The notes beneath the pieces are model-generated. The model was not told where the DNA came from. It was given only the letters and a program-made list of their open reading frames with translations, and made no database searches. A stretch of DNA of 64,000 nucleotides from Planctomycetota bacterium (GTDB lineage Bacteria > Planctomycetota > GCA-002687715 > CAIWVZ01), in contig JBGANV010000002.1 in NCBI GenBank assembly GCA_044222185.1, forward strand, positions 1 to 64,000, written 5' to 3'. The translations under genes were made by a program, and so were the position numbers. Each line of letters opens with the position of its first letter. Positions within the stretch are counted from its first letter, which is position 1. Positions 1 through 64,000 of the stretch are shown here, one piece after another.

Positions 1-139
1 CTGCGAGGTCGACCGGCGACCCCGCTGGTCGTTCGCGCCGTCATCGGCCTCTGCCGAGGTCGATCATGGCCGCGCCGCAGGCGCGGCGCCTTGCGGGTCA
101 GACACGACCCATTGGGCAGCAACTACCTTGACACTTGCC

Positions 140-503
140 GGGTCGAGGCTGGAGCCTCGCCCATCCAGCCGCGTGAAACGCAGCGCTCCGGAGCGCCTGG
201 CTGCCCGAGTCCGACGAGGGCGCCTGGCCGGTTGGCGGGATCTCCGGGACCGCCGAGATCGGCGGACCGCTTTCATCGCGCCGCGGGCTTGCGCCGGCCC
301 GGGTCGAGGCTGGAGCCTCGCCCATCCAGCCGCGTGAAACGCGGCGCTCCGGAGCGCCTGGCTGCCCGAGTCCGACGAGGGCGCCTGGCCGGTTGGCGGG
401 ACCTCCGGGACCGCCGAGATCGCCGGACCGCTTTCATCGCGCCGCGGGCTTGCGCCGGCCCGGGTCGAGGCTGGAGCCTCGCCCGTCCAGCCGCGTGGAA
501 CGC
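140..503. repeat. 161-bp tandem repeat, about 2.3 copies, built from GC-rich palindromes (REP/BIME-like)
   Basis: GGGTCGAGGCTGGAGCCTCGCCC starts at 140, 301 and 462. Copies 1 and 2 are near-identical. Internal palindrome GCGCTCCGGAGCGC. Lies just downstream of the 513..2090 gene. Confidence 0.9.
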
Positions 504-512
504 GGGGTTCGG

Positions 513-2090
513 TCAGCGCGACTTCGCCGGCGATTCACCAAGCAGGCGAAGTCCCGAGCCGGTGAGGACGACGACGTAGGGGTCGCTCGCGTCGAGGCAG
601 GCGCGCATGGCGGACAGAGCGCGCTCGTCCTTCAGGCCGAGCGCCTTCATGACGTGAGCGAGTCCGAAGGACGCGTAGCCGCGCCCCTCGGACTGCTCGT
701 CATTGACCACCTCGATCAGCGCGTCGATCGACGGCGCGCCGAGCTTCACCAGGTTCTCGAGCACCTCGTTGTTCGCGACGCGGAACTCGTTGCCGTCCTT
801 CAGTCGACGCGCCAGGGCCCGCGCATCGGAGGAAGGCGGCCGGGAGTCGGGCCGCGACGTCGGACGAGAGTCGGATGCGGGACCGAAGTCACCGGCCTCG
901 AACCGGGGCCGCAGCGACTCGTAGATCGCCATCGATCGAGCGACGCCGCGCACGATCGCGTCGGTGCCGATGTTGCCCACGGGCGCCGCGTAGTCGTCGA
1001 GCTCCGGATTGGGATAGGGCATGGCCTCAGCGGCCGCCGCGATGTAGGCCCGCATGTACAGGCGATCGTCGGGTCGATTCTTCACGACCCAGCACCAGTG
1101 GAACTTGGCCCAATCGCGATCGCCGGACATCCAGCACGCGACCCCGGCGTACACGTGCAGCTCGGCCACCCGCGGGTGTCCAGCGGCGCGCCGCGTCGCG
1201 GGCTCGAGCAGCTGACGCGCTTCAGCAAAGCGTCGTTTCGCGATGAGTGCGAATCCCCGCTCGGCGATCACGTCGATCGTGCTCGCATCGGCATGCGCCG
1301 CGGGCATCGCCGCGATCCAGGCTTCGAGCCTCGTGGCATGAAGGCCCCATTGCCTCGAGTATCTGGGTATCCGCACGAGCCCCGCACCGGCTCGGAACGC
1401 CTCCTCGCTTCGGGGCCCCATCGCAATCGCGGCCTTGTAGCGCGCAGTCGCCGCGTCGTACTCGCCGAGTTCCTCCAACAACGAGCCGGCGGCCTCCAGC
1501 CGTCGTGCGTCCGCGTCGAGCGCCGCTGCCGCTTCCAACACCTGCTGCTCCGCGACCGTCGACCTGGCGAACTCCGGATTCTCCAGGAGCCGTTCTCTCA
1601 GGAAGTCGAACACGTCGTTCTTGTCGGCGTACACGTCGGTCTCGCCGAGGTACGTGCCGTCGGGCTTGAACACCGCGAGGAACGCCCAGCGGTTCCGGAC
1701 CTTCCCCTTCACGAATGCCGCCGCCCCATCGTCGTGCCCTTCGCCCGGTCCGCCGGTGTTGAAGTAGAAGGGGACGAAGCGACGATTCACCAGGTCGATC
1801 ACGCGCTTTTCTGAGAAGGCACCTGCCCTCATCGGTTCGGCGCCCGGTCACCATCTCCCCTTCGTCGCACACCGTGCGCCGATGGCGTCGACGCCAAACG
1901 AGATTCCCTTGACGACGAGGAGACGGCCCTCAGCCACGGCGCGTTCGCGGGCGACCGCGAACTCGCCAGGAAGCGCCCAGCGGATGGCCGACGGATCGCA
2001 ACTGGCGCGAGAGTCCGGCGCGTTCTGCTGAGCCGCACAGACGTTTGCGAGAACGACACAGACGACGAGCGATGACCGAGAGATCGCCAT
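513..2090 (-). CDS. Probable exported thioredoxin-like (UAS/SelN-like) selenoprotein with TPR-like and HEAT-like C-terminal repeats; about 525 aa, Sec at codon 81 (TGA 1848-1850)
   Basis: ORFs 1848..2090 and 513..1832 are in one frame and separated only by TGA (...KGRW*PGAEPMRAGAFSEKRVIDLVNRRFVPFY). Signal peptide MAISRSSLVVCVVLANVCAAQ. SECIS-like hairpin GAGGGC-AGGU-GCCUUC downstream of the TGA. Confidence 0.75.
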
Positions 2091-2268
2091 GGAATCAGGA
2101 CTCCGAGTATCGCCCGACGCTCAGGAGAACGGCGCGTCCTGCCGTCGGGTCCACACCTCCACGGATCCCTTGAGCCGCGCGTCCAGTCGTCCCGCGGAAT
2201 CCCGTCGCGCGGTGTGCGATCGGTTCCGCATCGGACACGCGCCCGGTCTACAATCGCGGCCCGACGCC

Positions 2269-2883
2269 ATGACCGATCCCACCCCGCAGAACGCCGATCT
2301 GTTTCGTCAGGCGCAGCACGGCGACGCCCGCGCGTTCGAGGCGCTCATCGAGCCGCACGCGACGCCGCTCGTACTCCTCGTCTCGCGGCTCGCGGCCGGG
2401 CGACTGGGCCCCGACGCGGACGCCGACGACCTCCTCCAGACGGTCCTCGCGCGGGCATGGAAGCTCCTCCCCGAAATCGAATTCCGCGGCGACCGGCCCC
2501 TCTACGCGTGGCTCGTGGCACTGGCTCGCGGCGCGTTGCAGGATCGCGGGAAGTACGTGCGCGCCAAGAACCGCGCCGGCTCGCGCCACCTGGAATCCGA
2601 AACGGACGGCCGGCGCGCCTTCGCCGAACCCGCTGCGCCGATGACGTCCGTGGCCACGAGCATGCAGCGCCGCGAGGAGTGCGAGCGTCTCGCCCACGCG
2701 CTCGCAGGCCTTCCTCCCAAATACCGCGACGTCATCGAGCAGCACGTCCTCGAAGCCCGATCCCTCGGCGAGATCGCGGCCACTCTCGACCTGACCAAGA
2801 ACGCCGTCTGGGAACGCCTGCATCGCGGCATGGCGCGGCTCCGCGAGGATCTCGGCGCCATGCGTCCATCGACGGTGCCGTGA
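2269..2883 (+). CDS. ECF-type RNA polymerase sigma factor
   Basis: AQHGDARAFEALIE, DADDLLQ, region-4 ALAGLPPKYRDVI...SLGEIAATL...VWERLHRG. ATG at 2269 follows TACAAT (2249-2254). Confidence 0.9.
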   Translation: MTDPTPQNADLFRQAQHGDARAFEALIEPHATPLVLLVSRLAAGRLGPDADADDLLQTVLARAWKLLPEIEFRGDRPLYAWLVALARGALQDRGKYVRAKNRAGSRHLESETDGRRAFAEPAAPMTSVATSMQRREECERLAHALAGLPPKYRDVIEQHVLEARSLGEIAATLDLTKNAVWERLHRGMARLREDLGAMRPSTVP

Positions 2884-2884
2884 C

Positions 2885-5800
2885 ATGGGCGACTCGGGCT
2901 CGAGCACGGGCGTCGGCGAGAGGTCCCTGGACGATGCGATCCCGGAGTCCGTTTTCGCGAAGCTCGACGAGGCATTGGAATCAGGCGCTGACGACGGTGA
3001 GCTTGCCGCGATCCTCGCATCGATCCCCGCGCCCTGGCGCGACCAGGCCGCGGCGATCCTCGATGCACGCCGGAGCGTCATCGCCTCCGCAGTCGACTCC
3101 GCTCGCGAACCGCGTGCTCGCCCCGCTCCCGGAAGTTCCTTCGGTCCGTACGAAATCATCGAAGCGGTCGGAGAGGGAGCGCAGGGGACCGTCTACCGCG
3201 CACGCGACACGCGGCTCCAGCGCGACGTCGCGCTGAAGGTCATCGACGTCTCGGGGCGAACGGCCGAAGCCCAGCTCGCGCGCTTTCGCCGCGAGGCGGA
3301 GGTCGCGTCACGCATCGACCATCCAGGCGTCTGCACGGTCTTCGATGCGGGCGAAGTGGATGGCCGGCCCTTCATCGCCATGCGATACGTGGCCGGCGAA
3401 ACCCTCAGCGACCTCGTTCGCCGCGAACGGCCCGCTCGACCGCCCGATCGCGCCCAGGTCGCGAAGCGACTGCGGTTGATCGAGCGCTGCGCGAGGGCCG
3501 TCCACGCCGCGCACGCCTGCGGCGTCGTCCACCGGGATCTGAAGCCGGGGAACATCGTCGTCACGCCTTCGGGTGACCCAGTCATCCTCGACTTCGGCCT
3601 CGCACGCGATGGCGACACGACGGCCGACCTCACGATCCCCGGCGCCGCCGTCGGCACGCCGACCTACATGTCACCGGAGCAGGTGTCGCCCGGCGCCAGC
3701 GCGATCGACGCGCGCACGGACGTCTGGTCGCTCGGCGTGATCCTGTTCGAGTTGCTCACGAACCGGGTCCCTTTCGAGGCGCCGACCCGCGACGGGCTCT
3801 ACCACGCGATCCTCCACCGCTCTCCTCCGGATCCTTGCGCGTTGAACGTGGCGCTGACCCGCGATGCGAGAGTCGTGCTGCTGGCCGCGCTCGAGAAGGA
3901 TCCGACGCGCCGCTATGCGAGTGCCCTCGACTTCGCCGACGACGTGCGTCAGCTGATCGAAGGACGAGCCCCGGTCGCCCGCCCCGTATCGCCTCTCGGA
4001 GCTGCGGGGCGCTGGGTCCGCCGCAACCCGCTCGTCACCGCATCGCTCGCCCTCGTGATCGTCACGACCACGATCGCGGCAGTGGTCGGGCTTCGCCTCG
4101 CAGCCGATGCCCGCGTCGAACGGGATCGGGCCCGCGACTTCGCACGCGTCGCCGACGGCAATCGCCTGATCGCGCAAGCGCAGGTCATCGCGCCCCAGAG
4201 CCCCGGGCTTGCGGCCCTCCTCGCGCTCGCAGGCGATGAACGTGCTGGCGGTGGCAACGTCGCCGCCAACGCTCTCCTGCGGATCCTCGATCGCCCCATC
4301 GAGGAGCAGGCGCTGATCGGACATCGCGGCGCCGTGCTCGACGCGCGGATCTCACACGACGCCACGTTCTGTGTCACGGCTTCCAAGGACGGCACGGTCG
4401 GCATCTGGGATCGTGTGTCGGGCGTGCGTCGACTCTCGATCGTGTGCGAGGAATCGTCGCCGACGTGCCTCGGTCTTTCGCCCGACGATCGCGTCCTCGC
4501 CATCGGACTGGAGAACGGCGCGCTCCACCTCGTAGACCCGGTCGACGGACGAGAACTCCGATCGGCGACCCGCCATTCTGCGCCGGTGACGTCGGTGGCG
4601 TTCGACCGGCGCGGCTCGCGGCTCGCATCGAGCAGCCGTGATCGGACCATACTCGTCTGGAACGTTGCGGACCTGGCGCCCATGCTCTTGATCACCGACC
4701 GCACCTCCTCGATCCTCAGCGTCGCCTGGAATCCCACGGATCAGACGCTGGGCGCAGGCAGCGAGGACGGCCGAGTCGTCCTTTGGCGCGCGGACGATGG
4801 ATCGTCCGAGGCGACCCTCGGTCGCCAGTCGCGATGGGCCGTGCAGGAGGTCGCGTTCACCCACGACGGCAGGTCGATCGTCGGCGCCTCCGACGACAAT
4901 CGCGCCTGGTCGTGGGACCTGGAGACGCAGACGGCGGAGTCGCTCCAAGGCCATCTCAGCGGCGTCACGTCGGTCGACACGGATCCCACGGGGCTTCGCG
5001 CGGTGACGGCCTGCTTCGATCGATCGGCGATCGTTTGGGATCTGCGCGACAGGGCAGCACTCACCGTCCTCGCCGGTCACACCTCCACCGTTCATCGCGC
5101 GCGATACTCGAGCGACGGCAAGCGCGTGATCACCGCTTCCGCCGACGGTACGGCTCGGATCTGGCCCATGACGGACTCGGCTGGCGTGTTCACTCGGCAG
5201 TCTCCCCCATCGATGGCCTCGAGGGCGCGGCCGTCTCCCGACGGATCCAAGCTCGCCCTCGCACAGTCGGACGAGATCGCGGTGTTCGACAGTCAGAATG
5301 GCGATGAACTGGCACGACTGGCCTGCAATGGGAGCCTGCCGGTATCCGTCGGCTTCGACGAGAACGGCACGCGGATCGTCGCGGCCATGGCGGACGGATC
5401 CGCACGACTCTGGCGACTCGACGCGCCGCAGTCACCGCTCGAACTGGGAGCACCGTCGCCGACGCTTCACGCGCCGGGCTCGGCGATGTTCAGTTCCGAC
5501 GGCCGACTGGTCGCCGTCGCCGTCGGCGAAGGCCCCCTCCGCATCCACGATGCGACCACCGGCGCGAGCGTCTGCGCGGTCGCGGGATGCGGGCCGTTCT
5601 TCACGACGGGGAACGTGGCACGCTGCGCGTTCGATCGCTCGAGCACGCGCGTGATCACCGTCGTGCCCGACGGCGGTCGGAGAACGGCGGTCGTATGGGA
5701 CGCACGCACGGGTCACCGCCTCCGGACGCTCGCGACGCACGCGAGCGAAGTGCTGTGCGTCGCGGTCGACCCTTCATCAGAACGCGTGGCGGTCTCGGAT

Positions 5801-6364
5801 TCCGACGGCATCGTCCTCGTCCAGGCTCTCGCCGGCGACGGTGTCCCGCTGCAAATCGATGCTCACGCCGACGGAACGACGAGTGTGACCTTCGATCGGC
5901 TCGGCCGCCGCCTCCTCACGTGCGGACGCGACGATCGCGCCAAGCTCTTCGACGCGGAGAGCGGCGCGTGCATCCGCACGTTCACCGGCCACCGCTCCAT
6001 GCTGTACGAGGCCCGTTTCTCACCCGACGAGACGAAAATCGCGACGGCGAGCTGGGACACGACGGCGTCCGTCTTCGACGTGGCGTCGGGCGCGCGCCTC
6101 CTGGTCCAGCAGGGGCACGGGAGCCCCGTGTTCTCGGCGGCGTTCACGAACTTCGGCCGATCGGTTGCGACCCATGCGCTCGACGGCAGCACTCGCGTGT
6201 GGCCCGTGGATACGGTGGGCGTCGCGCGCCAGCGCATCCATCGGAGATTCACGGCGGATGAGCGCTGCGAGAACGGGCTCGAATGCGTCCCCGACCCGTC
6301 ACCCGAACCGCATGTCACTCTTCCGCGTTCGCCGCGGCGGGCGTCGTCTCCGCCGGAACGTTGA
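2885..6364 (+). CDS. Ser/Thr protein kinase with a hydrophobic (TM-like) helix and C-terminal WD40 repeats
   Basis: GEGAQG, VALK, HRDLKPGN, DFG, GTPTYMSPEQ; many GH...WD repeats; starts 2 nt after the ECF stop codon. Confidence 0.95.
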   Translation: MGDSGSSTGVGERSLDDAIPESVFAKLDEALESGADDGELAAILASIPAPWRDQAAAILDARRSVIASAVDSAREPRARPAPGSSFGPYEIIEAVGEGAQGTVYRARDTRLQRDVALKVIDVSGRTAEAQLARFRREAEVASRIDHPGVCTVFDAGEVDGRPFIAMRYVAGETLSDLVRRERPARPPDRAQVAKRLRLIERCARAVHAAHACGVVHRDLKPGNIVVTPSGDPVILDFGLARDGDTTADLTIPGAAVGTPTYMSPEQVSPGASAIDARTDVWSLGVILFELLTNRVPFEAPTRDGLYHAILHRSPPDPCALNVALTRDARVVLLAALEKDPTRRYASALDFADDVRQLIEGRAPVARPVSPLGAAGRWVRRNPLVTASLALVIVTTTIAAVVGLRLAADARVERDRARDFARVADGNRLIAQAQVIAPQSPGLAALLALAGDERAGGGNVAANALLRILDRPIEEQALIGHRGAVLDARISHDATFCVTASKDGTVGIWDRVSGVRRLSIVCEESSPTCLGLSPDDRVLAIGLENGALHLVDPVDGRELRSATRHSAPVTSVAFDRRGSRLASSSRDRTILVWNVADLAPMLLITDRTSSILSVAWNPTDQTLGAGSEDGRVVLWRADDGSSEATLGRQSRWAVQEVAFTHDGRSIVGASDDNRAWSWDLETQTAESLQGHLSGVTSVDTDPTGLRAVTACFDRSAIVWDLRDRAALTVLAGHTSTVHRARYSSDGKRVITASADGTARIWPMTDSAGVFTRQSPPSMASRARPSPDGSKLALAQSDEIAVFDSQNGDELARLACNGSLPVSVGFDENGTRIVAAMADGSARLWRLDAPQSPLELGAPSPTLHAPGSAMFSSDGRLVAVAVGEGPLRIHDATTGASVCAVAGCGPFFTTGNVARCAFDRSSTRVITVVPDGGRRTAVVWDARTGHRLRTLATHASEVLCVAVDPSSERVAVSDSDGIVLVQALAGDGVPLQIDAHADGTTSVTFDRLGRRLLTCGRDDRAKLFDAESGACIRTFTGHRSMLYEARFSPDETKIATASWDTTASVFDVASGARLLVQQGHGSPVFSAAFTNFGRSVATHALDGSTRVWPVDTVGVARQRIHRRFTADERCENGLECVPDPSPEPHVTLPRSPRRASSPPER

Positions 6365-6388
6365 TCGCGGGCTGCGCGCCGCCGCGGG

Positions 6389-8962
6389 TCATGGATCCTC
6401 GAGATCGCGCGCGGCTTCTGCTTGCGTCAGTTCCTGCGTGGCGAACTCGAACACCTTGCCGCACGACGGTCCCTCGGACTTCCACGCGTCGTATTCGGCG
6501 CGGGCGTCGGTCAACTTGCGCGCGGTCACGAGCACCCGGACGAGTTCGAAGCGCAGATACGCCATCCCGGGTGCCAGCTCGATCGCGGTGCGCGCGGCCT
6601 TCTCGGCCTCGTCGAGCAGCCCGAGGACTCGAAGGCCTCGGCCGAGCGCGCGCCACGCGATGAGTTGACGCGGATCCCCCGCCAGCGCCGTGCGCGCGAA
6701 CTCCACGGCCTTCGCGGGCTGGTTGGCCAGCGTGTAGGTGATCGCGATCTGCGCGGGCCACGCCATGTTCGAGGGCTCCATGGACATGGCCTTCGAGAAG
6801 GCCGAGAGGGCCTCGTCGTGACGTGCGAACTGATCGCGAAGGACGAACGCGAGATTCCCGTGGTTGGCTGCGACGTCGGGACGCAGGTCCAGGGCCTTCT
6901 GCGCCGCGCCCAGCGCCGCTTGCGGTCGATGGCGATCGGACTCCACGAGCGCCAGGTTGTAGTAGAGCGTGGCGTCGTCCGGGTGATCCGCGATCAGCTC
7001 TCGGAGCGCGGCGGCGGCCTCGTCGAACCGCCCCTGCCGTGTGAGCGTCGTGCTGATTCCGTACCCGGCATCGAGGCTCTCGACACCGAGCGTCTTCGCG
7101 CGATGCAAAGCGGAAAGAGCCGCCGTCGGGTCGCAGTTGGACAAGGCGAAGCCCGCGAGGAGCTCACCGGTCCCGCCGCCGATCACCAGCCGGACGGTGT
7201 CGGCGATCCGCCGTGCGGACTCCGTGCGGTTCGTCCGACCGACGACCATCGCGAGCACGTGGAGGTAGAGCGGACGCCGTGCGGGCGCGCGCTGGATCGC
7301 GGTCTCCAAGAGCTGTGCTGCGCGGTCGAGTGCGCCGACGTCACTGCTGTCGATGCCGCTCGACAGCTCGGCCATGGCGAGGACGTAGCAGGAGACGTCG
7401 TCTCGGAGTTCGTCGCCGCGCCGCGAATCCGACCTCGATTCCGACGTGGTTTTTGCCCCGGGAAGCCTCGCTCGTGCCACGAGCACCGCCGGCGATCCGC
7501 CGTACGCCGCGATGAACGCGTCGAGACGCTCCGCCTCGGCACGCGCCTCGTCCGGCGTCGTGACGCAGAGCGGGAGCGCGGCGGCGGCCTCGACGCACGC
7601 GGGTTCGAGTGCGAGTACGCGTTCGAAGGCACGCCGCGCGTCCGGCTTCCGCCGTGAAGCGAGCGCCGTCGACCCGCGGCCAAGAAGGTCCTCGATCGTC
7701 GCCCGCGCCTCCGCGGCGGCCTGCTCCGCGAGACGGTCCCGGTTCGCGAGATACCAAACGAGGAACGAGACCACGGCGATGAGCAGCAGGGTCGCGGTCA
7801 CGATCAACGCGGCAGCGACGGGTTTGCGCCGGATCCACCGCACCGTGCGCGCCACGAAGCCCAGCGGCCGCGCGGCGATCGGCTCGTGCATGCGGAACCG
7901 CCTGAGATCGTCGGCGAGGTCGCCCGCTGACGCATAGCGGTCCGGCGGACGCTTCGCGAGCCCCCGCTGGAGGATCGTCGCCAGATCGACGGCGATCCCG
8001 CCGTGGACGCGGCGCGCATCCGGTGCATCGCGCGTGCAGACGGCGTCGATGATCGCGGACCGTGTGGGACCATCGAACGGCCGACGGCCGACCGTCAGCT
8101 CGTACAGCATCACCGCGAGCGCGTGGACGTCGGCACGTCGATCGACTGCGCGTGGCTGGCCGAGGGCCTGCTCGGGCGCCATGTAGGCTGGGGTTCCGAG
8201 GATGTCTCCCGTCGCCGTGACGGCGGGACCGTCTTCGTCGTCGCCGTGGGCGAGTCCGAAGTCGAGGACCGTGGGCTCGCCCGTCGCCGAGACCATGATG
8301 TTCGCCGGCTTGAGATCGCGGTGGATGACCCCGGCCTCGTGTGCTGCATGGACGGCGCGCGCGACCCGCTCGATCAGCACCACGGCGCCGGCGATCTCTC
8401 CGGTGCTCGGTAGATCGCCGTTACGGGCGATGCGGGCTCGGGTGAGGCGGGCGAGCAACGATTCACCCGCCACGTAGCGCATGGCGATGTAGGGCAATCC
8501 GTCGGACGCCGAAGCCTCGAAGACGGTGCATAGGCCCGGATCGTCGAGTCCCGCGAGCATGCGCGCCTCGTTCTCGAAGCGGCGTAGCGCCTGTGGTGAG
8601 GCGGCCCACGAACCGAGGAGAACCTTCAGCGCGACCGTCCGCCCCAACCGGACGTCCGTCGCGCGATACACGACGCCCTGTGCCCCCCGGCCCAGCTCGT
8701 CCTCGATCCGGTAGGGTCCGATCTGGCGCGGGAGATCCGCGGCGAGGCTCGGCTCCTTGGTCGCCCCCCCGGTCGAGCCCTGGACGTCTGCCGTCGTCGG
8801 GATCTCGAGCGCCCGCGCGAACGCGGCCGCGACGGCCGCTTCACATCCCGGGTACATTCCGGTCAGATCGGCGAGCGTCGTCGTCCGGCCGGCCCCGCGG
8901 TCGGCCAGGATCCGCTCCATGACCGCGATCGCGATGGCGATGTCGGGAACCGATTCGTCCAT
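6389..8962 (-). CDS. Ser/Thr protein kinase with TM helix and TPR repeats
   Basis: GRGAQG, VALK, HRDLKPAN, DFG, GTPAYMAPEQ; hydrophobic helix followed by TPR-like repeats. Start placed at ATG 8962, 7 nt after TAGGAT. Confidence 0.93.
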   Translation of the reverse strand: MDESVPDIAIAIAVMERILADRGAGRTTTLADLTGMYPGCEAAVAAAFARALEIPTTADVQGSTGGATKEPSLAADLPRQIGPYRIEDELGRGAQGVVYRATDVRLGRTVALKVLLGSWAASPQALRRFENEARMLAGLDDPGLCTVFEASASDGLPYIAMRYVAGESLLARLTRARIARNGDLPSTGEIAGAVVLIERVARAVHAAHEAGVIHRDLKPANIMVSATGEPTVLDFGLAHGDDEDGPAVTATGDILGTPAYMAPEQALGQPRAVDRRADVHALAVMLYELTVGRRPFDGPTRSAIIDAVCTRDAPDARRVHGGIAVDLATILQRGLAKRPPDRYASAGDLADDLRRFRMHEPIAARPLGFVARTVRWIRRKPVAAALIVTATLLLIAVVSFLVWYLANRDRLAEQAAAEARATIEDLLGRGSTALASRRKPDARRAFERVLALEPACVEAAAALPLCVTTPDEARAEAERLDAFIAAYGGSPAVLVARARLPGAKTTSESRSDSRRGDELRDDVSCYVLAMAELSSGIDSSDVGALDRAAQLLETAIQRAPARRPLYLHVLAMVVGRTNRTESARRIADTVRLVIGGGTGELLAGFALSNCDPTAALSALHRAKTLGVESLDAGYGISTTLTRQGRFDEAAAALRELIADHPDDATLYYNLALVESDRHRPQAALGAAQKALDLRPDVAANHGNLAFVLRDQFARHDEALSAFSKAMSMEPSNMAWPAQIAITYTLANQPAKAVEFARTALAGDPRQLIAWRALGRGLRVLGLLDEAEKAARTAIELAPGMAYLRFELVRVLVTARKLTDARAEYDAWKSEGPSCGKVFEFATQELTQAEAARDLEDP

Positions 8963-9012
8963 GATCGAGATCCTATGCGCCCGCGGCCTGCCGCGGCATA
9001 CTGCCAGCTGCC

Positions 9013-9684
9013 ATGTCACCCCAGGTGCCGGACGACGATCGCGAGCTCTCGCTTTCGATCCGCCGCGCGAGCGGCGGCAACGCTTCCGACCTCGCGGCGC
9101 TGGTCGACGCGTTCACGCCGTTGCTGCTCGTGCAAGCCGAGTACCGGGTCGGAGCGGCGTTGCGACGGTTCGTGGAACCCGCCGACGTCGTGAACGACGT
9201 GTGGCTCGTCGCCCTGCGCCGACTCCCCGATTTCCGCCCCGAGCCCGGTCGCGCGACCAGTGGCCTCGTCCGATTCCTCGGCACCGTGATGCTCCACCAC
9301 GTCCGCGACCTGTACGAAAAGCACATCGCCGGCAAACCGCAGGCAAAGGTTGCCATCGCCGGCCCGGCGTCATCCGTCGGCGGCGTGGAGTTGTCGGCCG
9401 AGACGACGGGCATCGTCACGAAAGCCGCGCGCGCCGAACGCCATTCGACCCTCCAGAACGCCATCGCCCAACTCGACCCGGTCGACCGGGCCGTCGTCGT
9501 GCTGCGTGCGATCGAAGACCAGCCGAATCAGGTGGTGGCGGGAGCGACGGGGCTCGCGCCCAACACGGTCTCGGTCCGGTTGCGCCGTGCGATCGAGAAG
9601 CTCCGCAAGCTGCTTCCCGAGTCGCTCGCGCGAGAGCTCGACGAACGTCTCGACGTCGACGCCCCCGGCGCGACCCCGACGTGA
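9013..9684 (+). CDS. ECF-type sigma factor, divergent from the kinase
   Basis: VEPADVVNDVW; AIAQLDPVDRAVVVLRAIE...NTVSVRLRRAIEKLR (region 4). Confidence 0.88.
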   Translation: MSPQVPDDDRELSLSIRRASGGNASDLAALVDAFTPLLLVQAEYRVGAALRRFVEPADVVNDVWLVALRRLPDFRPEPGRATSGLVRFLGTVMLHHVRDLYEKHIAGKPQAKVAIAGPASSVGGVELSAETTGIVTKAARAERHSTLQNAIAQLDPVDRAVVVLRAIEDQPNQVVAGATGLAPNTVSVRLRRAIEKLRKLLPESLARELDERLDVDAPGATPT

Positions 9685-9934
9685 CCCGCGACGATGGACC
9701 GCCGGGGCCGCGGCGTGACGATCGGCCGTATGCGATCGCGAGGAGGAGGTTCATGCACACTCATGGGGTCCGGTCGCGCGGATGTGACGGGGCTCGTCTC
9801 GAGTTCCGCTCTCAGGCGATCCCGGGCGATTCCGTCGATGAGGAACACGCCTCCGCGTTCGCATCGGTGCCGAGCCCTGACGTTCGAGCCCGATGGAACC
9901 CGAAACCCCACTCGACCGGTGCGTCGGGAGTTGC

Positions 9935-10540
9935 CTATCCCGCGCCCGGCTTCTTGGCTCCGCGGCCGAGGACGGCGGCGACGCGCTCCTGCAGGGCCGG
10001 AAGGAGACTCGCGCGAAACCAGGGATTCCGCGTCAGCCACAGGTTGTTGCGCGGACTGGGGTGCGGCAGCGGCACCACGTGCGGCCAGCGTTTGCGCCAG
10101 CCCTTCACGGTGTCGGTCACGTGCCGGTCCGATTCTCCGAGGTGATAGTTCTGCGCGTAGGTTCCGAGCACGACGGTCAGCTGGAGTGACTTCAGCCGCC
10201 CCATGAGCTCCGCGCGCCACGCTGGCGCGCACTCGGGGCGGGGCGGATTGTCGCCGGCACTGCTGGTTCCGGGATAGCAGAAGCCCATGGGCAGGATTGC
10301 GATCTTCTCCGGGTCGTAGAACTCCTCGCGCGAGACGCCCATCCATTCGCGCAGGCGGTCGCCGCTCGCGTCGTCGAACGGAATGCCGGTGTCGTGGACC
10401 CGCCGGCCCGGAGCCTGGCCCGCGATCAGGATGTGCGCCTTCGGATGAAGTTGGAGCACGGGCCGCGGTCCGCAGGGCAGATGCTCTGCGCACAACGTGC
10501 ACGCTCGAACCTCCTCCAGAAGCGACTTGAGCGACTTCAT
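9935..10540 (-). CDS. Uracil-DNA glycosylase family protein
   Basis: CTLC, ILIAGQAPG, PFDDASGDRLREWMG, PMGFCYPG, LPHPSPRN motifs. Confidence 0.92.
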   Translation of the reverse strand: MKSLKSLLEEVRACTLCAEHLPCGPRPVLQLHPKAHILIAGQAPGRRVHDTGIPFDDASGDRLREWMGVSREEFYDPEKIAILPMGFCYPGTSSAGDNPPRPECAPAWRAELMGRLKSLQLTVVLGTYAQNYHLGESDRHVTDTVKGWRKRWPHVVPLPHPSPRNNLWLTRNPWFRASLLPALQERVAAVLGRGAKKPGAG

Positions 10541-11028
10541 GACGGCGCTTTCCCTTCGCGATAGGGCCCGTGCTCGAGGAACGTCTTCAGGATCAGCGTG
10601 GCGGCGGCGCGGTCGACGCGGTCTCGGCGGTCACGCCAATCACTGAAGCGCTCCGAGAGCAACTCTTCGGCTTCGAGCGACGTGTAGCGTTCGTCCACCA
10701 TGAGAACGGGAAGGTTCGACGCGACGTGCAACTCTGCGGCGAACGCACGCGCCGACTTCGCCTGACCCCCTTCGGTGCCGTCCACGTTCAACGGCAGGCC
10801 GACGACGATCACACGGATGGCGTCCTCCCGGCAGCACGCGGTGATCGCCGCGAGATCGGCGGACGTGGTGGTCCGTTGGATCGTCTCGCGCCCGAGCACG
10901 AACCGGCGAGAAGCATCGGTCACCGCCATTCCGATGCGCTTCTTTCCGTGATCGAGCGCCAGAACTGCGCCCGCGCCGGGATCCGAGTCCGCGTTCGCCG
11001 CCGGCGGATTTGGGTCAGAGGATGTCGT
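10537..11028 (-). CDS. ruvX: YqgF/RuvX family nuclease (pre-16S rRNA nuclease / Holliday junction resolvase-like)
   Basis: VLALDHGKKRIGMAVTD, VVGLPLNVDG, VDERYTS, VDRAAATLIL. The start is placed tentatively at ACG 11028, behind AGGAGG. Confidence 0.9.
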   Translation of the reverse strand, partial: TTSSDPNPPAANADSDPGAGAVLALDHGKKRIGMAVTDASRRFVLGRETIQRTTTSADLAAITACCREDAIRVIVVGLPLNVDGTEGGQAKSARAFAAELHVASNLPVLMVDERYTSLEAEELLSERFSDWRDRRDRVDRAAATLILKTFLEHGPYREGKAPS

Positions 11029-12085
11029 GGCGACCCTCCTTGGCCAGCCGATCGACGATGTCCTTGACCCGCTCCGCGTCCTTTCGCGGAAGCACGAGCA
11101 CAACGTCACCCGAGCGCACGACCATGACGTCCGACACGCCGGAGACGACGACGGCGCCCGGCGCATCATTGTCCACCAGCACGTTCTTCGCGTCGAAGAT
11201 CATGACGTCGCCCCGCTTCACGTTGCCGGCGGAATCCGTCGGCAGGTACCGCGACACCGCATCGAACGTGCCGACGTCGTCCCACTTGAACGTCGCTTCG
11301 ACGACGTGGCGGTTCGTCGCCTTCTCCATGACCCCGTAGTCGATGCTGATCTTCTTCAGGTTCGGGTATTCGCGGTGCAGCTCGGCGGGGTCGCGAGGAT
11401 CGCGGATCCGCATCAGGCCCGCGTGGAGTTCGGGCAGATTCTGCCGGATCGACTCCAGGATGGTCTCGGTCGTGAACGCGAAGATGCCACTGTTCCACAG
11501 GAAGTTCCCCGCCTGGAGGAACCGTCGTGCGGTCTCCAGGTCAGGCTTCTCACGGAACGCCTCGACCTTGAACGCGACGGGCTTGCCGTCGTCCAGCCGT
11601 TTTCCGAGCTCGATGTAGCCGTAGCCCGTTGCCGGCCGGTCCGGCCGCAATCCGACGGTGACGATGCCCTGATGCTCGGCCGCGAGTTCCGCCGCGCGCT
11701 GCATCGTTTCGCGAAACGCCGCGGCGGGCTCGATGACGTGGTCGGCCGAGAACACGAGGAGGACGGCGTCCGGGCGAATGCTCCGAGCGATGAGCGCGCC
11801 CAGTCCCACGCAGGCCGCCGTGTCGCGCTTCTCCGGCTCACCGACGATGGCCGTCTTCGGCAGCCCGCTGTGCTCGCAGGCGAGCGCCGCCTGATCCTGT
11901 CCCGTGATGATGACGATGCGATCCGGCGGGACGAGTCCGTCGAGTCGCTTCACCGTGCTGCGAAGGAGCGTGTCGTCGCCGACGAACTTCAGGTACTGCT
12001 TCGGGCGCGTGCGCCGGCTGCGGGGCCAGAAGCGTGTTCCACCGCCACCCGCCATGATCACGGCAACGAGTCTGGAAGGATCCAT
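11015..12085 (-). CDS. manC: Mannose-1-phosphate guanylyltransferase
   Basis: VIMAGGGGTRFWPRSRRTRPKQY, EPEKRDTA, ADHVI, TGYGYI, FREKP, WNSGIF, SIDYGVME, WDDVG. Confidence 0.95.
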   Translation of the reverse strand: MDPSRLVAVIMAGGGGTRFWPRSRRTRPKQYLKFVGDDTLLRSTVKRLDGLVPPDRIVIITGQDQAALACEHSGLPKTAIVGEPEKRDTAACVGLGALIARSIRPDAVLLVFSADHVIEPAAAFRETMQRAAELAAEHQGIVTVGLRPDRPATGYGYIELGKRLDDGKPVAFKVEAFREKPDLETARRFLQAGNFLWNSGIFAFTTETILESIRQNLPELHAGLMRIRDPRDPAELHREYPNLKKISIDYGVMEKATNRHVVEATFKWDDVGTFDAVSRYLPTDSAGNVKRGDVMIFDAKNVLVDNDAPGAVVVSGVSDVMVVRSGDVVLVLPRKDAERVKDIVDRLAKEGRHDIL

Positions 12086-12131
12086 GGCCGGAATCGTACC
12101 GCGATTGGTGCAAGCTGGAACGGAGTCCGGC

Positions 12132-15100
12132 CTACTCCTTCAACGGTTTGAGCTTCGGTCGACGTCCCGAGGTCGGATCGCTGTCGGCGCCGCCGCCGAG
12201 CGAGTAGCTGCCGACCTGGGGGTCTTCGATCGGACCGTCGATCGTCACGCCGGCGAAGACGACGGCGGAGATGAGATCCGTAATCCAGCCGATCGGCGAG
12301 AGTCCGACCGTCTGACTGGCCTTCAAGTCGGCGTGGATGATCCCCTCGAAGGTGAGCCGTCCCGTGCCATCCAGCGTCAACTCCGGAGCGTCGATCCGAA
12401 CCGCCGGCAGTTGAACGACGCGATCCTTCACGTCCAGCCCGATCTTGATCGACGTCCGCCCGTCGCCGCCCTGGAAGTACGAAAGCAGGTCCAGCGAATT
12501 GAACAGCTTGTAGAAGACGGGCATTTCGATGAGGTTCCGCGCGAGCGCCGTCAGTTCGCCGTGACCGGAATAGGTCGCGGGATCGTCGGCCACTCCGCTC
12601 AGCTCCACGAACCCCCTCATCAACCCTCGGACCTTCCCCGGACTGGCACCGAGCGCGCGGACCACGGCGGGAAAGTTGACGTCACGCAGATCCACGCGGA
12701 CGAGGAACCCGCCGTCACCCAGTCGCAGCTCGAATCGAGTCTGCTCCGAGTCGATCTTCCCGTCCGGAACCTTCCCGCCCTTCCCATCGGGTTCGTAGCC
12801 GATGAGATCCGCGTCCACTGCCGTGAGGACGAGCGAGCCGGAGCCGATCGACGCCTTCGCTCTGAGACGTGGCACCGGCACGCCAAACAGCGTGGCACCG
12901 TCGAGCGCCAACCGGCCGGAGAGTTTCAACCCGTCCTCGTCGCTCGTGAGACTGAACTTCTGTACCTCGGCGTAGTCGGCACGAATCCGCTCCCGCTCAC
13001 CTTGGGTCAGCCCCCAGGCCTTGAGCTGACAGCCCGTCGCGACGGTCTCCTTCGAGTCGATGGTGAGGCTGCCGATGGTCAGGTCGGTGATTCCCCGGAA
13101 GCGCAGGCCGTTCAGTTTCGCCCGCGTCTCCGCCGAGACTGGAAGCGCGTCGAGGACCCAGGGTTCGAGGGGAAGGCGGCGGACCCATGCGGGTCCGATC
13201 ATGAGCTGTCCGCGCAGCCCCGTGAACTCCATCGGACGCGGGGTCCACGTCGCCTCGGCAACTTCGAAAGCGATGCGCCGCTCGGGTTCGAATGCTCCGT
13301 CGGCGCGCGTTTCGGGCGCGGGCCGGGACGTCGCGCTGGTTGGCGGCGGAACCCACGCCACGAGGTCCCGCACCGTGACGACGCCGTTCGAGGCCAGGTG
13401 GCACTTGGCCCGGATGTTCTCGAATCGCACGCCTGGCAGGCCGGGCGGCTCGCTGACGACGTCGTCGATCTCGAGATCCGCGGTGATGAGCAAGCGATCG
13501 ACGGGACCGTGGACCTCGACTCTCGCCGACATGGGTCCGTCGATGGCGAACCGATCTTGGACCTCGCGAAGCCACGGCGCGAGCGGCTCGAGTTCCGCCA
13601 CGAGCTTCCGCCCGAAGTGGAACTGCCCCGCCTCCACGGTGAGATCCAGGACTCCGTCCGCCCCGATCGTGCCTTCGATCGCGAATTTCTCTCCGCAGAC
13701 CCGTCCGGTCGTTCCGGGCTGGAGCCGAAGTGCCGTCGTCGTGATCTCGGCCATTCCGTCCAACTCGTCGATGCGGACGCTCGGATCCTCGGGCGCGAGC
13801 GTCAACTTCTCGAAGCGGAATGCGCCGGTGACGTCCGTGCGTGGAGCGTTGGGCATTCGGGCGACGCGGATCTTGCCGCTGAAGAGTCCGCGGGCGTTCA
13901 GGCGCTCGACCTGCCGAGCCGCATCCGGCGCTGGGACCTTGAGCGCTTCGATGAGACCCACGTCGACGGGGAACTTCTCGAATCCCAGGTCGAGGCGCAG
14001 GTCGCCACCGCTGACGGCGACTCCCAGCCGGCCGGTGAGCGATAGCTCGCCGCCGCGGTAGCGAGCCTTCAGCTCCTCCACGCGGATCACGTCGTCGTGT
14101 CCGATCACGATGCGCCCGCGGGCATCTTCGAACGGGAGCGGGAACGATCGCGGCTGAGCGCTCATCCCTTGAGGTTCGACGATCACCTCGAGCCGGGCGC
14201 CCGGTGGCTCAGACTTCTTCCGCTTGACCGCGACGGCGAGGTTGACCATCCCGTCGGCGTCCAGGTCGTTGAACAGCTTCTTGCCATCGCCGTGCAGCGC
14301 CGCGCTCACGCGGTCATCGAGCTTCAGCCCCAGCGCCGAGATGTCCACGTCGTAGGCCTCGTCGCCGTAGTGCTCGTAGTCGATCTTCCCGCGAGCCTCC
14401 ACGAGCAGGGTGCCGTTGAGCGCCGTGACGCGGTCGAAGTGCATTCCCACGTCGTCGAAGTGGAGCACCCCGCGGACGTCCTCGAGCGGGTACGGGAATC
14501 CATGACGTTCGCCGTCGTCGCCCACCTGGCCCTCGTAACGGATCGTCGACCCGCCCCGGAACTCGACGTCGATGAACGGCCGAAGGAGCCCCGGCGTTCC
14601 ATCGGCGGCTCGCTTCTGTTCGAGGCGGAAACCGAGATCGGCGTACCCGTCAGGGTTCCACGCGAGGATCTGCTCGCGGATCGTCGGGCACGGATCCGGA
14701 AGCATGCCCACGCGACGGCCGAACTCGTTGCTGATCTGCAGACGCTTCAGCGCGCCGTTCACCTGAACGATGTCGGTCGAGCCGCTGAGATCGTAGAAGC
14801 CCGCGAACTCCATGGGCGCGCCCTCGAATCGCGCGGTCAGTCCCTTGGTCGAGATGCGTCCGAGCTCGTAGTGGATCTGCCCCCGAAGGTCGGTGATTTC
14901 CTGCGGCCACCGCTTCACGCGGGCGGAGACACCATCGCACGTCACGTCGGCAGTGAAGAAGAACTCCTGGGACTTCTCGTCGCGCGCCACGTCGGCGCTC
15001 AGCTCGATGCCGCCGGTGACGACGAGCTCCTTCAGCCGCGACGAGAACTCCTCGCGCATCGCCGGAGCGATCGCAGCGACGTCGATGAATCCGTGACGCT

Positions 15101-15743
15101 GGACGTTCAGCACGAAGTCGTTCGAGCTGAAGTTCCCGTGCGCGTGGATCTGACCCGTCATCGGGTTGTCGACGTCGGCATCGAACCGGTACAGCCACCG
15201 TTGCGAGCCTTCCGGCGTCAGGACGAGGCTCAGGTTGTCGAACGCCAGCTCCTGGTTCGGCTTCAAGACGTATGGCGAGTTGCGCAGGACGAGGTGAAGA
15301 CCTGCGAGGCGCACGATGGGCAGCTCCCCCGCCGGCCGGTGCGTCTTGACCTCCAGGTTGCTGCGGATCGGCGTGGGCATGTCGAACGATTTGTCGGCGG
15401 CCCACGTGACGTTCACGGATGGCTTGCGGACGATCAGTTCGTCGACGACGAGGCGCCAGTCGAAGATCAGCGCGCTCCAGCTGATGCGGATGCGGATCTC
15501 GTCGACGGTGGCATAGACCTCGGACGGCCGGTCCGGTCGCATGAGGCGCACGTCGGGGATCACCACGTCCTGGAACGGTGCCACGGTGAGGTCGCCGAAC
15601 GCGATCGGTGCGAGGAGGATTTCGTGCGCTGCCGCCTCCAGGCGCTCGTGCAGGAACGCCGAGCGGGAAAGGATCCAGCCGTCGGCGATCAGGAGGCCGA
15701 TCAACCAGACGAATGCGAGCGGGATGGCCCAGCGACGCTTCAT
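12132..15743 (-). CDS. Large AsmA-like periplasmic beta-rich protein
   Basis: N-terminal membrane anchor and about 1200 aa of repeated amphipathic beta segments (FPYPLEDVRGVLHF, FPLPFEDARGRIVI); C-terminus resembles AsmA-like proteins. Confidence 0.7.
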   Translation of the reverse strand: MKRRWAIPLAFVWLIGLLIADGWILSRSAFLHERLEAAAHEILLAPIAFGDLTVAPFQDVVIPDVRLMRPDRPSEVYATVDEIRIRISWSALIFDWRLVVDELIVRKPSVNVTWAADKSFDMPTPIRSNLEVKTHRPAGELPIVRLAGLHLVLRNSPYVLKPNQELAFDNLSLVLTPEGSQRWLYRFDADVDNPMTGQIHAHGNFSSNDFVLNVQRHGFIDVAAIAPAMREEFSSRLKELVVTGGIELSADVARDEKSQEFFFTADVTCDGVSARVKRWPQEITDLRGQIHYELGRISTKGLTARFEGAPMEFAGFYDLSGSTDIVQVNGALKRLQISNEFGRRVGMLPDPCPTIREQILAWNPDGYADLGFRLEQKRAADGTPGLLRPFIDVEFRGGSTIRYEGQVGDDGERHGFPYPLEDVRGVLHFDDVGMHFDRVTALNGTLLVEARGKIDYEHYGDEAYDVDISALGLKLDDRVSAALHGDGKKLFNDLDADGMVNLAVAVKRKKSEPPGARLEVIVEPQGMSAQPRSFPLPFEDARGRIVIGHDDVIRVEELKARYRGGELSLTGRLGVAVSGGDLRLDLGFEKFPVDVGLIEALKVPAPDAARQVERLNARGLFSGKIRVARMPNAPRTDVTGAFRFEKLTLAPEDPSVRIDELDGMAEITTTALRLQPGTTGRVCGEKFAIEGTIGADGVLDLTVEAGQFHFGRKLVAELEPLAPWLREVQDRFAIDGPMSARVEVHGPVDRLLITADLEIDDVVSEPPGLPGVRFENIRAKCHLASNGVVTVRDLVAWVPPPTSATSRPAPETRADGAFEPERRIAFEVAEATWTPRPMEFTGLRGQLMIGPAWVRRLPLEPWVLDALPVSAETRAKLNGLRFRGITDLTIGSLTIDSKETVATGCQLKAWGLTQGERERIRADYAEVQKFSLTSDEDGLKLSGRLALDGATLFGVPVPRLRAKASIGSGSLVLTAVDADLIGYEPDGKGGKVPDGKIDSEQTRFELRLGDGGFLVRVDLRDVNFPAVVRALGASPGKVRGLMRGFVELSGVADDPATYSGHGELTALARNLIEMPVFYKLFNSLDLLSYFQGGDGRTSIKIGLDVKDRVVQLPAVRIDAPELTLDGTGRLTFEGIIHADLKASQTVGLSPIGWITDLISAVVFAGVTIDGPIEDPQVGSYSLGGGADSDPTSGRRPKLKPLKE

Positions 15744-15797
15744 GACCGAGCGCCCGCCGCTCGTGATCGCTTCCGGGGTAGCGGCACGGCGGTCACG

Positions 15798-16430
15798 TCA
15801 GTTCCCTGCGGCCTTCCGCTCGGGCGGTGAGAGCTGGAGGTAGAGCGGTTCGAGCCGGACGGCGTCGTCACCACTCGGATCGACGGCGAAACGAAGCGCT
15901 GCGATGCGGCCGATGTCGGACGCGAGGACGGACTCCGGGGGGATCTGCACCAGGTGGGCGCCGCGCCCGGCGGCGACCTGCAATTCCTCGAGGGAGATCA
16001 ACTCGGGCGCCCGCACGGGCACGGGAATCCGGCCGGATACGCAGTCGTAGATCGCGCCGTAGACCCGCGTTTCGTGGGCCGCGGCAGCGACGACACAGCG
16101 GCCGTCGCGAACGGCCCGTGCGGCGACTGCCTGGAGCCCCGTGACGCCGAACAGCGGGAGCTTGCGCCCGTAGGCGAACGTCTTGGCGTAGACGACGCCG
16201 ATGCGCGTCCCGGTGTACGAGCCGGGACCGATGCCCACGGCGACCGCCCCGATGGCCTCGCTGCCCGCGGCCTCGAGGAGCCGCGCGACACCGGGGGCGA
16301 TCACGCTGCCGCCGCGCATCGCCGGATCGAAGCGGTGCTCGGCGACGATCTCCTCGCCGCGGACGAGGGCCGTCGACCCGGCCTTCCCGGACGTCTCCAC
16401 GGCGAGGATCAGGGGCGTGGCGTTCGTCAC
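15798..16430 (-). CDS. tsaB: tRNA t6A biosynthesis protein TsaB
   Basis: ILAVETS, AVAVGIGPGSYTGTRIG, LEPLYL. GTG start overlaps the upstream TGA (GTGA). Confidence 0.92.
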   Translation of the reverse strand: MTNATPLILAVETSGKAGSTALVRGEEIVAEHRFDPAMRGGSVIAPGVARLLEAAGSEAIGAVAVGIGPGSYTGTRIGVVYAKTFAYGRKLPLFGVTGLQAVAARAVRDGRCVVAAAAHETRVYGAIYDCVSGRIPVPVRAPELISLEELQVAAGRGAHLVQIPPESVLASDIGRIAALRFAVDPSGDDAVRLEPLYLQLSPPERKAAGN

Positions 16431-17569
16431 GGTCCGGGCTTCCTCAATTTCACGATGCTCTCGCGGGGCGCGATCTCGTCGATCTTGCCGAGCTTGCGAG
16501 CGGAGTCGCGCAACACACGCGCCTGGGTCACGCCGTCGATCACGAAGCCCGCGGCCTGTCCCATCTCGGCGATGATGAGGTCGGAGGGGATGTACTCGCG
16601 TTCGATGTCGGCGCCCCCGATCAAGATCCAGAGCGGGGCGTGCGGTCGCATCACGCGCCAGGCCTCGCGGACGAAGCGGCCGAGGTCGTGGAAGTACGCG
16701 CGCACGACGGCGGCGTCCTGGTGCCGGCGGATGGTCACGAGTGCCGCCGCGGCCTCCTCGGCGGCCCCGTGGATCTCGCCGGTCTTGAAGCGCGGGGCCT
16801 TGCGCGGGCTCTTCACCGTGGCGACGACCTGCGCCGGGGCGCCGGCGGGGCGTTTCTCGGACCAGAGGCGCTCGACGGGGCTGAGGATGCGGCGGTAGTC
16901 GTATCGCGACAGGTACGGCGGCGAGGTCAGGACACCGCCGACGGATTCGGCGGCGAGCGGCATGGCGCGCGCGTCGCCGACGAGTATGGTCGCGATGCGA
17001 GGAAGGGGTCGCGCCAGGTCTTCGAGCATCTCCTGCCAGACCTCCGCCAGCAGCTCGCGGTGGGGGCCGGTGCGACGGGGGCGGCCGTCTCCCGAAACCG
17101 TGCGCGCGGCGGCGAAGAGCAGCGCCGCACGATGCGCCGGGTCGGTGACCAGGTCGAAGAACTGGGAGAGATTGCCGTCCGCCGGCAGATCCGGAAGCGG
17201 CGGAATGCCGTCCAGGAATCGCGCCTTCGCCATGTGGGCGAGGACCTCGAGTCCGTCGATCCCGATCGCGGGCACGCGATTCCGCGCGCACGCGACGATG
17301 GTCGTCGCCGACCCGGAGAAGGGGTCGAGGACCGGACCCGGGGCGAGGAACGACTGTTCGAGGAAGATCCGGACGAGTCCCGGCGAGAACTGCTGCCGGT
17401 AGGGATGCCAGCGGTGGAAGGGTTCGAGCTTCGCTTCCTCCCCGGTGACGAGGAGCGAGAGCGTGTCGTCGGGCTCGATGACGTCCTCGAAACGCATCTC
17501 GAGCGCCTCGCGCTCGCGCACGTGTTCCCGCTGATAGAGCCGCACCGCGGCACCTTTCTCGCGACCCAT
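16427..17569 (-). CDS. Amino (N4-C/N6-A) DNA methyltransferase-like protein
   Basis: FHRWHPYRQQFSPGLV, VLDPFSGSAT (SAM-binding motif I), then LTSPPY (catalytic motif IV). Confidence 0.85.
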   Translation of the reverse strand: MGREKGAAVRLYQREHVREREALEMRFEDVIEPDDTLSLLVTGEEAKLEPFHRWHPYRQQFSPGLVRIFLEQSFLAPGPVLDPFSGSATTIVACARNRVPAIGIDGLEVLAHMAKARFLDGIPPLPDLPADGNLSQFFDLVTDPAHRAALLFAAARTVSGDGRPRRTGPHRELLAEVWQEMLEDLARPLPRIATILVGDARAMPLAAESVGGVLTSPPYLSRYDYRRILSPVERLWSEKRPAGAPAQVVATVKSPRKAPRFKTGEIHGAAEEAAAALVTIRRHQDAAVVRAYFHDLGRFVREAWRVMRPHAPLWILIGGADIEREYIPSDLIIAEMGQAAGFVIDGVTQARVLRDSARKLGKIDEIAPRESIVKLRKPGP

Positions 17570-17649
17570 GACCCGGGATCATAGCTCGGAGGCCCATGGG
17601 GACGGATGCCGGTCGGCCCCGATCGAACGTCCCGTGTAGGATCGCCCCC

Positions 17650-18567
17650 GTGCCGGACGACGTCCAGACGCGGCTCGAGGCCTTCGCGTTCCTGACGCGA
17701 AGGACGGCCATGGCACCGGATGGGCTGGTGACGTGGGCCGAACTGAGCGATTTCCGCCTGTCGAATGGTGAACGGTGCCCGCTGATCGGTGCCTCCGGGA
17801 TCTGGAAGCCCCGGCAACTCGAACTCCCGATCTCGGTGGCGACCGCGCCGCCCAAGCCCGGCAAGGTGCGGCCGTACGACGATCTCGCGGGTCCTGACGG
17901 CACGATCCAGTACCGATACCGAGGCACGGACCCGCATCACCGAGACAACGTCGGTCTGCGGACCCTCGCGATGCATGGGACGCCGATCGCCTACTTCTAC
18001 GGGATCGAGCCGGGGCGCTATCGCGCCATGAGCCCGACCTACGTCATCCACGATGACCCCGACCGATGCGTCGCAATCCTCCAGGTGGATGCCGATGTCG
18101 CCGCGTCGGCGCCTGCCGGTGTCGCCGAGCCGGCCAGTGAAGCCCTGCGCCGATACGTCACGGCCGTCGCGATCCGGAGGGTGCACCAAGCGCGGTTCCG
18201 CTCGATCATCATGCATGCCTATCGATCGCGCTGCTCCGTGTGCTCGCTCCAAAAGCCCCAGCTCCTCGACGCGGCACACATCGTGGAGGACGCAGATCCG
18301 GACGGGATTGCCGCCGTCACGAACGGGTTGTCGCTGTGCAAGATCCATCACGCCGCTTACGACCAGAACCTGCTTGGAATCGATCCCGGCCACGAAATCC
18401 ACATCGCAGCGCGACTCCTGGATGAAGTCGACGGGCCCATGCTTCAGCACGGCCTGAAGGACATGCACGGCCGGACCCTTGCAGCCATACCGAGCCGCAA
18501 AGCGGAGCGTCCGGATCCGGAGCGACTCGAGCGCCGGTTCACCGAGTTTCGTCGCGCCTGCTCGTGA
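17650..18567 (+). CDS. HNH endonuclease, putative restriction endonuclease with an N-terminal recognition domain
   Basis: RVHQARFR..YRSRCSVC..LLDAAHI..NGLSLCKIHHAAYD. GTG start lies 7 nt after TAGGAT. Confidence 0.9.
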   Translation: MPDDVQTRLEAFAFLTRRTAMAPDGLVTWAELSDFRLSNGERCPLIGASGIWKPRQLELPISVATAPPKPGKVRPYDDLAGPDGTIQYRYRGTDPHHRDNVGLRTLAMHGTPIAYFYGIEPGRYRAMSPTYVIHDDPDRCVAILQVDADVAASAPAGVAEPASEALRRYVTAVAIRRVHQARFRSIIMHAYRSRCSVCSLQKPQLLDAAHIVEDADPDGIAAVTNGLSLCKIHHAAYDQNLLGIDPGHEIHIAARLLDEVDGPMLQHGLKDMHGRTLAAIPSRKAERPDPERLERRFTEFRRACS

Positions 18568-18702
18568 GCGGGAAATCAACGCAGGCGGCGTGCGGGCTTC
18601 AATCCGTTGGCGGCGGAATTTTGTGGCAGAAGCCTGGGACGCGCCCCGGACGCGGGTCGCGCGAACGACGATTCGCGCCGAAGCCGGAAGCCCCGCCCCG
18701 CG

Positions 18703-19353
18703 TCATTCGCGCACGCCGACCCAGCAGCCGTCGCCGAGCGGGACGATCACGCTGTGGAGGCCCGGGATCTTCGGGATGTAATCGTTGAAAGCCTTCACCG
18801 CGGGCGCCTCGCGGTCCGTGGGATGGGCGTCGAAGAGCTGGCCGAACGCGAACGCGTTGTCGACCATGATGAGCCCGCGGCGGCGCACGATCGTCATGCA
18901 CGCGTCGAGATACTTCGGATAGCTCGCCTTGTCGGCGTCGAGGAACGCGGCATCGGCCCAGTCCGGGCCGAACGTCTTCAGGCCGTCGACGCCACTCGCC
19001 TGGATCACTTCGACTCTGTCGGGCACGTCGGACCTCGCGACCCACTCGCGCGCGAAGGCCGCGTGCTTGGGCGAGAGCTCGATCGTGCGGACGAGCCCGC
19101 CGGCCGGGAGCGCGCGGGCCATGGAGATCGCCGAATATCCGGCAAGCGTGCCGACTTCGACGACGTGCCTCGCTCCGATCAGTTTCAGCAGGATCTGCAT
19201 GAAGCTGGCTTGCGCGGGCGAGATGGCGATGGGCGGAATTCCCGCGGCGACGGCCGCACGCTTCAGCGCCAGAAGGAACTCGTCGTCCCCCGGGGTGCGA
19301 TCGGCGAGATAGCGGAAATGATCGGCCGTGACGAGCGTCGGAGATTCGGACAT
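18703..19353 (-). CDS. SAM-dependent O-methyltransferase (caffeoyl-CoA OMT family)
   Basis: VVEVGTLAGYS, FLDADK, GLIMVDN, VPLGDG; GGAGG SD upstream. Confidence 0.92.
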   Translation of the reverse strand: MSESPTLVTADHFRYLADRTPGDDEFLLALKRAAVAAGIPPIAISPAQASFMQILLKLIGARHVVEVGTLAGYSAISMARALPAGGLVRTIELSPKHAAFAREWVARSDVPDRVEVIQASGVDGLKTFGPDWADAAFLDADKASYPKYLDACMTIVRRRGLIMVDNAFAFGQLFDAHPTDREAPAVKAFNDYIPKIPGLHSVIVPLGDGCWVGVRE

Positions 19354-19419
19354 GAGAGCCTCCGGCGGACTGTAGCGCCCTGCAACCCTGTGTTTGAATG
19401 GCCACCTCGGAGGCACCTC

Positions 19420-20424
19420 ATGAGCGATCGGATCTGGCACGTCGTGATCAACGGACAACCCGTCGGACCTCTCACCGTCGAGGAACTCACGCAGCGCCTG
19501 CCCATGGCCGGCGGCCCCAATGCGATGGTCTGGCAAACCGGAGCCCCCGAATGGGTCCAGGCGCGCACGGTTCCTGAGATCGCGGGTCGCATGCAGGCGC
19601 CCGCGACCATGGGCGGCCCCGGCATGCCGCCGGTTCCCGGAGCGAAGCTCGAGTACACGATCACGGGCGACGACATGCAGTTCGTGGAGATCATGCTGGA
19701 CCCCGGGCAGGTCGTGCAGGCCGAGCCCGGCTCCATGATGTACATGGGCTCGGCGATCCGGATGGACACGCACTTTGGTGATCCATCGGCGCAGCAGCAG
19801 ACGGGCTTCCTCGACAAGCTGAAGGCGGCCGGAAAGCGCGTGCTGACGGGCGAGTCGCTCTTCATCACGACTTTCACCAACACCGGCGGTTCGCGCGAAC
19901 CCATCGCCTTCGCTGCACCGTATCCCGGGAAGATCATCCCCATGGGGCTCGCGGAGTTCGGCGGCGAACTCATCGTCCAAAAGGACTCGTTCCTCGCCGC
20001 AGCGTTGGGCATTCAGATCGGCATCGCCTTCCAGAAGAAGATCGGCGTGGCGCTCTTCGGAGGAGAAGGGTTCATCATGCAGCGCCTGACCGGGCAGGGC
20101 ACCGCCATGGTGCACGCCGGCGGGACCGTCACGCGGCGAAGCCTGAAGGCCGGCGAGACTCTCCGCCTCGACACCGGATGCCTCGTGGCGCTTCAACCTT
20201 CGGTCAATTACGACATTCAATTCACCGGCGGGTTCAAGAACACGCTCTTCGGAGGAGAAGGGCTGTTCCTCGCGACCCTGACCGGGCCGGGCGACGTGTG
20301 GCTCCAGTCGCTTCCGTTCTCCCGCCTCGCGAGCCGCGTCCTGCGAAACGTGGGATCGGGCCGCGACGAAGGAAACCTCCTCGGCGGGTTGGGACTGGGA
20401 ACCATCTTTGGCGGCGACAACTGA
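19420..20424 (+). CDS. GYF_2/DUF4339-like domain fused to an AIM24 (TIGR00266-like) domain
   Basis: WHVVINGQPVGP...MVWQTGAPEW; then GDDMQFVEI, AEPGSMMYM, FAAPYPGKI, GGEGFIMQ, LTGPGDVWLQSLP. Confidence 0.88.
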   Translation: MSDRIWHVVINGQPVGPLTVEELTQRLPMAGGPNAMVWQTGAPEWVQARTVPEIAGRMQAPATMGGPGMPPVPGAKLEYTITGDDMQFVEIMLDPGQVVQAEPGSMMYMGSAIRMDTHFGDPSAQQQTGFLDKLKAAGKRVLTGESLFITTFTNTGGSREPIAFAAPYPGKIIPMGLAEFGGELIVQKDSFLAAALGIQIGIAFQKKIGVALFGGEGFIMQRLTGQGTAMVHAGGTVTRRSLKAGETLRLDTGCLVALQPSVNYDIQFTGGFKNTLFGGEGLFLATLTGPGDVWLQSLPFSRLASRVLRNVGSGRDEGNLLGGLGLGTIFGGDN

Positions 20425-20533
20425 GACGAGATCGCCACGCCGTCGCACCGGCGACGAACGACGCGACGTGAGTTAGAACCGCGCACCTCGCAGCGAAGGA
20501 CGGTCCCTTCGCCGCCCACCACCGGAGACCGTC

Positions 20534-22555
20534 ATGTCGGAAGTCCGCACGCTTGCCGTCGTCGGCGCAGGAAACATGGGATCGGGAATCGCGCAGAAGA
20601 TGGCGACGGAAGGGTTCCGCGTCCTGCTCGTGGATCTGGCCGAGGCTCAGCTCCAGCGCGGAGTCGACAACATCAGGAAGACGCTCGCCGAGGGCGTGGC
20701 CCGGAAGATCTTCAAGGAGCAACAGGCCGCCGACATCCAGGCGCGCATCAAGCCGACCACGGATTGGAACGAGCTCCGCGGCGCCGAACTCGTCGTCGAA
20801 GCCGTCTTCGAAGACCTGAACGTGAAGAAGGACGTCTTCAAGCGCCTCGGTCAGTGCACCGCCCCGGACGCCGTCCTCGGCACCAACACGTCGTCGTTCT
20901 ACGTCCGCGACCTCGCCGCCGTGACGCCGAATCCAGAGCGCGTCGTGGGATTGCACTACTTCTATCACCCGGCCAAGAACCGGCTCGTGGAGGTCGTGCC
21001 CACGGCCTCGACGTCGAAGGCAGCGCTCGCGAAGGCGCAAGCGATCCAGGATGCGATCGGCAAGACCCCGATCGTGTGCGCCGACGCGCCGGGGTTCGTC
21101 GTCAACCGCTTCTTCGTGCCGTGGCTGAACGAGGCCGTCCGCCTGCTCGCGGAAGGCGTGGCCGACATCCCGACGATCGAAGCGGCCTGCAAGGAAACCT
21201 TCGGCGTCGGCATGGGCGCCTTCGAGCTGATGAACGTGACGGGCGTCCCGATCGCCCTGCACGCCGCGGGAACCCTCGGACGCGAGCTCGGGAAGTTCTA
21301 CGAGCCGTCCCCGCGATTGACGCAGCAGGTGGATGCGAAGCAGAACTGGGATCTCACGGGCACTCCCATCGCCGGCAAGACACAGGCCATCGCCGATCGC
21401 CTCCTCGGGCAGGTGTTCCTCGTCGCCGGCGCCATCGTCGACGAGAAGGTCGGCACGATCGAGGACGTGGACATCGGCGCGCGCGTCGGACTGCGATGGC
21501 CGCTCGGCCCGTTCGAACTCGCGAACAAGATCGGGGTCGCCAGGGCGGCCAAGCTGGCCGGATCCGTCGGCGCGCCCTACGGACTCGAGCTCCCAGCGAC
21601 GTTCCGCGGTCGGACCACTCCGTTCCAGTTCAAGCTGGTTGACGTGGCGACGGCCGACCGCATCACCACGATCACGATCAATCGTCCTGACAAGCTGAAC
21701 GCGCTGAACGAGGAAGTCGTCGCCCAACTCGAATCGGCGTTCGAGCAGGCCGCCGCATCCAAGGACTCGGACGGGATCGTCATCACGGGAAAGGGAAAGG
21801 CGTTCGTCGCCGGCGCCGACATCGGGTGGTTCGTTCACAAGATCGAGGAGAAGCGGATCCCCGACATCGCGACGTTCACGCGCCGAGGACAGGAGCTGCT
21901 GAAGCGATTCGCAAAGCAGCCGAAAGTCGTGATCGCGAAGCTGGACGGACTTTCGCTCGGCGGCGGGTCCGAGCTCGCGCTCGCCTGTGACTACATCGTC
22001 GCGACGAAGAAGGCGTCCTTCGGTTTCCCGGAAACGGGAATCGGCATCTACCCGGGACTGGGTGGCACGCAGCGACTTCCTCGCCGTATCGGCGCCAACC
22101 TCGCGAAGGCGTTCATCTTCACGGGCAACATCATCGGGGTCGATGCGGCGGCGAAGCTCGGCATCGTCGACCGGCTCGTCACCCATGAGGGCGCAGCAGC
22201 CTCGATCCGCGAGCTGGTCAACCGGGGCAAGCCCGCACCGCGAAAGAACCCGACGACCGTGCCGGCTGGGTTCGAGGGCACGGCGAACCTGTTCGGTTCG
22301 TTCACCGTCGAGAAGATCCTGGCCGGGGCCGCCGCGGCCACACCTGACGATCAGAAGCAGATCGACCGGGTGCGGACGAAGGCTCCGATCGCGCTGCGCA
22401 TCGCCGAGTCGCTGATCGACGCGACGACGAAGGTCGACCTGGACGCAGGTCTCGAGCAGGAGCTCTCGCACCTCGGCGAGATCTTCGCGACCGCCGACGC
22501 CTGGACGGGCCTCACCAGCCTGGGCAAGGCCCGACCGGTCTTCCAGGGGCGCTGA
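20534..22555 (+). CDS. 3-hydroxyacyl-CoA dehydrogenase / enoyl-CoA hydratase fusion
   Basis: VVGAGNMGSGIA, EAVFEDL, TNTSS, GLHYF, PGFVVNR; then INRPDKLNALN, FVAGADI, LGGGSELALACD, PETGIG. Confidence 0.95.
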   Translation: MSEVRTLAVVGAGNMGSGIAQKMATEGFRVLLVDLAEAQLQRGVDNIRKTLAEGVARKIFKEQQAADIQARIKPTTDWNELRGAELVVEAVFEDLNVKKDVFKRLGQCTAPDAVLGTNTSSFYVRDLAAVTPNPERVVGLHYFYHPAKNRLVEVVPTASTSKAALAKAQAIQDAIGKTPIVCADAPGFVVNRFFVPWLNEAVRLLAEGVADIPTIEAACKETFGVGMGAFELMNVTGVPIALHAAGTLGRELGKFYEPSPRLTQQVDAKQNWDLTGTPIAGKTQAIADRLLGQVFLVAGAIVDEKVGTIEDVDIGARVGLRWPLGPFELANKIGVARAAKLAGSVGAPYGLELPATFRGRTTPFQFKLVDVATADRITTITINRPDKLNALNEEVVAQLESAFEQAAASKDSDGIVITGKGKAFVAGADIGWFVHKIEEKRIPDIATFTRRGQELLKRFAKQPKVVIAKLDGLSLGGGSELALACDYIVATKKASFGFPETGIGIYPGLGGTQRLPRRIGANLAKAFIFTGNIIGVDAAAKLGIVDRLVTHEGAAASIRELVNRGKPAPRKNPTTVPAGFEGTANLFGSFTVEKILAGAAAATPDDQKQIDRVRTKAPIALRIAESLIDATTKVDLDAGLEQELSHLGEIFATADAWTGLTSLGKARPVFQGR

Positions 22556-22594
22556 ACCGCCGGCGGTCGCCGCCCGCAGATCGACCGTGAGACC

Positions 22595-23103
22595 TCACTG
22601 GAAGGTGAGGTCCTGCGCTGCCGATGCGGCGAAGACTCCGTTGGCGGCGGTGGACGACGACACGAACCCCAGAACGCGCGCGACGAGGCCGGCAAGCTCC
22701 GGCAGAGCCACGAACGACAGTTCCAAACCGCCCGCGCCCAGGACGATCGCGCCGGACGGCCCGCTCGGGCGACCGTCGACGACGAGCACGGCAGCTGCGC
22801 GCCGAGGCACGCCGGCAAGCGGCAGCCGCGGCTCGGCTTTCCCGAGCGAAGCGAGCCAGCCGCAAGACCCACGCAGCCACGTGCCGGCGTCGGCGGGGTC
22901 ACCCGCCACGCTTCCCGACTCGATCCGCTCGCACCGACGCCGCGGGTGATGGCGAACCCGTCCACCAGCGAGGTCGGCCCCTCACCGTGCGTGAACGCCA
23001 CGGCCGGACCGACGAGCAACGCGTCGACGCGCGGACGACGCACGGCGTCCGAGGACGAGGCTCGGACGCGCGCAGCCGCCACCGTGTCCACGGGATGCGT
23101 CAC
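22595..23103 (-). pseudogene. Possible deleted or frameshifted remnant of an exported beta-helix protein
   Basis: One frame reads AVAFTHGEGPTSLVDGFAITRG, which resembles the start of a beta-helix. A different frame (22595..22909) reads as a C-terminal tail ...VLGFVSSSTAANGVFAASAAQDLTFQ*. Confidence 0.35.
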
Positions 23104-23245
23104 CCCGGTCCTTCACGTTGGACAGAGTCGAACGGCGTGTTTCCACGGCCTCGTTCGTACTATGGGCGCCTCGTCAATGAACGCCCCGCTCGACTCCACG
23201 CCACTCGACGCTGGAACGCGGCGTGCTTCCGCAAGGCTCCTCGCG

Positions 23246-25879
23246 ATGAACTCGAAATCCTCCCACCGTGCAATCCGCTCCGTCATTCTCGGCCTCGCCG
23301 TGTTCGCCGGAGTCGCTGCGGCGCTCCCCGCCCAGCACCCGGCGTTGACGCCGCCGTCGGGGTTCACCGTCTCGAACCAGTCCGACAGGGAGAGAACGTT
23401 CCTGCGCAAGCTCGGGAACGGGGACCTCCTGCGCATCCGGACGGTGCTCCAGGCGGCCGGCGCCGACCCCGCAGCGATCGCCAAGGGCCCCGCGCTCGGC
23501 GAGGGCGACACGGTCCGGGACGAGACGAAGCAGGACGTCCAGAACGGGAAGCTCCGGGGCGTCGCGTTCTCCTGCCTCGGCAAGTCCGAGTCGATCGAGG
23601 GACTGGCGTACACGCGCTATCGGCGCGTGATGGGCTTCACGATCGAGGGCACCGCCGAGCCGTTCGCCGTCCAGGCCGATCTCCTCTGCAAGGAGCCGCG
23701 CCCGGCGCAAAGCACGATCGAGGCCATGCTCCTGGCGCTCCAGGGTTGGCAGGCGACGCTCGGAGGCGACTCGACGGGGGAACCGCCGCCCGATCCGGAG
23801 AGCAAGAACCCTGCATCCAAGCCCGTCGTGGGCGGCGATCGCCTCGTCACGTTGACCGGCGGAGGCGATCTCGAGATCCGGATCCCGAACTTCTGGGGTC
23901 GCGCCGACCTGAAGTTCGGCGACGGACACGAGGAGATCATCCTCGGACCCGCGAAGGACGTCCTCACGTCCGTGACGGCGGAGTCCATCGCGAAGGACAA
24001 GGATCGCATCGGCCCGAGCGTGACGATCACGCGCATGCAGCGCGATACGTTCAAGGACCTCGTCGACGTCCAGATCCTCGACATCGCCGAGAGCCTGCTC
24101 GCAGACTACGTGGCACGCATGTCGGAGGCCGGACGCACGCTCACCATGGGGCAGCGCGAGGACGGATCGCTCGGTACGCGCACGGTGATCTCGGTCCCAT
24201 TCGAGGAGAAGCGGGCCAGCGGCACGTCGTACAAGGGTCGATCGATCTTCATGATGCACCGGGGTTCACTCGTGGTCGTCACCGCCTCGCACCCCGTCGA
24301 GAAATTCGACGAAGGCTGGCCCGACATCGCCAAGGCCTTCGACACTCTCGTGTTCACGGGTGCTCCGGAGGCGGATCCCGCGCCCAAGGGTGATTCCCGT
24401 CCGGCGGCTTCGACCCCGGAAACGCCTCCGGCGCAGCAGCCGCCAGCGACACCCACGGGTGGGAGCCAGGGGCAACCGGCGGGCGATCGCACGGCGACGC
24501 CTGTCCAGCCGGGGACTCCGGTCGAGTCTGCCGTCGCGGGAGCGACACTGCGTGCGCCACCGGCTCCCGTCGATTGGCTTCGCGAGACGGCAGGGCCGCT
24601 CCGCACGGTGATGCTGCCGCTGCCCACGCCGATCCGCTACCAGATGCCGGCCGCATGGAGCCTCTTCGGAGAGCTCGCGGCCGCCCGCGAAGCCATGGCG
24701 TTCATCGCCGTGCCGGCCGGCGCCACGTCCGCAGGCATCGGTCAATCGAGTCTCCGAGTCGACTACGTGTCGTTCCTCGAAGAGCTCGTCTCGGGCAACT
24801 CCCTCGGCAGGTTGAGCGCGCTGATGCGCATGCGCCTCGACAACGCCGGGCGCGCCCAGGGCCTCGCGGTCACGATTCGCGGCGAGGCGCAACCGACGTT
24901 GTCCGGACTCGCAGCCGTCGCACTCACCTACGCGGTCACCACGCCCGCGGGCGAGGTTCTCGGGACCTACGTCGGCACGACGTTCGACGGCACGGCGGTC
25001 CTGCTGGATTTCCGCCTCACAACGGCGGACTCGCAGGCGCTCGGTGCGGCCGTCACCCAGATCCTGAACTCGATCCAGATCTCGTTCGGGGCGGACATCA
25101 GCCGCCGCTCGGTCGGCGAGCACTCGGTCGAAGTCCCCACGGACTGGAACATGAACGACGCTCAAAACGCGGGCGGCGGGCGCGACATCTTCGTGCAGGC
25201 GCCGGGCTCGGGCGTGAGCGTCCGCTTCCAGACGGCCGCGCAGAAGCGCCCGGAGGTGATCGACACCGACACGCTCCGCCGCGTGTCGGAAGGGTTCCTC
25301 GTGAAGGGCTTGAACGTCCTCACCGTCAAGGACCTCGGCGCGGCGCGGCGCGTCCTCATCCCGGGTGCGCGGCCGGGCCTTCGCTTCCAATCCACGACCC
25401 AGGACGTGGACTCGCTCGTGCTGAGCTACGTCGTCGCCAACGAGATCGTGTTCGCGCTCCGCGGAGCGCCCCGCGGTTATCGCGGCCGCGATCTGGCCGT
25501 GGCGTATCGCATCATGCGCAGTCTCACCGTGCCGCATCAGGATGGCCGGCTCGTCCCCGACCCGCTCCCGATCGGCAACGGCACGTTCTCGCAGCGCGTC
25601 GTGTTCGCGTGCGAGGAGCTCGATGCCCTGGGATTCGACGGCGTCCTCCGCGCCAGGACGCTCGACTACGTCGCGTTCCTGCCGGACGGGTCGGCCGGGA
25701 TCATGGTCGAGCGCAACGGCAAGCTGGAGAACCTGCGGGCGTCGTACCGCGTCGAGAACGGGACCGTCACCGTCGAGGGGCCGGGGGTCGGGCGAAAGTC
25801 GTGGCAGATACTGGACGACGGCGAGACGTTGCGCGGCGACGATGTCCTCTTCCGCGCGCGCCACGAAGAATTCCCGTGA
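23246..25879 (+). CDS. Exported multidomain hypothetical protein
   Basis: Signal peptide (VILGLAVFAGVAAALPAQ), typical codon usage, Pro/Thr/Gln linkers between repeated alpha/beta units. Confidence 0.8.
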   Translation: MNSKSSHRAIRSVILGLAVFAGVAAALPAQHPALTPPSGFTVSNQSDRERTFLRKLGNGDLLRIRTVLQAAGADPAAIAKGPALGEGDTVRDETKQDVQNGKLRGVAFSCLGKSESIEGLAYTRYRRVMGFTIEGTAEPFAVQADLLCKEPRPAQSTIEAMLLALQGWQATLGGDSTGEPPPDPESKNPASKPVVGGDRLVTLTGGGDLEIRIPNFWGRADLKFGDGHEEIILGPAKDVLTSVTAESIAKDKDRIGPSVTITRMQRDTFKDLVDVQILDIAESLLADYVARMSEAGRTLTMGQREDGSLGTRTVISVPFEEKRASGTSYKGRSIFMMHRGSLVVVTASHPVEKFDEGWPDIAKAFDTLVFTGAPEADPAPKGDSRPAASTPETPPAQQPPATPTGGSQGQPAGDRTATPVQPGTPVESAVAGATLRAPPAPVDWLRETAGPLRTVMLPLPTPIRYQMPAAWSLFGELAAAREAMAFIAVPAGATSAGIGQSSLRVDYVSFLEELVSGNSLGRLSALMRMRLDNAGRAQGLAVTIRGEAQPTLSGLAAVALTYAVTTPAGEVLGTYVGTTFDGTAVLLDFRLTTADSQALGAAVTQILNSIQISFGADISRRSVGEHSVEVPTDWNMNDAQNAGGGRDIFVQAPGSGVSVRFQTAAQKRPEVIDTDTLRRVSEGFLVKGLNVLTVKDLGAARRVLIPGARPGLRFQSTTQDVDSLVLSYVVANEIVFALRGAPRGYRGRDLAVAYRIMRSLTVPHQDGRLVPDPLPIGNGTFSQRVVFACEELDALGFDGVLRARTLDYVAFLPDGSAGIMVERNGKLENLRASYRVENGTVTVEGPGVGRKSWQILDDGETLRGDDVLFRARHEEFP

Positions 25880-25885
25880 GGCCTC

Positions 25886-25914
25886 GGTGATCCCGATCGA
25901 AGGTCGGGATCACC
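25886..25914. terminator. Hairpin between convergent genes (possible bidirectional terminator)
   Basis: GGTGATCCCGATC-GAA-GGTCGGGATCACC, a 13-bp stem with one G-U pair; no U tract. Confidence 0.55.
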
Positions 25915-25924
25915 CCGCCGCGGC

Positions 25925-27082
25925 TCAGTACATCACGTAGCGATTCGTCGCCTGGGGAAGGCTCCCGCTGCCGATCGGGAGGAACGTGATCGTGCGGCTG
26001 TACAGGTCGTAGGGCCGATCGACGAGGGGCGACGGCGTGTAGTTGGGCATCGTCGTCAGCCCGAACCACTCGTGGAAGTTCTCGTTGACCGCTCCCGTCG
26101 TCGCGCCCGCGTTCGTCAATGCGGACAGGTCCTTCATGCCCTGTGGGCCAAGACCAGCGCCCGGCGAGATCCCGCAGACGATGTCGAAGGCGGACTGCTG
26201 GTTGTTCGGCGGGTAGTTGATCACGATCATTCCCGTCGTGTCGACGACGAAGTCGAACGTGTGGACGTAGATCAGCCCGAAGTCGGAGACGTTGATCCAC
26301 TCGACTTTCACGAACGGGACTTGTCCCGGAGGGTTGGCGTCGATCGTCGAGCGGATCGTTCCCACGTTCTGCTCGAGGTCCGCCCAATAGGCCGAGAGGC
26401 GCGGTGGACCGGAGACCATCTCGCCCGACGTCGGTGTGAAGTCCGAATCCGGCGTGTTGAACGTGATGAAGCCGTTCGAACAGAGGTGGAACTGCGTGTA
26501 GTTCACGCCATAGAACGGAAGCGGCGCACCGAGCGGGGTCAGGCTGACGGCTTGCACCCCGTCGTCACCGAGTTGATAGGTCGCGACGGTGGGACCCTGC
26601 GTGATGGTGATGCGCGTCGCCGCGGAGAAGTTGTATCCGAACGACGTCGTGGGATTGGCGATCACGGCCTGGAACGCGTCGTGGAAGTTGAGCGGCAGGC
26701 CGTTGGGCGGCGAGCCCACGCCCGGCACCTGGACCGAGAACGAGAACTGGCCGTTGGCGTCCAGGCGGAAGTTCGGGTTCAAGAAACCGTCCACGCAGAC
26801 CACGGGCGCCGGGGTGAGCGGCAGGTCCCGGGACTGGCCGCTGTAGATCGCGGCACCCGGGGCCACGTTGCCGTTGCCCGACTTGAAGATGGCGAGCGGC
26901 TGATTGCCTATCCCGCCGAGGACGACGGACGCCGTCGTGCTGCTTCGAAGGTTCACGGGGATCGGCCATGGCGGGCCGTCCGTCGTGTTGATCTTCATGT
27001 TGGCGAAGAAAGTGTTGGGTTGTTGGGCGGCCACGAGGCCGACGACGAGCGCGCACGAACAGGCAAGGCGAAGTGATCGCAT
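25925..27082 (-). CDS. Exported hypothetical protein with a nidogen/NIDO-like segment
   Basis: Signal peptide ending AAQ; LGDDG...LPFYGVNYTQFHLCSNGFITF...LSAYWADL. Confidence 0.8.
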   Translation of the reverse strand: MRSLRLACSCALVVGLVAAQQPNTFFANMKINTTDGPPWPIPVNLRSSTTASVVLGGIGNQPLAIFKSGNGNVAPGAAIYSGQSRDLPLTPAPVVCVDGFLNPNFRLDANGQFSFSVQVPGVGSPPNGLPLNFHDAFQAVIANPTTSFGYNFSAATRITITQGPTVATYQLGDDGVQAVSLTPLGAPLPFYGVNYTQFHLCSNGFITFNTPDSDFTPTSGEMVSGPPRLSAYWADLEQNVGTIRSTIDANPPGQVPFVKVEWINVSDFGLIYVHTFDFVVDTTGMIVINYPPNNQQSAFDIVCGISPGAGLGPQGMKDLSALTNAGATTGAVNENFHEWFGLTTMPNYTPSPLVDRPYDLYSRTITFLPIGSGSLPQATNRYVMY

Positions 27083-27257
27083 CGTGGAACCTTCTCCGCA
27101 AAGTGCGGGAACACGCGCTGGCCGCGGCGGCCCAGCGGTCGAAGACGGATCTGCACGCCGCAGTCACCCTCGAGATGGAACGGCAAGCGCGCAAAGGACA
27201 CCTCGATCGAATCGCCCATCTGCCCGCCGAAGGCGATTCGCTCGCGGAATGCGTCAG

Positions 27258-27287
27258 ACTGTATCCGCCTGAAAAAGCCCCCGTCAA
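27258..27287 (-). promoter_or_regulatory. Sigma70-like promoter for 25925..27082
   Basis: Minus strand TTGACG-N18-TACAGT, about 175 nt upstream of the ATG. Confidence 0.45.
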
Positions 27288-27591
27288 GCGAATCACTCGG
27301 TCGGGGATTGGCGCCGCGCCGACCACGTTCACTTCCGCACGCCATCGGGCACGTCAAGCACACGCTGGACCACGTCGCACTCAAGCCACGGGACAGGCGC
27401 GAGCCCTGGACGAACACCGATCGTTTCGTGTTCGACCGGGACGGTTTCGCCGCAGCGCCAGGGGCATCGGTTCGCGACGGAGGCGCCAGGAGGGGCAACG
27501 CCACCCCCGGAGCGCGATCGGAACGCCGGCCGAGCGCAGTCGAAACGCCTGCTTTTCCCAGTGAAACACCTGGTTCCCGCCGAACGGGAAC

Positions 27592-29106
27592 GTGGCGGAC
27601 GATCGCATGCGCGCCGAGGGGTCTTCGGCGCCGACGCGCGAGGTCGGCGAGACGCCGATCGCGGCTACGATCGACGCCGTGACGGCTCCCCTTCGTTCGA
27701 CCGCCGGTGACGCAAACGAGATCGAAGCGCGCGCATCGCGGTCGACGATCGCGTTCGTCGGGGCCATGACCGCGCTCGGATATGCGATCCAGGCGGGGAA
27801 CGGCTTTCTCACGGGGCGGTCGTTGCTGGCACTCACCGTCGGCGTGGTCGCAGCACTCATCGGATCGTGGCTCCAGCGGACGTCCACGGACGCGACGCTC
27901 ACACGAGTCCTGCACTGGGTGTGCGCCGGCGCCGTCGCATTCCAGTTCGTCGAACTCTGCCGTTGGCCCGCGTCCGCCGGATCCGCCGCTTCCCCACCGA
28001 TCGTCGCCGGCCAACCGCTCGATCGCGTGCTCTCGGTCGCCGCCGGCACGCTCGTCCTCATCGCGCTTCGACGTCCTGTACCCGGCATTCGCGGTCTCGT
28101 CCCGGTGATCCTGATCCACTTCCTGCTGGGCCGCTTCGTGCTTCGGTTGCCGCCGCCGCAGATCGACGTCATCGGCTTTCACGAGACTGGAATCGCGGCG
28201 CTGCTCGACGGCCGCAATCCCTACACGACGCCCATGCCGAACGTTTACGGCATCGCGTCGCACCCGGTCGTCGGCGTTCTGCCGGACGGCCGACTCGACC
28301 TGGGCTTCCCCTATCTTCCGATGCCGCTCATCCTCGCGGCACCGGCCCAGCGGCTCCTGGGCGACTACCGCTACGCCTCGCTCATCGCGATGGAGATCAC
28401 GGCGCTGCTGATCTGTCTCATGGGCGGACGCACGCGTACGAGCTTTCTCGTCGCCGTTCTCTTCCTCTTCACACCCCGTGGGTTCTTCGTCCTCGAGCAG
28501 GGCTGGAACGAACCGCTGGCATTGTCGATGCTCGCGATTGCAATCTGGTGCATGCGTGCCCGACCGCGCTGGGGCTGGGTACCACTCGGCCTGCTCTTCG
28601 CGAGCAAGCAGTACATCCTGCCGCTCGTCCCCGTCTCGCTCCTCGCGCAGGACGCGGAGGATCCACCGGGCCGGCGCATCCGCGCGGTCCGATCGACGGG
28701 TCTCGCCATCCTCGTCGCGTCGGCCGTCGCGCTCGTCGCCTGCCATGGCGACGTCGGTGCGCTGTGGAAGTCGGCCTTCGATCTCCACCTCCGCATGCCC
28801 TGGCGGCGAGACGCACTCTCGTTTTGCGCCTGGCTCTCGGACGGTCAGCACCCCGGACTGCCGGGGTGGTTTCCCGCGGCGATCGTCACCGCCGTCCTCG
28901 TCCTGGCAGCCCTGCGTGCGCGGCGTGATGGGGCCGGATTCGCTGCGGCCGTGGGTACGGCGGTCTGCGCGGGCTTCGCCGTCGCGCCGCAGAACTTCGC
29001 CAACTACGTGTACTTCAGCGTCGGCGCACTGGGACTGGCAATCGCAGCATCCTCGGGACCTTCGCTCACCCCCCGTGCGCCCGCAGAGTCCTCAGCAACA
29101 GACTGA
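27592..29106 (+). CDS. Polytopic membrane protein, GT-C (GT87-like) glycosyltransferase-like
   Basis: Many TM segments; IDVIGFH..LLDGRNPY..FPYLP..GDYRY..GWNEP..ASKQY..NYVYF pattern. Start uncertain. Confidence 0.7.
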   Translation: MADDRMRAEGSSAPTREVGETPIAATIDAVTAPLRSTAGDANEIEARASRSTIAFVGAMTALGYAIQAGNGFLTGRSLLALTVGVVAALIGSWLQRTSTDATLTRVLHWVCAGAVAFQFVELCRWPASAGSAASPPIVAGQPLDRVLSVAAGTLVLIALRRPVPGIRGLVPVILIHFLLGRFVLRLPPPQIDVIGFHETGIAALLDGRNPYTTPMPNVYGIASHPVVGVLPDGRLDLGFPYLPMPLILAAPAQRLLGDYRYASLIAMEITALLICLMGGRTRTSFLVAVLFLFTPRGFFVLEQGWNEPLALSMLAIAIWCMRARPRWGWVPLGLLFASKQYILPLVPVSLLAQDAEDPPGRRIRAVRSTGLAILVASAVALVACHGDVGALWKSAFDLHLRMPWRRDALSFCAWLSDGQHPGLPGWFPAAIVTAVLVLAALRARRDGAGFAAAVGTAVCAGFAVAPQNFANYVYFSVGALGLAIAASSGPSLTPRAPAESSATD

Positions 29107-29965
29107 AGTCGCGCGCGCGGGCCGTGGCCTTTCGCCAGCAGAGCCCGATCGTTCGCCCGGCCCGTGATCCCTTGAACGGCCGCAGGACGATCTCGGGAAG
29201 AGGCGCGACCCTGGGATCGGCCGCCATCGCCGGGAGGAGCGTGATCCCCACGCCGTTCGCCACCATCTGCACGAGCGTCGTGAGGCTCGTCGCGCGGAAG
29301 TCGGCGTGCTCACGGGCGCCGGCCCGCCGGCAGACGGCGAGGGCCTGCTCACGCAGGCAATGCCCGTCCTCGAGCAACAGGATGTCCTCGCCATCCAGAT
29401 CCGACTCGACGATCACCTTCGACTGCGCGAGGCGGTGCCCCTTCGGCATCGCGCACAGGAATGCCTCATCGAGGATCCGGTCCTCGCAGAGGTCGGACTC
29501 GCGGGTGGGAAGGGCGAGGATCGCCGCATCCAGCCGGCCGTCGCGCAGCTCGGCGAGACACCGCAAGGTCTCCTCCTCGCGCAGGAGGATCTGAAGCTCG
29601 GGCCAGGCCTTGCGGACCTCGGGGAGAACCTTCGGAAGCAGGTACGGAGCGACCGTCGGGATCACGCCGAGGGTGAGCCTGCCAACCAGCGGCTCACGGG
29701 TGGCACGGGCGGCGTCTACCAGGTCGTCCGTGGTGGTGAGGATCGACCGCGCGCGCTCGATCACCGCAAGGGCGGCCGCCGTGGGTCGAACGTGCTTGTG
29801 ATCGCGCTCGAACAGCTGCACTCCGAGCGTTCGCTCGAGTTCCTTGATCTGCGTGCTCAACCCAGGCTGCGTGACGTGACAGGCGCGGGCGGCCTTGCCG
29901 AAGTGACAGGTCTCGGCCACGGCCACCAGATACTCGAGCTGCCGAAGGCTGGGTCTCACGGTCAC
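29066..29965 (-). CDS. oxyR: LysR-family H2O2-responsive regulator OxyR
   Basis: LRQLEYLVAVAE..HFGKAA..VTQPGLS HTH; LGVIPTVAPYLLP; LLEDGHCLREQALAVC (both redox Cys); ATSLTTLVQMV. Confidence 0.92.
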   Translation of the reverse strand: MTVRPSLRQLEYLVAVAETCHFGKAARACHVTQPGLSTQIKELERTLGVQLFERDHKHVRPTAAALAVIERARSILTTTDDLVDAARATREPLVGRLTLGVIPTVAPYLLPKVLPEVRKAWPELQILLREEETLRCLAELRDGRLDAAILALPTRESDLCEDRILDEAFLCAMPKGHRLAQSKVIVESDLDGEDILLLEDGHCLREQALAVCRRAGAREHADFRATSLTTLVQMVANGVGITLLPAMAADPRVAPLPEIVLRPFKGSRAGRTIGLCWRKATARARDFSLLLRTLRAHGG

Positions 29966-31434
29966 GTCTCCTGTTGCGTTTCGCGGCTCACCGAGCGGAC
30001 GCGGATGCTACCGCACGAGGGAAACGCGAGCTGCAACGCGAACGCGACCCCGAGCGCCGCGAGAGGCACCACGTGGGACGAGATCCGCCGACCGGCCGTG
30101 GTCCAATGCCACACGAGGTCTTGATGCGTCCCCACGAAGACGATCGAGTATCCGAGCAGGACGAGAACCGTCGTCGCGACGGCGACGCCGCCACGCCCGA
30201 GGAGGAGACGCCGCGGGAACGCCACGGCGGCGAGCAGCGTGGCCACGAAGAGACCGCGCGAAACGCCCCCGTCCAGGATGACGTCGTTCAACATCCAACG
30301 CGCGACGAGTCCGCCGCGAGACGCGACCATCTCCACCGCGCGGGTCCAGAACGCCCGATTCTCGGGATTCCCGCTCACGAGGTCGTTCGACATCCCGAAG
30401 TACCCGTTCACGGCCCAGGTCAACGAGAGCGCCGCCGCCGGTGCGACCCACGGAACGAGGGTCGCGAGACTCATGGCTGCTCGCGGCCGCGACGCGCGCC
30501 GAAGCCACCGAATGGACCCCGACGAGACGAGGAACGCGGCCAGGATCAACACGCCTTCGTGCTTGCTCCACACGAGGATCGTCGCGGCGAGCGCCGAGAG
30601 AACGTCAAACCGGCGCATCTCTCCGCCGCTCGCGCGGAGATGCGCGTCGACCATCGCCAGCGCGGCGACGGCCACGATGCCGTCCGCGTGTGCCCAGACG
30701 AACCCGCGCGTCGCATAGGCGGTCGTCGCCACGGCGATCAGGATCGGCGCCGCCAGCAGAGGACCGCAGATGCGGCGGAGTGCCGACGCGGCCAGGAGGA
30801 GCAGCACGACACCGAACACGTCGAAGACGAGGCGGTTGTCCACGTGAACGATCCGCCCCGCCACCACGTAGGTCCAAAGATGGAGCAGCGACGGAAACAG
30901 CGGGTAGTCGGCATGCGCGATCGTGGGCGAGATGCGGAACTGTCGGTAGAGCGTCTCGTCGACGGCCGCGCGGAACCGTTCCGTGAATCCTCCCGAACAG
31001 AAGAGAGCCTTCGCCTTGGCGGCCCAGATGTGACATTCGTCGGACTCGATCACCGGCCGAGGCCACGTCAGGAGGGCCTCGTCCGCAAACGAGAGGACGC
31101 AGGCCGCGACGACGATCCCAAAGACGAGTCGGTGCCATCGGGGTGGCGCTGCGAGCGCGGCCTCGTCCGATCGCCGCATCCGCCGCCCGATCACGGCGAC
31201 GACCGCGCCGAGCCCGACCACCGCCCCGCTCGTCGATCCCGCCGAGGGGATCCAACCGAGGACGCAGCATCCCGCGAGCCAGCCCGCGAGCATCAGCGTC
31301 CCCAGAAGCCAGCTCCACGCGACGAATCCCAGTCGATCGGCGTTCGTCCGTAGACCGACGCCGAACGCGAGGAGCGCTCCGGCAAGCCAGGGAACGCCGA
31401 TCAGGACCGCGAACCCCGCGAGCCCGAGCGTCAC
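29962..31434 (-). CDS. Polytopic membrane protein, GT-C-like
   Basis: DECHIWAAKAK, HADYP, ADG, WSKHEG and many TM helices; GTG start overlaps the upstream TGA. Confidence 0.7.
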   Translation of the reverse strand: MTLGLAGFAVLIGVPWLAGALLAFGVGLRTNADRLGFVAWSWLLGTLMLAGWLAGCCVLGWIPSAGSTSGAVVGLGAVVAVIGRRMRRSDEAALAAPPRWHRLVFGIVVAACVLSFADEALLTWPRPVIESDECHIWAAKAKALFCSGGFTERFRAAVDETLYRQFRISPTIAHADYPLFPSLLHLWTYVVAGRIVHVDNRLVFDVFGVVLLLLAASALRRICGPLLAAPILIAVATTAYATRGFVWAHADGIVAVAALAMVDAHLRASGGEMRRFDVLSALAATILVWSKHEGVLILAAFLVSSGSIRWLRRASRPRAAMSLATLVPWVAPAAALSLTWAVNGYFGMSNDLVSGNPENRAFWTRAVEMVASRGGLVARWMLNDVILDGGVSRGLFVATLLAAVAFPRRLLLGRGGVAVATTVLVLLGYSIVFVGTHQDLVWHWTTAGRRISSHVVPLAALGVAFALQLAFPSCGSIRVRSVSRETQQET

Positions 31435-31991
31435 GACCCTCTCCGCAGTCGCCAGATGGTCCAGGACCGTCCCGACGCCACCCGTTCCCCCGCCTGTGCG
31501 AACGGCATTCCCGGGCGTGACGCCATCTCGACGCAGTAGACGTCGCCCGACGACACGGACGCCGCCAGCGCACGGATGTCGTCGCCCGTCCTGAAGCCGA
31601 GATCGATCGTCACGGGCACGAGACGCCTGGGGTAGAGATACCCCACGAGGCGGATGAACCAGGCGGCGCGCTCCGCTTCGGTGCAGAACACGCCATAGGT
31701 CGCCGCCTCGGGCAATGCGGCCAGCGCGTCGTGCAGCGGCATCATCTCTCCCAGCGTGGAGAGAATGCGCTCGTGCTTGGTGGCTTCGATCGCAAACCGC
31801 CGCACGGCCGTACCCGTCGTGAAGCGAGTGAAGAACTCGCCCGTGGCATCGTCCACGACGATCACGGGCGAACCCGTCTCGGTGGTCGAACGACTCCGGT
31901 CCGCGATACCGAGCATGGCCTGCCACCCCAGGCTGAGGAGGACGACGCCCCCGATGACTCTCGCTTTGGCCGCCGACATCACGGCCGGCAT
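31431..31991 (-). CDS. Hypothetical membrane-anchored protein
   Basis: N-terminal hydrophobic segment, YLYPRRL motif, translationally coupled to the downstream gene. Start uncertain. Confidence 0.55.
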   Translation of the reverse strand: MPAVMSAAKARVIGGVVLLSLGWQAMLGIADRSRSTTETGSPVIVVDDATGEFFTRFTTGTAVRRFAIEATKHERILSTLGEMMPLHDALAALPEAATYGVFCTEAERAAWFIRLVGYLYPRRLVPVTIDLGFRTGDDIRALAASVSSGDVYCVEMASRPGMPFAQAGERVASGRSWTIWRLRRGS

Positions 31992-32300
31992 CGAAACAGC
32001 CGCGGAGCCGCCGGGCAAGCCCGACACGGCTGCGAGCCGGCCGTTGCGGTCGACGGGGGCAGGTTTGCGGGCTCCGCCTGAGCAACCCGGTCGCGCCGAC
32101 ATCACGCGTGCACTGCGGAGCATCACGGGCGGGGACTCGGCAGGAACCGCCCGCTGCGACGCGGTCGCCCGCCGGGCCACGCTCAAGTCACTCGCGGAAC
32201 CGGACGAGGAAGGCTCAGAGGCCAGGGACCGCCGCGCGGGTGCCCGCGAGGGCCCCGGTTCCATTCGACGACGGAACCACGTCACACCGCCCAGTCATTG

Positions 32301-35081
<2,781 letters not shown>

Positions 35082-35123
35082 CTGGGGCGGAGCACCGTCC
35101 CCCACCGCCGTAGAATCGGCGTC

Positions 35124-38100
35124 GTGTCACGCGCCGCAAGCCCACTGTCGAACTTCCACCCCGCCGTCGCGGAGTGGTTCCACGCGTCGTTTCCGTCGGC
35201 GACGCCCGTGCAAACGCAGGGCTGGCCGCCGATCCAGGACGGGCGCTCATCGCTCCTCCTCGCTCCCACGGGCTCGGGCAAGACGCTCGCCGCGTTCCTC
35301 GCGGCGATCGACAAGCTCATGTTCAGTGATGAGCCCCCAAAGGACCGCCGTTGTCGAGTGATCTACGTCTCGCCGCTGAAGGCCCTGGCCATCGACGTCG
35401 AGCGCAACCTGCGCGCGCCGATCGCTGGAATCGCGGCGGCCGCCGCTCGACGCGGGGACGTTCACCGCATCCCACAGGTCGTGATCCGCACGGGCGACAC
35501 GCCGGCGGCGGAGCGGGCCCGCATGCGCCGGGCGCCGCCCGACATCCTCATCACGACACCCGAGTCGCTGTTCCTCATCCTCACGTCGCAGGCGCAAGCG
35601 ATGGTCGCGGCCGTCGAAACCGTGATCGTCGACGAGATCCACGCCGTGGTCGCCACGAAGCGCGGCTCCCACCTTTCGCTGTCGCTCGAGCGGTTGGAGC
35701 AGGCGGCCGAGCGCGAGACGCCGCTCCAGCGCATCGGGCTTTCGGCGACGCAGCGACCGTTGGAGGAGGTGGCCCGGTTCCTGGGAGGCGGCACCGTCCG
35801 CGGGAAGCGCGGCCGGTGGACGCCTCGTCCCGTCGAGATCGTCGACGCCGGCCGGAAGCGGTCGGTCGAGGTCACGATCGAAGTGCCCGTGGACGACATG
35901 GGCAGTCTCGGTGACCTCGTCGACGTCCCATCGGGCCCGGCCGCCGCCGGGCCCAAGGCGCGATCGATCTGGCCCTCGATCCATCCGCGCGTCCTCGAGC
36001 TCATCCGCGCGCATCGCTCGACGATGGTCTTCGTGAACAGTCGACGGCTCGCCGAGCGACTGGCAGGCGCACTGAACGAACTCGCGGGCGAGGAACTCGT
36101 CCTCGCGCATCATGGCTCCATCTCCCGCGAACGCCGCACGGAGATCGAGGATCGCCTCAAGCGAGGCGACCTCCGCGGCATCGTCGCCACGTCGACGCTC
36201 GAGCTGGGCATCGACATGGGCGCCGTCGACCTCGTGATCCAGGCGGAGGCGCCGCCGTCGTCCGCCTCCGGTCTGCAGAGGATCGGCCGCGCGAGCCACC
36301 ACGTGACCGGCACGCCGAAGGGGATCATCTTCCCCAAGTTTCGCGGCGATCTGCTGGCGTCGGCGGCGGTCGCTCGGCGCATCACCCGGGGCGAGGTCGA
36401 GGAGACGATCTACCCGCGACACCCGCTCGACGTACTCGCTCAACAGGTCGTCGCAGCGGCGTGCGTTCGCTCCTGGCCGACGGAAGAGCTCTTCGATCTC
36501 GTACGCCAGGCCGCCCCGTTCGCGGAACTCCCACGATCGTCATTCGACGGCGTGCTCGACATGCTGTCGGGTCGATACCCGTCCGACGAATTCGCGGAGC
36601 TTCGGCCTCGCATCGTCTGGGATCGGGTGAAGGGAACGATCCGAGCGCGAGACGGTGCCCAGCGCGTCGTGCTCGCGAATGCCGGAACGATCCCCGATCG
36701 CGGTCTGTATCCCGTCTTCCTATCTGGCGACGATACGGGCAAGAGTCGCCGCGTCGGCGAACTCGACGAGGAGATGGTGTTCGAGAGTCGGGCCGGCGAC
36801 GTCTTCCTGCTGGGCGCGTCGTCCTGGCGCATCGAGGAGATCCACCACGATCGTGTCCTGGTGTCGCCTGCTCCCGGCGAGCCAGGTCGCATGCCGTTCT
36901 GGATCGCGGATCGACCCGGGCGACCGGCGGAGACCGGTCGGGCCATCGGCGCGCTCACGCGCGAGCTGGCCGGGCTTTCGGAGCGCGAGGGCATCGACAG
37001 GCTGGAACGCGATCACGGTTGCGACGCGCGCGCGGCGCAGAACCTCGCTCGTTACGTCCTCGAACAGAAGGAAGCGACGGGTGAGGTGCCCTCCGACCGC
37101 GCCATCGTCGTCGAGCGGTGGCGCGACGAGATGGGTGACTGGCGCGTCTGCGTCATGACGCCGTTCGGCGCACGAATCCACGCGCCGTGGGTCACCGCCG
37201 TGCGCACGCGATTCGAAGCGCAGGAGGGCGTCACCATCGACGTCATCTGGTCGGACGACGGCATGGTGTTCCGTGTGCCCGAACTGGACGCGCCTCCGGA
37301 CGTGGCGGCGCTCTTCCCGGCGCCGGACGAGGTCGAGGATCTCGTCATGCGACACCTGGGCGAGACGGCGCTCTTCGCGGCGCGATTCCGGGAGAATGCA
37401 GCGCGCGCACTGCTCCTGCCTCGTCGACACCCGGGCCGGCGTGCCGCGTTGTGGCACCAACGACGTCGCGCCGCCGACCTGCTGGCGGTCGCCTCGCGCT
37501 TCGGCTCGTTCCCGATCCTGCTCGAGAGCTACCGCGAGTGTCTTCGCGACGTCTTCGACCTTCCCGGGCTCACGGACCTCATGCGTCGGGTGCAACAGCG
37601 GTCCATCCGCGTCGTCCCCGTGGACGTGACGCGCCCGTCGCCCTTCGCGTCGTCGCTGCTCTTCACGTACGTCGGCAACTTCGTCTACGACCGGGACGCT
37701 CCGCTCGCCGAGCGACGGGCGCAACTCCTCACGATCGATCAAGCGCAGCTGCGCGAGCTGCTTGGCGAGGAAGAGCTCCGCGAGCTGTTCGATGCCACCG
37801 TCATCGACGAGCTCACCGCCGAGCTTCAACGCATGGGGAGCCGCGGGGCGCGCTCGGGAGACGGCGTGTGCGACCTGCTTCTGGCGATCGGCGACCTCAC
37901 GATGGACGAGCTCCGTCAGCGCACTCTCGAACCCGAGTCGATCGCCGCCTGGGTCGAGGCGCTCGTGGCGGAGCGACGGGCGATCCCGGTGACGATCGCG
38001 GGTGAACGCCGGCTCATCGCCGCCGAGGATGCCGCGCGGTATCGCGACGTCCTGGGCTGTGCCATTCCCCAGGGACTTCCCCAGGCGTTTCTGGTCGCGC

Positions 38101-39614
38101 CCACCGACCCCGTCGGTGATCTCGTGAGCCGTTTCGCGCGCACGCATGGGCCGTTTGCCATCGAAACGTGTGCCGCGCGACTGGGCCTCGGCGTGGCCCC
38201 CGTCCGTGCGGCCCTCGAACGCCTGCGCGACGCCGATCGCATGCTCGAAGGCGAGTTCCTTCCCAACGGCCGCTCCCGTGAGTGGTGCGACGTGGGGGTG
38301 CTCCGCACGATCAAACGGCGCTCACTCGCACGGCTGCGCAAGGAGGTGGAGCCCGTCGAGCCCGTGGCTCTGGCCCGTTTCCTCCACGCATGGCACGGGC
38401 TCGACCACGTGCGCCGCGGCGCCGATGCGCTGATCGAGGTGATCGAGCAGTTGCAGGGCGCGGCGCTTCCGTTCTCGACGCTCGAGCGCGACGTCTTCCC
38501 GGCACGCATCGAAGCCTACCGGCCCGCGGACCTGGACCTCCTCTGCGCGACCGGGGCCGTCGTCTGGCGGGGGATCGAGCCACTCGCGCCGTCGGACGGA
38601 CGAATCGCCCTCTTTGCCGCGGACGCCGCCCCGCTCCTGATGCCGCCGCCGGGCGAGGCGGAAGGGCCGCTCGCGAGGAAGATCGTGACGGCGCTCTCCG
38701 ACGGCGGTGCACTCTTCTTCCAGGATCTTCTCGCCCGCGTCGGCGGGTTTGGCGGCGACGTCGTGCGGGCGCTGTGGGATCTCGTCTGGGCCGGGCTCGT
38801 GACGAACGACACGCTCGCGCCGCTGCGAACGGTGCTCGGTGGAACGGTCTCGCGGCATTCGCCCGAGCAGAGGATCCGCGCCCGCTTCCTGCGGGGACGT
38901 CGCACGGGTCCGCCGGGGTCGGAGGGGCGGTGGTCGCTCCTCGTGGCCGGTCGGACCGAGAAACCTCCCTCGGAGACGGAGCGTCGCACGGCGCTCGCGC
39001 GCCAGCTCCTCGTTCGACACGGCGTCCTCACGCGTGAAGCGGTCCAGACGGAGGCCGTCGCCGGCGGATTCTCGTCCGTCTACGGAGTGCTCAAGGCCAT
39101 GGAGGACGCGGGACAGATCCGCCGCGGACGCTTCATCGCCGGACTCGGCGCGACGCAGTTCGCGCTGCCCGGTGCCGACGATCGGTTGCGCCAGGCATCC
39201 TCCGACCCCGACCGGACCTGGGTGATCGCCGCATCCGACCCGGCGAACCCCTACGGCGCCGTCGTACCCTGGCCCGAGCACGGAGAGAGCCGTCCCGAGC
39301 GTCGCGCCGGCGCCCACGTCGTCCTCCGCGACGGTGCGCTCGTCGCATGGATCGGACGCCACGCAACCGACCTCATCACGTTCCTGCCCAAGTTCGAGCC
39401 CGAGACGTCGCGCGCCGCACGTGCGCTGGCCGTCGCGCTGGCGACCTTTGCCGGGAGTCGGTTCGGGCGCGGCACCTCGCTCGCGACGATCGACGGTGGC
39501 TCGGCAGCCACGTCGGTGCTTGCGCCCCACCTGCGGGCCGCCGGCTTCCAAGCCACATCCAGCGGCTGGGTCCTGCGCGCGCAGCCGCGCGCCTCCGAGT
39601 CCGCCGATGCCTGA
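35124..39614 (+). CDS. lhr: Large ATP-dependent helicase Lhr (full length, with C-terminal domain)
   Basis: APTGSGKT, SPLKAL, TTPESL, DEIH, LSAT, HHGS, TSTLELGID, QRIGR, GTIPDRG, GELDEE; about 1500 aa. Confidence 0.95.
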   Translation: MSRAASPLSNFHPAVAEWFHASFPSATPVQTQGWPPIQDGRSSLLLAPTGSGKTLAAFLAAIDKLMFSDEPPKDRRCRVIYVSPLKALAIDVERNLRAPIAGIAAAAARRGDVHRIPQVVIRTGDTPAAERARMRRAPPDILITTPESLFLILTSQAQAMVAAVETVIVDEIHAVVATKRGSHLSLSLERLEQAAERETPLQRIGLSATQRPLEEVARFLGGGTVRGKRGRWTPRPVEIVDAGRKRSVEVTIEVPVDDMGSLGDLVDVPSGPAAAGPKARSIWPSIHPRVLELIRAHRSTMVFVNSRRLAERLAGALNELAGEELVLAHHGSISRERRTEIEDRLKRGDLRGIVATSTLELGIDMGAVDLVIQAEAPPSSASGLQRIGRASHHVTGTPKGIIFPKFRGDLLASAAVARRITRGEVEETIYPRHPLDVLAQQVVAAACVRSWPTEELFDLVRQAAPFAELPRSSFDGVLDMLSGRYPSDEFAELRPRIVWDRVKGTIRARDGAQRVVLANAGTIPDRGLYPVFLSGDDTGKSRRVGELDEEMVFESRAGDVFLLGASSWRIEEIHHDRVLVSPAPGEPGRMPFWIADRPGRPAETGRAIGALTRELAGLSEREGIDRLERDHGCDARAAQNLARYVLEQKEATGEVPSDRAIVVERWRDEMGDWRVCVMTPFGARIHAPWVTAVRTRFEAQEGVTIDVIWSDDGMVFRVPELDAPPDVAALFPAPDEVEDLVMRHLGETALFAARFRENAARALLLPRRHPGRRAALWHQRRRAADLLAVASRFGSFPILLESYRECLRDVFDLPGLTDLMRRVQQRSIRVVPVDVTRPSPFASSLLFTYVGNFVYDRDAPLAERRAQLLTIDQAQLRELLGEEELRELFDATVIDELTAELQRMGSRGARSGDGVCDLLLAIGDLTMDELRQRTLEPESIAAWVEALVAERRAIPVTIAGERRLIAAEDAARYRDVLGCAIPQGLPQAFLVAPTDPVGDLVSRFARTHGPFAIETCAARLGLGVAPVRAALERLRDADRMLEGEFLPNGRSREWCDVGVLRTIKRRSLARLRKEVEPVEPVALARFLHAWHGLDHVRRGADALIEVIEQLQGAALPFSTLERDVFPARIEAYRPADLDLLCATGAVVWRGIEPLAPSDGRIALFAADAAPLLMPPPGEAEGPLARKIVTALSDGGALFFQDLLARVGGFGGDVVRALWDLVWAGLVTNDTLAPLRTVLGGTVSRHSPEQRIRARFLRGRRTGPPGSEGRWSLLVAGRTEKPPSETERRTALARQLLVRHGVLTREAVQTEAVAGGFSSVYGVLKAMEDAGQIRRGRFIAGLGATQFALPGADDRLRQASSDPDRTWVIAASDPANPYGAVVPWPEHGESRPERRAGAHVVLRDGALVAWIGRHATDLITFLPKFEPETSRAARALAVALATFAGSRFGRGTSLATIDGGSAATSVLAPHLRAAGFQATSSGWVLRAQPRASESADA

Positions 39615-40395
39615 GGGCGACACGATCCTCCGCACGGCACGCACGCTCGCACTGGCGCTGAACGACGTCGTCGTGCGCGAGGCGAGAAGTCCGCTACCGG
39701 ACGTCGACGCCGAGAACCTGCGAGGGCGGCGCGTGATCTCGGTAGAGGCACGCGGCAAGAACCTCCTCATCCATTTCGAAGGCGACCTCTGTCTGCATTC
39801 GCACATGAAGATGACGGGGTCGTGGCACGTCTACCGGCCGAACGAACGCTGGCGCAAGCCCGAGCGACTCGCGCGGATCGTCCTGACGACCGATGCCTAC
39901 GTCGCCGTGTGTTTCTCCGCACCCGACGTGCGCCTGATGAGCGAGCAACGGCTCGCGCGCGACCCGGCACTCGCCACTCTCGGGCCTGACGTCCTCGGTA
40001 CGACGTTCTCTCCGGCGGACGCCGTACGCGGGTTGCGTGCCGTCGGCGACCTCCCCATCGGCGAGGCGTTGCTTGCGCAGAGCGCCCTCGCGGGGATCGG
40101 CAACATCTACAAGAGCGAGGCGTTGTTCTCGTGCCGGCTCGACCCATTCGCGAAGGTCGCCGATCTGGACGATCCGGCGCTCGAGCGTCTCGTGAAGTCC
40201 GCACGGCGGCTCATGTCGAAGAACCTCGTAGGAGGCCAGCGGACGACGAGCTCTCACGTGGGTTCCCGCTACTGGGTCTACCGGAGAAGCGGCGAGGCAT
40301 GCCTCGTCTGCGGCGCGATCATCGCCATGCGCCGCCAAGGAGCCCTCCTGCGCTCCACCTACTTCTGTCCGCATTGCCAGCAGCCGGGCGTATGA
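39607..40395 (+). CDS. nei: Fpg/Nei family DNA glycosylase (Nei2-like)
   Basis: N-terminal MPEGDT, ARGKNL, HMKMTGSW, H2TH AGIGNIYKSE, zinc finger CLVC..CPHCQ; overlaps the lhr stop. Confidence 0.93.
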   Translation: MPEGDTILRTARTLALALNDVVVREARSPLPDVDAENLRGRRVISVEARGKNLLIHFEGDLCLHSHMKMTGSWHVYRPNERWRKPERLARIVLTTDAYVAVCFSAPDVRLMSEQRLARDPALATLGPDVLGTTFSPADAVRGLRAVGDLPIGEALLAQSALAGIGNIYKSEALFSCRLDPFAKVADLDDPALERLVKSARRLMSKNLVGGQRTTSSHVGSRYWVYRRSGEACLVCGAIIAMRRQGALLRSTYFCPHCQQPGV

Positions 40396-40405
40396 TCGCG
40401 CACCC

Positions 40406-40816
40406 ATGTTCGAGGTCTTCGATCACACGGCCGACATCGGCCTGCGCGTCCGCGCGCCCGACTTCGCCGCCGTGCTGGCGGAAGCTGCCCGCGGGATGTT
40501 CACGCTCATCGCCGCGGACTTGGGCCCCTATCGAGTGACGGTGGAGGACGACGTGGTGATCGCTGGCCGCGACCGCTCCTTCCTCCTCCTCGATTGGCTC
40601 GACGACCTCCTGTTCCGATTCGAGACGCGGCGGATCGTCTTCGTCAAATTCGACGTGCACGTGACCGACGCGGGAATCACGGCCCGGATCGGCGGCGAGC
40701 CCGTCGACCCGACGCGACACCGTCTGGGGCGCGAGGTCAAGGCCGTGACGTACCACGAGCTGGACGTCCGGGACACGGTCGACGGCGTGGAAGCGACCGT
40801 GATCTTCGACATCTGA
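40406..40816 (+). CDS. Archease
   Basis: FDHTADIG, EAARGM, WLDDLLF, EVKAVTYH, FDI C-terminus. Confidence 0.93.
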   Translation: MFEVFDHTADIGLRVRAPDFAAVLAEAARGMFTLIAADLGPYRVTVEDDVVIAGRDRSFLLLDWLDDLLFRFETRRIVFVKFDVHVTDAGITARIGGEPVDPTRHRLGREVKAVTYHELDVRDTVDGVEATVIFDI

Positions 40817-40826
40817 GGGAACGGTG

Positions 40827-42290
40827 ATGGGCAACGAAGTGTATGACGGACCACTGGAGCAGATCGACGAGTGCGCGTGGCGCATCCCCAAGTCGTATCG
40901 GCCAGGGATGCGCGTCGATGGGATCATCTTCGCGACACGCGAACTCCTCGAGCAGGTCCGCAAGGATCAGGCGCCCCAGCAGGTCGTGAACGTGGCGCAC
41001 CTCCCGGGCATCCAAGTGGCGAGCTACGCCATGCCCGACATCCACTGGGGATACGGGTTCCCCATCGGCGGAGTGTGCGCCACCGACCCCGATGAAGGCG
41101 GGGTCGTGTCGCCCGGAGGTGTGGGATACGACATCAACTGCGGCGTTCGGCTCCTGCGGACGAACATCCAGCACGAGGAGCTGAAGCCGTTCATGTCGCG
41201 TCTCGTCGAACGGATGCACGCCGAGATTCCCACGGGGGTCGGCAAGGGTGGGAAGTACGCGTTCGACGGGACGAAGCTGCGCGCGATGATGTCGGAGGGA
41301 TTGCCGTTTCTCCGCGACCGCGGCCTCGCGACGGAACGGGACGTCGAGCTGACGGAGGCAGGTGGGCGGATCCCTGGCGCCGAGCCGGGGTCGGTCTCCG
41401 AGCGCGCGCTCGATCGGGGATTCGACCAGTGCGGCACCGTTGGATCCGGCAACCATTTCGTCGAGATCCAGGTCGTCGATCGGATCGAGGATCGGAAAGT
41501 CGCCACGGTTTTCGGGCTCGAGGTCGGGCAGATCTGCGTGCTCGTGCACTCGGGGTCGCGCGGGCTGGGTTATCAGGTCTGCGACGACGCGCTCCGCGAC
41601 CTGCGCGACGTTCCGAAGAAGTACGGCATCGAGCTGCCCGATCGCCAGCTCGCCTGCGCTCCCGTGAAGAGCCCGGAGGGTCAGAAGTACCTGGGCGCCA
41701 TGCGCGCCGCGGCCAACTTCGCGTTCTGCAACCGACAGCTTCTCGGCTGGCAGGTTCGCGAAGTGTTCGCCCACGTCCTCGGAAAACCGTGGCAGCAACT
41801 GGGACTGGACGTGCTCTACGACGTCGCGCACAACATCGCGAAGTTCGAGGAGCACGCCGTCGGCAGGAAGCACAAGACGCTCTGCGTCCATCGCAAGGGT
41901 GCGACGCGCGCGTTTCCGCCGGGACACGCCGAGGTGCCCGAGTGCTACCGGGCCGTGGGCCAGCCCGTGATCATCCCTGGCGACATGGGTCGTGCGTCGT
42001 GGATCCTCGCAGGCCAGCAGGGCTCGATGGAGCGGAGCTTCGGGACGACGTGTCACGGTGCGGGCCGGCAGATGAGTCGCACGGCGGCCACGCGGTCCGC
42101 TCGAGGCCGGGACATCGCGGACGAGTTGTTGGCGCGCGGCGTCATCGCCTGCGCCAGCAGCCGCGACGGTCTCGCCGAGGAGCAGCCCGACGCCTACAAG
42201 AACGTGGACGACGTCGTCGAAGTCGTGCACCGCGCGGGTCTGTCGCGGCGCGTGGCTCGGTTGCGGCCGCTGGGAGTGATCAAGGGCTGA
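40827..42290 (+). CDS. rtcB: RNA 3'-phosphate/5'-OH ligase RtcB
   Basis: MPDIHWGYGFPIGG, GYDINCG, GSGNHF, HSGSRG, HN, HRKGAT, PGDMG, HGAGR, YK, IKG. Confidence 0.97.
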   Translation: MGNEVYDGPLEQIDECAWRIPKSYRPGMRVDGIIFATRELLEQVRKDQAPQQVVNVAHLPGIQVASYAMPDIHWGYGFPIGGVCATDPDEGGVVSPGGVGYDINCGVRLLRTNIQHEELKPFMSRLVERMHAEIPTGVGKGGKYAFDGTKLRAMMSEGLPFLRDRGLATERDVELTEAGGRIPGAEPGSVSERALDRGFDQCGTVGSGNHFVEIQVVDRIEDRKVATVFGLEVGQICVLVHSGSRGLGYQVCDDALRDLRDVPKKYGIELPDRQLACAPVKSPEGQKYLGAMRAAANFAFCNRQLLGWQVREVFAHVLGKPWQQLGLDVLYDVAHNIAKFEEHAVGRKHKTLCVHRKGATRAFPPGHAEVPECYRAVGQPVIIPGDMGRASWILAGQQGSMERSFGTTCHGAGRQMSRTAATRSARGRDIADELLARGVIACASSRDGLAEEQPDAYKNVDDVVEVVHRAGLSRRVARLRPLGVIKG

Positions 42291-42376
42291 CGTCGCGGGC
42301 TCGGCGACCTGGCCCGCGCCGCGTACACTGAGGCCTCGTCCGACCGTCAGCGTGCGGTCCGACTCGGAGCCCACAC

Positions 42377-43165
42377 ATGCGGAAGCCGTCGATCGTCGCG
42401 TTCGCGCTCGTTCTCGTCGCCCTGGCGTGGCTTGCTTGCACCACGGCGCCCTACACGGGCCGCAAGCAGCTCGTGCTCCTGACGGAATCGCAGGAGACGC
42501 AGATGGGGCTCGAGGCCTATCAGGAGGTCAAGTCCACGTCGAAGCTGTCGCGGAACGCGGCGTGGGCGGACATGGTCAAGCGTGTCGGGGCGCGCATCCA
42601 GGCCGTGGCGGATCGGCCCGACTTCCAGTGGGAGTTCAACCTGATCGAGGACAAGACCGTGAACGCCTTCTGCCTGCCGGGCGGCAAGGTGGCGTTCTAC
42701 GAGGGCATCATGCCTGTGTGCGCGACGGACGCGGGCGTGGCGGTCGTGATGGGGCACGAGGTCGGCCACGCGATCGCCCGCCACGGCGGGGAGCGGGTCT
42801 CGCAACAGATGCTGACGCAGGGAGGCACGGAGATCGTGAGCGCGATCCTGGGTCGCAAGGACCCTGCGCTCGCGGATCAGGCGGCCGGCATCCTCGGTGT
42901 GGGCGCGAAGGTCGGGGTTCTCCTCCCCTTCAGCCGTGCCCACGAGAGCGAGGCGGATCACATCGGGTTGATCCTCATGTCCAAGGCGGGCTACGACCCG
43001 CACGAAGCTCCCAAGTTCTGGCAACGCATGCTGACCGCAACGGGAAGCGGCGACCGTCCGCCCGAGTTCCTCTCCACTCACCCCGAGCCGGACACGCGCA
43101 TCAAGCAGCTGAACGACTGGATGCCCGAAGCGATGAAGCACTACACCGGCCCCGCCCTCAAATAA
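42377..43165 (+). CDS. M48 family metallopeptidase lipoprotein
   Basis: Lipobox WLAC, NAFCLPGGK, HEVGH, ESEAD, STHP. Confidence 0.95.
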   Translation: MRKPSIVAFALVLVALAWLACTTAPYTGRKQLVLLTESQETQMGLEAYQEVKSTSKLSRNAAWADMVKRVGARIQAVADRPDFQWEFNLIEDKTVNAFCLPGGKVAFYEGIMPVCATDAGVAVVMGHEVGHAIARHGGERVSQQMLTQGGTEIVSAILGRKDPALADQAAGILGVGAKVGVLLPFSRAHESEADHIGLILMSKAGYDPHEAPKFWQRMLTATGSGDRPPEFLSTHPEPDTRIKQLNDWMPEAMKHYTGPALK

Positions 43166-43682
43166 CGGGAGCGCCGGGCTCCGGCCCGGCCGGTTCGGCA
43201 GGGCTCCAGCCCTGCCGCGAGAACGAGGCCGCGTATCGCATCGCACGGCCACCTCATGCGGGACGCGGCGGATTCGAGGCGCCCGAACTGCAATCCGACG
43301 CCAGCCTGAATTCGCGGCGGGGCGGAGCCCCGCCGGTCCGGCCGCGCGGAGCGCGGCGCTCCGCCGTTCGCCTTCGCAACGCACCGCGAGAACGTGGTCG
43401 CGCATCCCATCGCGCATGCCAGCCCAACGGAACGCGTCGGATCCCCGGTACGCACGCTTCGGAGCCACGCCGGTCCCGCAAATAGCGGGAGCGCCGGGCT
43501 CCGCCCCGGCCGGTTCGGCAGGGCTCCAGCCCTGCCGCGAGAACGAGGCCGCGTGTCGCATCGCACGGCCACTTCATGCGGGACGCGACGGATTCGATGC
43601 GCCCGAACTGCGATCCGACGCCAGCCTGAATTCGCGGCGGGGCGGAGCCCCGCCGGTCCGGCCGCGCGGAGCGCGGCGCTCC
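43159..43682. repeat. Two ~204-bp direct copies (43159-43362, 43479-43682) of a REPIN/MITE-like palindromic element
   Basis: Period 320 bp. Near-terminal inverted ends GGAGCGCCG...CGGCGCTCC. Internal hairpins CGGCAGGGCTCCAGCCCTGCCG and CGGCGGGGCGGAGCCCCGCCG. Lies between convergent genes. Confidence 0.9.
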
Positions 43683-43712
43683 TTCACCAAGGCCGCGCCG
43701 AGTGCGGCGACT

Positions 43713-44678
43713 CTACAGCCCCGCGAGCACCTCGCGCAGGCGCGCGTCGAACACGGTCGAATCCTCGAGCATCGGGAAGTGCCCGAAACCATCGAGGATC
43801 ACGGCGTCATACGACCGGGCGTAGGTCTTGTTGCGCAACACCTCGGTCTTCGCCGAGTGCAACGTGTTGATCACGCGGATCGGCACGGGGCAATCACGAA
43901 ACGCGGCACGGGCGTCGTAATCGAGGAAAGCGCGGATGACGCCGGCCGCGACCTCCGGCGCCGTCTTCAACGCTCCTTGCTTCACGAACCCGACGAGTGC
44001 CGGATTCGATCCCCGCGGGAAACCGCTCCCGACGACCGCATCCACGGTCCCCGCGAAGTCCTTGCTCAGCGATTCGATCAACGGCGAGAGCTTCTCCGGC
44101 GTGTAGACGATCTCCGCGTCGTGCAACGCCTCGACGCCGACGACGGCCCGCATCCGGTCGGGCATCCTTGCCGCCGCAAGCAAGCTCACGGGACCGCCCA
44201 TGGAATGTCCGACGAGGATCACGTCGCGGAGACCGAGCTTCTCGACGACGGCACGCACGTCCTCCGCGAACGACGCCAGCGTCCAGTCCTTGCGAGTCTT
44301 CTCCGATTCCCCATGGCCGCCCAGGTCGATGCATACGACCTGGTGAGTGAGCGAGAACACGTCCATCTGCACGCCGAAGTGGCGGCGGTCGCACCACGCA
44401 CCGTGGATGAACACGAGGGGCGGGTCGCCGTGACCGCGGACGTCGTAGACGATGTCGAGGCCGTCGGCCGACGACGCATGGCCGGTCACGAGTGGATAGT
44501 CGTCCGTGATCTTGCCCCGCTTGCTCGTGGACACGCAGGCCGTGATGACGAGCCCGGCGAAGACGCACACCGCAAAGGCCAGACGTCGTGAGGACGTCCC
44601 TGCGCGATGCACGAAGGGCGGGAGAAGGGGTCGTTCCGGACGCCACGGTCGAATGTCGTTCATGTCTGGTTCCGCCAC
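43713..44678 (-). CDS. Alpha/beta hydrolase, probable lipoprotein
   Basis: VFIHG, DLGGHGES, GHSMGG nucleophile motif, GHFPMLE; ITAC lipobox. Start uncertain. Confidence 0.9.
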   Translation of the reverse strand: MAEPDMNDIRPWRPERPLLPPFVHRAGTSSRRLAFAVCVFAGLVITACVSTSKRGKITDDYPLVTGHASSADGLDIVYDVRGHGDPPLVFIHGAWCDRRHFGVQMDVFSLTHQVVCIDLGGHGESEKTRKDWTLASFAEDVRAVVEKLGLRDVILVGHSMGGPVSLLAAARMPDRMRAVVGVEALHDAEIVYTPEKLSPLIESLSKDFAGTVDAVVGSGFPRGSNPALVGFVKQGALKTAPEVAAGVIRAFLDYDARAAFRDCPVPIRVINTLHSAKTEVLRNKTYARSYDAVILDGFGHFPMLEDSTVFDARLREVLAGL

Positions 44679-44738
44679 CGGGCCCTTGCGCCGAACGGCG
44701 GCGGCATCGTACTCAAGTCCCCAACCGGGAACGCCCTC

Positions 44739-45842
44739 GTGACTTCAGCACAAGAACCACCGACCGAACCGCCCTCCGCCAATCCGCCCGCCAGCGCAGG
44801 GGATGGTCCGCGCCGACGACGCCCCCGCTACGGCGGGACGCATCCGCGTCGTTTCGACGAGAAGTACAAGGAACTTGACCCCGCCCGGTATCCGGCGGAG
44901 ATCGAGAAGGTGCGGGCGCGCGGCCACACCCCGGCGGGCTCTCACGTTCCGGTCATGCTGAACGAAGTGGTCGATGCCCTGCAGCCACGGCCCAATGAGA
45001 TCGCGCTCGACTGCACTCTCGGACACGGCGGCCACGCGGCGGCGCTCGCCGCCCGCGTGGCCCCCGATGGGTTCGTGATCGGGCTCGACTGGGACTCGGA
45101 CGAGCTGGCACGGACCCGTGCGGATCTCGAAGGCCGCGGACTCGCGGTGCGGGCGCGGCGATCGAACTTCGCGGGCGCGGCCGCCGTTCTCGAAGCCGAG
45201 GGTCTCACTGCCGTCGACCTGGTCCTCGCCGACCTGGGCGTATCTTCCATGCAGCTCGACCGACCGGATCGCGGGTTCTCGCTCAAGCACGACGGCCCCC
45301 TCGACATGCGCATGGACCGGTCGCGAGGTCAACCCGCTTCGGGATGGCTCGCATCCGCCACCGTCGAAGAAATCGCGGGGGTTCTCGATCGCTTCGGCGA
45401 CGAACCCGATTCCGATCGCATCGCGCAGGCGATCACCGCACGGTTCGCTGAACGCAAGCCGCTTCGCTCGACACGCGATCTGGTCGAGGTCGTGCTGCGG
45501 GCCAAGCGCATCGATCCACGGACCTTCAAACAGGAGTCGGCGTTCACGTCGCACCCGGCCGCGCGGACGTTCCAGGCCCTTCGCATGGCGACGAACCGCG
45601 AGATCGAGAACCTCGCGCAGCTGCTCCGCACGCTGCCGTGGATCACGAAGAGCGGTGGGCGCATCGCCATCATCTCGTTCCACCGCGGCGAGGATCGCAT
45701 GGTGAGCGACGCATTCGCGCGCGGCCTCGCGGAGGGGACGTATTCCGCCATCTCGGCGGACCCGGTGCTTCCCGCCAGGACCGAAGTCCACGACAACCCG
45801 CGTGCGCGATCGGCCCGATTGCGCTGGGCGGTGCGCGCGTGA
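44739..45842 (+). CDS. rsmH: 16S rRNA m4C1402 methyltransferase RsmH-family paralog
   Basis: HVPVMLNEV, DCTLGHGGH, DLGVSSMQLD, PLDMRM, RTFQALR, ISFHRGEDR, NPRARSARLR. Confidence 0.9.
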   Translation: MTSAQEPPTEPPSANPPASAGDGPRRRRPRYGGTHPRRFDEKYKELDPARYPAEIEKVRARGHTPAGSHVPVMLNEVVDALQPRPNEIALDCTLGHGGHAAALAARVAPDGFVIGLDWDSDELARTRADLEGRGLAVRARRSNFAGAAAVLEAEGLTAVDLVLADLGVSSMQLDRPDRGFSLKHDGPLDMRMDRSRGQPASGWLASATVEEIAGVLDRFGDEPDSDRIAQAITARFAERKPLRSTRDLVEVVLRAKRIDPRTFKQESAFTSHPAARTFQALRMATNREIENLAQLLRTLPWITKSGGRIAIISFHRGEDRMVSDAFARGLAEGTYSAISADPVLPARTEVHDNPRARSARLRWAVRA

Positions 45843-47272
45843 CCGAGACCGCCGTACACCCCCTCCGGCGTGAGGCCCGGCTGACGCTCCGCCTCGCCGC
45901 CCCCATCGCCGCCGCCCAGATCGGACAGGTGCTGATGGGCATCGTCGATACGGCCGTGGTCGGGCACGCGGGCGAACGCCAGCTCGCAGGCGTGAGCTGC
46001 GGCAACGGCATCGCCGGTGTCGTGTCGCTCTTCGCACTGGGGCTCGCCCTGGGGCTCGACCCGGTCGCGACTCAGCGCGTCGGCGCGGGAGATCACCGCG
46101 GAGCCTGGCGCGCGTTGATGGACACCCTGCGCCTCTCGGTGGTGGCCATTCCGCTCCTGGCCGGATTGAACTGGCTGCTGACGAGCCTCGTCACGACTCC
46201 CAATCTCGGGCCGTCGTTCTTTCCGCGCTGGTTCCCCATGGATCGTGACGTCGCGGAGACGGCCCAGTCGTTCGCATGGGTTCGCATGCCGGGAGCACTC
46301 GCGTTCATGATGTACGGGGCCTACCGCGCGTGGTTCTACGCGAACCACTCCACACGGCCGCTCATCCTGGCGATCGCGTTCGCGAACGTCATCAACTTCG
46401 TGCTCGACTACGTCTTCGTGTTCGGCGATGCGGGGCTCGCGAGAATCGGCCTGCCCTCGTTGGGGATCCCGGCCCTCGGCGCCGTGGGAGCGGGAATCGT
46501 CACGAGCACCGTGAGCCTCCTGATCGTCGCGATGCTGGCGCCGTTGGCGGCTCGCAAGCGACGCGCCCAGCTCGGCAGCCACGCGCCAGCAGCCGGGGAC
46601 GTGCCGTCCGAGTCACGCGCGGTCGGCATGCTTCGCATCGCGCGTCTCGGCCTGCCGACCGCGGCCACCATCTTCCTCGAGGCGGGGATCTTCTACCTGA
46701 TCGGCTGGCGAATGGGCGTCTTCGGAACGACGGCGCAAGCGGCCCAGCAGATCGCTCTCCAGGTCGTCAGCGCGACGTTCATCGTCGCCATGTCGGTCGG
46801 CGTCGCCGCCACGGTTCGCGTGGGGCATGCGATCGGAGCCGGTGACACGCCAGGCGCGCGCCTCGCCGGGTTCACGGCATTCCTCATGTCGTTCGGATGG
46901 ATGGGCTGCTGCGGCGTCGTTCTTCTCCTGGCACCCGAGGCGGTGGCCGCGCTCTTCAACGATGACCCCGCGCTGATCGCGGCCACGGCACCCCTCCTGC
47001 GGATCGGCGGCCTGTTCCAGATCTTCGACGGGCTGCAAGCGACCGCGTGCGGCGCACTTCGCGGCGTCGGCGACACGCGGATGCCACTCCTCGCGAATCT
47101 GGGCGGATACTGGGTCGTCGGCCTGCCTTTGGCTGAGTGGCTCGCGTTCCGGCGGAACTTCGGGGCGAACGGGTTGTGGTACGGGCTGACGTTCGCGCTC
47201 GCGATCGTCGCCGTCCTTTTGGTGTGGCGGTTCGCGCGTATCACTCGACGCACGATTCAGCGCGTCGGGTAG
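45839..47272 (+). CDS. MATE family efflux transporter
   Basis: LAAPI..VDTAVVG, RLGLP, VRVGHAIGAGD, FQIFDGLQ..GALRGVGDTR. Confidence 0.93.
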   Translation: MTETAVHPLRREARLTLRLAAPIAAAQIGQVLMGIVDTAVVGHAGERQLAGVSCGNGIAGVVSLFALGLALGLDPVATQRVGAGDHRGAWRALMDTLRLSVVAIPLLAGLNWLLTSLVTTPNLGPSFFPRWFPMDRDVAETAQSFAWVRMPGALAFMMYGAYRAWFYANHSTRPLILAIAFANVINFVLDYVFVFGDAGLARIGLPSLGIPALGAVGAGIVTSTVSLLIVAMLAPLAARKRRAQLGSHAPAAGDVPSESRAVGMLRIARLGLPTAATIFLEAGIFYLIGWRMGVFGTTAQAAQQIALQVVSATFIVAMSVGVAATVRVGHAIGAGDTPGARLAGFTAFLMSFGWMGCCGVVLLLAPEAVAALFNDDPALIAATAPLLRIGGLFQIFDGLQATACGALRGVGDTRMPLLANLGGYWVVGLPLAEWLAFRRNFGANGLWYGLTFALAIVAVLLVWRFARITRRTIQRVG

Positions 47273-47323
47273 CCGTCGGCACGTGGCCGCCATCGCCCGC
47301 GCGCGGCATCGAAGGAGTGACCC

Positions 47324-47674
47324 ATGGCCGCCAAGATCAGCTGGGCATATCACCGCAAGGGTTGAACGAGTTGCACCCGCGCCGACGCGTATTTCGCGAA
47401 GCGCGGGCTGACCGCCGGTACGGTGGTCGATGCCAAGAAGGAACGAATCGGCGAGAAGGCCGCGCTCGAAATCGCCCGCTCCATGCAGCGCGTGATCGCC
47501 GCGCGCGGAACGAAGATCGTCACGTTCGACATGAAGAAGGCCCCGCCGGCCGACACCGATCTACTCGCAGTGATCATGGGCAATTCAGGGAATCTCCGCG
47601 CACCCACGCTGAAGGTCGGCACGACGCTGCTCGTGGGGTTCAACGAAGAGGCATACGACGGGCTGTTGCGATGA
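47324..47674 (+). CDS. ArsC/Spx-like thioredoxin-fold selenoprotein (UxxC), 116 aa, Sec at TGA 47363-47365
   Basis: SD GAAGGAG, then ATG and MAAKISWAYHRKG*TSC, continuing in frame into ORF 47423..47674 (GNLRAPT..VGFNEE). Confidence 0.88.
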
Positions 47675-48175
47675 GAGATCCGCCGCCGTCCGGAATGGGG
47701 CCTGGCGGCGGCGAATGCGCCGCTCGCACGGCGCGACCCGAACGGAATCGCGCACGGGTCTGCGCTGCCTGCTCGATTCCCGACCCTGCATCGGCGCTCG
47801 CCCCATGACGCACGGCCCGCGGGCGCTCGCCGCGTTCCAATCGCGGTAGCAGGGTGCAGGATGTCCGAGTGGACAGCCGACAGCCGGCTCGGGAGCCCCG
47901 AACCCGGCCTTCGAAGTCCACTCACCCCGCGTCGAAGTCGAATGGACCGCGAGGAGAACTCCCATTCGTTGTCATTCGAAGGGAACCACCCACACCGAGA
48001 AATGGGTGCGGAACGGTGCGTTCGCCGGTCCTTCGGCACAAGTAACCGGATGTTGCGATCGTCGGCGACACCATGAGCCGAGTCCGGGACATCGTTCCGT
48101 TTCTCCATCGCGGCCGATTCCCAGCTCCTGCGTGGCGTCGTCGCGAACTACGGCACGATCATCACGGAGGCCCTC

Positions 48176-48646
48176 ATGACACCGTCCAACAGGTCGATCT
48201 CATCCGAACGGAAAGCAACGTACTACGTGGGTATGGCGGTCGCCGCCGTTGGACTCGTTCTCGTCCTGACGACGTTCGTGAGCTTCGTCGACAGCGCCGG
48301 GAATCTCGCCAAGAACCCTCAAAGTCGCCCAGCGTCGGTGATCGTCCCAGCGTTGATAGGCGGAGTGCTTCTCGTCATCGGTCAGTTCGTGATGCGACTC
48401 GGAGCGCGCGGTCTGGCGGGATCTGGTGTAATCCTGGACCCATCGCGGGCGCGAAAAGACATCGAACCCTGGAGTCGAATGGGCGGCGGGATCGTTCGAG
48501 ACGCGCTCGCCGAGATCGACGTCGCAGGCAAGGTCGGGAATCCCTCGCAACCGCCCAAGGCTCAGGTCAAGGTTCGTTGCAAGCAATGCCAGGCGCTCAA
48601 CGACGAGACATCCAAGTTCTGCGGTCAATGCGCGGCGCCCACCTGA
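48176..48646 (+). CDS. Two-TM membrane protein with C-terminal zinc ribbon
   Basis: GGAGG SD; two hydrophobic helices; CKQC..KFCGQC. Confidence 0.85.
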   Translation: MTPSNRSISSERKATYYVGMAVAAVGLVLVLTTFVSFVDSAGNLAKNPQSRPASVIVPALIGGVLLVIGQFVMRLGARGLAGSGVILDPSRARKDIEPWSRMGGGIVRDALAEIDVAGKVGNPSQPPKAQVKVRCKQCQALNDETSKFCGQCAAPT

Positions 48647-49395
48647 TGAACCCGCTCTGAAGGCCGACGTGGAAATCACTGCTCGCGCCCCATGATGCGC
48701 CGATCACGACGATCGACGCATGCCTCGGCCAGACGGGCGTTCGGACGCCGCACGGGGACGGGTCGCCGCGCGTCGAGAAAACGCGAAGGGCGGTCGCGAG
48801 CCTGCCGGCGGTTGGCGTCGCCAGCGATTCGACCCCGATGAGAGCGCAATACCAGGTGGATCTCCGTCGAGGGCGGCGCCGGGGTTTCATTTACGCGTAG
48901 ATCCAGCCTCCGCAGGTCGTCACATACCTCTGACCTGCCCCGGCACCGAGGATCGCGGTCTCGCAACCCGCAAAGCCGGCAATGATCTCCGGCTCGATGT
49001 CGCCGTTGGATCAGATCGTTTGGCGGTCCATGGCTTCACGTGGGTGGACGCGTTGAGTCTTCCGCCCACCCAAGACCGTTCGAGGTGTCTCAGCGGCATC
49101 GGTTGCTTCGCTCCGACGACAGTTGGTGAGACCGAGCAACGCTCCAACCGCTCCGATCCGCTCGCGGGTCGGGAAGTGCGGCGCCGACGTCAGGAGCGAT
49201 GCACGGAAGGCCGCTCCGTCGATCCGAGAATTCGTTGGAACTCGCCGTCGGTCCCATCTCCCAGCCCGCAAGGAACTGGCAATTCGCAAGACCGTCAGCG
49301 ACTCCGCGCTCTGGTGAGCCTCCGGGATTCTCGATCCGGGGGCGGGCCCGCGAGGGGCAAGGCAAGAACCGAACGGACGGCCTGCTGATTTGGAA

Positions 49396-51672
49396 TCACC
49401 CTTCCGGCAGGTCGATCGTCGACGTCCACGTCTTGACCTCCGGGACCGCCGCAAGTTCCTCGTCATCCAGAACCATCACGCCGGGCAATTGGCCCGAGAT
49501 GATGGTTTGGATCTGGCGGCGCATCGATTCGTCGCGCACCAGGATGACCGGCATCCCGGCCGCGTGCTGATGACGTGGCATGTCCTTCGGTGACGCCGAC
49601 GTGGCGATGTAGGTCCCCAGGTGATTACACGGCTTGATGAACGCCCGGATGGCGTCGCGGACCAATGCGTTGTGGCCCCCACCGAGGCGGTTCAGGAGCG
49701 TGTGCTCGAGGCGGTACGCGTTCAGCGCGCCCGTCGGACCGACGTATCGCGAGAGCATGACGGGGAGCAGCTCACGTCGCACGATGGAGTAGGTCTTCTC
49801 GGCATCGCGCGCTTCGCGATTGGCGCCCTCGCGGCGGAACCTGGCGCGCAGGAACGCCTCGAGAATGCGCCCGCGATTGGCTTCCGTGAGAAAGATCTGG
49901 TCCCGCAGGCACATGCGAAGAACCTCGGTCGCCTCCGCCACGCCGGCAGCCTGCGCCGACGCCAGTGCGTCGAGCAACGCCCGGCCGAATTCCGGGAAGT
50001 CCGCTGCGGCGCGCCGCAGGAAGCCGTAGGCCTGCTCCGAATCCAACAGGTCGGCCGCACGCAGCGTCAGCGCGGATTCCAGATGGTCCAGGAGCACCTG
50101 GACCGGTGAGCGCACGAAACTCCCAGCAGGGTGCCCGCCGATCGGGTATGCCGCGGCCTCTCCCCAGGTCCCCGGTAGGGGCGCCGTCTCGGCAATCGCA
50201 TCGGCGAGCAAGGCGGCCGGGTCAGGGATTCGAGCAGCGAGGGAGCGATCCAACCGGATCGATCCGCGCGAGATGACGCCTCCGTTCAGCTCGATCACGT
50301 AGCTCGATCGTCCGGCCACCTGCGGAAACGCACGCTTCTCGATCCCGATCCGCTGGACCGGGAACCCGAGTTTTTCGCGCAAGTCCCGCCAGAGCACGGC
50401 GACCTGAAGCTCCGGACCGGCGATGTCAGGCCCATAGAACTGCAGGATCGTCTCTGGGAATTCGATCTTGTCGGGCGTGAGATCCCGGAACGCTCCGACG
50501 AGCATCAGGTGCAGCTCTGGTGGGACGACGAGCTTGATCGGCGTCGGCGCCGATTGCGGCTTGCGCGGCGTCGTGGCCGCAGCCTTCCCGACGGCCCCCG
50601 CCGGAGCTTCCGCGGTGGCGACCTGCCGACGCAGGGTGCGGAATCGATGAACGGAGAACCCGATGGCCATGGCTCCGAGAGCGGCGAACGGCACTGGGGG
50701 GAATCCCGTCACGGAGCTCGTGAGCGCGACCATCGTGAGAACGATTCCGACGAACATGACGGCGATGGGCTGATCGATGATCTGCCGCTTGATGTCGAAG
50801 GCTGCATTGCTGCTCGCGTCCTCGGTGGCGCGGACGCGCGTGACGAGCGCCGCAGCCGAGGCGGAGATGAGCAACGAGGGAACCTGGCTGACGAGCCCAT
50901 CGCCGATCGTGAGCAGCGTGTATTGGCGTGCCGCCTGGCCGATCGAGAGGCCCCCCTCGGAGACCCCGATCACGAGGCCTCCGATCACGTTCACCGCCGC
51001 GATGACGATTCCTGCGATCGCGTCGCCCTTGATGAACTTCATGGCACCTTCGAGGGCTCCGAAGAGACGGGCTTCCGCGCTGAGTTCGAAGCGGCGCGAC
51101 TTGGCTTCCGCTTCGGCCTTCTTGTCGGATGCACTCCGGGCCGTTTGAAGATCGGCTTCGATCGCCTGCTGCTTGAATGGCATGCCATCGAGGAAGAACC
51201 GGGCGGACGCGTCGGACGCGCGCTCGGCACCCTTCGAGATCACGATGAACTGGATCACGAGGAGCACGAGGAAGACGACCGTGCCCACGATGAAGTTGCC
51301 GCCGACGACGAACTCGCCGAACGTGGCGATGATCTCGCCGGCCCTGCCCTCGCCGAGGATCAACCGGGTCGTGGCGACGTTCAGGCCCAGGCGGAGCAGG
51401 GTCGTAAGCAGCACGAGTGTCGGGAGCGACGAGAACCGCGCCGCCTCGGACACCTGCGTCGCGACGACGAGGATCGTCAGCGACGCCGCCAGGTTGACCG
51501 CGATCAGGTAATCGATCATGCCGACCGGGATCGGCAGGACGAGCGCGATCAGGATGATCAGGACGAGGATCGGGAGCGCGGCCTCGCTTCCGAGCGCGAG
51601 GAACCGATCCACGGACTTGCGGAGACTCCCCTTCGCGCCCGGGGTGCTTGCCACTGAGACGGATCGAGACAT
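49396..51672 (-). CDS. Type III export-gate protein of the FHIPEP family (SctV/FlhA-like), divergent
   Basis: FSSLPTLVLLTTLLRLGLNVATTRLIL, GEFVVGGN, VISKGAER..ARFFLDGMPFKQ..GAMKFIKGDAIAG, TIGDGLVSQVPSLLIS; large cytoplasmic domain. Confidence 0.93.
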   Translation of the reverse strand: MSRSVSVASTPGAKGSLRKSVDRFLALGSEAALPILVLIILIALVLPIPVGMIDYLIAVNLAASLTILVVATQVSEAARFSSLPTLVLLTTLLRLGLNVATTRLILGEGRAGEIIATFGEFVVGGNFIVGTVVFLVLLVIQFIVISKGAERASDASARFFLDGMPFKQQAIEADLQTARSASDKKAEAEAKSRRFELSAEARLFGALEGAMKFIKGDAIAGIVIAAVNVIGGLVIGVSEGGLSIGQAARQYTLLTIGDGLVSQVPSLLISASAAALVTRVRATEDASSNAAFDIKRQIIDQPIAVMFVGIVLTMVALTSSVTGFPPVPFAALGAMAIGFSVHRFRTLRRQVATAEAPAGAVGKAAATTPRKPQSAPTPIKLVVPPELHLMLVGAFRDLTPDKIEFPETILQFYGPDIAGPELQVAVLWRDLREKLGFPVQRIGIEKRAFPQVAGRSSYVIELNGGVISRGSIRLDRSLAARIPDPAALLADAIAETAPLPGTWGEAAAYPIGGHPAGSFVRSPVQVLLDHLESALTLRAADLLDSEQAYGFLRRAAADFPEFGRALLDALASAQAAGVAEATEVLRMCLRDQIFLTEANRGRILEAFLRARFRREGANREARDAEKTYSIVRRELLPVMLSRYVGPTGALNAYRLEHTLLNRLGGGHNALVRDAIRAFIKPCNHLGTYIATSASPKDMPRHQHAAGMPVILVRDESMRRQIQTIISGQLPGVMVLDDEELAAVPEVKTWTSTIDLPEG

Positions 51673-51739
51673 GGATGAACCCCCCGCGCCCGTTCGTGGA
51701 CCCGATGCGGACCCGGAGCCCAAGCGCGACTCGAGACGT

Positions 51740-51767
51740 TGATCGCGTTCGGGCTCGCCGTGTTGCA
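51740..51767 (-). promoter_or_regulatory. ECF-type promoter for the sctV-like gene
   Basis: Minus strand TGCAAC-N16-CGATCA. Confidence 0.75.
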
Positions 51768-51769
51768 CG

Positions 51770-51797
51770 TGCAACGCCTCCGAGCCGACGACGATGA
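51770..51797 (+). promoter_or_regulatory. ECF-type promoter for the FHA gene
   Basis: TGCAAC-N16-CGATGA. Confidence 0.75.
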
Positions 51798-51857
51798 AGG
51801 GATGAGGCCCCGTCCCGGCCGGCGCGAACCATGCGCCGACGCCGACGGGAATACACC

Positions 51858-53408
51858 ATGGATCATTCCGACGCAGAAACGTGCCCGCCGTCACCGACGG
51901 TCGACTCGGGCGCCCCTCCTGGTCCTCTGTCCGCGCCAACACAACTGGCTCTGGATCAGTGCGCGAAAGCGACGCGGGGAGCCGTCCTCGTTCAAACGGA
52001 AGGGGCGAACCGGGGTCGCCGGATCGCTCTGACTCCGGGCGAGCACACGATCGGGCGGGCCACGTGCCATTCGATTCCGGTGGACCCAAATGTCGATCGC
52101 GCAGTGTCGTCCCGCCACGCTCGCCTCCTTTCGAGCGGCGATGCCTGGTGGATCGAAGACCTGGGATCCACGAACGGAACGCTGGTCGACGGAGTGCCGC
52201 TTCAGGGTGGCGCACACACCTTGCACCCCGGTGCGCGAATCGAGGTCGGCCGCTCGGTGGGAGGCGACGTCGCTGGCACCGTGGCGTTCACCTTCGAATT
52301 GGAAGGCGAAGTCGCCCAGGACGGGTTCCGTGCGGTGGACGCGCATCATTCCGCATCCGGTTCGGCGTCGGCACCGTACGCAGACGTGGGCATGGGTGTC
52401 GACGTTCCGCCGCCCCCCGCCATGGGCGTCGCGCCGTCGCCGCGACGGCCACGGTTCGCCGATCTCCGTCACGCCGTCGAAAAAGGCCTCGGCCGGATCG
52501 TCTCACTGCCGGCTCGCATCCGCATCGAGGGTCAGATTCGCGATGCGCGGGAGCGGCTGGCCCAATTGGCGCCTCAGGCTCAACCAGCCCTCGGGGCGCT
52601 GGGAGCAGCGCTTGCAATCGAGGCTCCGGACGCGGTGCGACGAACGCCCCAGGCCGGGGAGCTCCAGCGATGCTGCGACGAGGCCGCGACTCGGCGCGTC
52701 GCCCAGGATCAGCTCACCCGCGATCGCGCGGAAATCGCCGAGAAACATGCAGAGGAAATGGCGGGCCATGAGCTCGCGATCAACGAGGCGGAGGCCGTCG
52801 CCGAGGTCGCGCGACGCGCGTTCGCTGCGGCACGCACCGAAGCGTCGCGGGATGAACAGGCGGTGCGGACGTACCTCCGCGAAGTGCAGCCAGCGTTCGA
52901 CGCCGCCGCGGCTGGACTCCGGGAAGCGGCCGCGGTGGCCGGAGGCGCTCCGATCCCCGACGACCTCAACCAACGCCTGGCGGCGTTGAATGCTCACCTG
53001 TCGGTCTGCGAGCCCGCCGCGCGGCGACTCGGCGAGGCTCTGGTCGTGCCGGAGGCCGCAAGACTCGCTTCGCGCCGTACGGCCGACACGGCCGCCGCGG
53101 CGCTGCACGGCGCGGAACAACGTGTGCGCGAACGACGCGACCTCGCATCCGCGACGCGCGCGAGGCATGACGCCAGCATCCAGGCGTTGGAGACTCGCGA
53201 GACGGCGGCACGTCAGGCCCTCGACGCGATGGCGTCGCGGACAGCTGAGGTCCACGCCGAGCTCGGCCGCACCGTGTTCCGCCAACGCATCGCCGCGGCG
53301 CTCGGACTTCCGGCCTTCGAGGGTGCCAGAGCCGCGCATGCCGCTCTCGTCGAGCAGGAAGATCTGATCGACAAACTCACGGCCGAGCTCCGGGCACATG
53401 GGGGGTGA
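51858..53408 (+). CDS. FHA-domain protein with long Ala-rich coiled coil
   Basis: TIGR..VSSRHA..EDLGSTNGT (intact pThr-binding motifs), Pro-rich linker, helical C-terminal half. Confidence 0.88.
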   Translation: MDHSDAETCPPSPTVDSGAPPGPLSAPTQLALDQCAKATRGAVLVQTEGANRGRRIALTPGEHTIGRATCHSIPVDPNVDRAVSSRHARLLSSGDAWWIEDLGSTNGTLVDGVPLQGGAHTLHPGARIEVGRSVGGDVAGTVAFTFELEGEVAQDGFRAVDAHHSASGSASAPYADVGMGVDVPPPPAMGVAPSPRRPRFADLRHAVEKGLGRIVSLPARIRIEGQIRDARERLAQLAPQAQPALGALGAALAIEAPDAVRRTPQAGELQRCCDEAATRRVAQDQLTRDRAEIAEKHAEEMAGHELAINEAEAVAEVARRAFAAARTEASRDEQAVRTYLREVQPAFDAAAAGLREAAAVAGGAPIPDDLNQRLAALNAHLSVCEPAARRLGEALVVPEAARLASRRTADTAAAALHGAEQRVRERRDLASATRARHDASIQALETRETAARQALDAMASRTAEVHAELGRTVFRQRIAAALGLPAFEGARAAHAALVEQEDLIDKLTAELRAHGG

Positions 53409-53478
53409 GATACCCGGGTGCTGATGCGCGCGACTGCCGGGCCACCGATCGGCACAGAGGAATTCGGGGCAGGGTCGA

Positions 53479-53504
53479 TGCAACGGACGTTCGCGGAGAT
53501 CGCT
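53479..53504 (+). promoter_or_regulatory. Variant ECF-type promoter for the lipoprotein gene
   Basis: TGCAAC-N16-CGCT (one mismatch to CGAT). Confidence 0.4.
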
Positions 53505-53583
53505 TTGTGAATCAGAACGAAACCGTCCGCCACGCATACGGAGCGGTCGGTTGCTGAACCTCACTTCCATTTGGAGTAATTCG

Positions 53584-54195
53584 ATGAAGACCGGTCTCCT
53601 GGTGCGATTGACGGTGGCGGCGCTTGCGGTTCTTGGCACGCAGATCGTCGGTGGCTGCGTCTCGACGGAATACACTCAGACGCAGCAGGACGCGAGCACG
53701 GCAACGCCGATCGCCGGCGTTCAGGGTGTCGCAGTCATCGTCGAGTCGACGCCGTACAGCAACCAATTTGGACAAATAGCGCAAACCGAAGTCGAGGCCG
53801 CAATGAAGTCTCGTGGGTTCCGCGTGATGAACCAGAAGGCCATCAAGGACGCACTCGAGCACTTCAAGCTCCAGGAATCGGATCTCACGACGACGACCGG
53901 CCGAGCCCAGATCGGGGAGTTCATGAACGTCCAGGCCTTCGTCTACGTCGCGGTCACGGAGGCCTCGAACTTCCAGGAAACCGGTACCTGGCCCTTCCGT
54001 ATCGACCCGCCGATCCCGTCGGTAAGCGCATCGATTTCGATCAAGCTCACGAGCCAGGGGCAGGTCGAGAACCTCTGGGTCGACACGATCCGGAAGAAGT
54101 CTCAGGGCTCCGACCTCTCACGCCACGTCCAGATCACTGCCGATCAGCTGATGCGCGAGCGCTTCCCGTACCGCGCCGGCCCCGCCGCGGGCTGA
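53584..54195 (+). CDS. Lipoprotein with a CsgG/HfaB/FlgO-like domain
   Basis: Signal ending VGGC; VAVIV..EVEAAMKSRGFRVMNQKAIKDALEHFKLQES..AQIGEFMNVQAFVY pattern. Confidence 0.65.
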   Translation: MKTGLLVRLTVAALAVLGTQIVGGCVSTEYTQTQQDASTATPIAGVQGVAVIVESTPYSNQFGQIAQTEVEAAMKSRGFRVMNQKAIKDALEHFKLQESDLTTTTGRAQIGEFMNVQAFVYVAVTEASNFQETGTWPFRIDPPIPSVSASISIKLTSQGQVENLWVDTIRKKSQGSDLSRHVQITADQLMRERFPYRAGPAAG

Positions 54196-54304
54196 GATCA
54201 GGCGGGAACAGATCGCGCAACGATCGTCCCAATCGACGCCGAAACAGGCCCACCCTCGATGTGATCGACGGTGGGCCTCGTCATCTCCGCGACGTGCTAC
54301 CGCC

Positions 54305-54332
54305 CGCAACGCCCCACCGCCCCGAACGATCA
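54305..54332 (+). promoter_or_regulatory. ECF-type promoter for the MIIA-domain gene
   Basis: CGCAAC-N16-CGATCA. Confidence 0.78.
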
Positions 54333-54403
54333 ATCAGCATGCACCGGGAACGACCCGGGCGAGGCGGCGCCAATCGTGGATGCCGCGAGTCGAGGAGATC
54401 GCC

Positions 54404-55750
54404 ATGACGAACGTGAATCAGGTCAGCAGCGTCCGACGGCACGACATCGGTTTCCACCCCAAGCCCACGAGCCAACTGCAGGTCGGTGCAGGAACGATCG
54501 ACACGGGTCGATACCTGATCGAGATCCTGGGCCCTGGCGACGTGCGCGTGACGGATCGCACGAACAACACGAACTTCCGTGCCTGGGGTGATCCGCACAT
54601 CACGACCGGTGACAACGACCGTGCCCACTTCGAGGATGGACCGTTGACCATCGTCCTCCAGGACGGCACGCAGCTCACCTACGTGCCGACGGCGAAGGAC
54701 GCGAACGGGGTCGCGTGGCTCGACAAGCTCGCCGTCAAGCGGGGCAACGAAGCCGTGTGTGTCACGGACATCAAGACCGCTCCGAAGGTCGGTCAGGTCG
54801 GCCGCAACGCAGCCATGATCGACGGCTGCTTCGACCACGGCACTGTCATGTACGCTGGCGACCAGGTCGATGACCTGTTCTTCCAGGTTGACGGTCAGGA
54901 GCTGGTCGGCACCGATCCGCGCGGCGGTCAGTTCGGCGGCGAATGGGACCTGGATGGCCGCGGCGGAACGGCACCAACCTTCACGACTTCACCGATCCGC
55001 GGCACACCGTCGTTCCCGAACGACCCGGGCCGCCCGTGCGTTCTCCCACCGGCACCGCCGGCGATCTGGAACATGATCGAGAAGGGCCTCGCGGAACTCC
55101 TCCAGGGCGGACAGAACCCATTCGGCCACATGGACCCGCTGCGCGGGCTCGGCGCCCTTCTCATCCGCCAGTTGCTCCAGCAGTTCTGGTCGAACCTGGG
55201 CGGCGACGTGCCGTTCAAGCCGATCGGACCGCCGCAGAACGGCGGCTGCTTCGGACGCCCGGTTCATGCGCTGCGAGACTCTGCCTCGACCCCCGCGAAC
55301 GGCCAGGCGCCGGCGAATCTCGGAACGACGGGCTCCGTCGGGTCGAAGGGCAACTCGGTCGGCGGCAGCTCGGCCGGTGGGACCTCCGCGGCGGATGGCG
55401 TCACGTCGAACAACCGGGTCTACGGCGGAAAGTACTCGAGCAACGTCGACATCTTCACGCTCATCGCCATGATCCTTCACGACATGCAGGCCGACCTGGC
55501 GACCAAGGCGCAGGAACTCGCGAGCGTCTCGAACGAGATCAACACGCTCCGGGGCCAGTCGCCCCAGGGCGGCCAGCAGGCCGGCGGCGACACCACTCAG
55601 ATGTCGAACCTCGAGTCGAAGCGCAGCCAGCTCCTCTTCGAGATCGAGCAGCTCAAGCAGAAGATCACGGAGATGTCGGATCTGCGATCGAACATGTCGA
55701 AGACCGATCACGAGACCGCCATGACGATGATCCGGAACGTCGGGAACTGA
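54404..55750 (+). CDS. DUF1521/MIIA-like autocleavage-domain protein with a needle(SctF)-like C-terminal helix; candidate type III substrate
   Basis: GAGGAG SD; no signal peptide; RAWGDPH..LQDGTQLT; G/S/T-rich linker; C-terminus LLFEIEQLKQKITEMSDLRSNMSKTDHETAMTMIRNVGN. Confidence 0.8.
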   Translation: MTNVNQVSSVRRHDIGFHPKPTSQLQVGAGTIDTGRYLIEILGPGDVRVTDRTNNTNFRAWGDPHITTGDNDRAHFEDGPLTIVLQDGTQLTYVPTAKDANGVAWLDKLAVKRGNEAVCVTDIKTAPKVGQVGRNAAMIDGCFDHGTVMYAGDQVDDLFFQVDGQELVGTDPRGGQFGGEWDLDGRGGTAPTFTTSPIRGTPSFPNDPGRPCVLPPAPPAIWNMIEKGLAELLQGGQNPFGHMDPLRGLGALLIRQLLQQFWSNLGGDVPFKPIGPPQNGGCFGRPVHALRDSASTPANGQAPANLGTTGSVGSKGNSVGGSSAGGTSAADGVTSNNRVYGGKYSSNVDIFTLIAMILHDMQADLATKAQELASVSNEINTLRGQSPQGGQQAGGDTTQMSNLESKRSQLLFEIEQLKQKITEMSDLRSNMSKTDHETAMTMIRNVGN

Positions 55751-55807
55751 GCGAGCAGCGCCGGACGGCGGGGCGCTCGCCCCCTGCATCCCGAGGCGCG
55801 CGCGACA

Positions 55808-55834
55808 CCCACGGACGGCACTGCCGCCCGTGGG
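55808..55834 (+). terminator. GC hairpin after the MIIA gene
   Basis: CCCACGGACGGCACTGCCGCCCGTGGG; no U tract. Confidence 0.4.
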
Positions 55835-55887
55835 TGTCGGCATGTCAGGAGTCCTCTTCCGCGGGTGCAACCACTGGGGAATCCCAC

Positions 55888-55914
55888 TGCAACCAAGGGC
55901 CGCCGAAACGATCA
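55888..55914 (+). promoter_or_regulatory. ECF-type promoter for 55986..57221
   Basis: TGCAAC-N15-CGATCA; a second TGCAACCA lies 22 bp upstream at 55866. Confidence 0.7.
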
Positions 55915-55985
55915 CCAGGCAGTCGGTCGCAGCAACGTGCGCGATCGCGAATCACCGCCCATCAAGAGGACTGGGGAGAACGTCA

Positions 55986-57221
55986 ATGAGTTTCGGATTG
56001 GGAAGCCTGACCAAGGGGATACGGGACGTCGCGAAGGATGCCGTGGAATCAGTCGCTGGGAAAGCGGTCGACGCCGTGAAGGGAGTCGCGAAGGACGCGG
56101 CCAAGACGGTGGTGAAAGGCGGCCTCGCCTACGTCACCGGCGGCGCGTCGCTCCTCTTCGACAAGCAGATCGACAAAGCCATCGACAAGGGGATCGACAA
56201 GCTCGCCGATCGAGGCGAGAAGTACCTCGACCGCGCGGCCGACAAGCTGTTCGACGACGTCGAGGGACAGTTCGTGAAGCGGTCGAACGGTTCTGGCACC
56301 TCGGCTGACCTGCCATCGAACGATGAGCTGCGCCAGTCGTTCGTGGGCGACGTGCGAGGACTCATCGCGCCCCAGACTGGGGGCGCCGGCGTCGCGAAGA
56401 ACATCAACCCCGCCGCGGCAGCGTTCGTCGACGCGATCAAGCCGGCGGATGGAAAGAACATCAGCGAGGAACAGCTCTTCGCACTCGGCGCGTTCATCCG
56501 CACGGCCGCGCTCGCCGGACCCGCGGCGGCCCAGAAGTTCCTGGAGCAGTTCGCGGCACAGGCGTCGAAGCTCGGCGCAGGTGGCGGATCGGTGCCCGTC
56601 GAGAAGGCTACGGTCGCCGCGCTGCAGGACATGGTGAAGTCCGGCGCACTCCCGGCGGAACAGGCGGACAGGATCTACTCCGAAGCCTTCGCCGGCGCTC
56701 AGCTCGATCGCGACGCGTCGCAACTGTTCGACGGGACTGGCGGACCCAACGACCCGACGCAAGCCACGGCCCCGCTCGAGCAGGGACTGGGGAGCCTCTT
56801 CGATCGCCTGAACGGGTTCGGCAATGGGCAATCCGCAGCGCCACGCAAGCTCGCCGAGGCCAGGCCGGACGCGCGGCCGACGACCGCTCCCGGCGGCTCG
56901 GCGCCGGGATCGCGGGGCGGCATTCGCGTCGACGGTCCCCAGGGTTTCCTGTTCAAGCCGGTCTCCGACAGCGACGGGAAGCTCGTGGTGCTCCTCCCGA
57001 AGAAGTTCAGCGGAAAGGTGAAGAGCCTCGTCATCCGCGACTCGACGGGGAAGGTGATCGACAAGGGCCGTGCAACCGGTATCGGCAACGGCGATCGCGA
57101 GCACTTCCGCTTCAAGAAGGCGGGTGCGAGCTATCCCCCGAACGTCACCGTCGAGGTCACGCTCGAAGACGGAACGACGAAGAGCTGGCCCATCGGCGAC
57201 CCCTCGCAGCGCTACGACTGA
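55986..57221 (+). CDS. Hypothetical protein: amphipathic helical N-terminus, helical core, small beta C-terminal domain
   Basis: Purine-rich SD region, typical codon usage, no signal peptide; repeats such as DKAIDKGIDKLAD. Confidence 0.85.
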   Translation: MSFGLGSLTKGIRDVAKDAVESVAGKAVDAVKGVAKDAAKTVVKGGLAYVTGGASLLFDKQIDKAIDKGIDKLADRGEKYLDRAADKLFDDVEGQFVKRSNGSGTSADLPSNDELRQSFVGDVRGLIAPQTGGAGVAKNINPAAAAFVDAIKPADGKNISEEQLFALGAFIRTAALAGPAAAQKFLEQFAAQASKLGAGGGSVPVEKATVAALQDMVKSGALPAEQADRIYSEAFAGAQLDRDASQLFDGTGGPNDPTQATAPLEQGLGSLFDRLNGFGNGQSAAPRKLAEARPDARPTTAPGGSAPGSRGGIRVDGPQGFLFKPVSDSDGKLVVLLPKKFSGKVKSLVIRDSTGKVIDKGRATGIGNGDREHFRFKKAGASYPPNVTVEVTLEDGTTKSWPIGDPSQRYD

Positions 57222-57240
57222 GCGGCCTTTCGCGCCAGCC

Positions 57241-57263
57241 GGGCCGTCGATCCGCGACGGCCC
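57241..57263 (+). terminator. Perfect 9-bp hairpin after 55986..57221
   Basis: GGGCCGTCG-ATCCG-CGACGGCCC. Confidence 0.45.
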
Positions 57264-57328
57264 GCTCGCGCGATGTGAGCGACCAGGTCCTCCACCGGCA
57301 CACCTTTCTCCGAGTCCCCGGACGTTTC

Positions 57329-57356
57329 CGCAACAAGTCCGCCATGGCTGCGATGA
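57329..57356 (+). promoter_or_regulatory. ECF-type promoter for the membrane kinase
   Basis: CGCAAC-N16-CGATGA, ending 10 nt before the ATG. Confidence 0.72.
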
Positions 57357-57366
57357 GAGGGGCATC

Positions 57367-60300
57367 ATGACCTGGGATCAAAACACAGACTCCATCCTCG
57401 TCCGAGTCCCCGAAGCCAACGGATACAAGGTCCTCGAGGACTGCATCCTGTACTCACGCATCGGTGAGGGCGGATTCGGCGCCGTCTACCAGGCGTTCCA
57501 CATGCGCATGGAGATGGACGTCGCCGTCAAATGCATGAAGCCGCAACTCGACGCGGGCCCCGCCCTCCGGGCCGAGCTGCAGAAGCGCTTCGTTCGCGAG
57601 GCGCAATTCGGAGCCCGGATCACCCATCAGAACCTGGTGGGAATCAAGGACGTCCGGACCGCTCACGACGTCGACTACATCGTGATGGAGTACATCCGCG
57701 GCGAGAACGCCGAGCAGCGTCTCCGCCGCAAGCGCGTGCTCTCGGTCCCTGAAGTCACGTCGATCGTCCGGTTCGCTGCGCTCGGCCTCGCGGAAGTCCA
57801 CAGCCGGACGAGCGAAGACGGAGAGCCGTGCGCTCATCGCGACGTCAAACCCCAGAACATCATGGTGGCGACGACGGGACGCGTGAAGATCCTCGATCTG
57901 GGACTCGTGCGCTCGCGCCAGGCCAACTCGAGTCATACGTCCTTGGGAATGGGCGCCGCCGGCACACCGCCTTACATGCCACCGGAGCAGTTCGACAGCT
58001 TCGCATCGGCCGGTCCAGCGGCCGACGTCTGGGCCCTGGGCGCGACGCTGTACTCGCTCCTGACCGGCGAGGCGCCGTTCCGCGGCAGCGAACACGAGAT
58101 CAGGAAGGCCGTCACCACCGGGGCCTTCCCCGACGTGGCGGCGAAGCGTGCGGATGTCCCTGCGGCACTTCGCGCCATCATCGAACGATGCACGCGAAAA
58201 GATCCGTCGGAGCGGTTCCGGACGGCCGCCGAGTTCGCGGTCGCTCTCGACCCGTTCGCCACGCTTCAGGAGGCTGACCTGGCAGATCAGAATGCCGGAC
58301 GCGACGGTGATCCGTCGCCGTTGGGCCGACCGTCAGCGGAGACGGTGGCATCCATCCAGCACGAGATCGGTGCCGCACACACGCCGCCATTCCCCGCGAC
58401 GTTCCCGCCGACGGTGCCGCCACCGCCCCATCGATCGCCCGTCGCCCGCGCAGCCGCGATCCTCTGCGTGATCCTCTCAGCGGTCGGCGGTTACCTGTGG
58501 CTTGCGGCCGACGAGGGGTGGCCACCGTTCCGGCCGTCGCCATCGCCGAACCCGCATCCAGGCCCGACGCCGGTCGTCGAGAAGTCGTTCCGAACCGTGG
58601 CGATGAAAGACCTGTGCGACGTCTCGATCGGCCAGGCGGACGGTACGCGCAGCGGGCCGGAGAGCCGACCGATGCAGCGCTTCGCGGCGCTCGAGGCTCC
58701 CAGCCTGCCGCCCTTCACTGCCGAGCAGGTCGTGGTGAACGTCAAACGTCACCGTGCTGCGACGCGGATCTCCGTGACCGTTGGATTGAACCGCGCTCAG
58801 CTGACGCCGAACCCAAAACCCGACCACGACGAGTACACGGTCGACATCCCCGTGGGGACGACGAGCCTCCACCTGGAGGCCGTCTTCGATGATCCAACGG
58901 AGCATCTCGACGCCTCGGCAACGCTATCGCTCACTCGGGAACGAGCGACGGTCCCGTTCGACACGCTCGCGCGAATCGAGTGGCGGTGCGAGCCAGGCGC
59001 GGCGTACGGCGCACCACCCGCAACGACGACGGCGGAGTCACTCGACGTCCGTATCGTCCCCGCAAGCCCCGCGGCCGATCTGACGCACGTGACGCTGGAA
59101 TGCGCTGGCACGCCGATCCCGCTCGATGCTCTGGCTGCCGGTACGTCCGAGGCTCGCATCCCGCTTGGCGCTGCCGGAAGGAAGACGGTCACATGCTTCG
59201 TGTCGACCGCGACGAAGGAGGCGACATCCACCGTCGTGATCGAGCGCTCCGAGCCCGAGCGTCGCCCCGCCGCGCCGATCGCCTTGGCGCCGAAGACTCC
59301 GTTGAAGTCGAATGCGGACTCGTGCGAGGTCCTGCTCGAGGGGCCCCCTGAGAAAACGGTCGTGACCCTCGTGACGCTACGTGGGCGAACGACGGTGAAA
59401 ACGCCCATGTCGGAACCGTTCGACCGGACACGCGTCCAGTTGTCCTGCCGCGTGAGCGGGCAGACGCCCATGGTTCTCGACGACAAGGCCGCCCGCTCCA
59501 CGCTCGCGCTCGCTCAAGCCGATTCGGCATTGTCGACGAGTGCCGACGTGGAGGTCGTCGCGAACTGGCACGACGTCCCCCTCGCCCACATGACGGCAAC
59601 CATTCACGTGGATCGTCAGCCACCGACGTTCCAGTTCCGGGAGTGGGAAGACATCGACGGCCTGAAACTGGCGATGTCCTATCTCGAGGGAAATCCGCGA
59701 CTCACGGCGCGCCTTCACGTCTCCGAGCCGATCGAGGTCGTCGATCCACCCTCCGACTCGACGATCGCCCTGGTCAACCCGACGACGATCCAGGTCGGGA
59801 CTCCGCTCCTGCCGTCAGGAGCGTCAGTGTCGGTATCGGTGCGCGACGCGGCTGGAAACGAGGCCCGGTTCGATCGCACCTTCGAAGACGCACTCGCCTA
59901 CGCACGCAAGCGCCTGCCGCTCGGCGATGATCCGGCCAAGGGTCGGCGGTTCCTCGTCCTGCCGTTCTTGCCCGAGAAGCCAGCGAAGCAGTCCATCGAA
60001 CGCCGCGCATTCGCGCCGGTCTTCGATCCGAACGCGGTGAAGGGCGAGTACGAAGCGGATCGCATCACGACCGAGTGTCGTGACGAAGTGGTCCGGCGGC
60101 TGCGCGAACTCGTGCCGAACGTGGAGCTCATCGACAACCGTGAGGTCGACTCGATCCTGGGCGTCATCGACCCGCCAAGCCCCGGGGTGATCAATGCGGC
60201 CGCCCTGAATGGCAGCTTCGACCATGGGGTCGCAGCCCGACTCGCGGTGATCCTCCGGGCAGACGGCTGGATCCAGGGATCGTTCAAGCTCCTGACGGAT

Positions 60301-60591
60301 GGCGCACCGGAGAACGTGAGCTACCGCGTCGACGCGCAACTCACCCTCACCCTGTACGCCGTGAACGCGGACGGGACCGCCACCGAGCGTGGCCGCGTCG
60401 ACCTGCGAGCCAAGGGGGCCACGAGCAATCAAAATCGCCGCGACATCGTCGACGTCGTCCGGCCGGAGGCCGTTCGAAATGCTCTGCAAGTCATGATCGG
60501 CAAATATATTAGGAAGCTCGACACCGCCGAGCTTCCGCCGCTCCATCTGACGGATTTTCCAAGGACTCTCGGAGACGCCACGAAGCGATGA
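57367..60591 (+). CDS. Transmembrane Ser/Thr kinase with extracytoplasmic Ig-like segments and a C-terminal CsgG/FlgO-like domain
   Basis: GEGGFG, VAVK, HRDVKPQN, DLG, GTPPYMPPEQ; TM AAILCVILSAVGGYLW; VDRQPP..VRDAAGN; FLVLPF..ELIDNREVDSIL..LRADGWIQGS. Confidence 0.9.
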   Translation: MTWDQNTDSILVRVPEANGYKVLEDCILYSRIGEGGFGAVYQAFHMRMEMDVAVKCMKPQLDAGPALRAELQKRFVREAQFGARITHQNLVGIKDVRTAHDVDYIVMEYIRGENAEQRLRRKRVLSVPEVTSIVRFAALGLAEVHSRTSEDGEPCAHRDVKPQNIMVATTGRVKILDLGLVRSRQANSSHTSLGMGAAGTPPYMPPEQFDSFASAGPAADVWALGATLYSLLTGEAPFRGSEHEIRKAVTTGAFPDVAAKRADVPAALRAIIERCTRKDPSERFRTAAEFAVALDPFATLQEADLADQNAGRDGDPSPLGRPSAETVASIQHEIGAAHTPPFPATFPPTVPPPPHRSPVARAAAILCVILSAVGGYLWLAADEGWPPFRPSPSPNPHPGPTPVVEKSFRTVAMKDLCDVSIGQADGTRSGPESRPMQRFAALEAPSLPPFTAEQVVVNVKRHRAATRISVTVGLNRAQLTPNPKPDHDEYTVDIPVGTTSLHLEAVFDDPTEHLDASATLSLTRERATVPFDTLARIEWRCEPGAAYGAPPATTTAESLDVRIVPASPAADLTHVTLECAGTPIPLDALAAGTSEARIPLGAAGRKTVTCFVSTATKEATSTVVIERSEPERRPAAPIALAPKTPLKSNADSCEVLLEGPPEKTVVTLVTLRGRTTVKTPMSEPFDRTRVQLSCRVSGQTPMVLDDKAARSTLALAQADSALSTSADVEVVANWHDVPLAHMTATIHVDRQPPTFQFREWEDIDGLKLAMSYLEGNPRLTARLHVSEPIEVVDPPSDSTIALVNPTTIQVGTPLLPSGASVSVSVRDAAGNEARFDRTFEDALAYARKRLPLGDDPAKGRRFLVLPFLPEKPAKQSIERRAFAPVFDPNAVKGEYEADRITTECRDEVVRRLRELVPNVELIDNREVDSILGVIDPPSPGVINAAALNGSFDHGVAARLAVILRADGWIQGSFKLLTDGAPENVSYRVDAQLTLTLYAVNADGTATERGRVDLRAKGATSNQNRRDIVDVVRPEAVRNALQVMIGKYIRKLDTAELPPLHLTDFPRTLGDATKR

Positions 60592-60645
60592 GAAGCGGAC
60601 GCGGCGGCTGCCGCGCCCCCCGCCCGAGAGAATTTCGCACCGACG

Positions 60646-60672
60646 AGCAACGACCCGTTCCCGATTGCGATT
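60646..60672 (+). promoter_or_regulatory. ECF-type promoter upstream of the ECF sigma gene (possible autoregulation)
   Basis: AGCAAC-N16-CGATT. Confidence 0.62.
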
Positions 60673-60895
60673 GGAGGATGTCATGCAAACATCCACCCCC
60701 GAACTCGACGTTCGTTCTGGCAACCGAAAGAAGTCCGTCCGAGACCCGCGCAAAGTGGACGGATCGGCACGAGGACTGGGGGCGCAGCTGACCCTCCCCG
60801 CGGGGAGCCCGAAAATGACTTCGGCCAATCGCAACGACGACGGCACGGTGCCATGTCTTCCCGGCACGGGACGAGGCACGACTCCGGGAGACGTC

Positions 60896-61525
60896 ATGCC
60901 TCCCAAGGCCGCGACGCCGATCAACACACATGCCGCATTCATCGAGGCGAAGGCGGGTTCCTGGGATGCCTTCTATGAGCGAGTCCGCCCGATCCTCATG
61001 GATGCCCTCCGCGGCGTACGCCTGCCCTCCGACTTCGACGCCGAAGACGTGATCCAGATGACGATGTACGAGGCGCTCATCGGGATCGAATCCTGGGTCG
61101 ACGTGAATCCTCGGGCATGGATCTGCTCCATTCTCCGGAACACGGTCATCGACGGTTGGCGCAAGTACAACGCCCGGAAGCGCACGGCAAACCGAGCCAT
61201 GTCGCTGAACGACGTCGAGGCCGTCGGCGACATCGAAGGGCGCGACATCGAGCGTCCCAGCGCCATCGCCCGCTTCAACGAAATGAAGGCCGCCCTCGAT
61301 GTCGTGATGAAGCAACTCAAGCCCGAGTACCTCGAGATCCTGCGACTCCGCGAGGCGGAAGGGACCGATTACGCCGAGCTCGCCGCGCTCCTGAACCTCA
61401 CCGAGAGCGGCGCCCGCGCCCGGGTGCTGCGCGCGCGCCGTCGGCGCGCCGAGCTGCTGAGTCGCATGCTCCCCGACCTCCCGATCGACAACGTCTTCAA
61501 CGAGACCACGACGTCGGCCGGATGA
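60896..61525 (+). CDS. ECF-type sigma factor (alternative start 60683)
   Basis: DAEDVIQ, AWICSILRNTVIDGWR, LKPEYLEILRLR..YAELAALL..ARARVLRAR; GGGAG SD before ATG 60896. Confidence 0.9.
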   Translation: MPPKAATPINTHAAFIEAKAGSWDAFYERVRPILMDALRGVRLPSDFDAEDVIQMTMYEALIGIESWVDVNPRAWICSILRNTVIDGWRKYNARKRTANRAMSLNDVEAVGDIEGRDIERPSAIARFNEMKAALDVVMKQLKPEYLEILRLREAEGTDYAELAALLNLTESGARARVLRARRRRAELLSRMLPDLPIDNVFNETTTSAG

Positions 61526-61713
61526 CGCTGGGGCCGCACTCCCGGCCCAGACGCGCCGCGGCTGCCCGCGCCGCGTTTTCCCCCGCCGACTCGCATCTTC
61601 CGCCATCCTGATTATCCTCTCCGGCGCCCCGGTCGAACCCGGGGCCCGCCCGGTTCAGGCCGAGGGCACCGACCGTCGACCTCGAGCCGATCGGACACGA
61701 CGGAGTGGAATCA

Positions 61714-64000
61714 ATGAAGCCCAGCGACCCCGCGGCGGCCGGCGGGAACGATGACCCTTCGCGCGAAACCGCCAGTTCGATCGGTGCGTCCGCACCCGGT
61801 GCCGCGGAGATCCGCGCCGAGCTCCGCCAGCGGTACACCGAACTCCTGCTCGGTTTGAACGCGACCGCTCCGCAGACGCCAGGCGCCGAGCTCTCTCGAA
61901 CTCAGCCCCCGACGGAGGCTCAGGGTGACGGAGGGATCATCGTGCCTGCGCCCGGGGTCCGCCTGGGCGACATCGTGCTCGAAGCGGAACTCGGCCACGG
62001 TGGCATGGGCGTCGTCTTCAAGGCGCGCGACCTGCGCCTCGACCGGCCCGTCGCCGTGAAGTTCCTGCTCCCGGAACGCGCAGCGCGCGAGAAGGCGACA
62101 GAACGATTTCGCCGTGAAGCCACCATCGGCGCAAAGCCCGGGATCCCCGGCGTCTGTCGCGTCCTCGATTTCGGTGAGTTCCGCGGCCTCCACTACATCG
62201 TCATGGAGTTCATCGAGGGCGCGACGCTGCATCGACATCTCGTCGATGCCGCGAAGACGCCACTCGATGCACGATCACCGGTCGATCGCGCAGATCGCGC
62301 CGGCGAGGCGCCATCGGCGACGACGCTGCCGCTGGAGACGGGGACTCCATCGTCCAAGACGGCGGTGCCAACTGCCCCTGATGCATCGACGACGCAATCG
62401 GACTCGCCCGCCACCCAGCTCGATCGCGGCATCCACTGGATCGAACAGGCCGCCTTGTCCGTGCACGCGTGCCACGAGCACGGCGTCATCCACCGGGATC
62501 TCAAACCGTCGAACATCATGATTCGCAGCGACGGCGTCCCGGTCGTCCTCGATTTCGGCCTCGCCTTCGACTCCCAGTTCGATGGAACGAGCCGGCTGTC
62601 GACGAGCGGCCACCCCATGGGTACGCCCGAGTACATGGCGCCGGAGCAGGTCGAGGGACGCCTGGATGCGATCGATCGCCGCACCGACGTCTATGCGCTG
62701 GGCGTGATCCTCTACGAATGGTTGACGCTGAAGCGCCCCTTCTCCGCCGCGACGCCGCAGGCCTGCTACTACCGGATCGTCAACGAAGCGCCCACCGATC
62801 CAAGGGCGGTGCGGCCGGGGATCGCGGCCGACCTCTCCGCGGTCTGCCTGAAGGCGATGGCGAAGCGGCCGGACGATCGCTACGCGACGGCAGCCGCTTT
62901 TGCGCGGGATCTCCGGCACTTCCTGCGCGGCGAGCCGACGACGGCCCGCCCGCCGACGACGACCCAGCAGTTGATCCGACGGGTGAGGAAGTGGCGGTGG
63001 CAGTTCACCGCGACCGCCCTTGCGGTGGTCGCTCTCGCCCTCGCGTTCAGGCCCGGGTCGAGCGGTCCTTCACCCACGATCGTCCAAGCGCGCGAGCGCA
63101 CCCGAACCGCGAGGCTTCAGTATGCGAATCAAGACTACGCCGGCGCGGCCGAGTCCTTCGCGAAAGCCGTCGAGGTGCTCCGAACGGATCCGAGCATGAC
63201 GCCGGACAACGAGGAGCTACTGAGCGTTCGACTCAACCTCGCTCAAGCCCTCGCATCGTCGAAGAAAATCGATCAAGCGGGCGTCGTCATCGACGAGGTG
63301 CTCGCGACGGCGGAACGCAAGCTCGGCCCGAGCGCGCGCTTCGTTCTCCAAGCCCGCCTCACCAAGGCGGTCGTGGTGCGTGCACTCGAAGGCCCCGAGG
63401 CGTCGCTCCCCATCCAGCAGGCCGCGATCGACGGCCTCGCCAAGATCTTGCCAGCCGACGACGAAGTCCTCCTGAACGGTCGCGGCGACCTCGCAGCAAC
63501 GGAACACCTCCTCGGGCACCTGGACGTCGCGTTGCGAATCCAGCAGGACGAGGTGCTCCCTGGCTTGCAGCGTCTTCGCGGCCCGGACGCAATGGACGTT
63601 TTGGGCCTCCAAGTCAACATCGCGGGCACTCTCGTGATGCTCGGCCGCTTCGCAGAAGCAGAACGCCTCTCGGCTGAAGTCATCCCCAAACTCGCCGACG
63701 CGGGGGTTTCGGAGAAACGGGCCGTACGGCAGGCCGCCCTGGGCACACGCGCGCTCGCCCTCTACAAGCTCGGCCGGTTCGCCGAAGCCAGACAGATTCA
63801 GGTGGATCTCGTCGGAGTCCGCGAACGGAACGAGGGCCCACAGAGTCAACAACTCGCGGCGTCTCGCCTGCAGCTCGCTCTCACCCTGATGCAGCTGGAT
63901 GACGTCGAAGGGGCGGCGGCCCAGCTTGCTGCGATCGCCGACGCCTTCCCCTCCGTGATCTCGCCGTCGAATCCCGACCTTCATGACCTGCGGGAGTCGG
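61714..64000 (+). CDS. Ser/Thr kinase with TM and TPR repeats; runs off the window end (absent from the ORF track)
   Basis: Read from the sequence: MKPSDPAA..ELGHGGMGVVFKARD..VAVK..HRDLKPSN..DFG..GTPEYMAPEQ..TPR-like helices; no stop seen before 64000. Confidence 0.93.
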   Translation, partial: MKPSDPAAAGGNDDPSRETASSIGASAPGAAEIRAELRQRYTELLLGLNATAPQTPGAELSRTQPPTEAQGDGGIIVPAPGVRLGDIVLEAELGHGGMGVVFKARDLRLDRPVAVKFLLPERAAREKATERFRREATIGAKPGIPGVCRVLDFGEFRGLHYIVMEFIEGATLHRHLVDAAKTPLDARSPVDRADRAGEAPSATTLPLETGTPSSKTAVPTAPDASTTQSDSPATQLDRGIHWIEQAALSVHACHEHGVIHRDLKPSNIMIRSDGVPVVLDFGLAFDSQFDGTSRLSTSGHPMGTPEYMAPEQVEGRLDAIDRRTDVYALGVILYEWLTLKRPFSAATPQACYYRIVNEAPTDPRAVRPGIAADLSAVCLKAMAKRPDDRYATAAAFARDLRHFLRGEPTTARPPTTTQQLIRRVRKWRWQFTATALAVVALALAFRPGSSGPSPTIVQARERTRTARLQYANQDYAGAAESFAKAVEVLRTDPSMTPDNEELLSVRLNLAQALASSKKIDQAGVVIDEVLATAERKLGPSARFVLQARLTKAVVVRALEGPEASLPIQQAAIDGLAKILPADDEVLLNGRGDLAATEHLLGHLDVALRIQQDEVLPGLQRLRGPDAMDVLGLQVNIAGTLVMLGRFAEAERLSAEVIPKLADAGVSEKRAVRQAALGTRALALYKLGRFAEARQIQVDLVGVRERNEGPQSQQLAASRLQLALTLMQLDDVEGAAAQLAAIADAFPSVISPSNPDLHDLRES

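Follow-up and report, generated by a model that had tools for sequence, protein, structure and literature searches.

The locus described here raises the question of what kind of machine is served by a single, highly divergent export gate, and where the other parts of that machine are encoded. The DNA analysed, referred to as the window, comprises the first 64,000 nucleotides of contig C6 of a Planctomycetota bacterium. The gate is a 758-residue protein of the SctV/FlhA family, encoded on the reverse strand at 49396-51672 (FHIPEP, PF00771, E 3.6e-136). It lies far below both equivalog cut-offs, with 388 bits against 772 for FlhA (TIGR01398) and 380 against 692 for SctV. In the database its closest relative shares 54% identity with it, and no other exceeds 38%. 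An ordinary FlhA paralogue, scoring 829 bits to Pfam, is encoded on contig C7 together with FlhB and FliP. A flagellar export apparatus was rejected as the identity of the gate on the strength of its FlhA score and its lack of flagellar neighbours. Profile searches and translations locate all eight genes of a preliminary description of the window where that description had placed them, and agree with it that the window holds no other sct gene.

The remaining sct genes start 4.4 kb beyond the end of the window. The system had been described as dispersed, which is incorrect: one operon lying 4-18 kb beyond the window (C6 64-82 kb) encodes SctJ/L/N/R/S/T/U together with a FliJ-like stalk protein, the FliO-like assembly factor, and SctI-like and needle-like small proteins. 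The last 14.6 kb of the window form the left third of a contiguous locus of ~38 kb (about 49.4-87.8 kb). Pfam and NCBIfam searches of C6 68-79 kb identify SctU, SctT, SctS, SctR, FliO, SctN, FliH/SctL and SctJ, with weaker matches for FliJ and SctI (E 0.006 and 0.023 for the SctI-like protein). The SctR/S/T/U/N homologues sought across the genome were found on C6, and there are two sets of FHIPEP, FlhB/SctU and FliP/SctR in the genome, one on C7 and the divergent one on C6. The export apparatus proteins SctV/U/R/S/T are all above the Pfam cut-offs (PF00771, PF01312, PF00813, PF01313 and PF01311), and the SctU translation contains an NPTH site; a Walker A motif is also present in the locus translations. 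SctN scores best with TIGR02546 (SctN), at 358 bits, and reaches 346 bits with the FliI/YscN subfamily model, whose cut-off is 379.5. SctJ, a lipoprotein of the inner-membrane ring, has its lipobox at the N-terminus and a TM segment at the C-terminus; it matches PF01514 above cut-off (42 bits) and TIGR02544 at E 3e-12 versus E 2e-4 for FliF. All the core proteins of the locus are far under the equivalog cut-offs.

Nine core proteins are given as ubiquitous in non-flagellar T3SSs, SctCJNQRSTUV (Abby & Rocha 2012, PMC3459982, excerpts), and two of these were not found, the secretin SctC and SctQ. Eight secretin-domain genes are present genome-wide, none of them on C6, and with the SctC model (cut-off 238) no score in the genome exceeds 105 bits; the secretin may be shared with another system. 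PF01052 (SpoA, FliMN_C) matches only two flagellar genes on C7 and none in the locus. The SctQ position is occupied by a 349-residue protein for which no Pfam, PDB or database relative was found, and which aligns with the G020 protein in the same position (see below) at E 0.077. Searches with PF01706, PF00460 and PF01052 detected no flagellum-specific gene on C6: the single FliG_C match is on C7, the four rod/hook matches are on C10 and C7, and both FliMN_C matches are on C7. Similarly, a Pfam scan of 40 locus and flank proteins, seven of which were rescanned at a looser threshold, gave no flagellum-specific family.

The SctV tree, from which the row L014_rel was left out (wrong ORF), joins the gate to a planctomycete-rich third group with SH-aLRT 99. 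AU tests reject neither its union with the FlhA clade (p 0.45) nor that with the SctV clade (p 0.35), and the tree leaves the placement of the gate between the flagellar, injectisome and third groups undecided. The Myxococcaceae SctVs fall inside the injectisome clade of the free tree, away from the gate, and union of the gate with the whole injectisome SctV clade including Myxococcaceae is not rejected by the AU test. The ATPase (SctN) tree forms a polytomy, and its outgroup branches are very long. F1-ATPase subunits were tried as its root and discarded, since outgroup branches of ~7.6 changes per site make this rooting uninformative. Branches for both SctV and SctN are very long. Scanning genome contigs for SctV confirmed no relative, and the SctN scan of metagenome contigs returned 80 loci, all at most 48% identical, among which a known 69%-identical relative did not appear.

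Syntenic loci are found in three other Planctomycetota genomes. G020, a member of the same taxonomic order as the C6 bacterium, has the same gene set in the same sequence, with proteins only 33-50% identical, and G043 and G336 belong to other families; across the four genomes gene set and order are kept at 33-55% protein identity. In G020 the MIIA and 411-residue-type genes lie between sctU and sctV, and the neighbours of the gate are conserved with it, the T3SS locus holding DUF1521, 411-residue, membrane kinase, ECF, FHA and TPR kinase genes. The 40 kb examined in G043 gave no kinase, ECF or FHA match, and G336 has a kinase and a FliA-like sigma factor, with no ECF and no FHA match.

These comparisons bear on whether the locus is functional at all. 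The undetectable SctC and SctQ and the length of the SctV and SctN branches would be expected of a decaying relic, and a sister position to FlhA, which the AU test leaves standing, would suit a second flagellar export apparatus without secretion function. Both are highly improbable, as the genes called in the locus are all intact open frames with codon use typical of the genome, catalytic and cleavage motifs are intact, the four genomes agree in gene set and order at low protein identity as described above, and a dedicated promoter motif is maintained in two genomes. A second flagellar apparatus is further opposed by the absence of flagellum-specific genes from the locus and the presence of a full flagellar set elsewhere. 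We hold with high confidence that C6 encodes a T3SS-like, non-flagellar machine, as had been proposed; the canonical flagellar set is separate, on C7 and C10. It is likely that the locus represents a complete-looking machine of this type, of a rare, deep-branching and mostly planctomycetal kind. It would be a needle-type secretion cluster of a previously undescribed kind in a sludge planctomycete.

The needle-type character of the cluster is suggested within the window by the MIIA (DUF1521) protein encoded on the forward strand at 54380-55750 (PF07481), with a GDPH sequence at 54587-54598 and a C-terminal helix at 55598-55747. The domain score is borderline, at 23.9 bits against a cut-off of 23.6, and relatives reach E 6e-13; GDPH is found in both the C6 and the G020 MIIA proteins. 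The helix is paralogous to a 99-residue needle-like protein encoded beyond the window (BLASTP E 2e-9), consistent with the needle-like tail noted for this protein in the preliminary description. A profile of the tails matches 382 representative proteins at E<=0.001, mostly of ~100 residues and at their extreme C-terminus; DUF1521 occurs in 4 of 24 longer tail-bearing proteins. The T3SS needle family PF09392 (T3SS_needle_F) is matched by 2 of 101 family members (best E 1.1e-5) and is the most frequent family among them. A PDB sequence search with the family profile yielded a single match, to one chain from a T3SS needle/chaperone complex (E 0.05), which also tops the three weak PDB matches of a five-tail profile. 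Direct PDB sequence searches with the 99-residue and MIIA proteins gave nothing useful, and a search of the 99-residue protein with PF09392 gave no match. In the predicted structure of this protein a disordered Gly-rich half is followed by one helix (residues 53-97, pLDDT >90), and there is no needle hairpin. All ten family representatives inspected are 'hypothetical protein' or nameless, and the family is present in 14 of 401 sampled Planctomycetota genomes. To judge from these profile matches, the C-terminal helix of the 99-residue protein belongs to a large unannotated family that appears distantly related to needle proteins. Small TPR-like proteins adjoin the needle-like gene.

The fusion of a predicted self-cleaving MIIA/GDPH domain to a needle-type helix is conserved as part of the system, its gene standing directly after sctU in all three other loci. 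The T3SS substrates NopE1/NopE2 of Bradyrhizobium and VIC_001052 of Vibrio coralliilyticus likewise combine DUF1521, GDPH and a T3SS cluster (PMC6506597, excerpts), whereas in the C6 protein the domain is N-terminal and fused to a needle-family polymerization helix. The fixed position after sctU points to a structural role and not to an effector aimed at a host. The product would be a secreted, self-cleaving component of the needle end, a role put forward tentatively, with somewhat less than even confidence.

Of the other window genes, that at 51831-53408 (+) encodes a 525-residue FHA protein (PF00498, E 1.2e-14; PF16697, YscD cytoplasmic domain, E 1.3e-10) with a long coiled-coil-like tail rich in Ala, Arg and Glu, in which no hydrophobic or TM segment was found. 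A small lipoprotein of 214 residues follows at 53551-54195 (+), with the lipobox GGC in its translation. It had been called CsgG-like, which is true only at clan level, because its language-model features resemble LpoB/CsgG/GNA1162-like clusters (Atlas feature score 0.96) and a Pfam scan gave no match even at E 5, PF03783 included. The curli channel CsgG was rejected, as nothing points to a CsgG pore and the pore-forming protein has ~260 residues. A relation of the C-terminal domain of the membrane kinase to this lipoprotein as a paralogue was likewise dropped (nothing by BLASTP, a weak lead in the Atlas only). The gene at 55986-57221 (+) encodes a 411-residue protein with no family match, a candidate substrate, for which a low-confidence AlphaFold model (mean pLDDT 55.6) gives a helical N-terminal part and an Ig-like β C-terminal domain. 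A Foldseek search with the model returned nothing at E<=0.001 and only generic Ig-like matches to the C-terminal domain. The protein is 39% identical to that encoded between the MIIA gene and sctV in G020, and full-length homologues occur in 2 of 401 Planctomycetota genomes. The β domain was rejected as a T3SS marker, since it has kinases nearby in G122 and G270, where the 29 kb and 13 kb examined contain no T3SS gene.

The locus is tied together by a sigma-type motif of the form (T/C)GCAAC-N15/16-CGAT(C/G/T)(A/G). A single motif had been reported before nearly all of the eight genes, and GCAAC-N15/16-CG[AC]T is indeed upstream of seven of them, the exception being the last kinase (61705). The window contains 14 matches to this pattern against 3.59 +/- 1.88 expected (none of 100 shuffles reached 14), eight of them within 51.7-60.7 kb. 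Strict matches number 132 in 7.08 Mb, with 12 in C6 49-88 kb versus 0.73 expected, an enrichment of ~16-fold. The motif is real and locus-specific. Fifteen of the 132 are intergenic, correctly oriented and at most 250 bp from a called gene, and eight of these 15 are in the locus; two further locus matches (FHA and ECF) escaped this count through crude start calls only. At least 12 transcription units of the locus have the motif in front of them, and hardly any others in the genome do. Between sctV and the FHA gene (51740..51797) it forms a divergent promoter pair with palindromic -35 boxes (GTTGCACGTGCAAC), the matches being 51742-51766 (-) and 51771-51795 (+). Promoter-like motifs on the forward strand then precede the lipoprotein gene (53480..53504, with a looser -10, CGCT), the MIIA gene (54306..54332), the 411-residue gene (55889..55914, with the same motif upstream of the G020 orthologue) and the membrane kinase gene (57330..57356). 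A last one lies directly before the ECF gene (60647..60673), where it suggests possible autoregulation. In G020 the motif stands before the orthologous TPR-lipoprotein, needle-like, MIIA (loose pattern) and 354-residue genes. Seven genes with motif matches outside the locus were checked as missing components and yielded no T3SS part and no secretin; one encodes another ECF sigma factor and one a CarboxypepD_reg/Ig-rich protein, and the rest are without significant family match.

A dedicated sigma regulon is very likely, and the ECF factor encoded at 60683-61525 (+; PF04542, PF08281, TIGR02937), which has an N-terminal extension of ~90 residues, is slightly favoured as its sigma. In Pseudomonas syringae the ECF-type sigma factor HrpL acts through one hrp box before most T3SS operons. 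The C6 locus likewise has one ECF-type sigma and one box, although the box sequence is different, and instead of a sigma-54/HrpRS cascade, of which none was seen, there are kinases and FHA proteins. It is unlikely that the motif is read not by the ECF factor but by a second, FliA/WhiG-like sigma of 261 residues (C6 87009-87794), in a sigma-28-style control descending from a flagellar ancestor. This protein matches the FliA/WhiG subfamily models best, though far below their cut-offs, and a homologue (28% identity, E 1e-16) adjoins sctV in G336, where a loose motif match is found ~110 bp upstream of sctV. In its CGAT core the -10 element of the motif resembles the sigma-28 -10 element GCCGATAA, and a loose variant of the motif precedes the FHA-sigma pair at about 86.1 kb. 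However, the G336 match may be due to chance, being a loose pattern in 55% G+C DNA; G020 has the motif at four orthologous places and an ECF factor in its locus, and the FliA-like sigma has no homologue there within the 52 kb examined; the strict motif lies directly before the ECF gene; and its 'AAC' -35 element is typical of ECF promoters.

The ECF gene is flanked by two kinase genes on the same strand. That at 57367-60591 encodes a Hanks-type Ser/Thr kinase (PF00069, E 1.5e-44) with one TM segment (359-382) and an extracytoplasmic part of ~690 residues, and is 41% identical over the kinase domain to a kinase inside the G020 T3SS locus. The second, at 61705-64188 (window part 61705..64000), is an 827-residue Ser/Thr kinase with TPR repeats (PF00069, E 8.4e-38; TPR families), and two TPR kinases that flank the locus in G020 share ~37% identity with it. 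Of the three other loci two have kinases and one has an ECF factor, so that control by Ser/Thr phosphorylation is plausible, not universal; the C6 ECF factor is also without the signature of the ECF43 phospho-switch. For kinase input at C6 we see an even chance. The FHA proteins, as phosphothreonine readers, could take part in it.

The regulon as a whole would be switched on by the locus-encoded alternative sigma, most likely the ECF factor, which would also act on its own gene. Signals from the envelope or from contact might be passed by the membrane and TPR kinases, with the three FHA proteins, to the sigma step and/or to assembly. The export apparatus would then secrete the SctI-like and needle-like subunits and the MIIA-tail protein, which, on meeting extracytoplasmic Ca2+, may fold and cleave at GD|PH, leaving a fragment able to dock on the filament end via its needle-type helix. 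Somewhat less probably, the kinases and FHA proteins act post-translationally on assembly or firing and not on the sigma factor, by analogy with PpkA-Fha1, which controls the Pseudomonas H1-T6SS in this way. Three FHA proteins are encoded in the locus (51831-53408, 82404-84254 and 86197-86994), one of which has an FHA-TM-trypsin-like arrangement and is conserved beside the SctQ-position gene in G020. The ECF factor, moreover, keeps an acidic DAED, so that a phospho-switch of the ECF43 kind would not be needed. Against this, no phosphatase was identified, and no FHA or kinase match was found in the G043 locus and no FHA match in that of G336, which suggests that the module is not a general machine part.

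The arrangement of ECF gene and kinases on C6 resembles the ECF43 pairs EcfK-PknS, which drives the Xanthomonas citri T6SS, and EcfP-PknT, in which the ECF factor is encoded beside a TM Hanks kinase (PMC13147305, excerpts); the C6 pair, too, adjoins a secretion system plausibly switched on by the sigma. In the ECF43 group the DxxD of sigma2.2 is replaced by uncharged residues with a conserved Thr, consensus QTTA (PMC13147305, excerpts). Membership of this group was rejected despite the kinase neighbour, as DAED is intact in the C6 factor when aligned with that of G020, which has TAED, and the long N-terminal extension is a further difference.

Compared with classical injectisomes (Ysc, SPI-1/2, Hrp, Chlamydial), the locus shares SctV, U, R, S, T, N, L and J, the order F-(chaperone)-I-J-(K)-L-N-O-(P)-(Q)-R-S-T-U, the C-terminal TM segment of the SctJ lipoprotein and the NPTH site of SctU, and its small TPR-like proteins resemble needle co-chaperones. 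It differs in having FliO, no SctC, no recognizable SctQ and, in place of a canonical SctD, only FHA-containing proteins; its needle-like protein has a Gly-rich disordered N-terminal half where classical needles have a hairpin. The Myxo NF-T3SS, or needleless T3SS*, of Myxococcus xanthus is alike in having the core without a secretin in the locus (PMC3459982, PMC12075869 and PMC10433427, excerpts), and in retaining a FliO homologue (PMC12403147, excerpts). Both hosts are free-living, kinase-rich environmental bacteria, and neither system is an obvious injector into eukaryotic hosts. The excerpts describe the Myxo systems without SctF, whereas the C6 locus has an SctI-like protein, a small needle-family protein and the MIIA-needle-tail fusion, as well as a dedicated sigma-type regulon and locus-encoded kinases. 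A Myxococcales-type T3SS* was rejected, as the locus is secretin-less but has needle-like and SctI-like genes and the SctVs lie apart in the free tree.

The loci of the four genomes, together with metagenome contigs, could form a third primary branch of type III secretion preserving the injectisome-ancestor state of Abby & Rocha (no secretin, FliO, a filament of needle-family helices), with a Ca2+-triggered self-cleaving MIIA-needle fusion at the filament end, an idea we regard as speculative and improbable as it stands. If true, this self-cleavage would be a maturation step not known from any T3SS. A secretin-less system with FliO and needle-family subunits also bears on the origin of the injectisome from the flagellum. 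In excerpts of the 2012 census non-flagellar T3SSs are confined to Proteobacteria, Chlamydiae and Verrucomicrobia, and Planctomycetes appear for flagella only (PMC3459982); a 2025 review of the Planctomycetota nowhere mentions 'T3SS' or 'secretion system'. A literature search found no paper on a planctomycetal injectisome, while the supplementary tables of PMC3459982 and PMC12403147 may list planctomycete loci. The locus gives a name and context to a large 'hypothetical' family of ~100-residue proteins (382 representative clusters) and to the MIIA domain, so far known from effectors only, and its compact regulon of one motif and one locus is a simple setting in which to study the control of secretion by sigma factors and kinases. 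The lipoprotein and MIIA genes match RNA-library contigs of two studies at 100%, a hint of expression for which contaminating DNA is a possible source. The source organism recurs in activated-sludge metagenomes of several studies, so that material exists.

All eight genes listed for 49396-64000 in the preliminary description were confirmed by a codon-usage gene call together with Pfam and NCBIfam scans. The G+C content of the window is about 68% and its composition is unbroken across this region. The gate, on the minus strand at 49396-51672, is an FHIPEP protein of full length (E 3.6e-136), and its bit scores come to only about half the equivalog cut-offs for FlhA (388 vs 772) and SctV (380 vs 692). 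The start of the FHA gene was placed at 51831, because the FHA domain would be truncated with another start, and no membrane segment was found in the resulting protein. The lipoprotein (53551-54195, plus strand) has no Pfam match; the likeness to CsgG proposed for it applies at clan level only, where language-model features place it with LpoB/CsgG/GNA1162-like lipoprotein clusters (score 0.96), and at 214 aa it shows no sign of a CsgG channel. The MIIA-tail protein (54380-55750, plus strand) is a borderline match to DUF1521 (23.9 bits vs a cut-off of 23.6). It contains GDPH, and its relatives score up to E 6e-13. MIIA domains are folded by Ca2+ and then cleave after the Asp of GDPH (PMC6506597). 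The membrane kinase (57367-60591), the ECF-type sigma (60683-61525) and the TPR kinase (61705-64188), all on the plus strand, are clear family matches.

In whole-genome searches FHIPEP, FlhB/SctU and FliP/SctR each turned up twice, once in a high-scoring set on contig C7 and once in a divergent set at 49, 68 and 71 kb of C6, the contig that begins with the window. The 20 genes scanned between 64 and 82 kb of C6 form one minus-strand array. In the direction of transcription this opens with a TPR lipoprotein (80741-82123), a 101-aa protein, a 99-aa needle-like protein (80063-80362), a TPR-like 163-aa protein (79535-80026) and a 78-aa protein, followed by an SctI-like protein (78619-79074; E 0.006 and 0.023), SctJ with a lipobox and a C-terminal TM segment (77609-78622), a 307-aa protein, FliH/SctL (75951-76664) and SctN (74554-75954). 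A weak FliJ-like protein, a 276-aa protein and a 349-aa protein then precede FliO (71388-71864; TIGR03500, E 1e-10), SctR, SctS, SctT and finally SctU (68443-69612), in which NPTH is present. The machine had been described as dispersed; its missing core genes lie in this array, contiguous on C6, and it is therefore a single locus of about 38 kb. The finding is real and larger than first thought.

Three proteins of unknown family follow sctU on its 3' side, and then a collagen-repeat/phage-tail-collar protein. The first of the three (209 aa, 67731-68360; L007:3731-4360 in the stretch beyond the window end) has its own strict motif promoter and no family match; its C-x-R-H-D stretch is reminiscent of phospholipase A2 active sites, and it is a candidate effector. 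The collagen/collar protein (462 aa, 64248-65636; L007:248-1636), in which collagen triple-helix repeats are combined with a phage tail collar domain, is encoded between the TPR kinase gene and the operon's end; it is a possible substrate or surface fibre. The other flank carries an FHA-TM-trypsin-like protein, an FGE-sulfatase-like protein, a third FHA protein, a second sigma factor and another TPR kinase.

The non-flagellar character proposed for the system is upheld, as all genomic matches to FliG_C (one), rod/hook (four) and FliMN_C (two) lie on C7 or C10, away from C6. The genome's eight secretin genes all lie on contigs other than C6 and score below the SctC cut-off. The protein at the SctQ position is an orphan in Pfam, PDB and database searches. 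Judged from sequence, the system would lack two injectisome parts, the SctC secretin and a recognisable SctQ. Abby & Rocha (2012, PMC3459982) proposed an ancestor that had SctF but no secretin. The FHA-TM-trypsin-like protein (82404-84254) is kept in G020, a relative of the same order, where it adjoins the SctQ-position gene. It resembles SctD in its FHA-like domain, TM segment and periplasmic part, whereas a protease domain replaces the ring-building motifs.

The tail of the DUF1521 protein, its last 50 residues, is paralogous to the 99-aa protein (E 2e-9). At E<=0.001, a profile built from five such tails picks up 382 representative proteins; the majority are about 100 aa long and match it right at their C-terminal end. 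PF09392 (T3SS_needle_F) is the commonest family among 101 tail-family representatives, matched by two of them, and a needle/chaperone complex chain is the top or only PDB sequence match of the two profiles (E about 0.05). DUF1521 occurs in four of 24 longer tail-bearing proteins, and single ones match the SipB or SseC translocator families; all ten representatives checked are unnamed or 'hypothetical'. In the AlphaFold model of the 99-aa protein, a disordered Gly-rich half is followed by one confidently modelled helix (residues 53-97), and with this single helix the protein is predicted to be needle-family-like rather than a canonical SctF.

The 38 rows of the SctV tree fall into an FlhA clade (support 100), where the C7 FlhA of this genome is placed, an injectisome clade (support 99) with Myxococcaceae, Chlamydiales and other SctV sequences, and a third, planctomycete-rich group. 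The window gate and a relative of 54% identity are attached to this third group by a branch of length 1.7 (SH-aLRT 99). AU tests rejected neither a union of the pair with the FlhA clade (p 0.45) nor one with the SctV clade (p 0.35), and the third-group affinity therefore depends chiefly on synteny and on accessory genes in common. Much the same lack of resolution is seen in the SctN tree, whose outgroup is too distant for rooting.

In 40 relatives, the closest FHIPEP match other than the genome's own has 38% identity, no better than typical flagellar FlhA matches, and a clear second gate is found in G020 only. Its locus has the same gene set in the same order: TPR lipoprotein, needle-like, TPR-like, SctJ and then SctN; ECF, membrane kinase, FHA protein and FHA-TM-trypsin protein; and FliO, SctRSTU, the MIIA-tail gene, a 354-aa homologue of the 411-aa protein (55986-57221, plus strand) and SctV, with two TPR kinases on the flanks. 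The neighbours of the gate are thus conserved with it. Syntenic loci are also present in two Planctomycetota of other families (G043 and G336), and the MIIA-tail gene lies directly 3' of sctU in all three other loci. In closer metagenomic relatives (SctV 54%, SctN 69%) the needle-like gene shares a contig with SctN and the MIIA-tail gene with SctV. Of 401 sampled Planctomycetota genomes, 14 contain the needle-like family and two the 411-aa protein at full length. The Ig-like C-terminal domain of the latter (about 100 aa) also adjoins Ser/Thr kinases in two further genomes (L034/L035 on G122:C156 and L036 on G270:C155), where the stretches examined contain no T3SS genes.

A promoter motif, (T/C)GCAAC-N15/16-CGAT(C/G/T)(A/G), is common to the upstream regions of the locus genes, as had been noted, and sctV and the FHA gene have a palindromic -35 box pair in common. 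The strict motif has 132 matches genome-wide, 12 of them in C6 49-88 kb (0.73 expected), and the densest 20-kb bins all fall within the locus. Only 15 of the strict matches lie between genes, in the right orientation and no more than 250 bp from a called gene, and the locus accounts for eight of them. The window holds 14 loose matches vs 3.6 expected, a number reached by none of 100 shuffles. The motif also precedes four orthologous genes in G020; the matches in G043 and G336 come from a looser pattern and are weak evidence. The motif-bearing genes checked outside the locus include no T3SS parts. Two of them, a 504-aa gene without a Pfam family (27592-29106; strict motif 27495-27520) and another ECF sigma gene (C6 623034-623645; strict motif 623684-623710), could represent outliers of the regulon or cross-talk by a paralogue.

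The motif lies upstream of the locus ECF gene itself and an ECF is present inside the G020 locus, and we lean towards this ECF as the sigma that reads it. It is rather unlikely that the reader is the second sigma (87009-87794; L008:3009-3794), which is weakly FliA/WhiG-like (52 bits vs a cut-off of 190), follows the gene of a small FHA protein that ends in a C-terminal TM segment, and has a homologue adjoining sctV in G336. The favoured ECF keeps the acidic DAED of sigma2.2, whereas the kinase-partnered ECF43 sigmas, including EcfK, have lost DxxD (PMC13147305); the G020 ECF has TAED, and ECF43 membership is therefore unsupported. Kinases occur in two of the three other loci, and FHA proteins and an ECF in one each. 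For this planctomycete order phosphorylation control can reasonably be inferred, but it is not a trait of the whole lineage.

In the census of Abby & Rocha (2012, PMC3459982), non-flagellar systems are confined to Proteobacteria, Chlamydiae and Verrucomicrobia. FliO in such systems is already known from Myxococcota and some Pseudomonadota (PMC12403147, the text of which does not contain 'Planctomyc'). The literature, supplements aside, yielded no paper on an injectisome in Planctomycetota. Sludge and bioreactor metagenomes of several studies contain near-identical DNA. The lipoprotein and MIIA genes are matched perfectly by five short RNA-library contigs, which come from two studies; this is a weak hint of expression, because such libraries can contain DNA.

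The PF18269 (T3SS_ATPase_C) annotation, precomputed for 106 of the 120 matches listed, is absent from the locus SctN and its three nearest database relatives; the locus SctN also has an insert behind its Walker A region. A 1220-aa astacin protease with FG-GAP, TIG and lamin-tail domains (C6 91319-94981; L008:7319-10981) is encoded near the right flank.

Follow-up and report, generated by a model that had tools for sequence, protein, structure and literature searches.

The locus described here raises the question of why a domain of the MIIA/DUF1521 family, with its presumed self-cleavage site, should share a polypeptide with a C-terminal helix like that of type III secretion system (T3SS) needle subunits. 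To our knowledge, needle subunits occur only as small stand-alone proteins, and MIIA/DUF1521 proteins only as secreted effectors. The window analysed is a stretch of 64,000 nucleotides of planctomycete DNA (contig JBGANV010000002.1, positions 1 to 64,000), in which an open reading frame at 54404-55750 on the + strand, stop codon included, encodes a 448-aa protein, P0001.

Gene and domain organisation

The P0001 gene lies within a stop-to-stop frame of 54152-55750, and an AGGAG of Shine-Dalgarno type, read directly at 54392-54396 (+), stands 6-7 nt ahead of the ATG at 54404. Across the frame, GC is about 0.8-0.94 at third and about 0.45-0.55 at second codon positions; since this pattern is typical of coding DNA, the frame is taken as real coding sequence. 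Short contigs identical to 54492-54863 of the gene occur in two sludge metatranscriptome libraries, a weak hint of transcription given that DNA carry-over is possible. These contigs, from two runs, span that segment only, and the uncovered remainder is uninformative; RNA-library contigs also lie over 53542-54141, in the region of an upstream putative lipoprotein.

P0001 carries a DUF1521/MIIA domain with a GD/PH site. The first 21 residues (54404-54466, +) are predicted to be disordered (pLDDT 30-34) and may hold a type III export signal. They are followed by the MIIA/DUF1521 beta domain at residues 22-190 (54467-54973, +), supported by Pfam, the structural model and the alignment. Pfam DUF1521 (PF07481) matches residues 29-125 with a marginal pass (E 4.5e-5, 24.0 bits where the curated cut-off is 23.6), and the genome-level Pfam search gave 25.4 bits. 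PF07481 is present in 8 of 8 sequence homologues of P0001, and GDPH is invariant in the 22 aligned relatives (22/22). AlphaFold2 predicts a beta domain at residues 22-170 with pLDDT 75-92, which, when modelled alone, reaches a mean pLDDT of 87.5 and a pTM of 0.85; the net charge across residues 22-195 is -11. The preliminary description, made from the DNA letters, had recognised a DUF1521-like beta domain with WGDPH at residues 61-65 and GDPH at nucleotides 54587-54598 (+; G62-H65), and the HMM search, the homologues and the model bear out the domain, while both positions are confirmed. Foldseek returned nothing at E ≤ 0.001 with either the whole P0001 model or the domain model; in a wide fold search with the domain model, VWD-domain proteins made up about 14 of 50 rows.

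The MIIA domain is disordered without Ca2+; Ca2+ folds it, and cleavage takes place after the Asp of GDPH (PMC6506597). Both folding and autocleavage can be induced by Ca2+ or Mn2+, and an Asp-to-Ala change blocks them (PMC6506597). By analogy, D63/P64 is the presumed self-cleavage site of P0001. This bond sits close to the N-terminal edge of the domain, so that cleavage would release residues 1-63 only, and most of the MIIA domain would remain on the fragment bearing the C-terminal hairpin. Covalent coupling following D-P cleavage in P0001, which had also been raised, is pure speculation.

Behind the domain lies a linker rich in G, S, P, A, T, N and Q (residues 191-347; 54974-55444, +), with pLDDT mostly below 50 and two short predicted helices. 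These residue types account for 0.62 of residues 196-347, and AlphaFold2 gives low confidence to the whole of residues 169-347 save the two short helices; in the homologues of P0001 the linker is missing or far shorter. The protein then ends in a predicted helical hairpin, with helix 1 at residues 350-384 (55451-55555, +; pLDDT 75-86) and an SctF-like C-terminal helix, supported by BLASTP and hhalign, at residues 397-447 (55592-55744, +). A long low-complexity linker before a terminal helix, and a C-terminus in the form of a helical hairpin, had both been anticipated and agree with the composition, the low pLDDT and the AlphaFold2 model. The hairpin loop is a 12-residue G/Q-rich stretch without a PxxP turn; among the homologues, the turn holds Pro in 10 of 15 and Asp-Pro in 7 of 15, and helix 1 is kept as a helix-sized block. 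The results of a wide fold search with the whole P0001 model were taken up by generic helical hairpins, among which needle, translocator and other coiled coil are indistinguishable.

The C-terminal helix and SctF

The terminal helix SNMSKTDHETAMTMIRN (residues 429-445) had been likened to the C-terminus of a Salmonella needle subunit on grounds of register. When 19 such helices were aligned by hhalign with five canonical SctF C-terminal helices, a P of 2.4e-5 was obtained over 41 gapless columns that cover MxiH 43-83, and the alignment reaches the C-termini on both sides. None of 200 column shuffles attained the observed score of 26.1 (mean 8.1, maximum 13.6), and the reversed control scored 6.7. 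The register match thus holds against both MxiH and a Salmonella-plasmid PrgI-like protein. By NMR, the C-terminal helix of MxiH comprises Q45-R83, and the form of MxiH crystallised as a monomer lacked the last five residues (PMC3605151).

The profile-profile score and its shuffle control were relied on because local HMM scores against single canonical proteins were weak: MxiH gave 7.5 bits (E 0.0012) and AscF, at E 0.014, was not above noise. The helix HMM matched AcrG (E 0.0014) just as well as MxiH, but that match was short and was rejected as spurious. Pfam T3SS_needle_F (PF09392) had no match in P0001 at E ≤ 1, and across the genome nothing rose over its cut-off, the best E of 1.56 falling in an unrelated place. 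In PDB searches with P0001 and profiles A2, A5 and A6 there was no E < 0.05; the sub-threshold leads were MxiH (E 0.81) and, as top profile match, 7y6c_F, a chain of 43 residues from a needle/co-chaperone entry (E 0.28). An NCBIfam search of P0001 gave coiled-coil noise only. Residues 397-447 aligned with the fused family at 93.7% in hhalign; for helix 1, similarity to the N-helix of SctF was undetectable (global hhalign of the whole hairpin, 15.6% probability). Among the best 150 library matches to the helix profile, four attain T3SS_needle_F and nine carry DUF1521, and the family of the last helix grades into the Pfam needle family. Judged by these profile comparisons, the last helix of P0001 is homologous to the lumen-lining C-terminal helix of SctF. 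Both halves of the fusion proposed in the preliminary description, the MIIA domain and the SctF-like C-terminus, therefore stand as identifications, but it is in the last helix alone that the sequence resembles SctF.

A small relative and the wider helix family

A genome-wide scan with the helix HMM found two bearers only, P0001 and P0010; the next was a flagellin, at a non-significant E of 0.37. P0010, a 94-aa Gly-rich protein encoded 25 kb downstream of P0001, sits in the sctF slot of the same non-flagellar T3SS island and has one helix only, behind a Gly-rich segment. BLASTP aligned the last helix of P0001 with it at 1e-8 (20/53 identities), an alignment by which the two helices are homologous. 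A word-based homologue search with P0010 recovered P0010 alone.

A full library scan with the helix profile yielded 2785 clusters at E ≤ 1e-3, mostly unnamed. In 143 of the 148 top matches, the helix lies within five residues of the C-terminus, and 122 of the 148 are no longer than 230 aa, suggesting that the small form of the P0010 type is far commoner than the fused one. Of the eight genomes of the phylum sample that were positive, five had one match each, the open frames measuring 112-717 aa, so that the fusion may be an optional addition. The passenger domains seen with the helix family are DUF1521/MIIA, PKD, EF-hand and a T4 gp19-like tail-tube domain.

The fusion itself is conserved and sctV-linked in related genomes. 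Twelve fused frames were found across 11 of 22 related loci, in MAGs of Planctomycetota, with sctV 0.2-3.6 kb away in 8 of the 11. One locus (L008) has two tandem fused genes and no sctV within 10 kb. Small and fused forms occur together in all five of the related genomes searched (5/5). No frame matched the helix HMM in the Bradyrhizobium relatives (L014-L020) or in the other alphaproteobacterial loci.

Genomic context

The non-flagellar T3SS island spans 49.4-82.2 kb of the contig (C6). Its sctV gene (49396-51672, -; Pfam FHIPEP E 3.6e-136), with a likely start at 51672, ends 2.7 kb upstream of the P0001 gene; a second sctV copy, of flagellar type and 30% identical, lies on contig C7. The + strand run that includes the P0001 gene opens with an FHA/YscD-cytoplasmic-domain protein (51831-53408, +; Pfam FHA 1.2e-14, Yop-YscD_cpl 1.3e-10). 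Directly upstream of P0001 is a 214-aa putative lipoprotein (53551-54195, +), with a Cys after a hydrophobic N-terminus and no Pfam family; it was considered as a member of a conserved module and rejected, there being no tblastn match to it in the related loci. The 411-aa protein encoded directly downstream (55986-57221, +), also without a Pfam family, has tblastn matches beside DUF1521 genes elsewhere (L006, 9e-43; L003, 4e-35; L013, 6e-29), and is followed by a Ser/Thr protein kinase with a long C-terminal extension (57367-60591, +), kinase homologues of which lie beside relatives.

Further along, the island has the order orf101-P0010-TPR163-orf140-SctI-like-SctJ-orf307-SctL-SctN, which mirrors ascE-F-G-H-I-J-K-L. 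With phmmer against 12 references, the best match of TPR163 was AscG (E 0.0062) and that of the SctI-like protein was AscI (E 0.0027), the SctI-like gene having been identified by a weak match (E 0.042). This planctomycete T3SS includes a FliO-like gene, and no secretin gene was found in the island or on the contig that carries P0001. A complex prediction for TPR163 with P0001 residues 390-448, run without controls, scored 0.01, the mark being 0.34; it speaks neither for nor against binding.

Discussion

Our results suggest that P0001 belongs to a previously undescribed kind of protein, either needle-attached or needle-chaperoned. The reading that we favour, with a confidence that falls a little short of even, is that of a T3SS-exported accessory protein of the needle-subunit family, whose hairpin docks on the needle and whose MIIA domain lies on the exterior, where it would be folded by Ca2+ and cleaved. 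With 21 N-terminal residues predicted to be disordered and a MIIA domain that lacks order until Ca2+ is bound, P0001 may be exported unfolded through the T3SS. The hairpin would then join or cap a needle made of the small subunit P0010, with the C-terminal helix facing inward and the N-terminal passenger on the outside, as is the N-terminus of MxiH/PrgI. External Ca2+ would fold the MIIA domain and trigger cleavage at D63/P64, removing residues 1-63, and the remaining domain would stay tethered through the linker of roughly 150 residues. In MxiH/PrgI, the N-terminus is found on the outside of the needle and tolerates additions of 3-8 residues (PMC3605151), and this outside position makes it topologically plausible that the hairpin polymerises while a Ca2+-triggered domain is displayed or shed.

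Several observations count against docking. The tolerance of the needle is known for additions of 3-8 residues, and the N-terminal part of P0001 comprises about 350 (PMC3605151). As described, NopE1, NopE2 and VIC_001052 have the role of secreted effectors and not of structural parts (PMC6506597). T3SS_needle_F is silent, the likeness is limited to the last helix and the HMM-to-sequence scores are weak. Because the contig lacks a secretin gene, an external needle is itself in doubt for this system.

The main alternative, though a somewhat unlikely one, is that P0001 is a soluble NopE-like effector, secreted or injected, in which the needle-like helix mimics a subunit so as to be held by co-chaperones or sorted at the export gate as an early substrate. 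The characterised DUF1521 proteins are all treated as T3SS-secreted effectors (PMC6506597). The restriction of the likeness to the last helix fits such mimicry, as does the finding that the gene is linked to sctV in 8 of 11 loci rather than to the needle operon, given that sorting of an effector by the export gate or co-chaperones would also explain a gene position next to sctV. Canonical needle genes are flanked by co-chaperone genes (ascE-ascF-ascG, yscE-sctF-yscG), and candidates exist in the island, namely the SctE/SctG-like orf101 and TPR163, the TPR-like protein with AscG as its best match. In the PscE-PscF-PscG and YscE-YscF-YscG structures, the chaperone grips the C-terminal helix of the needle subunit. 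The chaperone-binding regions of effectors, however, are usually N-terminal, and the homologues keep a whole hairpin, with a needle-length first helix and a short turn containing Pro/Asp. The helix also sits at the very C-terminus in nearly all top matches, as a filament subunit requires.

Alternatively, P0001 might itself be the main filament subunit, as flagellin or EspA is, bearing its outer domains on a helical core, and P0010 a rod or adaptor protein. P0001 has the full predicted helix-loop-helix and P0010 a single helix behind its Gly-rich segment; a separate SctI-like gene exists, albeit by a weak match. We consider this improbable, because it is P0010 and not the fused gene that holds the sctF slot, its family is far commoner, the fusion may be an optional addition by the phylum sample, and the tandem fused genes of L008 lie without sctV nearby. 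It is more improbable still, to the point of being hard to credit, that the C-terminal likeness is due to chance or to a generic coiled coil, P0001 then being a regular DUF1521 protein whose helical tail is unrelated to needles. The silence of T3SS_needle_F and of the PDB profile searches would be expected in that case, but not the shuffled and reversed controls, the four matches that attain T3SS_needle_F or the constancy with which the helix ends the protein; moreover, the sole other bearer of the helix in the genome occupies the sctF slot.

If P0001 is indeed an accessory protein of the needle family, the conserved fusion offers a testable idea of what the self-cleaving domain may do, namely respond to Ca2+ by changing the surface or tip of the secretion appendage. 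We regard as unlikely, and put forward as a speculation, the wider reading that the SctF hairpin is a modular needle anchor, through which an extensive environmental family, for the most part unannotated, brings varied passengers onto the outside of the type III appendage; here, the passenger would be a Ca2+-activated, self-cleaving and possibly VWD-like domain that decorates or caps an appendage made of a Gly-rich single-helix needle subunit in a secretin-less system. Were this true, the system would be a form of T3SS near the ancestor without a secretin that Abby and Rocha proposed. At 2785 clusters (E ≤ 1e-3), the needle-subunit family is far wider than its Pfam model. The island also documents a non-flagellar T3SS in Planctomycetota, for which a 2012 survey reported only flagella (PMC3459982), and the divergent needle subunit, the FliO-like gene and the secretin-less island bear on the origin of injectisomes from flagella. 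A literature search, with most subscription journals outside it, found nothing on a MIIA-needle fusion or a planctomycete needle.

Comparison with known systems

P0001 has the Pfam domain and the invariant GDPH in common with NopE1 and NopE2 of Bradyrhizobium and VIC_001052 of Vibrio coralliilyticus; each gene lies within a T3SS cluster or next to one, and the domain is acidic (net charge -11 in P0001). The Bradyrhizobium relatives are 35-38% identical to P0001 over the domain. The NopE-like proteins of Bradyrhizobium lack the needle-like helix, whereas P0001 has a single DUF1521 domain, a long linker and a hairpin.

With SctF (MxiH, PrgI-like, YscF, AscF; PF09392), P0001 shares a C-terminal helix that ends the protein, in the register S/T-N-x-x-K-x-x-x-D ... 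R/Q-N-hydrophobic-R, and membership of a T3SS island. A helix-loop-helix is predicted for P0001, but SctF has a hairpin of about 80 residues with a turn of P-x-x-P type, a turn that P0001 lacks, and its N-helix has no sequence counterpart in helix 1. P0001 is 448 aa long, against 76-87 for SctF, and unlike SctF it is encoded beside sctV and not between co-chaperone genes upstream of sctI/sctJ, where P0010 is found.

In flagellin and in T3SS filaments of the EspA type, the subunits bear exposed domains on a polymerising helical core. The exposed domains of flagellin are inserted between its N- and C-terminal helices, while in P0001 the whole passenger precedes the hairpin. Abby and Rocha reported that the profiles of SctF and FliC/FlgL are similar (PMC3459982). 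The GD/PH VWD domains of FCGBP, MUC2, MUC5AC and RGM have the same four-residue Asp-Pro cleavage motif, which in them lies inside a beta-sandwich (PMC10880436, PMC8267560).

Results

A DUF1521 protein with a predicted C-terminal hairpin

The gene at window 54404-55750 (+ strand) is well supported: its ATG at 54404 has AGGAG 6-7 nt ahead, and third-position GC over the frame is 0.8-0.94. Its 448-aa product, P0001, was modelled whole with AlphaFold2 from an alignment of 9 rows. The model predicts disorder at the N-terminus (residues 1-21), a beta domain (22-170, pLDDT 75-92), a low-confidence region with two short helices (169-347) and a hairpin of two long helices (350-384 and 397-447, pLDDT 75-86), in agreement with the C-terminal hairpin claimed in the preliminary description. 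Modelled separately with 22 relatives, the beta domain reached a mean pLDDT of 87.5 and a pTM of 0.85. Fold matches of this domain model (window 54467-54973) were weak; VWD-domain proteins make up about 14 among the 50 matches listed, with MUC2/5B/5AC, VWF, FCGBP, RGMB, vitellogenin and Cypridina luciferase. Self-cleavage between D and P of GDPH is known for one other fold, VWD.

Pfam DUF1521 matches residues 29-125 with 24.0 bits, a marginal pass of the 23.6 cut-off, which is backed by the presence of PF07481 in 8/8 homologues (word-indexed search) and by the invariance of GDPH. The proposed DUF1521 domain with WGDPH at 61-65 is thus borne out. All rows of the 9-row alignment share W61-G62-D63-P64-H65, and GDPH is kept in 22/22 genome-contig relatives, with W, H, Y or S at the position before it. 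The domain is acidic, residues 22-195 having a net charge of -11. In the metal-free state, most of the MIIA domain of VIC_001052 is disordered; it folds on binding two Ca2+ ions and cleaves itself C-terminal of the GDPH Asp, a reaction blocked by Asp-to-Ala exchange (PMC6506597). By analogy, the scissile bond of P0001 would be D63-P64, so that cleavage would free residues 1-63 only, and the rest of the MIIA domain would stay with the hairpin-bearing fragment.

Short contigs from two sludge metatranscriptome libraries are identical to window 54492-54863, in the 5' half of the gene, and others, likewise free of differences, match window 53542-54141 over the putative lipoprotein gene; across four such libraries, these were found for the lipoprotein gene in three and for the P0001 gene in two. 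They are a weak hint of expression of the P0001 gene, DNA carry-over being possible.

The last helix resembles SctF needle proteins

The preliminary description had proposed a likeness to the PrgI C-terminus. When this was examined with fetched needle sequences, it stood for the last helix, whereas the first hairpin helix has no detectable likeness to SctF. A helix alignment (19 rows, 45 C-terminal residues; P0001, seven small proteins and 11 fusions) was compared by hhalign with five annotated needle proteins (MxiH, AscF, YscF, one Providencia-plasmid and one Salmonella-plasmid protein), giving a probability of 75.4%, P 2.4e-5 and a score of 26.1. The match runs gapless over 41 columns, placing query 4-44 onto MxiH 43-83 with coinciding C-termini, and this segment is the C-terminal helix defined by solid-state NMR (Q45-R83; PMC3605151). 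None of 200 column-shuffled SctF alignments reached that score (mean 8.06, sd 1.66, maximum 13.6), and the reversed alignment scored 6.7. Against single needle proteins the helix HMM gave weak scores, a spurious AcrG match equalling MxiH, and profile searches of the PDB returned nothing at or below E 0.05.

Of 1.84 billion representatives searched, 2785 proteins matched the helix profile at E <= 0.001, and for 43 of them E was <= 1e-10. The best 150 of the 2785, among them P0001 and the protein P0002, include nine with DUF1521 and four with Pfam T3SS_needle_F (best E 8e-6); EF-hand domains occur in two. With P0001 and P0002 set aside, the helix lies within 5 residues of the C-terminus in 143 of the 148 best matches, and 122 of the 148 are no longer than 230 aa, 65 of these short proteins having at least 8 Gly within the 44 residues ahead of the helix. 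The same helix terminates P0064 (572 aa, T4 gp19-like tail-tube domain) and P0084 (371 aa, PKD domain). Taken together, the last helix of P0001 belongs to the SctF family in a wide sense; the protein itself falls outside PF09392 as defined.

A second helix bearer within a T3SS island

In a six-frame scan of the genome with the helix HMM, only two bearers were found, P0001 (3.8e-19) and the frame C6:80066-80740 (1.1e-17) on the same contig; the next match was a flagellin (E 0.37). The second bearer, P0010 (94 aa, C6:80066-80347, - strand, L031:16066-16347, outside the window), has AGGAG 7 nt ahead of its ATG. Its N-terminal half is rich in Gly, and it ends in the same helix as P0001. BLASTP aligns the two at 1e-8 with 20/53 identities, and hhalign gives 93.7% against the fused family. 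P0010 matches no Pfam family, T3SS_needle_F included. Its relatives, 2785 clusters at E <= 1e-3, make up a large environmental family that has no name.

The non-flagellar T3SS island covers window 49396-60591 and continues past the window end (64 kb) along C6:64-82 kb, with sctV, U, T, S, R, N, L, J and a SctI-like gene. On the minus strand the order is sctU, sctT, sctS, sctR, FliO-like, SctO/FliJ-like, sctN, sctL (FliH), a 307-aa gene, sctJ, SctI-like (PF17001, E 0.042), a 140-aa gene, a 163-aa TPR-like gene, P0010, a 101-aa gene and a TPR lipoprotein gene. A FliO-like gene precedes sctR, and three FHA/YscD-cytoplasmic-domain proteins are encoded. The order around P0010 is that of ascE-F-G-H-I-J-K-L on an annotated Aeromonas plasmid. 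In phmmer comparisons with 12 reference proteins, the 163-aa TPR protein had AscG (E 0.0062) and the SctI-like protein AscI (E 0.0027) as best match; P0010 therefore occupies the sctF slot. T3SS_needle_F has no match above cut-off anywhere in the genome (93.8% complete). Secretin genes number none on this contig and nine elsewhere in the genome, and a second, flagellar-type set (FlhA, FlhB, FliP, FliF) lies on contig C7. Upstream, window 40232-43165 and 35124-39614 hold ordinary genes: those for archease and RtcB RNA ligase, which are adjacent, for an M48 peptidase and for an Lhr-type helicase of 1496 aa.

Conservation of the arrangement

The closest DUF1521 relatives come from Planctomycetota/Phycisphaerae MAGs. 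The helix ends 12 ORFs spread over 11 of the 22 related loci, all labelled Planctomycetota or Phycisphaerae bar one small contig labelled Pontixanthobacter; it is absent from seven Bradyrhizobium loci and four others labelled Alphaproteobacteria or Pseudomonadota. Eight of the 11 loci with a fused gene have sctV 0.2-3.6 kb away from it; L009 is a 4.5-kb contig. L008, from a complete Phycisphaerales chromosome, carries two tandem fused genes (9689-10795 and 11039-12217) with no sctV within 10 kb; CHGDPH and YGDPH replace WGDPH in them, and both have Pro-rich N-terminal extensions. A small P0010-like protein is also present in 5/5 related genomes searched, its gene retaining a TPR lipoprotein, the 163-aa TPR protein, the 140-aa protein or SctJ as neighbours. 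Among 301 genomes sampled evenly across the phylum, 8 (this one included) have the helix, and none of the 3 sampled from the same family has it; its distribution is therefore patchy.

Directly 3' of the P0001 gene, window 55986-57221 (+) encodes a protein of 411 aa that belongs to no known family and whose gene is conserved next to the fused gene in three loci. The last ~100 residues of this protein are 59% identical to DUF1521-gene neighbours in L003 and L013; its match to L006 spans 265 residues.

Discussion

Domain composition, helix homology and genetic linkage are three points demonstrated for P0001. In needle subunits the N-terminus faces the needle exterior and tolerates short additions, and conserved C-terminal residues line the lumen (PMC3605151). 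We tentatively propose, with slightly less than even confidence, that P0001 is exported in unfolded form by the T3SS and that its hairpin occupies the place of a subunit on the structure built of P0010 or at its end. If this system, which has no secretin gene on its contig, makes an external appendage, the linker and MIIA domain would then be located outside, where external Ca2+ would fold and then cleave the domain. The main alternative, which we judge somewhat less likely, is that P0001 acts as a soluble effector of the NopE-like kind and uses its needle-like helix only to bind chaperones or to be sorted as an early substrate. These two possibilities are compatible, because real needle subunits do both.

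In openly accessible articles, the literature on DUF1521 and MIIA yielded no description of a needle-like tail, and that on T3SS in Planctomycetes, Planctomycetota or Phycisphaerae no report of such a system. Chlamydiae, Proteobacteria and Verrucomicrobia are the only groups in which the survey of Abby and Rocha found non-flagellar T3SS; it also treats Myxococcales systems without secretin and SctF (PMC3459982). The DUF1521 domain and the helix family are each known from other proteins; what is new in P0001 and its relatives is their conserved combination.
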